Shown piece by piece: positions 1 to 64,000 of a stretch of DNA of 64,000 nt. The DNA is from Eledone cirrhosa (Eukaryota): contig OZ024759.1 of NCBI GenBank assembly GCA_964016885.1, positions 16,740,001-16,804,000 on the forward strand. The letters run 5' to 3'. The notes under the pieces were generated by a model. That model ran no database searches, was not told the DNA's origin, and was given only the letters and a program-made list of their open reading frames with translations. The translations under genes and the position numbers were made by a program. Each line of letters opens with the position of its first letter. Positions within the stretch are counted from its first letter, which is position 1.

Positions 1-271
1 TATATGTATATACATATGTTTATTAATGTGTTGGTTGAACTCACAACCTTTCGATTGCAAGGCCAATGCGCTAATCACTAAGCCATGTGCCTCCACTATA
101 TATATATATAAAACAAATAAGGTGTGGTAAGATACCAGGTGGATCATAACGCACCAGAGTACTCAATACTTAGGGAAGTAGAGTGGGTAATAGGACTTTA
201 CCTATATATATATGTATATATGTATATACATATGTTTATTAATGTGTTGGTTTTTCTTAAATATTTTTCAG

Positions 272-422
272 GAGGAAAGCCACCACCAGATCACACAAGA
301 TTTGTTAGATTTCTGAGAGTTGTACCACAGGGTCTGTTCTTTAGTATGTCTGTCCTTGCTTTCTTTGGCATCTTGGCTGGCATAGTTTGTATGTCCTTCA
401 ATATTATGCACAAACACAGACG
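272..422 (+). CDS. GABBR1: GABA-B R1 exon (stalk + TM1)
   Basis: ttttcag|GAGGAAAG...CG|gtgagt; [50 protein letters not shown]. Confidence 0.9.
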
Positions 423-3400
423 GTGAGTACTCAATACCAACACACACCTATTTAGCTATGCTTTTTACTTGTTTCTTCTTGTTTCTTTTTTTTTTTTTTT
501 TTTTTTTTAAATATTTACTTCTTCAGAAGGGTGATGGATAATCAGAATTGGTAGAGTGTCAGATAAAATGCCATTGTGGTGGTATTTATTTTGTTTCTTT
601 ACATTCTGAGTTCAAATCCTGCTGAGGTCAACTTTGACTTCCATCCTTCCAAGGTCCATAATATAAAAAAAAATCAATCAAGTACTGGGATTGATTTAAC
701 CCTTTAGCATTTAAACCAGTCGTATCTGGTCAGAATTCTTTCACCTCTTTTTGTTCAAACTGGCTGTAATTGGCCACTCATACTGATGTTAAGGTATTGT
801 TCTCAAAATAAATTACATCAAAATCTCATAGATTCAATATTATGAGATATTATGTGGGGTAAAGCCTTTACCGTGAAAATACAATGGTATATATAGAGTA
901 ATATAAATACTAAAGGGTTAATCCATTTTTCCCTCCCCTCCTCTCAAATTGCTGGTTTGTGCTTAATTAAAAGCCAATATTTACTTTTTATTTTTATGTA
1001 CATTTATTGGTTTCAGTTATTAAATTTTGGCCATGCTGGATTACTACTTTGAAGAAATTTAAATTTAGTTGATCGTATGAATCCCAGTATTTATTTTTTT
1101 TAAATCTAGTCGAAATGCTAAAATACACACACACATACACACACACACATATATACACAGTCATAGATATACAGATATATAGGATGTACTCCACTACCCA
1201 TCACACTCATGATACTCGTTTGCTAAGATATACTGGGCTGTAGAGTCAGTCACTCACAGCTGAAACACACCACCTAGACTGGAGTATCGAGTCTGTCACT
1301 CATAGCTGAGATATACCCCCTAGACTGGAGTGTAGAGTCTACCACTCACAGCTGAGATATACCACCTAGACTGGAGTATCGAGTCTGTCACTCATAGCTG
1401 AGATATACCCCCAGACTGGAGTGTAGAGTCTACCACTCACAGCTCAGATATACCACCTAGACTGGGGTGTAGAGTCTGTCACTCACAGCTGAGATATACC
1501 ACCTAGACTGGGGTGAAGAGTCTACCACTCACAGCTGAGATATATCACCTAGACTGGGGTGTAGAGTCTGTCACTCCCTACCACAGCTGAGATATACCAC
1601 CTAGACTGGGGTGTAGTCTACCACTCCCTACCACAGCTGAGATATACCACCTAGACTGGGGTGTAGTCTACCACTCCCTACCACAGCTGAGATATACCAC
1701 CTAGACTGGGGTGTAGAGTCTGTCACTCACAGCTGAGATATACCACCTAGACTGGGGTGTAGTCTACCACTCCCTACCACAGCTGAGATATACCACCTAG
1801 ACTGGGGTGTAGAGTCTGTCACTCACAGCTGAGATATACCACCTAGACTGGGGTGTAGTCTACCACTCCCTACCACAGCTGAGATATACCACCTAGACTG
1901 GGGTGTAGAGTCTGTCACTCACAGCTGAGATATACCACCTAGACTGGGGTGTAGAGTCCCCCTTCTCCCCTTCTTTTTACTTTTGTTATTTAATTTCCCC
2001 CACAAAATTTATATTATAAACATTATATAATTTAATGGAAATTTGTTAAATAAAATGTCTACCTTTAATTAAAAGTTGAAAAGTATATTACCTTGCTTCT
2101 TTATTTTCAGGTTAATTATTTACTCTCATGCTGCAGTTAACAATGTGATGGTGGTCGGTTGTCAGATGTGTTTGTTTTGTATATTTCTAATCGGTATGGA
2201 TGGTCAGTTTATATCAGAAGATATTTACCCAGTGGTTTGCCAGGTAAAAATTATACTTTATCGGCCACTTCTCACTCTCTTTCATTCTATTTCCTCTTTT
2301 ATTTCTCATTCTATCTTCTGATGAAGGACTAGTCTCTGAAACGTTAAGACTCTTTCATGTGTTAAACTAATATATTTCTTCATAGTACTGTGTCATTTGC
2401 TTTGTTATTTCTGTTTAGTTTTTGTATATATATATATATATATATGTACAGGGCAATTAAAATAGACGGTAGCCATGGAGTAGGCAGACCCAGAAAAACC
2501 TGGGACGACTTGATAAATTCCGACCTCACACACTTACACCTCTCCAAGACAATGTTACTGGACCGAGATCTTTGGCGCTACGCAGTAATACAGAAGACCC
2601 GCCTTGCCTAAGTACAAAGCGAAACCAAGTCAGTAGGCACCTCTTAACAAAAATACACCCCCATCCCACTACCCCCACCCCATCCACACCACCCCTTTCG
2701 ATGTAAAGTTATGTTGGTACCACAACATCCAGTCCGAAATAAATGAGGTCGTGTAGGTGTCACGACAAAAAAACACACAGTCCACGCTGTAATGTGGCCG
2801 TGTAGGTAACACGGTAAAAACCTCCCAGTCCACACTGTAAACGTGGTTGGTGTTAGGAAGGGCATCCATCCGTAGAAAACCCGCCAGATAGTCCTGCACG
2901 AGCAAGACAACCAATCTTGCCTCAAGTGGGAAAATTCCCGTCCAAACCCATGCTAGCGTGGAAGATGGTCTAGTATATAATAAATATGCTTCTTCTCTAC
3001 TAACATATTGAGTACTTTATTTAATCCTCTGTCTATATATATATACTAGACTACTCATGCCCCAAAGGAGCACAGGTGGTCTAGTATATAATAAATACAC
3101 CTCTTCTCTCTACTAACATATTGAGTACTTTATTTAACTGTGGTTAGTTCCTGAATCATTTGGTTTTTACTACACTGATATTTTATTCACTTTAAATATG
3201 TTAGTATGATCATGTTTTTAATTTCTATCTTAGTCTTGTATTAGTTATAAATATATGTGAGCTAATTATAATTATATGCATGTACAATATCCCAAAACTG
3301 TAGTGGAAGCTCTGTAAATCTAATATCTTTTTTTCAGATTCGTGCATGGCTGCTCACCATTGGCTTCACTCTTGGATACGGCTCAATGTTTTCCAAGATC

Positions 3401-4741
3401 TGGACTGTCCATCGTTTGGCTACAACTCGGAAAAAAGAAAGGAAGGTAATAATGTATATAAAGTGACTTTTTTTTTTTTATTATCTTTTTTATTTCACTT
3501 ACTTCACCTTTTTTGTAATGACTCAGCCAAAACAGCTCTGGGTTTTTTTTTTAACAAAAAGTCCGAAGCCTATTTGACCCCAGAGGCTCATCAGGCCAGT
3601 GCTTACCCCAGTTTCCATGACATTAAGTGACTGAGAGTACAAGACTTCCTCCTGGACAGAACACCAGTCCATCCAGGGTTAAACCCCGCAGCTATTGCTG
3701 GTACTCGTTTTCAGCTGAGTATACTGGAGCAACGTGAAATGAAGTGTTTTGCTCAAGAACACAACCCACAACCTAGTCTGGGAATTGAACCCATGACATG
3801 ATGATTGTAAGTCCAACACCCTTACCACTAGGCCACACACGTCCAAAACCACCCATTTAACCCTTTAGCATTTATAGAGTACTATATTTACTATTGTATT
3901 TTCACAGTAAAAGCTTTATCTCACATAATTATCTTTCATAATCTCGAATTGCTGAGATTTTGGTATTATTTATTTTGAGAACAAGACCTTAACATCACTA
4001 TGAGTGGCCAGTTATGGCTTGTTTGAACTGAAAGAAGTGAGAAAATTCTGGCTGGATATGGCCAGTTTAAATGCTAAAAAGTTAAACAAAACTACCTATT
4101 TTAAAGAGTTTAAAATTTAAAAATCTAACAACATAATTTAATAATGAAATTATTGTGTACAGTGCTCAGGTGCACTAACATAATCTTATATAAGAACCCT
4201 ATATTAACTCTTAAATGTGAAGGTTTTAGCCCTCATAGCTGAAACTATGGTAGAATTAGAGAAAAAATTCCAGACAGGGAAACAAAACCTGAAATCAAAA
4301 GGTCTCAGAGTTCTATTTAAATAAATATCTTCCAACATAATTTTATATAAGAACCATATATTAACTCTCATATGCCGAGGATTTAGCCTTCATTGCTGAA
4401 ACTGTGGCAGAATTAGAGAAAACATTTTCAGAATCAAAATACCTCAGAGTCCTCTTTAAATGGTGATGATGATGATGATTATTTTCTACTATTAATCTCA
4501 GGTTGTGCGCAAGTGGGAGCTGCTGGTGGTATTAGTCTGTTTGTTGGTTATCGACATAACCATTCTGGTTGCATGGCAGCTACTGGATCCTCTTTACCGC
4601 CATTTAGAAAAGTTTCCACCAGAGGAACCGAAACACACAAGTGAAGATATTATGTTGGAACCATATTTGGAGCATTGCAGTTCAAAAAATATGAACATTT
4701 GGTTGGGTAAGTTTATATACTCAATTTAAAATCTTGCACAG

Positions 4742-4772
<31 letters not shown>

Positions 4773-6253
4773 TTTACGTCCGCTTTTCCCTGCTTGCAAG
4801 GGTGGGACGGGAACTGATTCTGGCTTGATTTCTACAGCTGGATGCCCTTCCTAACACCAACCTCATTTACAGTGAGTGCTGGGTGCTTTTTTGCCGTGGC
4901 ACCTCCACGACCACTTTACAGTGTGGGCTGGGTGCTTTTTTGCCGTGGCACCTCCACGACCACTTTACAGTGTGGACTGGGTGCTTTTTTGCCGTGGCAC
5001 CTCCACGACCACTTTACAGTGTGGACTGGGTGCTTTTTTGCCGTGGTACCGCCACGACCACTTTGCAGTGGAATGATAGGGACCCCAGTCCCTATCATCT
5101 CATTTCTACAGCTGAGTAAACTGGAGCTATATGCAATAAAGTCTCTTGCTCAAGGAAACAACACATCACCCGGTCTGAGAATTGAACTCACAACCTTTCG
5201 ATTGCAAGGCCAATGCTCTAACCACTAAGCCATGTATAAGTTCCTGTATTTAAGGTGGCGAATTGGCAGTCGTTCCCTCTTTTTTTATTATAGTTTGATG
5301 GTTATAGACATTTTTATGGACCATGTCCAATATTCGTGGTTTTCAGTGGTAGCTAAGTATATTTTATGTTTATACCATGTCTTATTTGTATAGGTAAGTA
5401 TATCTTACCCGTATGTTTTGTGGAGATATGTATACTTTCTTGTACGTATATATGCTTGTATTTGTTATAGGTGTATATATTATATTATATATACTGGTAT
5501 ATGTGTATATGGTTATGTGTATATGTGTATTTTGTGTTTGTGTGCATATGCGTGTTTGCACGTATATAAGGTGTGTATATGCGTACATTGTGTTTTGGTT
5601 AATGTACGTTTGGTGAACATATGTATATTTACTTGTAGGTATGTGTGTGCATGCGTTATATACGTATTTATGTGTATATATTTATATACGTGTAAATAAT
5701 TATATGTATATACATACACACACACACATATATATAAATTTTTTTATGTGTATTTGGTGTATACGTTTGTATGTGTGCGGGTACAGGTGTCGTGCGGATT
5801 TATGTATGTGTGCGCGTGTTTATGTGTACGTGCATGTATATGCATGCATGGTGGGTGTTTTCGTGTATGCACGTGTTTTGATGCGTGTATGTATATATTT
5901 AATTATTTGATTTTAATAACCTCTGTCATTGTCGTTCTACTAATTTATTTACATTATCCTTAACCCTGAAGCCGAAAATCATTCGGTTTCCTATATAGAA
6001 TAAACGTGCTTTTGTCTTTGGGTGTGATTGTTCTCATCGCTCCACATAACAACGTTTTATCTTCGCTTTTTTTCCGTTCATTGCCAGGGAACGTCTTCAC
6101 GAACTAAAGTATCGTCTTCCTGTTTTCCTTCGGTTGCAACGTTTTTTTAAATATTTACTTCTGCATTCACAGATTGATTTTTTTTTAGTTTCAGAAGATC
6201 CCGTTAAGGGTGAAAGCAGCGATTCTTTGCTTAAACTTTAATCTGTTATTTTA

Positions 6254-6318
<65 letters not shown>

Positions 6319-7036
6319 GTAGGTATCATGACAAAAAGTAACCAACACACACTGTAAATGTGGTTGGCGTTAGGAAGGGCATCCAGCCATAGAAAACCTG
6401 CACCAAAACACCCAGACCACACTGTAAAGTGGACGTGTAAAAGACATGGCAAAAAGCACACAGCACACACTGTCAATGTGGTTGGCGTTAGGAAGGGCAT
6501 CCAGCCATAGAAAACCTGCACCAAAACACCCAGACCACACTGTAAAGTGGACGTGTAAAAGACATGGCAAAAAGCACACAGCACACACTGTCAATGTGGT
6601 TGGCGTTAGGAAGGGCATCCAGCTGTAGAAAACCAGCCAGAAACTCTCCCATATGAGTGAGACATGGTCACCTGACCCAACTTGGGACAAACCAATCTAA
6701 CCCATGCTAGCGTGGAAGATAGGCATTAATTGACGATGATGATGATGATGATGATACAGACATGCATGTAACAACCACTTTGTGGTAGATTTGTTTGGGA
6801 AATGGTAATTTGATACTTTCTCCCTATTGATCTCTCTACGGTAATAAGGAAAGAGGATGTTAAATGACGATGATGATAATGTTTTTTTTTCTTTCTACTA
6901 GGTATAATGTTTGGTTATAAAGGTGTTCTCCTTATATTTGGCTTATTTTTGGCCTATGAAACTCGTAGTGTAAAGCTGAAGCAAGTCAACGATTCCCGAT
7001 TTGTTGGTATGAGCATCTACAATGTGGTTGTAAGTA

Positions 7037-7068
<32 letters not shown>

Positions 7069-7685
7069 TATGTAAAGACTCATGGCTTAGTGGTTAGAGA
7101 ATCGGGCTTACAATTGTGAGGTTGTGAGTTCGATTCTTGGACCAGGCTTTGTGTTGTGTTCTTAAGCAAGACACTTTATTTCATATTGCTCCAGTTCACA
7201 GCTGGCTTGAACAGAATGAGGTGAGAGAATTCTGGCTGGATATGGCTTGTTTAAATGCTTATGGCTTAACCCTTTAGTATTTACATTACTCTATATTTAC
7301 TATTATATTTTCATGGTAAAGGCCTTACCTCACATAATTATCTCACATAATATCGAATCTATGAGATTTTGATATTATTTATTTTTAGAACAATACCTTA
7401 ACATTGGTATGAGCAGTGGGTTACAGCCAGTTTGAAAAGAAAGAGGTGAGAAAATTCTGGCTGGATACAGCTGGTTTAAATGCCAAAGGGTTAAATTATG
7501 ATTTTGTTTTTTTCTTTCACAGGTACTTTGTGTTATCACTGCTCCAATCACTTTGATCATAAACAGTCAACAAGATGCTACATTTGCATTTGTATCTCTT
7601 GCCATTGTTATGTGTAGTTTCCTCTCCATGGGACTTATATTTGGACCAAAGGTATGTATGTTACCAGATATTTAACATATATACT

Positions 7686-7750
<65 letters not shown>

Positions 7751-10215
7751 CATAGTTTTGTAACTTGTTTGAAGCATTGTTGAATGGGAAACACAAATTA
7801 AAATAATTTTGAAAACCAAACAATGCATTAGAAAGAAAATTAAATTGCTAAGATAACAAAAGAATCTTACTTTAGCAAATTTAATGAAACCATTAAATTT
7901 GCTAAGGTAAGATTCTTTTGTTATCTTAACGATTTAATTTTCTTTCTAATGCATTGTTTGGTTTTCAAAATTATTTAAATCTGTGTTTCATATACATAGT
8001 GAAAAGAAGTGTGGACATTATAAAACGTTCTATACAGCTCACATTATATAAGGAAAATGATAATAAGAAAAAGATCTTTATAACATATTTAAGAAAGTGA
8101 TGTTTGTGAAGCTTGCTTTCTCCATTTTTAGATTTTCGAAACATTTCTTTTTAGATTAAATTGTCCGTTCGTTCAGACTCCTGCATGGTATTTTACATAA
8201 TTTTATGTAAAAGCTTTTAAGTTATGATCCAAACACCAGCTTAATAATGAGAAAGTTAATTATATTATTCATATAAAAATGAGAAAACTCATTGCTAGAA
8301 CAGCTGTTAAAATGGCCAAATGCTGTCAAAGACAATGATGGGCAAAAGTGCCTCAGAGGACAGAGACCAGCAGCCAGTGATCAGCAGAGACAATTGATGA
8401 GGTGGGTGACAGACAGATGAAACACAGAAATGGTTGAAAGAGGAGGATGACAAGAAGTGTGTTGGTGCATAGAAGTGACAGGAAGAAGGAAATTATATTA
8501 GTAAATCCTCCAAATTTTTGATTAAAGAAAATATATGTATGAAAATTGTAGTCAGTGTATTTCATTAGAAATATGGTAACAAAAGTTTAAAGTGCCTTTA
8601 AAATAATCTTATGCAAGACCCTTTGTTAAGTTATGATCCAAACACTGATTTAATAATTAGAAAGTTAATTATATTAGTAAATCCCTCCAAATTTTTTATT
8701 AAAGAAAAAAATATGTATGAAAATTGTAGTCAGTGTATTTCATTAGAAATATGGTATCAAAAGTTTTTAAAATCTTCCATAATAATTTTATGTAAGAACC
8801 TTTGTTAAGTTATGCTCCAAATATGGCAACAAAAGGTGAAAGTTTCAACTAAGGTTTCATTGTCTTTATATTTTTCTTTATAGATTATGGATGTTTTGAA
8901 TAATCCTCATCAGGAAGGAATGGAAATCCGAGCATTAACAGATTCTCTGGCAAGTCGGGAAGAAGAGGAACGCTATCAACGTCTTTTAGCCGAGAATGAA
9001 GAAATAAAGAAGGCTATTGCTCAAGTAAGAAGGATTTCATTAAAAAAAAAAATTATATATCACAGAATTTATAGTTAAAAACACAAAATACCTTTGTTTT
9101 AAGATTGCAGACAATTTCCAGTAAATTCCATGAATGCAAATAACTATATACAGTAAAATTCCGTTATAATGAAATTCACGGGGTATAAAAAGAAATTTGT
9201 TGTAACGAAAAATTCTTTATAACGAGATCGACCTAACACATCGAGCTTGTGGCCGAGGATTGAAAAAATTTGTTATAATGGTATTCATTATCACGGAATT
9301 TTACCTGTATTAAATGTTGTTCCTGACACCAACCCTTTTAGTTACTTTTTACAACACACAGTGATACAGTGTACCTATTCTAAACCAGATATACATATTA
9401 AATATAAGTTCATTAATATTGTGACTGCGATGAATTTGTTTTGCAAAGTTTTTTATATGAAATTGTGTGTTAAAACAAATATTGTTATATTTGGGGAGGG
9501 TCATGTTGTTATAATATTGCCAGAAATGTTTAATAAAACACACTCACTGTTTGGATTGATTTGGGTTGGTCAATCAATGATGAACATTGATTACCAGCTG
9601 AATTAATTATAGAAATATAAAATATACTGAAGCAAAAACCAAACCAAACCAAACAGTGAGTGTGTTTTACTATATATTTCTGGCAATATTATAACAACAC
9701 TTGCATGGGTTGCACATATATTTGTTATATGATAAAAAAAAAAATGTTAGTAAATGAACGGAACTATATAAAATATAAAAAAAAAAATATATGACATAAT
9801 TATAGAAATTTTTTAAATCACTTTTTTTTTGTTTTAATTTCAGAAAGAGGACAGACTGAAAGATTTAAATGAAAGAGTTAAGAAGGCTCAACAGCAGATG
9901 TTAACAATGAAAAAAGAAAATTATGTCTCTCCTCCTTTGACCGATGCCACTAACAACAGCATTGCATGTACCACTACAATGAATTCACTGAATAATATAA
10001 ATCTGCCATTACAGAATATTACTATGAATAATATGAGTGGCCCACTGCAATCAAAATCTGATTTAACGTCTGCCAGTTTTCAAAATGGCCAGAAATCAGG
10101 ACAGATTATTGTTGATCTCAATACTGAAGCTGGTTTAACTTCAGTCCCCAATTCAGTTCTTACAAATAGTCCTAACAACAAGACAAACCCTTCTGATCTT
10201 GATCCATTTTGCTGA
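272..10215 (+). CDS. GABBR1: GABA-B receptor subunit 1-like class C GPCR, 3' part (8 coding exons; 5' end upstream of window)
   Basis: Exons 272-422, 2111-2243, 3338-3445, 4502-4706, 6902-7029, 7523-7651, 8884-9024 and 9844-10215 join in frame over GT-AG introns. Motifs include [44 protein letters not shown] and the R1-type coiled coil [27 protein letters not shown]. Confidence 0.93.
696..921. mobile_element. TTAA-flanked ~220-bp MITE (piggyBac-like CCCT...AGGG ends)
   Basis: TTAA-CCCTTTAGCATTT ... AAATACTAAAGGG-TTAA. Related copies at about 3857-4085, 7266-7494, 13990-14192, 16175-16391, 36596-36790, 41343-41546, 47365-47793, 53886-54082, 54504-54716 and 63740 to the window end. Confidence 0.85.
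1248..1958. repeat. Minisatellite, 46-52-bp unit, ~15 copies
   Basis: cacagctgagatataccacctagactggggtgtagagtctgtcact and variants. Confidence 0.95.
2111..2243 (+). CDS. GABBR1: GABA-B R1 exon (TM2)
   Basis: ttttcag|G...CAG|gtaaaa; [44 protein letters not shown]. Confidence 0.9.
2314..2349 (+). ncRNA. Candidate minimal type I hammerhead ribozyme motif (Penelope-like element terminus)
   Basis: TCTT-CTGATGA-AGGACTAGTCTCT-GAAACGTT-AAGA: both core boxes, a 4-bp helix I and a palindromic ACGT helix III. Confidence 0.45.
2450..2612 (+). mobile_element. RTE-clade LINE 3' fragment
   Basis: Encodes [17 protein letters not shown]...DRDLWRYAV, typical of the RTE ORF C-terminus. Confidence 0.8.
3338..3445 (+). 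CDS. GABBR1: GABA-B R1 exon (TM3)
   Basis: [36 protein letters not shown]; canonical splice sites. Confidence 0.92.
3568..3838 (-). mobile_element. tRNA-derived SINE with CORE-like segment
   Basis: Minus strand reads tggcctagtggtaag (A box), ggttcaattcc (B box), ttcttgagcaaaacacttcatttc; relatives at ~32260-32525 (-) and ~57185-57460 (+). Confidence 0.8.
4502..4706 (+). CDS. GABBR1: GABA-B R1 exon (TM4, ECL2)
   Basis: [31 protein letters not shown]...[17 protein letters not shown]; donor gtaagt. Confidence 0.92.
4745..5236 (-). mobile_element. Full-length tRNA-derived SINE with RTE-type tail and internal 49-bp tandem expansion
   Basis: Reverse complement of the 61989-62326 element, with (CAT)n at 4745 and ~4 internal units. 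Confidence 0.85.
6902..7029 (+). CDS. GABBR1: GABA-B R1 exon (TM5, ICL3)
   Basis: [43 protein letters not shown]; donor gtaagt. Confidence 0.94.
7523..7651 (+). CDS. GABBR1: GABA-B R1 exon (TM6-TM7)
   Basis: [43 protein letters not shown]; donor gtatgt. Confidence 0.93.
7788..7989. repeat. Near-perfect inverted repeat (99-bp arms, 4-nt loop)
   Basis: Arms 7788-7886 and 7891-7989 are reverse complements with 5 differences. Confidence 0.95.
8884..9024 (+). CDS. GABBR1: GABA-B R1 exon (cytoplasmic tail, start of coiled coil)
   Basis: [47 protein letters not shown]; donor gtaaga. Confidence 0.9.
9149..9309. mobile_element. Tc1/mariner-pogo type MITE
   Basis: TA-CAGTAAAATTCCGTTATAATGAA ... TTCATTATCACGGAATTTTACCTG-TA. 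Confidence 0.75.
9504..9699. repeat. Inverted repeat with ~65-bp arms (foldback MITE-like)
   Basis: tgttgttataatattgccagaaat...cactgtttgg / ccaaacagtg...atttctggcaatattataacaaca; the left flank resembles the 62703-62937 TIR. Confidence 0.8.
9844..10215 (+). CDS. GABBR1: GABA-B R1 terminal coding exon
   Basis: tttcag|AAA GAG GAC; [22 protein letters not shown]...[11 protein letters not shown]. Confidence 0.87.
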
Positions 10216-10217
10216 CT

Positions 10218-10300
10218 TATATATATAATATAATATATATATATATATATTATATTATATTATATACATATATATTTATATTTAATATTTATATACATAT

Positions 10301-10367
<67 letters not shown>

Positions 10368-10936
10368 CATATATGCACATATATATATACATGTATATGT
10401 ATATATACATGTATATGTATATATATATATGTGTGTGTGTGTGTATGTAATATAACAGAAATTTAATAATATAATATATATATATATATTATATTATATA
10501 CATATATATTTATATTTAATATTTATATACATATATACATATATATATATATATGCACATATATATATACATATATATACATGCATATATATATATATAT
10601 ATGTGTGTGTGTGCGTGTGTGTATGTAATATAACAGAAATTTAGATGGAAATTCAATAATTTCGATTTTGTTGTACCATATCAGCTCAAAGAAATTAGGT
10701 GCGGTAAAACACCATTTATATATATATATATATATATATAAACAAGTTTTTCCATTGGCCGGAAAACGTTGACTTAATACCAGCGACCTTCGTTACCTTT
10801 ATAATGTATATATATATATGTATATATATATGTATAAAATATATATATATATATATGTATGTATAAAATATATATATATATGTATATGTATAAAATGTAT
10901 ATGTATAAAATATATATATATATGTATATGTATAAA

Positions 10937-10982
<46 letters not shown>

Positions 10983-11541
10983 GTATAAAATGTATATGTA
11001 TAAAATATATATATATATGTATATATGTATATGTATAAAATATATATATGTATATATATATATGTATATATGTATATGTATAAAATATGTATATGTATAA
11101 AATATGTATATGTATAAAATATATATATGTATATATATATATGTATATATGTATATGTATAAAATATGTATATGTATAAAATATGTATATGTATAAAATA
11201 TATATATGTATATATATATATATATATATATGTGTATATGTATATATGTATATATGTATATGTATATATGTATATGTATAAAATATATATATGTATATGT
11301 ATAAAATATATATATATATATATGTATATATGTATAAAATATATCTATATATATATGTATATATGTATAAAATATATATATATATGTATATATATATAAA
11401 ATATATCTTTCTATATATATATATATGTATAAAATATATCTTTCTATATATATATATGTATAAAATATATCTATATATATATATGTATATATGTATAAAA
11501 TATATCTATATATATATATGTATATATATATAAAATATATC

Positions 11542-11572
<31 letters not shown>

Positions 11573-11615
11573 GTATAAAATATATCTATATATCTGTATA
11601 TATATATATATATAT
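10218..11615. repeat. Compound (TA)n/(TATG)n microsatellite field directly after the GABBR1 stop
   Basis: ~1.4 kb of mostly TA, TATG and TATAAAA units, with one short unique interruption. Confidence 0.95.
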
Positions 11616-12194
11616 TGTTGGGTGGGTGGAAATAAGATATAACCGATATAAAAACAGTCTATTAGTAAAATATAAAATTTTATTTAAAATATATTTCTAA
11701 AAAAAAAAAATGATTATTAATGAATTCAATACAAGAAATTTATAATGACATACATCCTAACTTATAACGAGGTATCAATTTTTAATTTATTATGACACAT
11801 ATCACTTCTAATTCATAATGACACATATTTTATCATTTCTAATTCAAAATGGCAAATAACCTCTAATTTCTAGTTTATTATATAATAATAATGAAATGAT
11901 TGTGTACAGTGCTCAGGTGCACTACAACTCATCAAAGGTGCATGTATAGTACATAGAATAATGTACAAATGTCAGGAAAATGAACAGTGTATGAGTCATG
12001 ATATAATAATAATAACAATAATGAAATATTGTGTACAGTACCCAGGTGCACCACAACTCATCAAAAAAGTGCATGTACAGTACATAGGGCAATGCACAAA
12101 CATCAGTAAAATGAACAGTGCACGAGTCATGATACACACATGTGTGCATGTGTATGGAAGGGGTACATCAGGTGTAGTTATGACATATATGTTT

Positions 12195-13140
12195 AGGATG
12201 GTGGAGTGCCAGAATCGGTAGAGTCGTAACAACATGCTTTGTGGCATATAGTTACAGCCTTTTACATTCTGAGTTCAAATACTGCCCATGTTAGCTTTGC
12301 CCCTTTCATCCTTACGGAGTTGATAAAATAAAGTACCAGTAATGCACTGGTGTTGATTTAATCACCCCCCACCCCCACCCCACTCTCTAAAAATTGTTGG
12401 CCTTTTGCCTAAATCAGAAACCACTATTAAGCTTAAGGAAAGGACGGTGGATTGGTAGAATTGGTAGAGCGCCGGACATGCTTTGCAGCATAGAGTTGTG
12501 GCCTTTTACTTTTTGAGTTCAAATCCCACCAACGTTAGCTTTGCCTTTCATTCTTACAGAGTTGACAAAATAAAGTACCAGTAATGCACTGGGGTAGATT
12601 TAATCAACTTTTATCCCCTCCCCAAATTGTTGGCCTTCTGCTTAATTGAGAAACCATTTTGGCAGTATCGGTAGAGGGTCGGACGCCATGCTTTGACGCA
12701 TAGAGTTACGGCCCTTGCCATTCTGAGTTCAAATCTCGCCGAGGTTCACTTTGCCTTTCATCCTTACAAGGTCGATAAAATAAAGTATCCGGAAATGTAC
12801 TGGGTAATTGCTGGCCTTGTGCCTAAAGTAGAAACCATTATGACAGATGTCTTCTAATACATATTTACATATATAATTTCTAGTTTCTAAGGGCTTATAG
12901 CTTCTATTTATAATGGTAATTATAACTTCTAATTTATAATGACACATATGGCCTATAATTTATAATTACATATAATTTATAATAGGCAGCGAATTGGTAG
13001 AGACATTAGAATGATGGATAGAATGTTTTGTAGTACTTGTTTTAGCTCTCTGTCCTCTGAGTTCAAATCCCACCGAGGTCAACTTTGCCTTTTATCCTTT
13101 CAAGGTTGATAAAAAAAGTACCAGTCCAGTACTGGGATAA
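12195..13140 (+). mobile_element. Cluster of tRNA-derived SINE copies (second family)
   Basis: Repeated tggcagtatcggtagag...ctgagttcaaatcccgccgaggttaactttgcctttcatcc...gataaaataaagtaccagt; also at ~530-690, 15905-16115, 29945-30120, 43770-44270, 46848-47075, 56350-56540 (-) and 60120-60510. Confidence 0.85.
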
Positions 13141-14227
13141 ATTCTTACTCTATATCTCTTTCTCACTCCCATTCTCTCTGTATCCTTCGCTGGAAGAAAT
13201 CTGCTGTATTCAGACCTGGAGAGGAGATGGGCTCCACCAGGTATATTTTAAAAATGCCCTAGTAATGCTGCATGTCAATACTGCACCCTTACGACTCACT
13301 CCTCGGGAGTTACGGGACAATGTATGCAAGCATGCATAATTTCTAATGACATATATAACCAGAGCCGTCATCTTGGTGTTTAGTGCCCTAGCCTAGCCCC
13401 ACATTGTCCTTTTTCCCAGCCCTACAATGTGTGTTCCCTTGCCTAGTTCCAACAATGTGTATCCCCTTCTCTTAGTAATTTTCTTAATATTGTCACAGCA
13501 AGAAACATGTCCCAAATAAGGTGTATCCGCTGTACCAAACTGTAAGTTGAAATTATTTCATTTGGACTACTACTACTACTAACTACTACTACTACTGCTG
13601 CTGCTACTATTACTACTGATTCTTCTGCTACTACTACTACTCACACTAATAATAATACTGAATAGATATAAATTCTTTAAATAAATGTCATCACATTCAA
13701 GTAAAAGACATCATGTTAAGAAATGTTATCAAATAAGTCACCAATTTTATAAAATTTAGAAATATAAAAAATAGTCTTGAGAGAGAAAGAAATTTAGTTA
13801 TTCTATTTTAAGTTTCATAAAATTGCCAAAATCAAAAGTTATTCCATTTTATAATTCATTTTTTTTTTTCAAATTAGTTCTAGTCATGTTTTTTCTGGCT
13901 AGCTGTTCTTTCAAATACCAATCACTTTACAGCATGTATTGGGTGCATTTTATCATGCCACTAGCACTAAAGAGATTGACTGTCAAGACTTAACTCTTTG
14001 GCATTTAAACTGGCCAGAGTTCTCTCACCTCTTTCTGTTCAAACCAGTCATACCTGGCTGCTCATACTTATGTTAAGGTATTGTTCTCAAAATAGATATA
14101 AAAATCTCGTCAATTCGATATTTTGTGAGATAAAGAATTTACCACGAATATACAATAGTAAATATAGAGTGATGTAAATGTTAAAGGGTTAAGAGTCCTC
14201 TCTATCCTGTTTCAATTTCTGTTCAGA

Positions 14228-14840
14228 GTGACAGCTCTCCTAGACAGATTGCTTTTACTACATCTCAGAGTCCATGCCTTCCCTAAGATAGTATTTGTTT
14301 ATATGGAGTGACAGTTCTTCTAAATAGGTTGCCTTTACTATGGTTTACAATCCCCATGGTAGTATTTAATTACTAGTTTTCTTCTTGTCGTATGACATCT
14401 ACACAATAGTTAGAGAGGCAGGTCGAGACTGGTGAGCCAGACCAAGGCATCATTTGCAGTTTTATGGATTGCCTTCAGGCTGCCGGGAAAATGTCTGAGG
14501 GGGACAATCCCAAACAACATGCAGTACTGTCTGAGCAGGGTCTCCAGTCACATTATTAGGAGTGACTGCTCTCCTAGACAGGTTGTCTTTATTACGGCTT
14601 ACAAAATCCATGCCTCCCCTTAAGGTAGTATTTATTTATAAGGAGTGTTAGCTCTCCAAGATGGGTTGCCATTACTGTGCCTCCCCTTAAGGTAGTATTT
14701 ATTTATAAGGAGTGTTAGCTCTCTTAGATGGGTTGCCTTTACTGTGGGTTACAGAGTCCACATCTCCTCCATGCAAGTATATGTTTGGCGTTACAGCTCT
14801 CCTAGACGGGTTGCCTTTGTTACAGTTTACAGGGGCCATG
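14228..14840. repeat. Degenerate tandem repeat (~65-80-bp unit)
   Basis: Recurrent gagtgacagctctcctagacgggttgcctttactgtg...tccatgcctcccct. Confidence 0.7.
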
Positions 14841-17800
14841 TATAGTCGTTAGAAATTCGAGAGATAATGTTAAAATATTTTTTTTAAAACATTTGGTTGC
14901 AGTTCATTGTTTATTCTATTTTTGATTGTTAAAACTGTATCTTGTATCATTCTAAGACTGTTAATGTTCAAATAAATATAGATATGTACAGTTTATAATA
15001 TATTTAATGTTACTTTAACATAAAATCTAAAACTTAAAAATAATATAGAAAATATTTTTCTATTATGTTAAAGCTGTACTTTATTACCCTGTCTTAACCC
15101 TTTCGATACCAACCAACCAACCCCCCCAAATGCTTCTGGTTCTATGGAACCATTAAATTAAAATTTTCCAACATGATTTTATATAAAAACCTTTTTGTTG
15201 TTACAAAAAATGTCATCTTAATAATTGAAATAATTTTAGTAAATCCCTCTAAATTCTTCATTGTTTAATTCAAATACAGTGTATTTTATCAAAAATATGA
15301 TAATGAAAGGAGTTAAACCATTCCTTTATTGTAGATTTAACCCATTTGTTACCATATTTCTAGTAAAAGACACTGGTTGTGATTATCAAATACATTTAAA
15401 AAAAAAAGAATCAAGAATTTGAAGAAATTTAGTAATATAATTAATGTTTTCACTACTTATCTGGTGTTTGGAACATAGCAAAACAAAGTTTTTCCCATAA
15501 AATTACGATGGAAGGTTTTTACATTAATATTTCTAATACAAGACATTGCTCAGGATTGTTAAATAATTTTGAAAATAATCCAGAATTTGAAGGGATTTAG
15601 TAATATCACTAACTTCCTCATTATTAAGCTAGTGTTTGGCTCATAGTACATAACATTTTGATGGAACGTTTGTAGATAAATGCAAACACTTTAAAAGAAA
15701 CAGTTTTGTATTGTAGAACCAGTACATTTAGGTAGTTTGGTATCACAAAAATTAAATCATTCTTTTATTTTAGTTTTAATATCTTATAGATGATTTTAAA
15801 TGTATTTTGTTGTTAAGTTTTGTTTATGAAAACAGTATTAAAATTGTTTTAAACTTCGAAATATTTTGCCAATTGTTTTTACACCTCTCATCATTCATTA
15901 TTTTGAATTGGCAGTATCGGTGGAGCGTCGGACACCTTGCTTTGCAGCAGAGAGTTACGGCCCTTTAAGTTATGAGTTCAAATCCCGCCGAGTTTAGCTT
16001 TGCTTTGCCTTTAATCCTTATGGGTTGATAAAATAAAGTACCAGTAAGTATTGGGGTCGATTTAATCGACTTTCCCTTCAAATTGCTGGTCTTGTGCCTA
16101 TAGTAGAAACAATTATTTTGAAAATGAAGCAAAAATATATTTTTCAGGAAAAAAATTTAAAATAATACAATTTCTTAACCCTTTAGCATTTAAACCGGCC
16201 GTACCTGGCCAGAATTCTCTTATTTCTTCCTGTTCAAACCGGCTGTAACCAGCCACTCATACTGATGTTAAAGGTTTTGTTCTCAAAATAAATAACATCG
16301 AAATATCATTAATTCAATATTATGTGAGGTAAAGCCTTTACCATGAAAATACAATAGTAAATATACAGTAATGTAAATGCTAAAGGGTTAAAGATAAATT
16401 GTAATTGTGTAGATCCTGACAAAAAAAATAGATATATTGGTCTTCTTGTATACGAGTTGGTTTCAGGTTGTTGTTCACCTGAGATCAGTTTCCAGCAAGA
16501 TTCCTTATTTCACATTTGTTTCAGTTCAGTCAGCTGGTAAAAATTGAGTTGTAACTGTAATTGAAGGCGATGGCTTTGTCACACATTGTGTCATGGTGAA
16601 TCTCCCTGAGAATTACGTTAACCCTTCAGCTCTGTGTTGCCTGTAACAAAATTCTGAAATATGTGGAATAAAGAAAGCAAAATGATTTACACTAACATAA
16701 GTTTATTTAAGTAACAGTCTTTTCAGTAAAGTGTGTTTTAGTTATTTTATTACATAATTAGGCTAATTATACACATATTAATCTTGTAGAGTGACATTAA
16801 TTAGCTTTAATTTCAGCTAGTTTTGGCTTCTTCTTTGTTAACTTCCTCAAGAGAATTAGTCCAATAATGCTACCATAAACAGCAGCAACACACTATAAAG
16901 AGACAGAAAGAATTATATCAATACACAGGCATCATCACTAGAGTAGAGTAGTGTAGTTAATACAAAGTATTGTGAGTTATGTAGTAAAAGACCAATAATG
17001 TTAAAAAACCCCAAAGAAAAATAATAAATCAGAAATGCAGTTGCATCTCTCAATGGTGATGACATAGGACTGAGATCTCTGGCGTTACACAGTGACACAG
17101 AAGACCTGACTCCCAACAGACAGACTGAAGCCTATACAGTATGCACCACCCCCACCCTCTCATACATCTCCCACGAGGACAGTATGAAGTATGCATCTAG
17201 TGAAACCCCAGCCTACAGTGTAAAGTGGTCGTGTAGGTGTCATGACAAAAAGCACCCAGCCCACACTGTAAAGTGGTCATGTAGGTGTCACGACAAAAAG
17301 CCCCCAGCCCACACTGTAAAGTGGTCATGTAGGTGTCACGACAAAAAACACCCAGCCCACACTGTAAAGTGGTCATGTAGGTGTCACGACAAAAAGCACC
17401 CAGTCCACACTGTAGAGGTTGTGCTGATATTACAGCAAATGATGTTTGCTGTAGAAACCAAGCCCAAATTCTGTATGTGCAAGATATGGTCATCTGACCT
17501 GGCATTGCCCACAACAGGGCAACCCACCTAATCCATCCATGCTAGTGTGGAAAAATTGACGTAAAACTGGTGGCACAAGGCAGAATGGTTGCTGTAGCAA
17601 CTCCACACATGTATAATACAGACACATAGGCCAGTTAGAGAAGAGTACGTCGATCCTTTGTTTTGTTTTGAAGTGTTTAGCTCCACATTTGAAAAGTGTG
17701 TAACAGCCCTGAAATATCATGTTACTGGTAAGACATTACTTTGTTTTATTTTATTTGTCATTACTTGCCCTTTGTATTTTTCTACCACGTTGAACCGGAT

Positions 17801-18639
17801 TTTTGAAAATTATCAGTCTTTTACTATCATCCTCACTGTTTCACCCTTTAGTTACCAACCCAGCCAAAACTGGTTCTGGTTATATGAAATAAAACCACCC
17901 ATTTTAAAGGTTTCCAATTAAAATTAAAATCTTCCAACATAAGTTACTATCTTAGTAAAACTTCTCTTGGAGGCCCTGCATACATACTTATAAACACATT
18001 TATATATATATAGTGACAATTAACCATGTACTTACATTAAAACGCCCTCGTCGGGTGTAAGAATTAAAGTGGTATTTTAATCCAGTGAAGCCAGTTTCAG
18101 CTTCTGAGAGAAATCCGCCAGCCATTGTAGTAACTTTTTCAAGAAAATAGGATTAAAATAAGTAAACGTTTATACAGAGAGAAAAAAAACCCCAAAAAAA
18201 AAAACCATGTATTCTCGAGCCTCGAATAATGACCCTCTCCCCCACCTCAATTAATTTTCAGATTACTACCACCACCGCTTATTAAGTTTTGGTTAATCTA
18301 TCTCCGGCCTTGTGACAATTATCTTTAGACATTAAAAAACATCATACGTTATAAAATAAATAGGATGGGTTGAGGTCTCTATGTAAACTAAACGACTAAT
18401 TCTGGTTTTTAAAAAATCAACGGAGACAACCTAGAAAAATTACTGATTTTCCATGCCACCCGCACTATTATTTGGGACACAAGAGTACATTTTCAAATGT
18501 GTAGTTTGTGATTATGTAGATGAAATTTAAAAGACAAATTATCATTGGAATTCATAGTTGTAGAAATGACAAATGAGAAGTACATGTAAGCCTATGCTTT
18601 TGTAATACCGTAAAATTACAAAAACCTTAGAATGCCTTT

Positions 18640-19365
18640 AGTCAGTTCTTCGAGAAATCATGGAAGTATTGCTAAGATGTATATTCTTGTTTTGTTGACC
18701 TTGAAAAGGCATGTGACCGTGTTCCTCGGGATCTACCATGGAAGGTTCTGCAGGAGTATGGGATCGATGGTCAGCTCCTGCTGCACTGATGTGTCTCTAT
18801 GAATGCCCAAGTATTTGTGTTGGATAAATGGTGCTAAATTGCGTACTGCCACCTCTCTTGTTCATTATTTACACAAACAGAATTGACATGCGCAGTTGGG
18901 TTGGAAGTGGTATCATGATTGGCAGGTGTAAAATCAGTCGACTGGAATTTGCAGACGACATGATATTACTTAACTCGACAGAATGTGATCTTTGATTTGT
19001 ACTCAATAGGTTTGATGCCGAGTGCTGCATGGCTGGAACGAAAATCAGTGCTGCGAAAACTGAGATGCTCATCCTCCAGGTAGAGCTGCTACCTCTCTCA
19101 ATTGAGAGATCACAGCTCTGATACTATGGGCAGATGGTTAGAATGTCTCGGGGAAAGAATTGCTGGACAGATTTTATGGGAAAAAACGACCGGCAAGAGA
19201 CCCAGAGGTAGACCCCAAGCAAGATGGTTGGATAACATCCATGAGCTTGGCTGGTCACGCTTGGGGATCCAGCTGGATCACTTGCTTCTGACTGGACCCA
19301 CTGGAAGGAATATTTGAGGACTCTGCCCCCACGACCATCTCAGGCATAAGTGGGCGAAGAAGAAA
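18640..19365 (+). mobile_element. Degenerate RTE-clade LINE reverse transcriptase fragments
   Basis: Frameshifted pieces CFVDLEKA.DRVPRDL.WKVLQEYGIDG, PLLFI, LEFADD and GKRPRGRPQARWLDNI. Confidence 0.85.
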
Positions 19366-19877
19366 TGACAGTCTTCCACTATCTGACTGATATTATTATA
19401 AGCACCAGTAATGAACTGAGATCGATTTAATCGACTTTTCCCATTTACCAAAATTATTGGTGTTGTGGCTAAATCAGAAACCATTATTATAATTATTCAT
19501 TATCAACATGGAATAGGAAGGTTTGATGAAAAAGAAAAGTTTGTTTAGTTTACTACAAACACATATCGAAAGTATACAGTATATGAAAGCATTAACGAAA
19601 CAGAATTATATAGAATAATGAAAGTATTAGAAAAAATAATAATAGTGTAATAGTATTTAGAAAAACAATCTAAATGTTAGTTAGTTGATAGATTTGGTTA
19701 GAAATTTGAAGGTTAAATTTGTTTTTCTTGTAGATGTTGGTGTGTTTTAGACGAAAATGTCCTTCAAAATCATCGTTAATTACTCGTTTTCTGTGATTCT
19801 TCCACCCAAGAATTCCATCAAACCCACCTCAGAAACGGCTGTAATAAGATAATGTATTTCTCAAACGATATAAGATT

Positions 19878-19922
<45 letters not shown>

Positions 19923-21070
19923 GGATCTTTTTATTTGATTAATTGATGCTCTGAACCAAGGTGCGTTGAGCTTATTTATTGAGAAACACAATCATCGTAC
20001 ATGTTATATATGTATTGATACCTAAACATAGTGTGTGTATATGTATATATATTCCCTTGCTAGCAGGGAAATTGGACGTTATATAATATAGCCATACTCT
20101 ACTACCCCATGTATTGAGTACTCTGTTGAGTAATGATCTAACTAGCTTTAAACTGGTTCTATCCGTATATATACATATATATAATTTCATTAGTATGATC
20201 GTAATCTACATCATGGAAAACGTATCACCGCAAGATTTCTTTCGTTTAAAAAAATATGCATTATTAAGAAAGTTACGAGGGTTTGTGGAAGAGACTAAAC
20301 CTTAATTACATCGTATTTCCTTAGTTGACAGGAACTTTAGGTATATATATAAAGGTTGATTATATATTAAATATAGTGCTGGATTAAAATCGGTTGAAGC
20401 TTTAAGCTGTATAAAACTTAAAGGCCCTTCGTTTAAAAAACAATACATCAGAATGTCTGACATACACAAAATAATGAAAACATATTAAGCCTTCTGATTA
20501 TTTTAAGGGCTACGCAGTGTTTATTTTGCTCTATGGTTTAATCTAGATCTGATTAAATAGCATCAGTGTTGTGGTTGTTAATATACAAAATAGCAATGAG
20601 AAGAAGCACAAGGGAAAAATAGACCGTGCCCTTCATCAAGCTCAATGTCCATAGAAATGCCCTCTAAGTAACATTTTTCAGTAGCGGAGAATAGTTATAA
20701 TTAAATGAAAAATCTAAAACATCGGTATGTATAAAGGAAGCTTGATTTGGGTTCTAAATGTTATTTGGTATAAATGGTAAGTTTCTATCGGCGATTATAC
20801 ATACCTTGTAGTGGTTAGTTTCTTCAAATGATCGGAACAAGCTGAGACAAGACTGCTTCTATGTCTGTTGTACGAAACTACGAGTTGATTACCTATGTCT
20901 GTGTATATATATATATATATATACACACATTTTAAATATTTATATATATAATATTAATTTAAAAAATATTTTATAGTTTTAAAAAATTATATTTATTTGA
21001 TTTTAATGCTTTAAAACAACAAAATGGAATTTAAAACCAGCAGAAATTCGAAAACACTGACTCCCAACTC

Positions 21071-21094
21071 AACACGTGAATTTGTACCGGAAGA
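21071..21094 (+). promoter_or_regulatory. Candidate RRP5 promoter-proximal E-box and ETS site
   Basis: AACACGTG (CACGTG 21073-21078) followed by CCGGAAG (21087-21093), next to candidate ATGs and upstream of the first confident RRP5 exon. Confidence 0.45.
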
Positions 21095-21149
21095 GGTCGA
21101 CAAAGTTTGCCATGTGTTCTTTAATTTAAACCAAATTATTTAATCTATC

Positions 21150-21161
21150 ATGTTTAAACAG
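21150..21161 (+). CDS. PDCD11: Candidate first coding segment of RRP5 (MFKQ); alternative is 21024-21104 (MEFKTSRN...EVDK)
   Basis: ATG TTT AAA CAG|gtattg is phase 0 and joins the exon at 22904. The alternative ATG at 21024 has a strong aaaATGG context but a weak donor (gtttgc). Confidence 0.35.
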
Positions 21162-22029
21162 GTATTGTAATGTGTTTAATATATCTATTTATCTTAAAGT
21201 TTTTCTCAAAAGTTTTTATTTTGATAGGAATCAGAATTATATTAGTTTGATTGTTTGTTCCGTGTTGAAAAAGAAATGTATATATATATTTTCAATGCAA
21301 TGTTTTGATGCGTAAAAGTTACAGCATGTATGTAACGCGATGTGGTTCTTAAGTAACTCGTTTCGCCTCGCAACCATGTGGTTTCGGGCTTAATCCAACT
21401 GTCTGGTATTTGGGGCGACTGTCTTCTATTACAAGTATTACTACTATAACATCGGTCTGATCAGTGCCTTGCGAGTGACATTTGGTAGACGGAAACTATG
21501 CGGAAGCCTGTCATATCTATCTGTCTATCTATCGACGGGGTATTAAACAACCCATTTGTGGCGCCTCCCCCCCTATTGGGGATTTCGATTGTTGAAATTG
21601 TTTGTTTTTATATTTTTTACACGACTGTATGTAAAATCCCCGGCATGTCTTTGTATTGTCCCCTTTCTTGTTGCGCCCTTGTGGCTAATAAAGAAATCTA
21701 TCTATGTATGTCTGTGTGTAAGACCGTGTTTACGTTTACTCTTTATGTTATGTAATGTAGAGGTTCGACAAAAAGGGATCGATAAACTAAGTACCAGACT
21801 AAATCCCTTTATAACAACGCCCTGTAATTGAGCCGTAAAAAAAAAAATTGTTATAAGTAGTGGGGTCGATATGATCGGCTAAAAACCCCTTCATGTCAGT
21901 GCCCCAGCATGGTCACACTCTGATGACTGAAATCTGTAAAATAATGATCGATGGTGTGATGGATGAAGGATATCGAGACTAGAAATTGGTAGCTACATAA
22001 CCACTATCTACTAATCAATATATCCATTT

Positions 22030-22292
22030 TCTTATTCCTGAGAGGGCTCTGGGGGCAGAGTCTTCAAACACTTCTTCTAGTGGGTCCTCTCAGAAGCAAC
22101 CGTATCCAACTGATCTGGCTGGATCCCCAAACGAGACCAGCCAAGCTCATGGATGTTATCCAACCATCTTTCTCGGGGTCTACCCCTCGGTCTCCTGCCG
22201 GTTGGTTTTGCTCATAAAATCTGTCCAGTGATTCTTTCCTGAGACATTCTAACCACATGGCCATAGTATTGGAGCTGTGATCTCCCAAATCT
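22030..22292 (-). mobile_element. RTE LINE 3' fragment
   Basis: Reverse-complement match to 28750-29030. Confidence 0.8.
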
Positions 22293-22903
22293 ACCATAAT
22301 CCTCTGAAACGATCGTTAAACAATGAACTAATTAAGAACCTATCTTCGACGTTTGTTTTACTTTCATTGTTCAATACACATATGTATGTATAAATGACTC
22401 TGTAGCTTGGGAAGAACCTTTGAGGGAACCTTATGTGATGAGAGCCTACTACAAAAACTATAGCACTCACTGCCTCGTCTCGTCGAAACCATCTCTTCAA
22501 GGCTGTATTGATCGGCCCCACGATAAACAGGTGGATACCCATATATATATATATATCGAGAAAAATGAAAAAAGGGAGGGAATGGCAACGACTAGTGTCA
22601 TAGAAGAGGGGGAAGGGGGAGGAGAATTGGGCTCTGGGCCTAGGCTGCAGCAGTAAAGGGCCCAGCCACCTCACCTCGTGGGGCTCCTTCTTCAGATGGG
22701 CCACCAACATTTCGATCTTACAGAGGAGCTCAGCTGTACCAGATCAAAGTACACCCTAGGTCTTGAGGCGACCGGTGCGAAGAGAAAGTGGCCAGACAAT
22801 CCCCAGTATTTGTTTATCTTCCTTTCTTCTGTAAGACGGGCCATGGTACCGAGGTTTGTGGCCGATGTAAATTTATATGATTTTTTTTTCTTCTTCCATC
22901 TAG

Positions 22904-23080
22904 TCACTGTCAGAAGGTCTGTTGACATACGGCTATGTTGTTAAATCTGAGAAAATTAACTTGACGATAACATTACCAGAAGGGTTTACAGGAATTGTCA
23001 AAGCTACAAGCATATCTCCAGCGTACACAGCTTACCTGAAATCCTTTGTTAATAATGGAAACAAAAAACTTTCAAAAATG
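22904..23080 (+). CDS. PDCD11: RRP5 exon (S1)
   Basis: [42 protein letters not shown]...KM; donor gtaaga. Confidence 0.88.
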
Positions 23081-26000
23081 GTAAGACTTTTTTCATTTAT
23101 TTATTATTGATTATTTTTTTACTTTGACTTAGAGCAACACAGGGAAGTCAAAATCACCATCATCATCATCATCATATGTCCGTTTTCCCTGCTAGGAAGG
23201 GTTGGGTGGTTTAACAACAGTTGGAGGTTGATACTTAAGTGGAGCTACTGACACCACCAGATAGGCCAGAGAATGGGACCCAGCATCTTGTTTATATATG
23301 TTCCCTGCACTCTGTTCTATGCTCAGACAAGCTGGCAGCCTGGCACTTGTTAACATAGGATCCTGTGTTCTTTTGAGTACTAAGAAGGGCCAGTGGTCCA
23401 CAACTGGCTAACATAGGGTCCTGTGTTCTATTGAGTACTCAGAAGGGCCAGTGGCTTACAACTGGCTAACATAGGGTCCTGTGTTCTATTGTGTCTTCAG
23501 AAGAGCCAGTGGTCCACAACTGACTAACACAGGGTCCTGTGTTCTATTGAGTCCTTAGAAGGGCCAGTGGTCCACAACTGGCTAACATAGGGTCCTGTGT
23601 TCTATTGAGTCTTCAGAAGAGCCAGTGGTCCACAACTGACTAACACAGGGTCCTGTGTTCTATTGAGTCCTTAGAAGGGCCAGTGGTCCACAACTGGCTA
23701 ACATAGGGTCCTGTGTTCTATTGAGTCTTCAGAAGGGCCAGTGGTCCACAACTGACTAACACAGGGTCCTGTGTTCTATTGTGTCCTTAGAAGGGCCAGT
23801 GGTCCACAACTGACTAACACAGGGTCCTGTGTTCTATTGTGTCCTTAGAAGGGCCAGTGGTCCACAACTGACTAACACAGGGTCCTGTGTTCTATTGAGT
23901 CCTTAGAAGGGCCAGTGGTCCACAACTGGCTAACATAGGGTCCTGTGTTCTATTGAGTCTTCAGAAGGGCCAGTGGTCCACAACTGACTAACACAGGGTC
24001 CTGTGTTCTATTGTGTCCTTAGAAGGGCCAGTGGTCCACAACTGGCTAACATAGGGTCCTGTGTTCTATTGAGTCTTCAGAAGGGCCAGTGGTCCACAAC
24101 TGACTAACACAGGGTCCTGTGTTCTATTGTGTCCTTAGAAGGGCCAGTGGTCCACAACTGACTAACACAGGGTCCTGTGTTCTATTGAGTCCTTAGAAGG
24201 GCCAGTGGTCCTGTGTTCTATTGAGTCCTTAGAAGGGCCAGTGGTCCACAACTGGCTAACATAGGGTCCTGTGTTCTATTGAGTCCTTAGAAGCGCCATT
24301 GGTCCATTATCTAATTTTCCATTTTTTTTTTTTTTTTTTACTATTGACAGGATGGTCAAACACTCCCTGACCTTTTTCCGGAAGGTTCTTTTCTTGTTTG
24401 CAAGATTATATCCACTAAAGAAGGAATATATAACTTGTCCGTGTCTCCAGTGGATCTTAATAGCAATATAGGAGAACGGCAGATTAAAAATAAAATGGTG
24501 AGTTTATTTTTATTATTTTTTATTATATGTCAACTGAGGAAGGAAGAGGTGATTACGTCGACTGAGGAAGGAAGAGGTGATTACGTCGACTGAGGAAGGA
24601 GGGGGTGATTACGTCGACTGAGGAAGGAGGGGGTGATTCTGTCGGCTGATGAAGGAGGGGGTGATTACGTCGACTGAGGAAGGAGGGGGTGATTACGTCG
24701 ACTGAGGAAGGAGGGGGTGATTCTGTCGGCTGATGAAGGAGGGGGTGATTACGTCGACTGAGGAAGGAGGGGTGATTACGTCGGCTGATGAAGGAAGGGG
24801 TGATTACGTCGGCTGATGAAGGAGGGGGTGATTACGTCGACTGAGGAAGGAGGGGGTGATTCTGTCGGCTGATGAAGGAGGGGGTGATTACGTCGACTGA
24901 GGAAGGAGGGGTGATTACGTCGACTGATGAAGGAAGGGGTGATTCTGTCGGCTGATGAAGGAAGGGGTGTGTTTGTGTCACTTGTGTGAGTGAACACGAA
25001 CTAACCAACCAACCAAGCAATAATCAGATATCTCGTTTTTTTTATATTATGTATAGATATTACAATTAGCTGTCATTTTTGACGCCACGGGGCCAGCTAG
25101 TTTTTTAATAATCTTTATATTTTAGATTATTGTGGGAAGTGTGCAAAGTGTTGAAGACCATGGCTATCTAATAGATATTGGCCTGAAAGATGTCTACGCA
25201 TTCCTCAGTAACAAGAATGCCAGCAATTATAATGACAGTAAGAGAAATTTTCAGTTCTATATTTCTTATTCTCTTGTTCTTTCCATTTTATTTCCATTTC
25301 TAAAAGGCCCAGTGGTTAGGGGTTGCATTCACAATCATAAGGTTATGGGTTTGATTCCTGTACCTTGTAGTGTGTTGTGTTCATTTCATGATAGGCCTAG
25401 TGTCTCTGTTATTAACCCTTTAGCATTTAAACCGGCCATATGTCCATTTTCCATGTTAGTATGGGTTAAACAAGTTGTCCAGTTGTGAAACAGATCATAT
25501 CACTGTCTTGTCCATACAGAACTGCTTCTGGCTTGGTTTATAAATTTACAGTGTGGACTGGGTATTTTTTAATGTGTCACCAAGATGACCACATTGCAGT
25601 GTGAACTGAGTGCTTTTTGTCATGATACCAACACAGCCACTTTACAGTGTTGACTGGGTGCTTTTTGCTATGACAACAAAACCGCCACTTTACATTGTGG
25701 ACTGGATGCTTTTTGTCATGACACCAATGTAACCACTTTACAGTGTGGACTGGGTGCTTTTTGTCATGACTCCTACATGACCACTTTACAGTGTGGACTG
25801 GGTGTTTTTTGTTGTCTCCTACAGTGTGAACTGGGTGCTTTTTGTTGTGGCTCCTACATGACCACTTTACATTGTGGACTGGGTGCTTTTTGCCTGTGCT
25901 AGAAACACTTATTTCTCACATATTGCTCATCTATGACTCTTTTTGTTTTGTATTTTTTTTTTCTACAGGAAAGCTAAAAGTTGGCCAGCAGCTTCATTGT

Positions 26001-28495
26001 TTAATTGTGTCTATTAAGAAAATGCAAAAGAATGTGATACGAACTGTGGCTCTCACTGCAGATCCTTTTAAAGTTGCTACTCAAATGGTAAGTAATTAAA
26101 TCCTAGCTTTACTTGTATAGATTTTGAAGGTGTATGTGTGTGTGTGACCTAGTGGTCAGGATCTCACGCTCCCAATCAGACGGTTGTGGGTTCAATTCCT
26201 GGATCAGCTGGTGCATTGGTCCCTATCATTAAAACAGCATAGAAAATTCCTATGAGGTGTATCTTCAAGGGAGTCCAGCTAAACTGACATAGGTGTGAGC
26301 TGTAACAACATGATAGAACTGGGGCCTCCTACCATTAAAATACTTACTCAAGAAACCTGCTATGATGAAATACAATCTTGTAGGGGGCTTGCAAAACCTA
26401 CTTAACTGTGAGCTTTTAATTTATTTTCTTATTCTAATATGTACCTAGTTTACACTGTAAAGTGGTAGTGCTGGTGCCATGTTAATATACACCCAGTTTA
26501 CACTGTAAAGTGGTAGTGCTGGCGCCATGTTAATATACACCCAGTTTACACTGTAAAGTGGTAGTGCTGGCGCCATGTTAATATACACCCAGTTTACACT
26601 GTAAAGTGGTAGTGCTGGTGCCATGTTAATATACACCTAGTTTACACTGTAAAGTTGTAGTGCTGGTGCCATGTTAATATACACCTAGTTTACACTGTAA
26701 AGTTGTAGTGCTAGTGACATAATATACACCCAGTTTACACAGTAAAGTTGTAGTGCTGGTGCCATGTTAATATACACCCAGTTTACACTGTAAAGTGGTA
26801 GTGCTGGTGCCATGTTAATATACACCTAGTTTACACTGTAAAGTGGTAGTGCTGGCGCCATGTTAATATACACCCAGTTTACACAGTAAAGTTGTAGTGC
26901 TGGTGCCATGTTAATATACACCCAGTTTACACTGTAAAGTGGTAGTGCTGGTGCCATGTTAATATACACCCAGTTTACACTGTAAAGTGGTAGTGCTGGC
27001 GCCATGTTAATATACACCCAGTTTACACAGTAAAGTGGTAGTGCTGGTGCCATGTTAATATACACCCAGTTTACACTGTAAAGTGGTAGTGCTGGCGCCA
27101 TGTTAATATACACCCAGTTTACACTGTAAAGTGGTAGTGCTAGTGACATAATAATATACACCTAGTTTACACAGTAAAGTTGTTGTGCTGGTGCCATGTT
27201 AATATACACCCAGTTTACACAGTAAAGTGGTAGTGCTGGTGCCATGTTAATATACACCCAGTTTACACTGTAAAGTTGTAGTGCTGGTGCCATGTTAATA
27301 TACACCCAGTTTACACTGTAAAGTGGTAGTGCTAGTGACATAATAATATACACCTAGTTTACACAGTAAAGTTGTTGTGCTGGTGCCATGTTAATATACA
27401 CCCAGTTTACACAGTAAAGTTGTAGTGCTGGTGCCATGTTAATATACACCCAGTTTACACAGTAAAGTTGTAGTGCTGGTGCCATAATAATATAAAACTC
27501 AGTCTGCCGTTTTTGGCTTGGCTTATATGGTTGGATGCCCTTCTTAATACCAAACATTTCATCATGGCAAGGAGTTAATATATTTTTCGTATTTTCATGA
27601 ATTTAGTTGACATATTTATATATAACAGTGGACTGAATGGCTAAGAAGTTTGTTTCACAATCATTAGGTCCCAGGTTCAATTCCACTGGTGGACATCTCG
27701 GGCAAGTGTCCTTTACCATAACATTAGGCTGACCCCCATGTCTTATGAGTGGAATTTGGAAGACTGAAACAGGCTGCCTCATTTATCAAACAACTGGAAC
27801 ACTCACTGTTGAAATTGATAGAGGTCTATCCTACAGGGTGGGCCGTAAGTCATGCACCAAAGCATTAAAAACAATTTAGTATACATGTACATTGTATTGT
27901 ATTAATAACAAAAATTATATTGAAATAACAAAAGTATGATTTACATCATCCTATTATCTGTGATTTTAAGGAACTGATTGAGTCCAATAGTTGACATTTT
28001 GGCACGACAGCTCATGCTGTTGGTGTATGACTTAAAGCCCACCCTGTATATACACCATGGTTGGTTGTGTAAAATCCTTTTTTCTTTTTCTTTTTCATAG
28101 ATAAAAGATTCTCCAAAAATCCCTATAACAAGTATCTGTCCAGGTCTGCAAGCTGAAGCTACTATTATCAAAGTAAGTAGTTACTGTTCTGTATATTTAC
28201 TATTGTATTTTCACAGTTAGCACTTTATCTCACATAATATCAAAACTACGAGATTTTGATATTATTTATTTTGGGAACAATACATTAACATAAGTATCAG
28301 TGGCCGGCTATGGCCAGTTTGAACAGAAAGAGGTGAGAGAATTCTGGCCGGATATGGCCGGCTTAAATGCTAAAGGGTTAAACAAGGTCACTAAAAAAAA
28401 AATGACCCCATTTTTATTTTTTTCCGCATTATTCATTTTTGATGAACCTATATTCAGATTTAAGTTTTTGATGGTCTTATTTACATGGATGTGTG

Positions 28496-28532
<37 letters not shown>

Positions 28533-31500
28533 ATATAATATTAAATAAAAGCTAAACTCGCTTTCTTCAGTTCAGCATTCATGCCAACCCTTACCTATGG
28601 TCATGAATCTTGGGTAATGACCAAAAGAATATGATTGCGAATACAAGTGGCCGAAGTGGGATTCCTCCAAAGGGTCTTTGGAGTAATGTTACTCGATGAA
28701 CTGCTTGGATCGGAGATCAGAGAGTCACTCCAGGTAGAGCTGCTACTTCTCCGAATTGAGAGATCACAGCTCCGATACTATGGACATGTGGTTAGAATGT
28801 CTCAGGAAAGAATCGTTGGACAGATTTTATGGGCAAAACCAACTGGTAGGAGACCCAGGGGTAGACCCACTCCGAGCAAGATGGTTGGATAACGTCCACG
28901 AGCTTGGCTGGTCACTCTTGGGGATCCAACCAGATCAATTGGAGACGGTTGCTTCTGACAAGACTTGCTGGAAAGAGAGTTTGAGGACTCTTTCCCCCAT
29001 AAGCCTCTCAGGAATAAGTGGGTGAAGAAGAAAAAGAATATTAAATACAGTGAAGGCCAATATTCTGTAATGCTCCAGCTTGTACTCTTTGTACATGTCG
29101 TAGAATGCTTCATTTTATCTGCATCACTGCTGACCGACTAGAATGTGGATTGCACAACCCTGGCTGGTTAGCTCTCTATTCAAATGATATACAGTGTACC
29201 CTCAGCATTCGCGGTCCTGGTTATTTGCAGAAATTTCCTTAGAACCTAACTAATAATTGTTCATGGAAACTTCCGCGATTTTTTAATGGCTTTCGTCATG
29301 GCAATATATATATTTTTAATGCTAAATTATTAATAATACCGTATTTGCCGGCCTATCGGATGACCCTTCGTATAAGACGCTGTTTTTATTCTATTTTACG
29401 TTATATTTTGATGTTTATAGGCATTTTTATGGACCGCGTCCAATATTCGCAGTTTTTTCACTAACTCAAGTACTCTAGGAATATAACCCCCTTGAATACC
29501 AGGGGACAACTGTATATATGTATATATTTGATATATATTTATCCTTATTGAGCCCTCTTTGGATTTTAGTCTTCAAATTTATTATTATTACTATAATATA
29601 TATATATATATAATCTATCTTTCTATTCCGCAGGATGAAGGTTCTCACTTTGAAGCTAAATTCCTGTCATATGATGCTGTTATACCAAAGTATTATTGCA
29701 AACAAGAACTTAAATTAAATTCAGTGGTATAGTAACATATTTATTTATAATGTTTTTGTTTAATATTTAAAAAAAAAAATTTAAGCCGTTTTGCAATTTC
29801 AACATTTTCATCACTGTTTAATGTCTATTTTCTTGCATGGGTTAGACAGGTTGTCATGTTTTGCGACAAGTCAGGTCAGGTGAGCATATCTTGTTCATAT
29901 GGATTTGTTTTTACCCTTGCTAACGAAGTGCTTTTGCATAATTTAAGGGCAGTGGATTGGCAGTATCAGTAGAGCATCAGACAAAATGTTTTGTGGCATT
30001 TATTTAAGACTTTCTACATTCTAAGTTTAAATCCCACCAAGGTTAACTTTGCCTTTCATCTTTCTGGGGTTGATAAAATACAGTACCAGTTATGTACTGA
30101 AGTTGATAAAATCAACTTTCTTCTTCCTCCGTATAATCTATATTTCCATACTGAAGGAATGCTCTGTTCTTCTGTCTGCCTTATTCTGGCAAAAAGCACC
30201 AAACACACACTGTAAATGTAGTTGGTGTTAGGAAGGGCAACCAGCCAGAAACAGTCCTATATGAGCAAGGCACGGTCACCTGACTCAACCTGTCTCGAAT
30301 GGGACAAACCTGTCTAACCCATGCTAGCATGGAAAATCGATGTTAAATGATGATATATATATAGATAGAGAGAGAGAGAGAGAGTGTGTGTGAAGATATT
30401 GATTGGATATATAGATAAACACAGTGTGTAGATGTTGACTGGATATATATATATATATATATATATCATCATCATCATCGTTTAACGTCCATATTCCACG
30501 CTTACATGGGTTTGGACGGGAGTTTTCCCACTTGAGACAAGAGTGGTTGTCTTGCTCGCATAGGACTGCCCGGCGGGTTTTCTATGGCTGGATGCCCTTC
30601 CTAACACCAACCACATTTACAGTGTGGAACTGGGAGGTTTTTACCGTGTTACCTACACGGCCACATTACAGCGTGGACTGTGTTTTTTTTTGTCGTGACA
30701 CCTACATGACCTCATTTGTTTCGGACTGGATGTTGTGGTACCAACATAACTTTACATTGAAAGGGGTGGTGTGGATGGGGTGGGGGTAGTGGGACGGGGG
30801 TGTATTTTGTTAGATGTGCCTATATATATATATATAGAGAGAGAGACAGAGAGATACAGTGTGGAGATGATGACTGGATGTATAGATAGATGCAAAAATT
30901 ATACTCTAAATGGCACTTAGAACATTTAAATATCAAAATATTGACATCATGAGACTTTCAAAGCCATACTACCTAAACAATGTGTTGATTAGCTGCCTCA
31001 GTTTGGATTTTTTGCCTATTTCTCGGACATAAAATAGGGGGTCAGTTTATATTCGAGTATATATGGTAAATCATTTTTTTTTTATTATTCATATTTGACA
31101 GGTACGAGCCACAGTCCTTCAACATCACCCCGAGACTAATATTATTACTCTGCATCTGAAAATGACCCCTGGCTGTGTGGAATCTGAGCTTTTCCCAGGT
31201 ATTTCAATTGGTGACATCATTGATGGTGTTGTGAAACACATCAATGTCAACAATGAGTTATATCTTCAACTCTCAAATGGATTTTGGGGTTTTGCATATG
31301 TGAGTTGGAATTTTTTTGTTATGTATTGTATAATGTAGAGTTTGTTATGAGTTTTCTTTTTAAGCCCCCCCCCCCCCCCCCCCCCCAAATTTCATCACAT
31401 CTGAGGGCAGGGTTAAATCCTTTGGAGGCCCTTAGTCTTTAATCTGATGACTGCCGCGTATATTTTACACAGTTGCAGTTGCTGTGTTGGTTTTTAAAAA

Positions 31501-34500
31501 AAATAAAATGACTATTTTGATTGACAAACGTCACATCAATAAACTAGTAACCCCATCTAGCTTTGAAGTTATGAACTGTTGGAAATGAGTTCACAACTTT
31601 GAAGTTATGAACTGTTGGAAACGAATTCACAACTTTGAAGTTATGAACTGTTGGAAACGAGTTCATAACTTTGAAGCTATGAACTGTTGGGAAGGAGTTC
31701 CAACATGTTAAGATGAGTTATTTCATCTACGGCACTGAAGAGGTTAAAAGATTAAGCCCCTTTCCCCCTCCATATATTTACTGAGGTATTTTGTAAAAGA
31801 TGTATTACTGTATTTTATTATGTAATATAGAGCATATACATATTATAGTCACCAGAACTAGGCTGTGATACTAGAAGATGTGTTGGTATATTAAATATAT
31901 ACATTATTAAATATATATTACTATATAATATATACAACATGTATATATTGTAGTCACCAGAACTAGGCTGTGATAATCATCAATGAATACATTTTACTGA
32001 GATATTTTATTTAAGGTGTATTATGTGTTATACTATAAAATATGCTGCATGTATAGTGGTAAGAACCTCTCAGGAGAAGGTCTTAGAAGAAGAACCCCAC
32101 CCTCAAGCAAGTGTTTCAGCCCTTAACTTCTTATATTATAGTCACAAGAACAAGGCTGTGACAACAATCAGTGGATACTGCAAGATGTGTTACTAGATTT
32201 AATATATACATTATTAAATATATATTACTGTATATATATATATTTATGTCTAAAGTCTGTCTGAAGCCTGGAGGCTCATCAGACCAGTATTTATTCCAGT
32301 TTCAGTGACATTAAACACCTACGAGTACAAGACTTACCCCTGAACAGGACGCCAGTCCATTGCAGGGTTAAACTCCCAGTTATTGCAGGTACTCATCTTC
32401 AGCTGAATATACTGGAGCAACATGAAATGAAGTGTTTTGTTCAAGAACACAACACACAACCCAGTCCAGGAATTGAACCCACAACTTTGTGGTCCAACAC
32501 TCTTACCATTAGGCCACGCTCTTCCATGTATAATATTTATATATTATAATCACCACAACAAAGCTGAGATAATCACTAGTTATACATTTTACTGAAGTTT
32601 TTGAACAATGTGTCTGAACAATTAAAACATAAGACATGAAAATGTGTGTAAGACTGTAAATCTATAATTTTATTAAAACAGGTTAATGACTTTGAAAATC
32701 AATCACATTAAATATAGTTTAATATCAGTAATCACCAATTAAAAGTCTGTGGATTGCATTTCTGATTGATATTTTTTTTCTTGTTTTCCAGTCTCCATAT
32801 GTCACTGAACATAAAAGACCTTCAGTAAAGGAAAAGTATTTTATTGATTCTAATCACAGGTTAATATTGTCTTATTTGATATTTCAGTTTATTTTTTCTC
32901 TTATTCATTCTCACCTCTAGCTTGTGTGTGTAGCATGACCAAATGGTAAAAAAGTTTGCTTCACAACCATAATGTCCCAGTGTTTTCTTAATTCGAATGA
33001 TTATAGTATCTTTACTAGGTGACAGTATTAGAGTAAAGACTTTAATATTTAATGTGATACAGTCAGTTATGTCAAAACTAAAGTTGAATATGTTTGGTTG
33101 TTATTAACTCTTAACACCCTGTAATGATTTAGCAGAAAATAACTAAATATAACTGTAACTGACTGCTCATACTTATGTTAAGGTAGTGTTCTCAAAATAA
33201 ATAATATTAAAATTTCATAGATTCAATATGTGAAATATTATGTGAGGTTAAGCCTTTACTGTGAAAATACAATAGTAAATATAAAGTAATATAAATGCTA
33301 AAGGGTTAATTCTTAACATCCTGTAATGATTCAGCAGAAAATAACTAAGGACAGGTTTGTTAATTTAAATGTTTATAGGATCTTTATTAGGTAACAAATC
33401 TTTGTGAACATTTACAGTATTAGAGAATAAAGACTTTGATATTCAATTCTTAACATCCTGTAATGATTTAGCAGAAAATATCTGAAAATGGATGCTATGT
33501 TTTTACAGCCAACCCTCTCCACTACTAATTATATTCCTATATTTTTGTTTTTATAAATTTTTCTCTTTTCTTTATTTAGATGCTGCGTGATGAGATTTTT
33601 GCCACTTGAAAACTTAATTGAAGTGAAGCTAAACTGGTTAGTACAGAGATAAAGATTAATTTAATATTTGATATTGTTATGGGTATAAGAGGGATAAGTT
33701 GTGGTGTGCAGGAGAGAGGGCTGAGATGGTATGGACATGTGATGCGCATGGAGGATGACCGATGGGTGAAGAAGTGCCAGGAAGTCCCAGTGGAGGGAAG
33801 ACGCAGTAGAGGTAGACCACGAAAAACATGGGCGGAGGTGGTGAGAGCGGGCCACAGATCGCTGAAGTTCATGGAGGAGATGACGAAGGACCGTGACAAG
33901 TGGAGAGATGCTGTGCTGAATAAGACCCGTCCCACCCTTGCAAGCAGGGAAAAGCGGACGTAAAATGATGATGATGATGCGAAGTTGGCATAAAGGTGCC
34001 ACTACAATAACACCCAGTCTACCCTGTAAGGTGGGTGTGTTGGTATCACAACAACAATGCCCAGTCCACCCTGTGAGGTGGTAGTACTGCTGTCAACAAT
34101 AACACCCAGTCCACTCTGTGAGGTAGTCATACTGGGGCTATAAGTGCTGCTGTCAACAATAACACCCAGTCTATCCCGTAAGGTGGTAGTGCTGGTACCA
34201 CAGCAAAACCAACCAGTCTATCCTGTAAGGTGGTAGTGCTGGTACCACAGCAAAACCAACCAGTCTATCCTGTAAGGTGGTAGTGTTGGTACCACAGCAA
34301 AACCAACCAGTCTACCCTGTAAGGTGGTAGTGTTGGTACCACAGCAAAACCAACCAGTCTATCCTGTAAGGTGGTAGTGCTGGTACCACAGCAAAACCAA
34401 CCAGTCTACCCTGTAAGGTGGTAGTGTTGGTACCACAGCAAAACCAACCAGTCTACCCTATAAGGTGGTAGTGTTGGTACCACAGCAAAACCAACCAGTC

Positions 34501-35361
34501 TATCCTGTAAGGTGGTAGTGCTGGTACCACAGCAAAACCAACCAGTCTACCCTGTAAGGTGGTAGTGTTGGTACCACAGCAAAACCAACCAGTCTACCCT
34601 GTAAGGTGGTAGTGCTGCCACAACAATAACACCCAGTCTACCCTGTAAGGTGGTAGTGCTGGTACCACAGCAAAACCAACCAGTCTATCCTGTAAGGTGG
34701 TAGTGCTGGTACCACAGCAAAACCAACCAGTCTACCCTGTAAGGTGGTAGTGTTGGTACCACAGCAAAACCAACCAGTCTACCCTGTAAGGTGGTAGTGT
34801 TGGTACCACAGCAAAACCAACCAGTCTACCCTGTAAGGTGGTAGTGCTGGTACCACAACAAAACCAACCAGTCTACCCTGTAAGGTGGTAGTGCTGGTAC
34901 CACAGCAAAACCAACCAGTCTATCCTGTAAGGTGGTAGTGCTGGTACCACAGCAATACCAACCAGTCTACCCTGTAAGGTGGTAGTGCTGGTACCACAGC
35001 AAAACCAACCAGTCTACCCTGTAAGGTGGTAGTGCTGGTACCACAACAAAACCAACCAGTCTACCCTGTAAGGTGGTAGTGTTGGTACCACAACAAAACC
35101 AACCAGTCTACCCTGTAAGGTGGTAGTGCTGGTACCACAACAAAACCAACCAGTCTACCCTGTAAGGTGGTATTGCTGCCACGTGGTAGTGCTGGTACCA
35201 CAACAAAAATACCCAGACTATCCTGGGGCTACAGCAAAACTACCCATTCTATCCAGTAAGCTGTATGATGCTTGTGCATGAAGTGCAATGTTAATAAATG
35301 TGAAAGGCAAAGTTTAGTAAACTAATTTAATTGTTGGAAAATCAAGGGCGACCATAATCAT

Positions 35362-35394
<33 letters not shown>

Positions 35395-38300
35395 ATCTCT
35401 GTTTTCCAAGCTGGCATGAGTTCAATGATTGGTTACTCTCTGAGACAAGACTTGGTCGGACAACTACATCTCACTCAGATGATCAATATTTTGGCATGAT
35501 TTTTATAGCTGGATGGTTCTTCTACTGATAACCTCTTTACAGAGTGTACTGGGTGTATTTCATCCTGGCATCAACACTAATGAGTGAGGTTGCCATGTCC
35601 TTGATACAGCTGGAGAGTTCCCTCTACCCTTTTGGCATGTTTTCTACAGTTGGGTGTCACTCTTAATACCAATTACTTTACAGAGTGTCATCATCACCGT
35701 TTTACGTCTGTTCTTCCACGCTAGCATGGGTTAGACAGGTTGTCCTGTTGTGGGCAGTGTCCGGTTGGCTGACCTTGTCTTGCTCATACGGGAACTAATT
35801 CTGGCTTGATTTCTACAGCTGGATGCCCTTCCTAACATCAACCTCATTTACAGTGAGTGCGGGGAGCTTTTTTTCCGTGGCGCCTACACGTCCACTGTAC
35901 AGTGTGAGCTGGGTGCTTTTTTTTTTTTCTTTTGCCGTGGCACCTCCACAACCACTTTGCAGTGGAATGACAGGGACCCCAGTCCTATCATCTCATTTCT
36001 ACAGCTGAGTAAACTGGAGCAATGTGAAATAAAGTGTCTTGCTCAAGGAAACAACACATCACCCGGTCCGAGGATTGAACTCACAACCTTTCGATTGCAA
36101 GGCCAATGCTCTAATCACTAAGCCATGCACCTTCATGTATTGGGTGCATTTTAGTACTATGGATCCAGCTGTAGAAACCACACTCCCAATACATGTTGTA
36201 ATGTAGTTGGCATTAAGAAGAGTATCCAGCTGTAGAAACCATGTTTCCAATACACTCTGTAAAGTGGTTGGCATTAAGAAGGACATCTAGCTGTGGAATA
36301 ATGTAAACAAGAAGTCTATTAGACCATAGTACTGTTGGTATTATGGTGGTGAATTGACAAAGTTGTCAGGGCATTGGATTAGAAATTCCTCAGTGTTTAT
36401 TCAGGCTCACTGTGTTCTGAGTTCAAATCCTGCCAAAGTCAACTACTGGGATCGGTTCTTCTTCTTTCTCTTTTGTTTTCTCTCTCTGTCTCACCTGGAA
36501 AGGTGATGGTCTCCACTAGGTTTAAAATGTCACTACGGCTCCCCTCCAACTCCATCAGGAGTGAAGGGTCCTTGTGGTAATTTATGCAGGCTCTTTAACC
36601 CTTTAACATTACTCTATATATACTATTGTATTTTCATGGTAAAGGCTTTATCTCACATAATATCGAATCTATGAGATTTTGATATTTTTTATTTTGAGAA
36701 GAATACCATAACATCAGTATGAGCAGCCGGTTACGGCCGGTTTGAATAGGAAGAGGTGAGAGAATTATGGCTGGTTTGAATGCTAAAGGTCAACTTTACC
36801 TTTCATCCTTCTGAGATTGGTAAAATAAAGTACCATTTACCTACTGGAGTTGATATAATTACTGTATACTCTCAAATATAAGCTGACCCCACTATTTTTT
36901 GTCTGAGAAATGAGCAAAGATCCAAAATTTATTTCCATAGAATTTGAAGTTGGGGAAAACAATTGTCAAAATATTGACCCTGAATATATACAAGTCCCCT
37001 TCTGCCATTGGTTTATTTTGGTCACATATTCCTTAGCTTGAGTCATCATCATCATCGATTAACGTCAATCTTCCATGCTAGCATGTGTTAAACTGGTTTG
37101 TCCCATTTAGAAGCAAGTTGGGTCAGGTGACTGTTTTTCGCTCATATAGGAGTGTTTCTGGCTGGTTTTCTACGGCTGGATGCCCTTCCTAACGCCAATC
37201 ACATTGACAGTGTGTGCTGGGTGCTTTTTGCTGTGTCTTTTACATGATCACTTTACAGTGTAGGCTGGATGTTATATACATATATACACACATGGTCTAT
37301 ATATACATATTTGTGTATATACGCACATATCATCACCTCCGTCTTTAAGTCCATTTTCCACACTAGTATGGGTTAGACGGGATTGTCCTGTTTTGGGCAA
37401 TCCTAGGTCAGATGACCATATGGAAATTTTCAAATTGCTGTCCTTTGGCTTAAATTAGAATCCATTATTTGACTCAATGTGTTCTTTTCTATCTTTTAAC
37501 ATAGGAAACCAAAGAGTTTTGAAAATTTGCAAGAGAAGGATATTGTCTCTGGTGATGTCTTGAAGGTATGTGGAAGCTGTTTTATATTTTCCCCTCTACT
37601 TTCTATCTTTCTTTCGGTGTTGAAAAGTATGTGCTTAATGCTAAACTCATCAAATCTTTTATTAATTCTTATTGTCATGTACCACATGAAGTATCCTTAG
37701 CAAAACATTCTTGAAAATTACAAAACAGAACTCTGACTCCATTACATATAAAATTAAAGTCTTTGCTCTAATATTATAAAATTTTTAAAAGATCTGTCCA
37801 GATATTATAAACATTTGAATAAATAAACCACATTAGCAAGATATTCTTGAGCATTACAAAACAGCGCTATGACTGCATCACATCTAAAATTAAAGTCTGC
37901 ACTAATACTATAAATTTTTACAAAAGTCTGTCCACAAGTAAAGATACTATAAACATTTGAATTAACAAACCACATGAAACTAAATTAGCAAGACATTCTT
38001 GAAACTATTAAACAGTACTATAACTGCATCACATTAAGAATTATATAGTATTTGTTCTAATAAGTAAATATTATAGGATGTTAAGAATTGCAGGGTCTAC
38101 CAATTATTCTGTACAAGTTTATTGGAAAAGATTGCATCACAAAATCCTTATTGGAAGACTGGTTCAAATTAAATTTTTTAACCTTTTTTGTATCACATTT
38201 TTCATGAAAGACACCAACTATGATTTCCGAATAATTTTGAAGATATCCCAAAATGGAGGTTGTCATGTCTTTCATGGTAGGTTTCCTATGATTAGATGCC

Positions 38301-41300
38301 CTTCCTATCACCAACTACATTACATATCTTCAGTACAGTTGAATGGTCCTCATGACTCCTTGTTTGGCAGGTTTCCAATGATTAGGTGCCCTTCCTATTA
38401 TCAACCACATTACACAGTTGAAGGGTCTTCTATGGTTGGATGCCCTTCCTATCACCAACCACTTTAATGTCCTCCATACAACCGGATAGTCCTCCCAACT
38501 CTCCAGTATGTTATTCAAGTAGCTAATAGTAATCTTATTGATTTGTTGCAGACAAAAACGGCAGAAATACAGAAAAAGGAAAAGAAAAAAAAGGCTGATA
38601 AAATCAAGCTTGAAATGGAAAAGGTGAGTTTTAATATTACATCTTTAATATATCCCCATACCTATTGTCATCATCAATATTGTTTAATGTCTTCCATACT
38701 TACATAGGTTAGACAGGTTGTCATGTTCTGGGACTAGACTAAAGAGGTGAACATATCTAGATCATACGTTTCATTTTTGGCTTGGTTTCTACAGTTGGAT
38801 GTCCTTCTTAACACCAACCACTTTACAACATGTACTGGGAGCTTGGTTTCTACAGCTGGATGTCCTTCTTAACACCAACCACTTTACAACATGTAGAGGG
38901 AGCTTGGTTTCTACAGTTGGATGTCCTTCTTAACACCAACCATTTTACAACATGTAGAGGGAGCTTGGTTTCTACAGTTGGATGTCCTTCTTAACACCAA
39001 CCACTTTACAACATGTAGAGGGAGCTTGGTTTCTACAGTTGGATGTCCTTCTTAACACCAACCACTTTACAACATGTACTGGAAGCTTGGTTTCTACAGT
39101 TGGATGTCCTTCTTAACACCAACCACTTTACAACATGTACTGGAAGCTTGGTTTCTACAGCTTGATGACTTTAATACCAATCACTTTACAACATGTACTG
39201 GAATCATGGTTTCTACGGTTAAATATCCTTAATACCAACCACTTTACAGCATGTACAGGGAGCATGGTTCCTATGACTGGATGTCCTCCTTAACACCAAC
39301 CACTTTACAATATGTACTGGAACCATGGTTCCTACAGTTGGATGTTCTTAACACCAACCACTTTACAGCATGTACTGGGAGCTTGGTTTCTACAGATGGA
39401 TGTCCTTCCTAACACCAACTACTTTACAACATGTACTGGAACCGTGGTTTCTACAGCTGGATTTCCTTCCTAACACCACCCAATTTACAGAGTGTACTGG
39501 GAGCATGGTTTCTACAGCTGGATGTTCTTAATACCACCCACTTTACAGTGTACTGAGAGCATGGTTTCTATGGTTGGATGCCTTTCCTATCATCAACCTC
39601 TTTACAGAGTGTACTGGGTGTATTTATCTTGTAGATCTCCAACACTGGAGGTTGTCATGTCGTCAACACAGCAGAAAAGTCTTCTCAAATCTGTGTTTGA
39701 TAGGTTTCCTCTAGCTTGATGTCCTTCCTTTCACCAACCACATTACATGTCCTCGACATAGCTAAAGTTTCTTCCTGGCCCTGTGTTTACCAGGTTTTCT
39801 ATTGGATGTCCTTCTTATCACCAACCACATTACACATCCTTGACACAGCTTAATAGTCCTCCCAACTCTCCAGTATGTTATTCAAGTGGCTAATAGTAAT
39901 CTTATTGATTTGTTGCAGACAAAAACAGCAGAAATACGGAAAAAGGAAAAGAAAAGAAATGCTGATGAAATTAAGCTTGAAAGGGAAAAGGTGAATTTTA
40001 GTATTACATCTTTAATATATCCCCATACCTATTGTCATCATCAATATTGTTTAATGTCTTCCATACTTACATAGGTTAGACAGGTTGTCATGTTCTGGGA
40101 CTAGACTAAAGAGGTGAACATATCTAGATCATGCGTTTCATTTTTGGCTTGGTTTCTACAGTTGGATGTCCTTCTTAACACCAACCACTTTACAACATGT
40201 AGAGGGAGCTTGGTTTCTACAGCTGGATATCCTTCTTAACACCAACCACTTTACAGCATGTACAGGGAGCTTGGTTTCTACAGATGGATGTCCTTCTTAA
40301 CACCAACCACTTTACAACATGTACTGGAAGCTTGGTTTCTACAGATGGATGTCCTTCTTAACACCAACCACTTTACATGTACTGGAATCATGGTTTCTAC
40401 AGTTAAATATCCTTAATACCACCCACTTTACAGTGTACTGGGAGCATGGTTTCTATGGATGGATGCCATTCCTATCACCAACCTCTTTACAGAGTGTACT
40501 GGGTGTATTTATCTTGTAGATCTCCAACACTGGAGGTTGTCATGTCTTCAACACAGCAGAAAAGTCTTCTCAAATCTGTGTTTGATAGGTTTTCTATTGG
40601 ATGTCCTTCCTATCACCAACCACATTACATGTCCTCGACATAGCTAAAGTTTCTTCCTGGCCCTGTGTTTACCAGGTTTTCTATTGGATGTCCTTCCTAT
40701 CACCAACCACATTACACGTCCTTGACACAGCTTCAAGTGGCTAATAGTAATCTTATTGATTTGTTGCAGACAAAAACAGCAGAAATACGGAAAAAGGAAA
40801 AGAAAAGAAATGCTGATGAAATTAAGCTTGAAAGGGAAAAGGTGAGTTTTAGTATTACATCTTTAATATATCCCCATACCTATTGTCATCATCAACATTG
40901 TTTAATGTCTTCCATACTTACATAGGTTAGACAGGTTGTCATGTTCTGGGACTAGACTAAAGAGGTGAACATATCTAGATCATACGTTTCATTTTTGGCT
41001 TGGTTTCTACAGATGGATGTCCTTCTTAACATCAACCACTTTACAGCATGTACAGGGAGCTTGGTTTCTACAGTTGGATGTCCTTCTTAACACCAACCAC
41101 TTTACAGCATGTACAGGGAGCTTGGTTTCTACAGTTGGATATCCTTAATACCACCCACTTTACAGCATGTACAAGGAGCATGATTTCTATTGCTGGATGC
41201 CATTCCCATCACCAACCTCTTTACAGAGTATACTGGGTGTATTTATCTTGTAGATCTCCAACACTGGAGGTTGTCATGTCTTCACCACAGCAGAAAAGTC

Positions 41301-44300
41301 TTCTCAAATCTGACCAACCACATTACATGTCCTCGACACAGCTTAACCCTTTAGCATTTACATTACTCTATATTTTCATGGTAAAGGCTTTACTGCACAT
41401 AATATCGAATCTATGAGATTTTTATATTATTTATTTTGAGAACAATACCTTAACATCAATATGGGTATCTCATTACAGCTGGTTTGAACAGGAAGCGGTG
41501 AGGGAATTCTGGCCAGATTCAGCCGGTTTAAATGCTAAAGTGTTAAGAGTCTTCCCAACTCTGCAGTATGTTATTCAAGTAGCTAATAATAATCTTATTG
41601 GTTTGTTTCAGACAAAATCTCCAGAAATGCGAGAAAAAGGAAAGAAAATAAGAAATGCTGATATTGCTAAGATTGAAATGGAAGAGGTGAGTCTTAGTGT
41701 TAGATCTTTAACATATCCACATACCTATCATAATCATCACCATAGGGTAATCTTGTTCTACTACTATTACCACCACTACTAAACTACTACTCTTAATACA
41801 ACTATTACTACTCTGAGGGTGTATGGCTTAGTGGTTAAAGCATTGGACTTACAATCATGAGATTGTGAGTTCAGAGCATTGGACTTACAATCATGAGGTT
41901 GTGAGTTCAGAGCATTGGACTTACAATCATGAGGTTGTGAGTTCAGAGCATTGGACTTACAATCATGAGGTTGTGAGTTCGATTCTCGGACCGCGCTTTA
42001 CATTACGTTCCTGAGCAAGACACTTTATTTCACGTTGGCATGCCAACACAAGAGCAAGAATTTTGGGGTCATTCTACTTTAAAGTTGGCTTTAAAGAGGC
42101 TGTTTGCATAATTGCAAACAAATCAAATATTATTATTAATATTCGAAAAACACAGATTACATTTATTGTATTCAGCCATGGAGAGCGATAAACTGTTTGT
42201 TTGTTATATATATATCTATATATATAAAGTTGTAGTTCCTGTCTGTTTGTTCACGAACTGTTCCTATGGTTTTGGAGATAGACCCCCCATAACCATATAT
42301 ATTCTGAAACTACATTGCCCAGTGTACCTGGATAAGTATGTTTCATTTTAATGAAAAGGTTCCCGGGAGCACAAACCCCCGCTGAAAATTTTTTTCCTTC
42401 GATTTATATGAAATTTAAACCACAGGTAAATGACAAGATATGATGCCTGTTCGCGAGGGTTAAACCCCCTATAGTGAAAGTTTGGGAAGCCTATAACTTG
42501 AGTATCGGAACCTTTATTATCACAGGGTTTTTCTATTAATTAAATGTAAATCAACAAAAAAAAAGCACCTTTCTTTTATAGAAATATTTGGATAATTTAG
42601 ACATTTTATTTATGGCAAAACATCATTAGAATTACGACAAGAAAAATTATTAGTTAATGCCTCTACTTTTTTAACATTTTTCCTTTATTTTTTCTCCATA
42701 AATTATATCACTGATTTAAAATCAATCATCATTTTCTTACAAAAAAAATGTGTGAAACGCAGCAAGGCGCGGGTAATTTGGCTAGTATATATATATATAT
42801 ATATATATATGTTGTCACGTCACTGCTGACAAACTGTATCAGCCATTGCCTTTCCCTTGGACATCATCGGTGGTATGGAGATGGGAGGCAGACTGGTATA
42901 CATGGGCGACTGCTGGTCTTCCACAAACAACCTTGTGCCTCGGAGAGGAACTTTCTAAGTGCAAATCCCATGGTCATCCTTGACCAAAGGGGGTCTTTAA
43001 CCTTACCACCCCCACTACTAAACTACTGCTATTAATACAATTACTAAGAGAGTGTTGAGTCATAGGGTAATCTTGTTTACTACTACTGCTACCACCAGCA
43101 CCATTGCTATCACTACTGCTACCGGCACTACCACCACCTCTACTACCAATAATAATACTACTACTACCACCACTGCTATCGCTACTGCTACCAGCACCAC
43201 CACCACCACCAATAATACTACTACTACCACCACTGCTATCACTACTGCTACCAACACCACTACCAATAATACTACTACTGCTACCACTACTGCTACCAGC
43301 ACTACCACCACCACCACTACCAATAATACTACTACTACCACCACTACTGCTACCAGCACCACCACCACCACCAATAATACTACTACTACTACCACCACTG
43401 CTACCACTACTGCTACCATCACTGCTACTACCACCACCACCACCACTACTAAACTACTACTTCTACTGTTACTGGTTTTGATCTGTTACAGGCTGAAAAA
43501 TCAAACAATGTGATAAAAAAGAAATTGGCAAAGACCCCAAAGACCAAGAAACTGATTGAAATTGGGACGGTGAGTGTTGCTGTTCTGTACCTCATTACCA
43601 TCTTTATACGTCTGTCCTGCTAGCATAGGTTGGCCGGGTTGTCGCAGACCAAGGGACATCTTAATTAGGGCTACTGACCTCTCAGATTGGACCAGGGGCT
43701 TGCATCTCATTTGCATATGTTCCCACACTCTATCAAGTTCATGCTTTCCAGTATAGTTACGTCCTTTTACGATCTGAGTTCAAATCCCGCCGAGGTTGAC
43801 TTTACCTTTCATCCTTACGGGGTCGATAAAATAAAAGTACCAGTAATGTACTGGGTAATTGCTGGCCTTGTGCCTAAAGTAGAAACAATTATTATGGGGA
43901 AGTGGATTGGCAGTATCGGTAGAGTGTCGGACGCCATGCTTTGTAGCATAGAGTTGTGGCCATTTACGTTATGAGTTCAAATCCCGTCGAGGTTAACTTT
44001 GCCTTTCATCCTTACGTGGTCGATAAAATAAGTACCAGTAATCCACTGGGGTAATTGCTGGCCTTGTGCCAAAAGTAGAAACAATTATTATGGAACTCTA
44101 TGCTGCAAAACGTGGTGTGTCTGACAGTTGAGCATCAGACACCATGCTTTACAGCATAGAGTTACGGCCCTTTACATTCTGATGTTTAAATCCCACCGAA
44201 GTTAACTTTGCCTTTAAGCTTTACGGGGTTGATTTCATCAACTTTCCCTTCTCCCAGAAACCATTGTTATTTATTTTTTTCCTTCTCAACAGATTTCTCA

Positions 44301-47300
44301 TGGCATCATTCTAAAGAAACTAGACAAGAACTTCAAAATATGTTTGATGCCCTCAGGAGTAACAGCTCTTCTACCCAAGATACATTTGTCAGATTTTGAA
44401 GAGCTTTCTGAGATATTTTGGAGTATTTTCCATGTAGGTGACACGCTGGATGTTGTGAATTTTAAACACTTGGAAAAGTTAAATGTATCCTTTAGAAGAT
44501 TAATGAGAAGAGATAACTGGTTGAAGTTTCTCTGATGTTTATATTGTAAACTTATTCTGTTGATAATTTACTGTGGCACCAGTACTGCCGTTTTACAGAG
44601 TGTACTGGGTGTATTTTATCATGGTATCATCACTACCACTTTACAGAGTGTACTGAGTGTATTTCATCATGGCGACAGCACTACCACTTTACAGTGTGTA
44701 CTGGGTGCATTTTATCATGGCTACAGCTCTACCACTTTATAAAGTGTACTGGATGTATTTTATCATGGCTCCAGTACTACCACTTTACAGAGTATACTGG
44801 GTGTATTTTATCATGGCTCCAGCACTACCACTTTACAGTGTGTACTGGATGCATTTTATCATGGCATCATCACTACCACTTTACAGAGTGTAGTGAGTGC
44901 ATTTTCTTCTGACACCAGCACTATTACTTTACAGAGTGTAGTGGGTGCATTTTCTTGTTGGACCAGCACTACCACTTAATAGTGTACTGGGTGCATTTTT
45001 ATCATGGTGCCGGTACTACCACTTTACAGAATGTACTGAGTGCACATTTTCTTGTGATCTAGACTACCTCTTTACAGTGTACTGAGTGTATTTGATAATG
45101 GCACCAGTAATTAATGTCTTTTTCCTCTTATTGTAAAATAATGTCCTATCTCTAATACTTAACATCCTGTAATGATTAGTAGAAAATATCTATTTAATGT
45201 TTAATTCAAATATTTATGGTACCTTTACTAGTGGATTGCTTTTTGTAAAAATTTGCTTTAAACTAAAGTAAAAAAAAATCTATTTTAGTGCTGTTTTATA
45301 CTATACTTTACAAGAATGTTTAACTAATGGGGCTTCATGTGGTACAGGGCATTAAGATATTAATTTTTAATGTGATGCAGTCATAGTTCTGTTTTTTACA
45401 TTTCAAGAATGTCTTGCTAATGTGGTTTCATACAGGACATTAAGAGTTAAATAAGTTTGATTTATGGTTAATTTTTGAAATATTTCTCCTTAAGCCTTTC
45501 TAAAGATATGTAGTCGTAAACGCAGTCAAATATTGGCAGCAGAAAGCGAAAAGTTTCTACATACATTCAGTGATATTCATGTAAGTTATTGACGTTTTTT
45601 TCTAATTTTTAACTCTTTTCATTTGTTCTTTTTATCGTCATCATCATCATCATCATCATCATTAACGTCTGTTTTCCCTGCTAGCATGGGTTTGGTGGGT
45701 TGACACAGACAAAGCCAGTACTTAATTGGTACCCCTCTCTCTGATGGGCTGGGAACCATCACCTTTACATATGTTCTCACACTCTACAGAGTAAGAAATG
45801 CTGTGCAATCATGGCACCAGCTTTAGGGAGGTTGTTTGGTAAATTTTCTATGGCTGGATGTCTTATCACCAACCACTTTACAGAGTGTCCTGGGTGAATT
45901 TTATTGTATTGTGTCCCCCAACATTATATTTACCTGATACAAACCTCTCCCAAGTTCTACAATACAGTGTGTATTGAGACCATGGTTTCTATAGCTGGAT
46001 GTTCTTCCTAACACCAACTACATGACCACTTTACAGAGCAGATGGGGTGTTTTTATCGTGGTACCAACACAACCACTTCACAGGGTGAACTGGGATTTTT
46101 TTTTATTGTGGCATCAACACTACCACCTTACAGGGTGGACTGGATGTTTTTTATCATGGCACCAGCACTGTCACTTTACAGGATTCCTGGGTGTGTTTTA
46201 TTGTGGCACCAACATTACCACTTCACAAGGTGGGCTGAATGGTTTTTATCATGGCATCAACACTACCACTTCATAGGGTGGGCTGGATGTTTTTTATCAC
46301 GGCACTAACACTACTACCACTTCACAGGGTAGACTGGGTGTGTTTTATTGTGGCACCAACACCAACACTACCACTTCACAGGGTGGGCTGGGTGGTTTTT
46401 ATCATAGCATCAACACTACCACTTCACAGGGTAGACTGGGTGTGTTTTGTTGTGGCACCAACACTACCACTTCACAGGGTGGGCTGGGTGTGTTTTATTG
46501 TGGCTCCAGCCCTACCACTTTACAGGGTGGATTGGATGGTTTTTGTTTATCATAGCTCTAGCCCTACCTCATTACAATCCTAGGTTGTTCATTATGCGCT
46601 CAGCCAGACTGGTGGAAAGCAGTGATATGAATGGCAGGCTAAAAATATATTTCATATTGTTGCAATGTGTTTTATTATTTCAGGTTGGTCAAATTCTGTC
46701 AGGGATTGTGAAAACAGTTGTCGATTATGGAATATTTGTAGAATTTCCTGGAGGTTTGAGGAGTTTGGCTGTCACTAAGGTAAGATGGTATCAACAGTCA
46801 TTTTTATTTAACATCTGCTTTTAATCATCATCATCATCATCATCAAAAGGGCGATGGATTGGCAGTATCGGTAGAGGGTCGGGTGCCATGCTTTGCGACA
46901 TAGCGTTACAGTCCTTTATGATCTGAGTTCAAATCCAACGGAGGTTAACTTTGCCTTTCATCCTTACGGGGTCGATAAAATAAAGCACCAGTAACGTACT
47001 GGAGGTTGATTTAATCGACTTTCCTCTCCCCCAAAATTACTGGCCTTGTGCCTTTACTAGAAATCGTTATTATTCTTTGCCTACTTATTCCTTAGAGGGT
47101 CGTGGGGGCAGAGTCTTCAAACACTCCTGCCAGTGGGTCCTGTCAGAAGACACCATCTCCAAATAATCCAGCTGGATCCCCAAGCGTGATCAGCCAAGAG
47201 AGATTGTTCCAATTACAGAGGGATCTCCTTGTTAAGCCTCCCAGGTGAAGTCTATGCTAAGTTTCTGGCAAACAGATGTAGGGAGATTGTCGAGTCGAAA

Positions 47301-50300
47301 CTGATGAACAGAGTGGTTTTAATATTTACATATTTACATAATATTTACATGTTTATTATTCATCTTAACCTTTTAGCATTTAAACCGGCCATATCCAGCC
47401 AGAATTCTCTCACCCCCTTTCTGTTCAAACTGGTTGTAACCGGTTGCTCATACCAATGTTAAGGTATTGTTCTTAAAATAAATAATGACATCATCAAAAG
47501 TTTGTAGATTCGATAATATGTGAGATAGTTATATGAGATAAAGCCTTTACCGGGGAAAATACAATAGTAAATATAGAGTAATGTAAATGCTAAAGGATTA
47601 ACCCTTAAGCATTTGCATTACTCTATATTTACTATTGTATTTTCGCAGTAAAAGCTTTACCTCAGATGATATCGAATCTATGGGATTTTGATATTATTTA
47701 TTTTGAGAACAATACTTTAACATCACTATGAGTGGCCGGTTTGAACAGAAAGAGGTGAGAGAATTCTGGCCAGTTTAAATGCTAAAGGGTTAAATAACAT
47801 TTCTTTTGGTTTCAAAGTAACAGAGTTTATGTATATCCATTTTCAGGATATAACAACAGAACTAGACACAAACTTACACAAATATTTTAAAAAAGGCATG
47901 ACGGTCTCCACACAAGTCTGCCAAGTCAGTAAAAAGAAGCATCAGTTTAGAGTCAGCTTGAAACCCAAGAAAACCAACATTGATCCTAGTTTTTGTCTAA
48001 ATTACTTTCAACTTTACTTTGAGGAGAAAAGAATCATTACAGAACTTTTAAGATCCAAGAAAGGTAAGTGTAGATTTGAAATTAATATTTTTTGTTTGTG
48101 TTTTGTCTTTACTCTTTTACTGGCTTCACACATTAACCCTTTAGCATTTAAACTGGTCATATCTGGCCAGAATTCCCTCACCCTATGGCTGCTTCTGTTG
48201 TTGTGACATCAGCACTATCCTCCTCCAGGGTGTACACATAATACATACACTATATATATGTTGTCCAAGGGAAAAGCAAGGACCGATACAGCTTGGCACC
48301 AGTGTCATGCCAACTCATATACATTATATATACACTGTATATGATGTCCAAGGGAAAAGCAAGGACCGATACAGCTTGGCACCAGTGTCATGCCAACTCA
48401 TATACATTATATATACACTGTATATGATGTCCAAGGGAAAAGCAAGGACCGATACAGCTTGGCACCAGTGTCAGGCCAACTCATATACATTATATATACA
48501 CTGTACATGTTGTCCAAGGGAAAAGCAAGGACTGATACAGCTTGGCACCAGTGTCATGCCAACTCATATACATTATATATACACTGTACATGTTGTCCAA
48601 GGGAAAAGCAAGGACCGATACAGCTTGGCACCAGTGTCATGCCAACTCATATACATTATATATCCCTTTAGTATTTAAACAGGCCACTCATACTTCTGTT
48701 AATGTATTTTTCTTAAAATAAATGATATCAAAATCTCATAAATTCGATATTATGTGAGATAATTATTTGATGTAAATCCTTTACCACAAAGGTATAATAG
48801 TATATATAGACTTATGTAAATGCTAAAGGGTTAAAACACTGCCTGTGATTTTCAAATTTTTTTTAAAGTCAAGAATTTGGTGTGATTTAGTAATATAATT
48901 AACTTTCTCATTATTAGATTGGTGTTTGGAGCACAACACAACAGAGGTTCTTACATAAAATTATTTAGATAAATATAAACACTTTAACACTTTCATATTT
49001 CTAATGAATGACAATGCCTATGATTTTCATATATATTTTTTCTTTAATCAAGAATTTGAAAGGATTTAGTAATACAACTTTTCCCATTATTAAGTTGGTG
49101 TTTGGAGCATAAAATAACAAAGGTTCTTACATAGAATCATGATTTTTGTCAGGGCACCAGCATACCACCTTAAAGGGTGGACTGGGTGCTTTTTGAATGA
49201 CACCAGTATAACCACTTTACTGGATGAACTGAATGCTTCTTTGTCATGGCACCAGCACTATCATCTTACTTGGTGGACTGGGTGCTTTGTGTCATGATAC
49301 CAGCACTACCACCTTACAAGGTGGACTGGGTGTTTTTTGTCATGGAACCAACACTACCATCTTACAGAATGGACTAGTTGCTTTTTATCACAGCACCAGC
49401 ACTACTGCCTTACAGAGTGGACTGGTTGCTTTTTATCATAGCACCAGCACTACTGCCTTACAAAGTGGACTGGGTGCATATTATCATAGAACCAAAGCTA
49501 CCACTTTACAGGGTGTACTGGGTGTATTTTCTCATAGCACCAACATTAACACCTTACAGAGTGGAATGGGTGCATTTTCTCGTAGTACCAGCACTACCAC
49601 TTTACAAGGTGTACTGGGTGTATTTTCTCATAGCACCAGCACTGCTACTTTACAGGGTGTACTGGGTGCTATTTGTCAGGGCTCATCTGATATTTTTTTG
49701 TGTGTTTTTCTTCTCTTACTAGATTTTTTGTGGATGTTTGGAGATTTGCAGGTTGGAGACTTATGTTGTGTGACTGTCACCAAAGTTTTTGAAGCAGGGA
49801 TAAATTGTGATTTGAAGTCTGGTACTAAAGGTTTCATTGCCATAAACCATACAAAAGGTAGGCTTAAAGCATGGTTTCATAGAACCATTGTTAGTTTTGT
49901 TTTATATGTGAAGCTCATACTTCATTATCATCATTGCTGTTTTATGTCCATTTTTCTATGCTTGCATGGATTACCTGGGTCTTTTTTACCATAGCATGGC
50001 ATCCCTCCACATGTAGAGGTCCTCTGTGGGCTTCAGTGATTTGGGATCAGCTCTCACAACCTCTGCCTGGGTGTTTCTTGGCATACCTCCACATGTAGCA
50101 TTCCTTTGTCATCTCCTCTCTGATTTAAGGTCAGCTCTTATAATCTCTCCCCGGGTCTTTCTTGGCATACCTCCACATGTAGCATTCCTTTGTCATCTCC
50201 TCTCTGATTTAAGGTCAGCTCTTATAATCTCTCCCCGGGTCTTTCTTGGCATACCTCCACATGAAGCATTCCTTTGTCATCTCCTCTCTGATTTAAGGTC

Positions 50301-53300
50301 AGCTCTTATAATCTCTCCCCGGGTCTTTCTTGGCATACCTCCACATGAAGCATTCCTTTGTTATCTCCTCTCTGATTTAAGATCAGCTGCCAGCATCTGT
50401 GTGTCTGTCTGTCCACCAGTATATGTCTATGTGTCTGTCTGTCTGTCCACCAGTATATGTCTATGTGTCTGTCTGTCTGTCCACCAGTATCTCTGTTGTC
50501 TGTCTGTCTGTCTGTCCACCAGTATCTCAGTGTCTGTGAGTCTATTTGTCTGTCTATCTGTCTACCATATATCATTCTGTTTACATCAATTATATTTTAT
50601 ACAAATAAAACAGTTTTCTCTGTGGTTTACCTTTCTGTCTAGGCCTCACTATAAAGGAGGATCAACAAATTGAAGGGGTTATATTGAATATTGGTCACTT
50701 GTATGGAATTGTGCAGCTGGTTGCATCTACCACTGTTGTGAAAAGGGTGAAGAAGACGAAGAAAAACTCAGTGGAGGTGCAGTAAATGTTTTTACTTTTT
50801 TTTTTATTGTTGAGGGTGGTGGGCACTTTAGAGGTTTTAGCAGTCCCCAACCACTACTGGTCCCAGTCCTCCATCATATGCTGAAATGTTGCAGTGTTGT
50901 GACCTATTGAGTCCCTAATGTTGTCAGACCAGCTCTGGCCCTTAGTAATCACCTCTGGTCCCAGTCCTCCATCATATGCTGAAATGTTGCAGTGTTGTGA
51001 CCTATTGAGTCCCTAATGTTGTCAGACCAGCTCTGGCCCTTAGTAATCACCTCTGGTCCCAGTCCTCCATCATATGCTGAAATGTTGCAGTGTTGTGACC
51101 TATTGAGTCCCTAATGTTGTCAGACCAGCTCTGGCCCTTAGTAATCACCTCTGGTCCCAGTCCTCCATCATATGCTGAAATGTTGCAGTGTTGTGACCTA
51201 TTGAGTCCCTAATGTTGTCAGACCAGCTCTGGCCCTTAGTAATCACCTTTGATCCCAGTCTTCCATCATATGCTGAAATGTTGCAGTGTTGTGACCTATT
51301 GAGTCCCTAATGTTGTCAGACCAGCTCTGGCCCTTAGTAATCACCTCTGATCCCAGTCCTCCATCATATGCTGAAATGTTGCAGTGTTGTGACCTCTTGA
51401 GTCCCTAATGTTGTCAGACCAGCTCTGGCCCTTAGTAATCACCTCTGGTCCCAGTCTTCCATCATATGCTGAAATGTTGCAGTGTTGTGACCTATTGAGT
51501 CCCTAATGTTGTCAGACCAGCTCTGGCCCTTAGTAATCACCTTTGATCCCAGTCCTCCATCATATGCTGAAATGTTGCAGTGTTGTGACCTATTGAGTCC
51601 CTAATGTTGTCAGACCAGCTCTGGCCCTTAGTAATCACCTCTGGTCCCAGTCTTCCATCATATGCTGAAATGTTGCAGTGTTGTGACCTATTGAGTCCCT
51701 AATGTTGTCAGACCAGCTCTGGCCCTTAGTAATCACCTCTGGTCCCAGTCTTCCATCATATGCTGAAATGTTGCAGTGTTGTGACCTATTGAGTCCCTAA
51801 TATCAGACCAGCTCTGGCCCTTAGTAATCACCTTTGATCCCAGTCCTCCATCATATGCTGAAATGTTGCAGTGTTGTGACCTATTGAGTCCCTAATATCA
51901 GACCAGCTCTGGCCCTTAGTAATCACCTCTGGTCCCAGTCTTCCATCATATGCTGAAATGTTGCAGTGTTGTGACCTATTGAGTCCCTAATATCAGACCA
52001 GCTCTGGCCCTTAGTAATCACCTTTGATCCCAGTCCTCCATCATATGCTGAAATGTTGCAGTGTTGTGACCTATTGAGTCCCTAATATCAGACCAGCTCT
52101 GGCCCTTAGTAATCACCTCTGGTCCCAGTCTTCCATCATATGCTGAAATGTTGCAGTGTTGTGACCTATTGAGTCCCTAATATCAGACCAGCTCTAGCCC
52201 TTAGTAATCACCTCTGATCCCAGTCCTCCATCATATACAGAGAGGTTGCAATATCATGACCTGTTGAGTCCCTAATGTTGTCAGACCAGCTAAAAATAAT
52301 GTTGAATATGTGTGGTTATTAATTAACACCCTGTAATGATTTAACAGAAAATAACTAAAAATAGGTTTGTTAATTCAAATGTTTATAGTATTTTACTAGT
52401 GGACAGATCTTTGTGAAAACTTTCAGTATTTCACTCAAAGACTTTAATTTATTAATGTGATAGGCCTCAGGCATACTTGGACCATGTACTATCAAGCTTC
52501 ACCATGAGGTGGGGTGGCTGTTGCAGCGAGTGTTACTGGCCATTGTCTGCAGGAATGCTTTTTGTGTCTTGTCTGTGCAGTCCCATTACCACCGCGCCCT
52601 AGGCCCAGAACCCAATCACCCTCATATTCCATTTCCGTTTTTTTTTAAATATTTTCTTATTTTACATTCCATTCTTTCTTCTCTTTCTATAAAATTGTGT
52701 TTACATGTTTATTTCTATTCAAAGAAGTCCTGTCATATGCAAATTTTGTCAAAAAAATTATGTTTTGTATTTTTCATATTTTGCTAATGTAGTTTCATCT
52801 GGTTTGTTAATTCAATATTTATAGTATCATTACTAGTGTGCAGATCGTTGTAAACATTTACAATATTAAAATAAAGTCTTCAATTTTTAATGTGATGCAG
52901 TCATGATGTTGTTTTGTATTTTTCAAAAATGTCTTGCAAATATGATTCCATGTGGTACAAGTTGTTAAGAGATAATTTTTGAAATTATCTTTTTTTAGAT
53001 CCCAAAGAATACAAATATCAGAGCAGTTGTGATGTTGGTTCAAAGGGAATTTATTGTGGTTCTTTTAAGGGTGAAAAGAAAATCAAGATTAGCTTATCTT
53101 TCTCCTAAAATGGTAATGTGTTTTTATTAAATATTTATTTATTTTACCATTTTGTATTCTAACTGATGAAAAATGAAATATTTTATATGTGAAAACTGAA
53201 GAGAGGCACTCATTTCATAAAAGTGTCTTCATTACTATATTTCTCATAAAAGACACTGTGTGATTTTTAAATAATTTTGAAAATAATCAAGAATTTGGTT

Positions 53301-56300
53301 TAGTAATGTCACAAGCTTTCCCATTATCAAGCTGATGTTTGGAGCATAACTTAAAGGTTCTTACATATAATTTTCATAGAACGTTTCTCATAAACGTAAA
53401 CACTTTAAAATGAACAGTTTTGAATTATAAATGAATGATTTCAGGCAGTTTGGTATCAAAAAGGTTCTGTTAATATTTGGAGCATAATCTAAAGGTTCTT
53501 TCATAAAATCATCATTGATGGTTTTCATGTAAATATAACTCTTAACATCCTGTGATGATTTAGTAAAAAAGTTCTAAAAACAGGTTTGTTAATTCAAATG
53601 TTTATAGTATCTTTACTGGCAGACAGATTGTAAAGACTTGAATTTTTAATGTGATACAGTCATAGTGTTGTTTTGTACTTTTCAAGAATGTCTTGCAAAT
53701 GCAGTTTTATGTGGTACAAGACTTTATGAGATAACATTTTAAAACTTTATGAGATAACATTTAAAAGTTTTGTATCATAAACGAGGATTTGTTTTATGTG
53801 GTGTAGTATCCAAAGGATTAATGTTTGGAGCATAACCTAAGGTTCTTACATAAAATTTTCAGGGAAAGTGTTTTAGGTAAACACTTTAACCATTTAGCAT
53901 TTACTATATATACTATTATATTTTCATAGTAAACATAATATCGAATCTATGAGATTTTGATATTATTTATTTTGAGAACAATGCTTTAACATTAGTATGA
54001 GTGGCCGGTTTGAACAGGAAGAGGTGAGATAATTCTGACTGGATACGGCGAGATAATTCTGACTTAAATACTAAAGGGTTAAAACAAAATGTTTTGTATT
54101 ATAAATCAAGGGTAGTTTGTTATCTAAAGGATTAAATTAATGTTTGGAGCATGACCTAAGTTTCTTACATAAAGTTATCAAGGAAGGTTTTTAGATAAAC
54201 GCTTTAAAATAAAGTGTTTTGTATCATAAACCAGGGCTGGTTTCAGGGGGTTTGGTATTCAGAGGGTTTAAATTAATGTTTGGAATCGCAATATAAAGGT
54301 TCTTGAAATTAGTTAAGGCGCAAGGCTTAGTTGTTAGAGAATTGGATTCGCAATTGTAAGGTTGCAAGTTCGATTCTCAGACCAGGCAATGTGTTGACTT
54401 TGAGCAAAACACTTTATTTCACGTTGCTCCTTCTGCCAGGAGTTGCAACCGATAGATAGTATCAGCAATGGAAAGACCATTGAAAACATTTCCTTGGTCT
54501 GATTTAACCCTTCAGCATTTATGTTACTCTATATTTACTATTGTATTTTAATGGTAAACCGTTTATTTCACATAATATCGAATCTATGAGATTTTGATAT
54601 TTATTTTGAGAACACTAGCTTAATGTCAGTATGAGCAGCCGGTTACAGCCTGTTTGAACAGAAAGAGGTGAAAGAATTCTGGCCAGATATGGTGGGTTTA
54701 AATGCTAGAGGCTTAATGAGGTCCATCGCAGTTGGTAAGCAATTGATGTCTGGGATCTTGTCAATTGACATCTTTTTATGTGAAATTATAATGGAAGGTT
54801 TTCAGATAAATATAAACACTTAATAACAGACAGTCTTGTGTCATAAAACAGGGGTTATTTCAGACAGTTTGGTATCCAAAGGGTTAGGAAATAAGTGTTG
54901 GTTCATTTGAATATGAATACACTCCTTTTCCAACCAATATCTTACCTGGTTTATTGTTTTCATTTCAGCACATCAATGATGCCATTGGTTGGCATCGATA
55001 CAATGTTGATGACAAAATAACAGTGAGGTTTGTTGAGTAAGTAAGAAATATTTTATATTCTATTGTCTGCTGGTGCCATGATAAAATGCATCTTGTACAC
55101 TCTGTAAAGTGGCAGTGCTGGTGTCATGAGAAAATGCACTCTGTAAAGTGATAGTGTTTGTGCATTGGTGCCATAATAAAATACACCCAGTACACTCTGT
55201 AAAGTGGCAGAGCTGGTGCCTCATATACCCAGTACACTCTGTAAAGTGATAGTGCTGGTGTTATGATAAAATGCACCGAGTACGCTCTATAAAGTGGTGG
55301 TGCTGGTATCATGATAAAATGCACCAAGTACACTCTGTAAAGTGATAGTGTTGGTGCCATGATAAAATACACCCAGTACACTCTGTAATGTGGTAGTGCT
55401 GGTGTCATAATAAAATTCACCCAGTACACTCCATAAAGAGGTAGTGTCGGTCCCACGATAAAATACGCCCAGTACATTCTGTAATGGTAGTGTTGGTGTC
55501 ACAATAAAATTCACCTAACATACTTTGTAAAGTTGGTGACAATAAGTACACTCTGTAAAGTGCTGGTGCCATAATGAAATACACCCAGTACACTCTGTCA
55601 GGTGCTAGTGCTGTTGATGCAATGAGAAAGTAAACCTTGTACATGCCATATTGGTTGGCATAAGGAAGGGCATCCAGACATAGAAACCATGCCAAAATGG
55701 AACGTATTTGAACGACACAGGCATCTGGCCTGCTTGTCTATCCTCAGAACATGACAATCAATTTAACCCATGCAAGAATAGAAAAGATATAAAGTGGTGG
55801 TGGTGATGATGATGATGGTTAAGTCTGGTTAGCGTAGATTTTTTCCTGCCACAAGTCACACATGAAGCAATGTTAAAATGATGATTTAAGGATTCAGTTC
55901 CTAGACCAGATGGTGTGTTGTATTTTTGAACAAAATACTTTATTTCATATGTAGGAGACACGGTAAAAAGGCTCCCAGTCCACACTGTAAATGTGGTTGA
56001 TGTTAGGAAGGGCATCCAGCCGTAGAAAACCTGCCAGATACAGTCCTATATGAGCGAGACACGGTCACCTGATCAATCTTGCCTCGAGTGGGACAATTCC
56101 CATCTAACCCATGGAAGATAGACGTTAAACGAGGATGATCCTTCATCCAGGAATTATGACAGATAGTATCAGCAATGGAAAAACCAATGGAAACTTCATT
56201 TCCTTGGTCAGATCTGATGATCAACTCTTTTCCATTCTGCCAGGAATTGCAACTAAGAGATAGTATTAGGTCCAATTCCTTGGTCCAATCTGACAGTTGG

Positions 56301-58937
56301 CTCCTTTCCTGTTTTGTGGCTTATATTTTATTTCAGTGGGTAATTATATAATTGTTTCTACTTTTGGCACAAGGCCAGCAATACCCAGTGTATTACTGGT
56401 ACTTTATTTTATCGGCCCCATAAGAATGAAAGGCAAAGTTGACCTCGGCGGGATTTGAACTCAGAATGGAAAGGGCAGTAACTCTATGCTGCAAAGCATG
56501 GCGTCCGACCCTCTACCGATACTACCAATCCACCGCCCTATAGTGGGTAATTATATAATAGCCTGTACTCTGTTTGCAAGTTGTGTTCTCACCCATAGCT
56601 GTGTTGCAGTAGTTTGAACCAAAAACCAAAAGAAGAAACTTGCCCAAGGTACCGTGTGTAATGAATCTAGAACACCTGTTTTTGTTATTGATTTATTTAT
56701 TTTTTGTTTTGTTGTCTGCTACTTTAGATATATTGGCTGCAATTGCATTGTGAAGCTGCATACATCAACCAAGAAGGCCCTTCGGCTAACAGAAAAGTCA
56801 CAGAAAATAATGCAGTTAGTATATCTTCCATGTTTAACCCTTTCATTACCATGTTTCTCATGACATACTCTGATACTCTGTATTTTAATTATTTGATAAT
56901 TTTGTGGAGATCAACTAATTCTAGGTAGAAATGTTCTCCAGATCAACTAATTCTAGGTAAAGCTCTTCTCCAAATCAACTAATTCTAGGTAAAGATCTCC
57001 AGATCAACTAATTCTGGGTAAACCTCTTCTCCAGATCAACTAATTCTAGGTAAACCTCTTCTCCAGATCAACTAATTCTAGGTCGAAATCTTCTACAGAT
57101 CAACTAATTTTAGATAAAGATCTTCTTCAGATCAACTAATGGCCTCCAAATCAATTAATGTTAACTAAAGATCTTCCCCATGGAGGAACTTAGTGGTAAA
57201 AATGTTGGTTTTATGATTATAATGTGGGTTCGTTTCCTGGATTGGGTTGTGTGTTATGTTCTTGAGCAAAACACATCATTTCACGTTGCTCCAGTATACT
57301 TAGCTGCAAATGAGTACTAGCAATAGCTGGGGGTTTAACCCTGTGATGGACTGGCGTCCTGTCCAGGAGGAAATCATATACTCTCAGTCGCTTCACACCA
57401 CAGAAACTGGAATAAGCATTGGCCTGATGAGTCTCCGGGCTGAAGACAGATTTTAGACTTTAGAAAGACCTTCTCCAGATCAACTAATTCTAGGTAGAGA
57501 CTTTCTCCATGTTAACTAATTCTAGGTAAAGGAATTTCCACTAACCAAAATCGTTTTCATTCCTAATCTTGTTGCTTTTTAGTAATGTGAAAACCCCAAG
57601 AATTAGTCATGCTCATGACAATACCATTAACCAGAAATATGAAGCAATGGAGGTGGATACAGCTACAAATGCTAAACCCCGGGATCAATCGCAGTTGAAG
57701 AAGAAAACATCCTTGAAACGCAAATCTGAAAACAATGTTGATAGTAATGATATTTCTTCTGGAAATGAGTTGAGAAAAGGTTTGGTAAAAAAAAAACGCA
57801 AATTGGAGCAAAAGGTAAATTTTAATCTAAATACCTCCATATGTGTATGTATATATATATATGTGTGTATGTATATATATATATGTGTGTATGTATATAA
57901 ATGTATATATATATATGTGTGTATGTATATATATATATGTGTGTATGTATATATATATATGTGTGTATGTATATAAATGTATATATATATATGTGTGTAT
58001 GTATATATATATATGTGTGTATGTATATAAATGTATATATATATATGTGTGTATGTATATATATATATGTGTGTATGTATATAAATATATATATATGTGT
58101 GTATGTATATAAATATATATATATGTGTATGTTTATAAATATATATATGTGTATGTATATAAATATATGTGTATATATATAAATATATATGTGTGTGTAT
58201 GTATATAAATATATATATATGTCAGCTTATATATGTTTGTATGTAAATATATGTGTATGTGTGTGTATAATATATATATCAGGTCCATAACTTCTATGGT
58301 TGATCCTGAAACAATCCTCTGCATAACAGGTCGATACACAATAAAAAAAAAAAAAAAACTAAATACATGTAAATGAAACTTTATCGTTTTCTTCCTTGCC
58401 TGCCCACATCATATATCCTGCTAAGCTTTTTCTTCTTTCTTCAACATTCCAACATCCTTTTTCTCCTAATTTTACTTCTTCCTGATGAATGACTAATGTT
58501 GGATATGTAGAGACATTCGTTTTTCCTTTTCCCACAACTAGTAAACTAAACGAATCTTGTGTAAGCACTCAACATATTGTTCTCTGTGTATGTATACATA
58601 TTTATAGGAGATGAATAAACTGGATTACCAAATGACAAAAAGAATACAGAGCATATCATCATCGACATCATCATTTTACGTCCGCTTTTCCCTGCTTGCA
58701 AGGGTGGGGTGGGTCCTATTCAGCACAGCATCTCTTCACTTGTCACGGTCCTTTGTCATCTCCACCATGAGCTTCAGCGATCTGAGGTCTGCTCTCACCA
58801 CCTCCACCCATGTTTTTTAAATCATTTGACAACCAAAGAGGATACCACAAATCATTTTATTAATGTCAACAAGCATTTCATCTTTAATATTAACAAGTAA
58901 CATTAAAGCTTCATCTGGGAATTAATTCAGGATTTGG

Positions 58938-59000
<63 letters not shown>

Positions 59001-61943
59001 AGGTGGGCTGGCTCATATGGGAACTGATATATATTTCATCATCATTTAGTATCTATCTTCCTCCTAGCATGGGTTAGATGGGTTTGTCCCATTTAGAGGC
59101 AAGTTTGGTCGGGTGACCATGTCTCACTTGTATAGGACAGTTTCTGGCTGATTTTCTACGACTAGATGCCCATCCTAATGCCAACCACATTTACAGTGTG
59201 GACTGGGTGCTTTTTGCTGCATCTCCTACACAACCACTTTACAGTGTGGGCTGGATGTTTTGTGGTATATATATATATATATATATTGTTATGCTTTGGG
59301 AGGGTCATGTTGCCAATAAGAAACACATGCACCAGTTGCTTTCACTCCAATTTATTATAAATTTAAGAATTTATAAATTTCCGGTTGGTTGGTTGGTTGG
59401 TTCCATAACCGGACGGTTGTTCATATATTGTCAGTTCTTATAGATAGATAGATAGAGGAATAGAGATGGGAAGGGACAGCTAGACAACGCCATTGACAGA
59501 GAATATTTTAGATCTACCCATCATCACCACCATGTCTTTTTTCTCTTACTTTTGTGTTCCTTGAATTCTAAATAAAAATTTTAGAACATTTTTTGACAGA
59601 TCGCAGCTTTAGTTTATGTGACAGGCAAACAAAAATGGTCCTACATTTATTATAATATCGATTCTCTGTTTGTCTTTTTTAAAGTCAATTGAAGTTATGC
59701 CTCCTGTCTACTTCAACTGGAATAATGTAACAGCACCAGTAGAAGAGAATGGTTATGTTAGCAGTGAGGAAGATATTGAAATGGAAGGCCCCAATGATGA
59801 AGGAACTACCACAAGTGTAAGAATTTTTGTTGTTGTTCCGTTTTTTATACTTTTTATGTCATCATCATCATCATTATCATCTTCTTCATCACTGTTTCTA
59901 CATTTTTTCATTCTAGTTTGGATTAGACAAGTTGTCCCATTGTGAGACAAGCCAGATCAGATGACCATGTCTTGTTCATACAGAACTGATTCTGGATTGG
60001 TTTCTATGGCTGGCTGGATGCCCTTTTAATGCTGACCACAGGGCATATTAGGTGCTTTTTATTGTGGCCCCAATGACCTTTACAGCACTGGTGTCAATAT
60101 AATCGTTTTTCTACATGCTACCCAAATTACTGGCCTTGTGCCTAAAGTAAAAACCATTATTTTTATTATCGGGCTAGTGGATTGTCTGTATCAGTAGAGT
60201 GTCGGACAACACATTTTGTGGCATATAGTTACATCTTTTTACATTCTGAGTTCAAATCCCACCGAGGTTAACTTTGCCTTTCATTCTTACCGGGTTGATA
60301 AAATAAAGCAGCAGTTGATTTTTTCGACTTGTCCTACGCCATCCAAAAAAAATTGTTGGCCTTGTGCCTAAATCAGAAACCATTATTATTACTGTTCTGA
60401 GTTCGAATCCCGCCAAGGTTAACTTTGCCTTTCATCCTTACAGGGTCGATAAAATAAAGTACCAGTAATACACTGGGGTAATTGCTGGCCTTGTGCCATA
60501 AGTAGAAAGAATTCTTGTTATTGTTTTCTAATCTACCTTCACCTTTCTAATCCTACAGACACTGCTGAAGAAAAAGAAAGCTGCTAGAAAGCTTGAGAAA
60601 AAACGAGAAGAAGAAAAGTTGTATGAAGTGAGTATTTTAGGTCCACAGTCTACCTAACCATCATTTTCTCCCTTGGTTTTTAACCCTTTCCTGACCATAT
60701 TTCTAATGAAATACACTCCATTTCAGTTACCGTATTTCCTGGTGCCGAAGACACTTCGTCATCAGGGACGCACCCTAATTTTGACAACCAAAAATTTGAA
60801 AAAAAATAATAAACACCTTTTGGGTTCCAGGACGCATGGTAGATTTTTGAGATTTATTTTAAGAAAAAGGTTTGACGCCGGGAAATACGGTAATTAATAA
60901 AGAGGTTAAGGAGGGATTTACTAAAATTACTAATTACTAGCAGAAAAACCACGCTTCGGGTGGTTTTCTGTTAGCATGTGTAGTGTGTATATTGATATTA
61001 TACGCAAGTATATATACATGTAGATATGATACATCAAATAAAATCGTAATTGACAATATACACAGAAATTGAACGAAGACTGTGTTACACTGTCTTATGT
61101 AATCAGTAACGTAATCCATGATACATTTGCATTAGGAGAAAATTAGTGACAGAAAATTAATATGTTTATTTAAACGATCACTAACCGGAAGTGTTGACAT
61201 TTGAAAATTTTAAAGAAGTGAATCTTTAAATAAGTAATAAAATATATTTAATAAACAGCCACGAAATTTAGTGGATAAATTATGTAATATTCATTCATTA
61301 TTTATTCAAAGTAATCCAACTTATTTTACTAACTGGATAAAAAATTATAAACCATACGCAGTCCCATGCTTCTTACTTTATTATAGTTTAGATTACATTA
61401 CTAAAATTGTAACTTAATGTATGGGAAGCTGGGGTACGTTCTGACCTGATGAACTTCTGGGGCTTGGGACAGACCTTAACTTTTAACTTCTTTTCTATTT
61501 ATATCAGATTGAACGTCAGCGGATCGGTGGAGAAAAAGCACCTGAAACAGCCGATGACTTTGATCGTCTTCTCCTCAATTCACCAAATAGTTCCATGCTA
61601 TGGCTACGATACATGGCTTTCCACCTGGAAACGGCTGAGGTTGATAAAGCAAGATCTGTTGCAGAGAGAGCTCTGAAAACCATCTTATTTAGGTGAGGTT
61701 CTCCCTCCCCCATCCACTTCTACTGGATTTTCATTTTGTCAGATATTAATATTTAAAAAATTCCTTTGTATATATGTATATATATATATATATATATCGA
61801 CACAGAAGTGAACCTAAACATCGAGTGCTCACCCGGGTGAACCTACAGTAACTCCAAGTTACACTCCCTAGATATATATATATATATATATATATAAATG
61901 TTGGGCGAATGGATGAAACACCGAACATTACCATTAGGGCCAG

Positions 61944-61981
<38 letters not shown>

Positions 61982-62611
61982 CGGGAATGGAGGCACATGG
62001 CTTAGTGGTTAGATCATTGGCCTTGCAATCGAAAGGTTGTGAGTTCAATTCTCAGACCGGGTGATGTGTTGTTTCCTTGAGCAAGACACTTTATTTCACA
62101 TTGCTCCAGTTTACTCAGCTATAGAAATGAGATGATAGGGACTGGGGTCCCTATCATTCCACTGTAAAGTGGTCGTGGAGGTGCCACAACAAAAAAGCAC
62201 CCAGCACTCACTGTAAATGAGGTTGGTGTTAGGAAGGGCATCCAGCTGTAGAAATCAAGCCAGAATCAGTTCCCGTCCCACCCTGGCAAGCAGGGAAAAG
62301 CGGACGTTAAATGATGATGATGATGATATATATTGCTGCTGCCCTCGATCTTCCACGCTAGCATGGGTTAGACAGGAGTTGTCTCAGTTGAGGCAAGATT
62401 GGCCGGGTGACCATGTCTCGCTCGTATAGGACTATCTGGCAAGTTATCTACGGCTAGATGCCCTTCCTGACACCAACCACATAGTGTGGACTGGGAACTT
62501 TTTACTGTGTTACCTATATGACCACATTAGACCGTGGGCTGTGTGTTTTTTTGTCTTGACACCTACACGTTCTCATTTGTGGTACCAACTATATATATAT
62601 ATATATATACG

Positions 62612-62642
<31 letters not shown>

Positions 62643-63234
62643 AGACTTCGTTTTTGAATTTGTTTTGCAAGATTTCTTATCTGAAAACGTGTGTTGAAAC
62701 AGATATTGTTATACTTTGGGAGGGTCATGCTCCCAATAAAAACAAACGCACCTGATGGTTTTCACTTAACCCAATCACTGAGGAGGTTACAGAATGTGTG
62801 ACGAAAGAGCTTTAACAATATATAAACAACCAGCCAGTTATCGAACCAACCAACTGGAAATTTATAATAAATTGAAGTGAAAACCAACAGATGCGTGTTT
62901 TTATTGGCAATATGACCCTCCCAAAGTATAACAATATACATATATATATATATATTATATATACTGCCCTTGTTACACTCTGTAAGACCTAGCAAGATTT
63001 GAACTTGAAATGTCCACTTCACATTTATTATGTTTTTTTTTTCTTATTGCCATGTTTTATTTTAGGGAGGAGCAAGAGAAATTTAATGTTTGGATTGCTT
63101 ACCTGAACCTTGAAAACCTGTATGGCTCCAAAGAAAACCTCACTTCTGTTTTACAGAGAGCTCTACAGCAGAATCAACCTTTAAAAGTTTACCAACAACT
63201 TGTAAACGTATACACAAAATCTGGGAAGATTGAA
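22904..63234 (+). CDS. PDCD11: RRP5 homolog / PDCD11 (S1 repeats + HAT/TPR domain; rRNA processing); 29 exons, continues past window end
   Basis: The exon chain is phase-consistent (3378 nt). Motifs: [43 protein letters not shown], and the HAT region [29 protein letters not shown]...[22 protein letters not shown]. Confidence 0.93.
23345..24305. repeat. Minisatellite, 58-bp unit, ~16 copies
   Basis: caactggctaacatagggtcctgtgttctattgagtccttagaagggccagtggtcca. Confidence 0.95.
24351..24497 (+). CDS. PDCD11: RRP5 exon
   Basis: [21 protein letters not shown]...[21 protein letters not shown]; donor gtgagt. Confidence 0.88.
24533..24968. repeat. G-rich minisatellite, 27-28-bp unit, ~15 copies
   Basis: actgaggaaggagggggtgattacgtcg with a ttctgtcggctgatg variant. 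Confidence 0.95.
25126..25237 (+). CDS. PDCD11: RRP5 exon (S1)
   Basis: [37 protein letters not shown]. Confidence 0.92.
25969..26087 (+). CDS. PDCD11: RRP5 exon
   Basis: [39 protein letters not shown]; donor gtaagt. Confidence 0.9.
26443..27490. repeat. SINE-derived minisatellite, 48-bp unit, ~22 copies
   Basis: cccagtttacactgtaaagtggtagtgctggtgccatgttaatataca. Confidence 0.95.
27832..28048. mobile_element. Tc1/mariner-type MITE
   Basis: TA-CAGGGTGGGCCGTAAGTCATGCACCAA ... TTGGTGTATGACTTAAAGCCCACCCTG-TA. Confidence 0.8.
28101..28172 (+). CDS. PDCD11: RRP5 exon
   Basis: [24 protein letters not shown]; donor gtaagt. Confidence 0.85.
28550..29033 (+). mobile_element. RTE-clade LINE 3' fragment
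   Basis: [50 protein letters not shown]; (GAA)n-like tail. Confidence 0.88.
29190..29514. mobile_element. Tigger/pogo-like non-autonomous DNA transposon
   Basis: TA-CAGTGTACCCTCAGCATTC ... GAATACCAGGGGACAACTG-TA, imperfect TIRs. Confidence 0.6.
29634..29726 (+). CDS. PDCD11: RRP5 exon
   Basis: [31 protein letters not shown]; weak donor gtatag. Confidence 0.75.
30465..30812 (-). mobile_element. SINE-related element; close copy in opposite orientation at ~2645-2965
   Basis: Long shared sequence including ggggtggtgtggatggggtgggggtagtggg; (CAT)n tail. Confidence 0.8.
31102..31299 (+). CDS. PDCD11: RRP5 exon (S1)
   Basis: [19 protein letters not shown]...[33 protein letters not shown]; donor gtgagt. 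Confidence 0.88.
31561..31700. repeat. 36-bp tandem repeat, ~4 copies
   Basis: ctttgaagttatgaactgttggaaacgagttcacaa. Confidence 0.9.
32792..32859 (+). CDS. PDCD11: RRP5 exon
   Basis: [22 protein letters not shown](R); phase 0 to 2. Confidence 0.75.
33580..33636 (+). CDS. PDCD11: RRP5 exon
   Basis: (R)[18 protein letters not shown](W); phase 2 to 2; donor gttagt. Confidence 0.78.
33680..33979 (+). mobile_element. RTE-clade LINE 3' end with (GAT)n tail
   Basis: [37 protein letters not shown]...DRDKWR; reverse copy at ~58655-58815. Confidence 0.9.
34005..35235. repeat. SINE-derived minisatellite, 47-bp unit, >20 copies
   Basis: cagtctaccctgtaaggtggtagtgctggtaccacagcaaaaccaac. Confidence 0.95.
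37505..37565 (+). CDS. PDCD11: RRP5 exon (first strand of an apparently truncated S1)
   Basis: (W)[20 protein letters not shown]; donor gtatgt. Confidence 0.8.
38552..38623 (+). CDS. PDCD11: Duplicated Lys-rich exon, copy 1
   Basis: ttgcag|[24 protein letters not shown]|gtgagt; 72 nt, phase 0/0. Confidence 0.75.
39919..39990 (+). CDS. PDCD11: Duplicated Lys-rich exon, copy 2
   Basis: [24 protein letters not shown]; donor weakened to gtgaat. Confidence 0.65.
40770..40841 (+). CDS. PDCD11: Duplicated Lys-rich exon, copy 3
   Basis: [24 protein letters not shown]; donor gtgagt. Confidence 0.72.
41612..41686 (+). CDS. PDCD11: Duplicated Lys-rich exon, copy 4 (most diverged)
   Basis: [25 protein letters not shown]; 75 nt; donor gtgagt. 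Confidence 0.75.
42215..42785 (+). mobile_element. Non-autonomous Helitron-like element
   Basis: A|TCTATATATATAAAG 5' end, degenerate GC hairpin (cgcagcaaggcgcggg), then CTAG|T 3' end. Confidence 0.7.
43078..43460. repeat. (ACT/ACC)n trinucleotide low-complexity tract
   Basis: Gives spurious poly-Thr, poly-Val and poly-Leu/Pro ORFs. Confidence 0.95.
43492..43569 (+). CDS. PDCD11: RRP5 exon (linker into S1)
   Basis: [26 protein letters not shown]; donor gtgagt. Confidence 0.82.
44293..44484 (+). CDS. PDCD11: RRP5 exon (S1)
   Basis: [38 protein letters not shown]...[17 protein letters not shown]; donor GTATCCTT. Confidence 0.9.
44485..45505 (+). other. U12-type (minor spliceosome) GT-AG intron
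   Basis: Donor GTATCCTTT; branch-like TCCTTAAG at 45487-45494, 12-13 nt before the acceptor; flanking exons join in frame. Confidence 0.85.
45158..45450. mobile_element. Second dispersed TIR element family with TTAA-like ends
   Basis: cttaacatcctgta ... tacaggacattaagagttaa; fragments at ~33104-33490, 37680-38085 (reverse), 52320-52460 and 53537-53735. Confidence 0.55.
45506..45580 (+). CDS. PDCD11: RRP5 exon
   Basis: [25 protein letters not shown]; donor gtaagt. Confidence 0.87.
46684..46779 (+). CDS. PDCD11: RRP5 exon (S1)
   Basis: [32 protein letters not shown]. Confidence 0.92.
47847..48063 (+). CDS. PDCD11: RRP5 exon
   Basis: [40 protein letters not shown]...LLRSKK; donor gtaagt. Confidence 0.9.
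48245..48662. repeat. 83-bp tandem repeat, ~5 copies
   Basis: tgtccaagggaaaagcaaggaccgatacagcttggcaccagtgtcatgccaactcatatacattatatatacactg. Confidence 0.95.
49723..49857 (+). CDS. PDCD11: RRP5 exon (S1)
   Basis: [44 protein letters not shown]. Confidence 0.88.
49995..50390 (-). repeat. 84-bp tandem repeat derived from RTE 3' coding sequence
   Basis: Minus strand reads [17 protein letters not shown], compare [16 protein letters not shown] at 33811. Confidence 0.8.
50643..50776 (+). CDS. PDCD11: RRP5 exon
   Basis: [44 protein letters not shown]; donor gtgcag chosen to keep phase. Confidence 0.8.
50858..52290. repeat. Minisatellite, 98/95-bp unit, ~14 copies
   Basis: ggtcccagtcctccatcatatgctgaaatgttgcagtgttgtgacctattgagtccctaatgttgtcagaccagctctggcccttagtaatcacctct. 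Confidence 0.95.
52999..53112 (+). CDS. PDCD11: RRP5 exon
   Basis: [38 protein letters not shown]. Confidence 0.85.
54969..55036 (+). CDS. PDCD11: RRP5 exon
   Basis: [22 protein letters not shown](E); HxND motif; donor gtaagt. Confidence 0.82.
56728..56814 (+). CDS. PDCD11: RRP5 exon
   Basis: [28 protein letters not shown](H); phase 2 to 2. Confidence 0.75.
56908..57180. repeat. ~30-bp tandem repeat, interrupted by a SINE and resuming at ~57470-57530
   Basis: agatcaactaattctaggtaaacctcttctcc. Confidence 0.9.
57583..57814 (+). CDS. PDCD11: RRP5 exon (charged linker, NLS-like)
   Basis: [12 protein letters not shown]...[12 protein letters not shown]...[11 protein letters not shown]; donor gtaaat. 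Confidence 0.82.
57838..58280. repeat. Compound TA/TG microsatellite
   Basis: atatgtgtgtatgtatatatatat units. Confidence 0.95.
59685..59816 (+). CDS. PDCD11: RRP5 exon (FxW motif, acidic patch)
   Basis: [44 protein letters not shown]. Confidence 0.85.
60559..60627 (+). CDS. PDCD11: RRP5 exon
   Basis: [23 protein letters not shown]; donor gtgagt. Confidence 0.87.
60728..60892. mobile_element. Tc2/pogo-like MITE
   Basis: TA-CCGTATTTCCTGGTG ... GACGCCGGGAAATACGG-TA. Confidence 0.7.
61508..61692 (+). CDS. PDCD11: RRP5 exon (start of HAT domain)
   Basis: [61 protein letters not shown](R). Confidence 0.95.
61989..62326 (+). mobile_element. Full-length tRNA-derived SINE (A/B boxes, CORE-like segment, RTE-type tail)
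   Basis: tggcttagtgg (A box), gagttcaattc (B box), ccttgagcaagacacttt, and tail cccgtcccaccctggcaagcagggaaaagcggacgttaaa(tga)n. Confidence 0.88.
62703..62937. mobile_element. MITE with ~60-bp imperfect TIRs
   Basis: atattgttatactttgggagggtcat ... atgaccctcccaaagtataacaatat; partial copy at ~59283-59440. Confidence 0.75.
63066..63234 (+). CDS. PDCD11: RRP5 exon (HAT)
   Basis: [56 protein letters not shown]. Confidence 0.95.
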
Positions 63235-63267
63235 GTAAGCCTTTTTTTTTTATCTGATAAATCTGTT

Positions 63268-63740
63268 AGTCTCTCTCTCTTTCTCTGTTGTTTTCTCTTC
63301 ATCTCTCCCCGTGTCTATCTGTCTTTCTCTCTCTCTAAGTCTCTCCTTCTCTGTCTTTGTGTCTGTCTCTCTCTCTCTCTCTCTCTGTAAGTCTCTCCTT
63401 CCCTGCCCTTGTCCTTCTTTGTTCCCCCCCTCTCTCTCTCTCTGTAAGTCTCTCCTTCCCTGCTCTTGTCCCTCTGTGTTCCCTTCCCCCCTCTCTCTCT
63501 CTGTTTGTAGTTCTCTCACCTCTCTCTGTCATTCTTTCTCCCTTCTCTCTTTCTCTGTCTGTCTCTGTCGTTTTCTCTCCATCTCTCTTCTGTCCCTCTC
63601 TCTCTAAGTCTTTTCTTTGTCATTTTCTCTTCCCTTCTCTCTCTGCTTGTCATTCTATCTCCCTTCCACCTCTCTCTGTTTGTCCTCTCTCTCTCTGTCA
63701 TTCTGTCTCCCTCTCTCTATTCTCTCTTCTCTCTCTCTCT
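63268..63740. repeat. CT-rich low-complexity tract
   Basis: Degenerate (CT)n. Confidence 0.95.
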
Positions 63741-64000
63741 TAACCCTTTAGCATGTAAACCAGCCGTATCCAGCCAGAATTCTCTCACCTTCTGTTCAAA
63801 CCGGCTGTAGCTGGTTGCTTTAAATGCTAAAGGGTTAAAGTATTGTTCTCAAATAAATAACATAAAAATCTCATAGATTCGATATTATTTGAGGTAAAGC
63901 CTTTACCGTGAAAATACAATAGTAAATATAGAGTAATGTAAATACTATGTGAGATATTATGTGCGGTAAACCATTTACCATGAAAATACAATAGTAAATA

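Follow-up and report, generated by a model that had tools for sequence, protein, structure and literature searches.

An array of four duplicated exons at the apparent site of two missing S1 domains in the RRP5 gene of Eledone cirrhosa

The RRP5 gene of Eledone cirrhosa contains a tandem array of four homologous, frame-preserving exons, and sequence comparison places this array exactly where two S1 RNA-binding domains are missing. The reading that we favour, with somewhat better than even confidence, is that the four copies are included in varying numbers, so that the protein would have a charged, predicted disordered spacer whose length can be adjusted. Tandem duplication of exons is well known as a process; new is its location in an unusually remodelled essential assembly factor. 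Also new is that the exon array where the S1 domains were lost appears, from the compared gene models, to be fast-evolving and lineage-wide, and that the predicted isoforms of a relative use different subsets of it. All coordinates are positions within the window, i.e. the whole stretch of 64,000 nt of E. cirrhosa DNA that was analysed, and refer to its forward strand.

The exons of RRP5/PDCD11 extend over positions 22904..63234, and the gene continues for about 4 kb beyond the end of the window. The exons from 22904 onward have weak Pfam matches to the S1 and HAT families. A HAT exon used as query retrieved RRP5 proteins, with Argonauta hians (92%) and Octopus sinensis (90%) as the best hits. 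The domain order is that of RRP5/PDCD11, i.e. tandem S1 domains followed by C-terminal HAT/TPR repeats. The initial annotation had already named the gene RRP5, and the S1 and HAT matches, together with RRP5 homologues that tile the window collinearly, prove it right. A search of the own genome of E. cirrhosa found a single RRP5 locus, and because of this single locus and the collinearity the orthology stands despite the missing S1 domains. Over the modelled N-terminal part, identity is 57-58% with Octopus RRP5 and 48% with that of Argonauta, which places E. cirrhosa as an octopod fairly distant from these Octopus species.

The array exons are copy 1 (38552..38623, 72 nt), copy 2 (39919..39990, 72 nt), copy 3 (40770..40841, 72 nt), and copy 4 (41612..41686, 75 nt). 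Copy 1 encodes 24 aa with 10 K/R and 5 D/E, copy 2 encodes 24 aa with 10 K/R and 6 D/E, and copy 4 encodes 25 aa, which is the commoner unit length in Octopus. Each copy is directly preceded by CAG and directly followed by GT, has phase 0/0, and is stop-free in frame 0, so that the lengths, phases, splice dinucleotides, and open frames claimed earlier hold for all four. Copies 2 and 3, previously described as encoding the same peptide, are in fact identical over 72/72 nt. Relative to these two, copy 1 has 7 substitutions in 72 nt, which change 5 amino acids, and copy 4 has one extra codon and 14-15 differences over 72 nt; the divergence between copies 1 and 4 is about 21%. Joining the first 18 modelled exons with all four copies included yields 612 codons and 0 stops. 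Together with the uniform phase, this agrees with the earlier proposal that any subset of copies could be included without a frameshift. The net charges of copies 1-4 are +5, +4, +4, and +1, and the whole array has 37 K/R and 23 D/E in 97 aa.

The array is preceded by an exon of 61 nt at 37505..37565 (phase 2 to 0) and followed by a linker exon of 78 nt at 43492..43569 (phase 0/0), which is orthologous to the Octopus exon at this place. A Pfam search returned no family for copies 1 and 4, nor for these two flanking exons. The exon for the next retained S1 domain, at 44293..44484, was identified by homologue alignment and a control S1 profile. An early protein search with it returned 0/35 candidates, which reflects the sensitivity limit of that search, as Octopus orthologues were found later by other means.

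Copies 2 and 3 have identical exons and lie among satellites, as might be expected if they were a false duplication in the assembly. We considered short-read contigs from three runs of one sample, which may come from the assembled animal itself, so that agreement with the assembly is less telling. Single-contig depths were used; a summed depth is no copy number, and contig mapping on 30500-47000 was swamped by genome-wide repeats. In 3/3 runs, copy 1 (depth 6/9.8/7.9) and copy 4 (6.9/12.9/7.6) had contigs of their own, and copies 2 and 3 shared one contig of about double depth (12.5/18.5/11.3). The depth ratio of the shared contig was 1.65, where two copies would be expected to give 1.70 and three about 2.6. 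The read-depth check suggested in the initial annotation thus yields values that fit 1+2+1 copies, for short reads of one sample. A search of the own genome with the copy-1 unit gave four matches among four candidates, all in the array, and homologous arrays in other species (see below) also argue against an artefact. The four-exon array is real, and a false duplication is very unlikely, to the point of being negligible. Position 39995 is A in short-read contig X1 and G in contigs X2 and X3, so that both donor letters are present in the reads.

The array has the features of tandem exon duplication, i.e. adjacent homologous exons, homologous flanks, and equal phase. The intron flanks were co-duplicated (repeat families D6, D8, and D9), and the start-to-start distances are 1367, 851, and about 842 nt. 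In each of units 1-3, the exon is accompanied by some 155 nt of intron, a 61-bp minisatellite, and a tail resembling the sequence upstream of copy 1. The minisatellite has 14 copies in unit 1 (38780..39618), 6 in unit 2 (40147..40503), and 3.8 in unit 3 (40998..41226), all on the forward strand. An unstranded MITE-like element at 41342..41547, flanked by TTAA and bearing 19-nt terminal inverted repeats, lies just upstream of copy 4, with some 65 nt between them. The 61-bp satellite also occurs in inverted orientation at 36163-36298; this copy, which could pair with the array introns, was considered as a selector and rejected, because it would loop out the 61-nt exon at 37505 as well and shift the frame.

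We envisage that the founder was a short linker exon of phase 0/0, possibly a copy of the exon at 43492, which was duplicated in the S1 gap, and that unequal crossing-over, aided by the 61-bp minisatellite of each unit, would renew the array separately in each lineage. At the junctions, the array exon and the 43492 exon agree at 45 and 44 of 78 positions, whereas 17 control exons averaged 29 and reached at most 35-37. The similarity of the exon DNA was borderline (p 0.03-0.05), and the peptides gave no paralogy signal (p 0.36-0.77). From these comparisons, the 43492 exon is possibly the older source of the array exon. The array has four copies in E. cirrhosa and three in O. sinensis and Octopus vulgaris. 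In a tree built from 10 unit peptides over 25 columns, with copy 3 omitted because it equals copy 2, the window copies stood apart from the Octopus units with 81% ultrafast bootstrap, which lends weak support to separate expansions in the E. cirrhosa and Octopus lineages.

Comparison of RRP5 proteins shows that incirrate RRP5 lacks the S1 pair that is equal to yeast residues ~500-680. Both domains are missing in all five incirrate octopods examined. In an alignment of nine proteins, the pair is kept in 5/5 non-octopod rows (the coleoid-like protein P0003, a gastropod, a bivalve, a brachiopod, and a mammal-like protein), and it is also present in yeast. The alignment of cephalopod and mollusc proteins called for by the initial annotation thus revealed arrays in Octopus and absence of the pair from octopod rows only. 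The annotation's statement that no such repeat is known from human or yeast RRP5 also agrees with these data, as folded S1 domains occupy this place in the mammal-like and yeast proteins. From one flanking S1 landmark to the other, the linker measures 245 aa in P0003 versus 79-145 aa in 6/6 octopod models from four species; for E. cirrhosa, it is 76-173 aa between the same landmarks. A profile of the lost pair, compared with 2449 window peptides, had no match between 33637 and 44292, and its eight best matches (E 0.13-2.3) lie elsewhere, whereas the control profile recovered the next S1 exon at E 4e-13. The exon at 37505..37565 lines up with the opening residues of the first lost S1 domain and is likely a remnant of it; this assignment is positional, the exon being absent from the eight best matches of the lost-domain profile.

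A search of the own genome with P0003 gave 13 matches, all at the RRP5 locus. Residues 200-578 of P0003 had no match there in this stricter first-look search, in which weak matches may be missing. Octopod RRP5 resembles canonical Rrp5/PDCD11 in having an S1 array and C-terminal HAT/TPR repeats, a collinear alignment, and one locus. It differs in not reaching the full canonical number of S1 domains (12 in yeast), as two middle and about four late domains are missing. The later domains (yeast ~867-1250) and the N-terminal ~80 aa are absent from octopods and P0003 alike.

According to the accessible part of PMC6800521, yeast Rrp5 has 12 S1 domains plus TPR, is essential, and is required for both ribosomal subunits. 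In the numbering of Table S2 of that study, the pair that octopods lack corresponds to S1-4 (ending at residue 594) and S1-5 (595-694). Loss of S1-5 is reported there to cause severe slow growth and to block A2 cleavage, but yeast Rrp5 split at residue 594 or 694 complements nearly fully (Table S2). The domains therefore matter in yeast, while the covalent link between them does not. The split result supports both a spacer role of the array and mere tolerance, since a junction that can be cut in yeast may tolerate almost anything. The units are not needed to offset the domain loss, because the Argonauta model has no unit and a linker of 79 aa. Octopods represent a natural deletion mutant for S1 domains whose loss cripples yeast, and they could reveal which of these domains animals need.

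By sequence comparison, the array is not private to E. cirrhosa, and homologous units appear at the same place in the O. sinensis and O. vulgaris models. Three units, of 25, 24, and 25 aa, are present in O. sinensis isoform X1 and in O. vulgaris, and the Octopus bimaculoides models carry a single unit of 25 aa bordered by the same segments. All nine pairs of the three distinct window peptides and O. sinensis units 1-3 were significant in a shuffle test (p <=0.005); copy 4 and O. sinensis unit 1 are identical at 14 of 25 positions. The O. sinensis isoforms are database gene models, i.e. predicted. They have 948, 923, and 899 aa and differ by whole units: X1 contains units 1, 2, and 3, X2 contains units 1 and 2, and X3 contains unit 3 only. 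RefSeq isoforms are usually supported by RNA-seq junctions. The net charges of the three units are 0, +3, and -6, making X2 basic and X3 acidic.

These isoforms with three, two, and one units indirectly support variable inclusion and speak against a one-of-n choice. The acceptors of the four copies point in the same direction: they have 12-13 pyrimidines in 20 nt, the fewest in the modelled gene, compared with at least 14/20 in 17 of 19 acceptors of the other modelled exons (one probably misplaced). Taken together, the weak acceptors and the O. sinensis models suggest that the copies act as cassette exons. Such use would allow 12 different peptides, from 0 to 97 aa long and with net charges between 0 and +14. 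Other data disfavour variable inclusion. The array donors are strong, with matches at 8-9 of 9 positions of MAG|GTRAGT, compared with 7 or fewer for 6 of 10 upstream exons, and the O. vulgaris model carries all three units, which fits constitutive splicing too. The donor of copy 2 had been described as the only weaker one. GTGAAT is indeed unique to this copy, but with 8/9 it is weaker only than the donors of copies 1 and 3 and equals that of copy 4.

All four copies might instead be constitutive and form a fixed K/E-rich repeat linker of 97 aa, of which only the copy number evolves. The strong donors and the inclusion of every unit in the O. vulgaris model and O. sinensis X1 are compatible with this, as is the acceptor flank: the 62 nt upstream of copies 1 and 4 show 5 differences, versus 51 of 208 positions further upstream (p=0.004). 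This is expected if both acceptors are kept in use, although gene conversion could have conserved the flank instead. We consider constitutive inclusion unlikely, as only some of the units appear in O. sinensis X2 and X3 and in both O. bimaculoides models, and the array acceptors are the weakest of the gene.

The array resembles tandem duplicated and mutually exclusive exon arrays, as far as these are covered by the accessible parts of PMC9013439 and PMC8373072, in that homologous exons with their intron flanks share one phase within one gene. Tandem exon duplication is often tied to a choice of exactly one copy per transcript (PMC9013439, in part), and O. sinensis X3 and O. bimaculoides do carry one unit. 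Nevertheless, such a choice is highly improbable here. The orthologous RRP5 models show additive subsets, with two to three units in O. sinensis X1 and X2 and O. vulgaris. The units encode a low-complexity linker rather than variants of a folded domain. The introns, at about 770-1300 nt, are too long for a steric block, and every donor belongs to the major type. A docking/selector pairing that repeats along the array was not seen in the 25 longest of the 50 inverted repeats within 37566-43491.

The array could also be a neutral by-product of satellite-driven duplications in a permissive linker, with one copy used and the young ones mostly skipped or noisy, without regulation. A minisatellite in each unit and the identity of copies 2 and 3 would suit such an origin, and yeast tolerates a break at this place (PMC6800521, accessible part). 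Open frames alone are weak evidence of function, because 41% of neutral simulations stay stop-free. The units also change quickly, with substitutions at 6 of 74 array residues from O. sinensis to O. vulgaris, versus 9 of 706 elsewhere (p=0.0015). However, arrays persist in two lineages with RRP5 only about 57% identical, copies 1 and 4 keep frame, AG/GT, and the conserved acceptor flank despite their divergence, and one Octopus unit is 25/25 identical between O. sinensis and O. bimaculoides. Together, these points render a neutral origin rather unlikely, but a linker that is simply tolerated is still a serious alternative. Between copies 1 and 2, the exons change faster than the flanks (7/72 versus 4/217, p=0.006). 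Fast exons and conserved flanks would fit splice signals that are kept while amino-acid change is free or favoured.

If inclusion is regulated, RRP5 would be a rare case of splicing-tuned length and charge of a core assembly factor. A literature search, with most subscription papers outside its reach, found nothing on RRP5 in octopus or PDCD11 in cephalopods, and articles on octopus exon duplication and alternative splicing contained nothing on the RRP5 array in titles and the first part of abstracts. A 28S H88 break is reported as incirrate-only in the preprint PMC13321053, whose main text has no mention of RRP5, PDCD11, or biogenesis. It is a doubtful, speculative extension that incirrates rewired early pre-rRNA processing, such that S1 domains required for A2 cleavage in yeast were replaced by a splice-tunable charge module (basic X2 versus acidic X3) as part of the same ribosome innovation. 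The only link between the array and the break is a match of lineage, i.e. the incirrates sampled. RRP5 is a concrete gene to test against the reported break.

The initial annotation had proposed a charged helix of tunable length. In the window array, favourable i,i+3/4 ion pairs are in modest excess (43 versus 28 unfavourable, p=0.016), and these units, richer in K/E and almost free of proline, may tend somewhat towards a helix. The O. sinensis linker has 14 favourable versus 13 unfavourable ion pairs and 5 prolines. An AlphaFold2 model of O. sinensis X1, based on a nine-row alignment, folds the S1 blocks well but gives residues 357-468 a pLDDT of ~25 (all <50) and no helix, i.e. predicts disorder. 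A helix is thus doubtful, and a flexible charged spacer is better supported by the predictions than a rigid one. Such a spacer might bridge the gap between the remaining S1 blocks. It might also add non-specific electrostatic contact with pre-rRNA, like the lysine-rich KKE/D tails of snoRNPs (PMC11528048, in part), which are likewise K-rich with interspersed E and belong to early ribosome-assembly proteins. A KKE/D-like role would be an analogy only, by composition and with no homology claimed. Unlike these tails, the RRP5 array is internal, exon-modular, and lineage-variable. In Octopus, the units are not uniformly K-rich but neutral, basic, and acidic, and a simple RNA-binding role does not fit the acidic unit 3.

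Late S1 domains that correspond to yeast residues about 867-1250, approximately four in number, are absent from octopod RRP5 and from P0003, a coleoid-like RRP5 protein used for comparison, as seen in columns about 1110-1470 of A2, the protein alignment of RRP5 homologues; in the window, the region of the missing domains is at 55037-57582. The N-terminal 80 amino acids or so are also lacking in both, and the reduction of the late S1 domains and of the N terminus is probably coleoid-wide. In yeast, S1 domains 10-12 bind ITS1 and must be present for A2 cleavage, according to PMC6800521.

In O. sinensis and O. bimaculoides, the RRP5 annotation is divided into an N-terminal and a HAT piece, and the gene is continuous in O. 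vulgaris (1260 aa), in Argonauta, and at the window locus (proteins compared: P0002, P0004, P0133, P0135, P0289, and P0292). The division is likely an annotation or assembly split. Unit 3, the third array-homologous unit of the Octopus gene models, is the same at 25/25 positions in O. bimaculoides and O. sinensis, whose proteins are 89% identical overall, whereas O. sinensis and O. vulgaris, at 98% overall, differ at 3/25 positions (P0135, P0289, and P0291).

Directly 3′ of exon 44293-44484, the next retained S1 domain after the array, the intron 44485-45505 has the donor GTATCCTTT and a branch-like motif, TCCTTAAG, directly upstream of the acceptor. Judged by the consensus, this is a candidate GT-AG intron of the U12 type, which the minor spliceosome would remove.

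Upstream of the array, an inverted copy of the 61-bp satellite (36163-36298) could potentially pair with the array introns over a distance of 2.5-4.8 kb. Close to the K-rich exons, the putative double-stranded RNA might thereby serve as a substrate in A-to-I editing or in back-splicing.

Exon-sized open frames are also present near the window start (about 3270-10210, + strand); they putatively belong to a GABA-B receptor subunit, whose 7TM and coiled-coil end they resemble.
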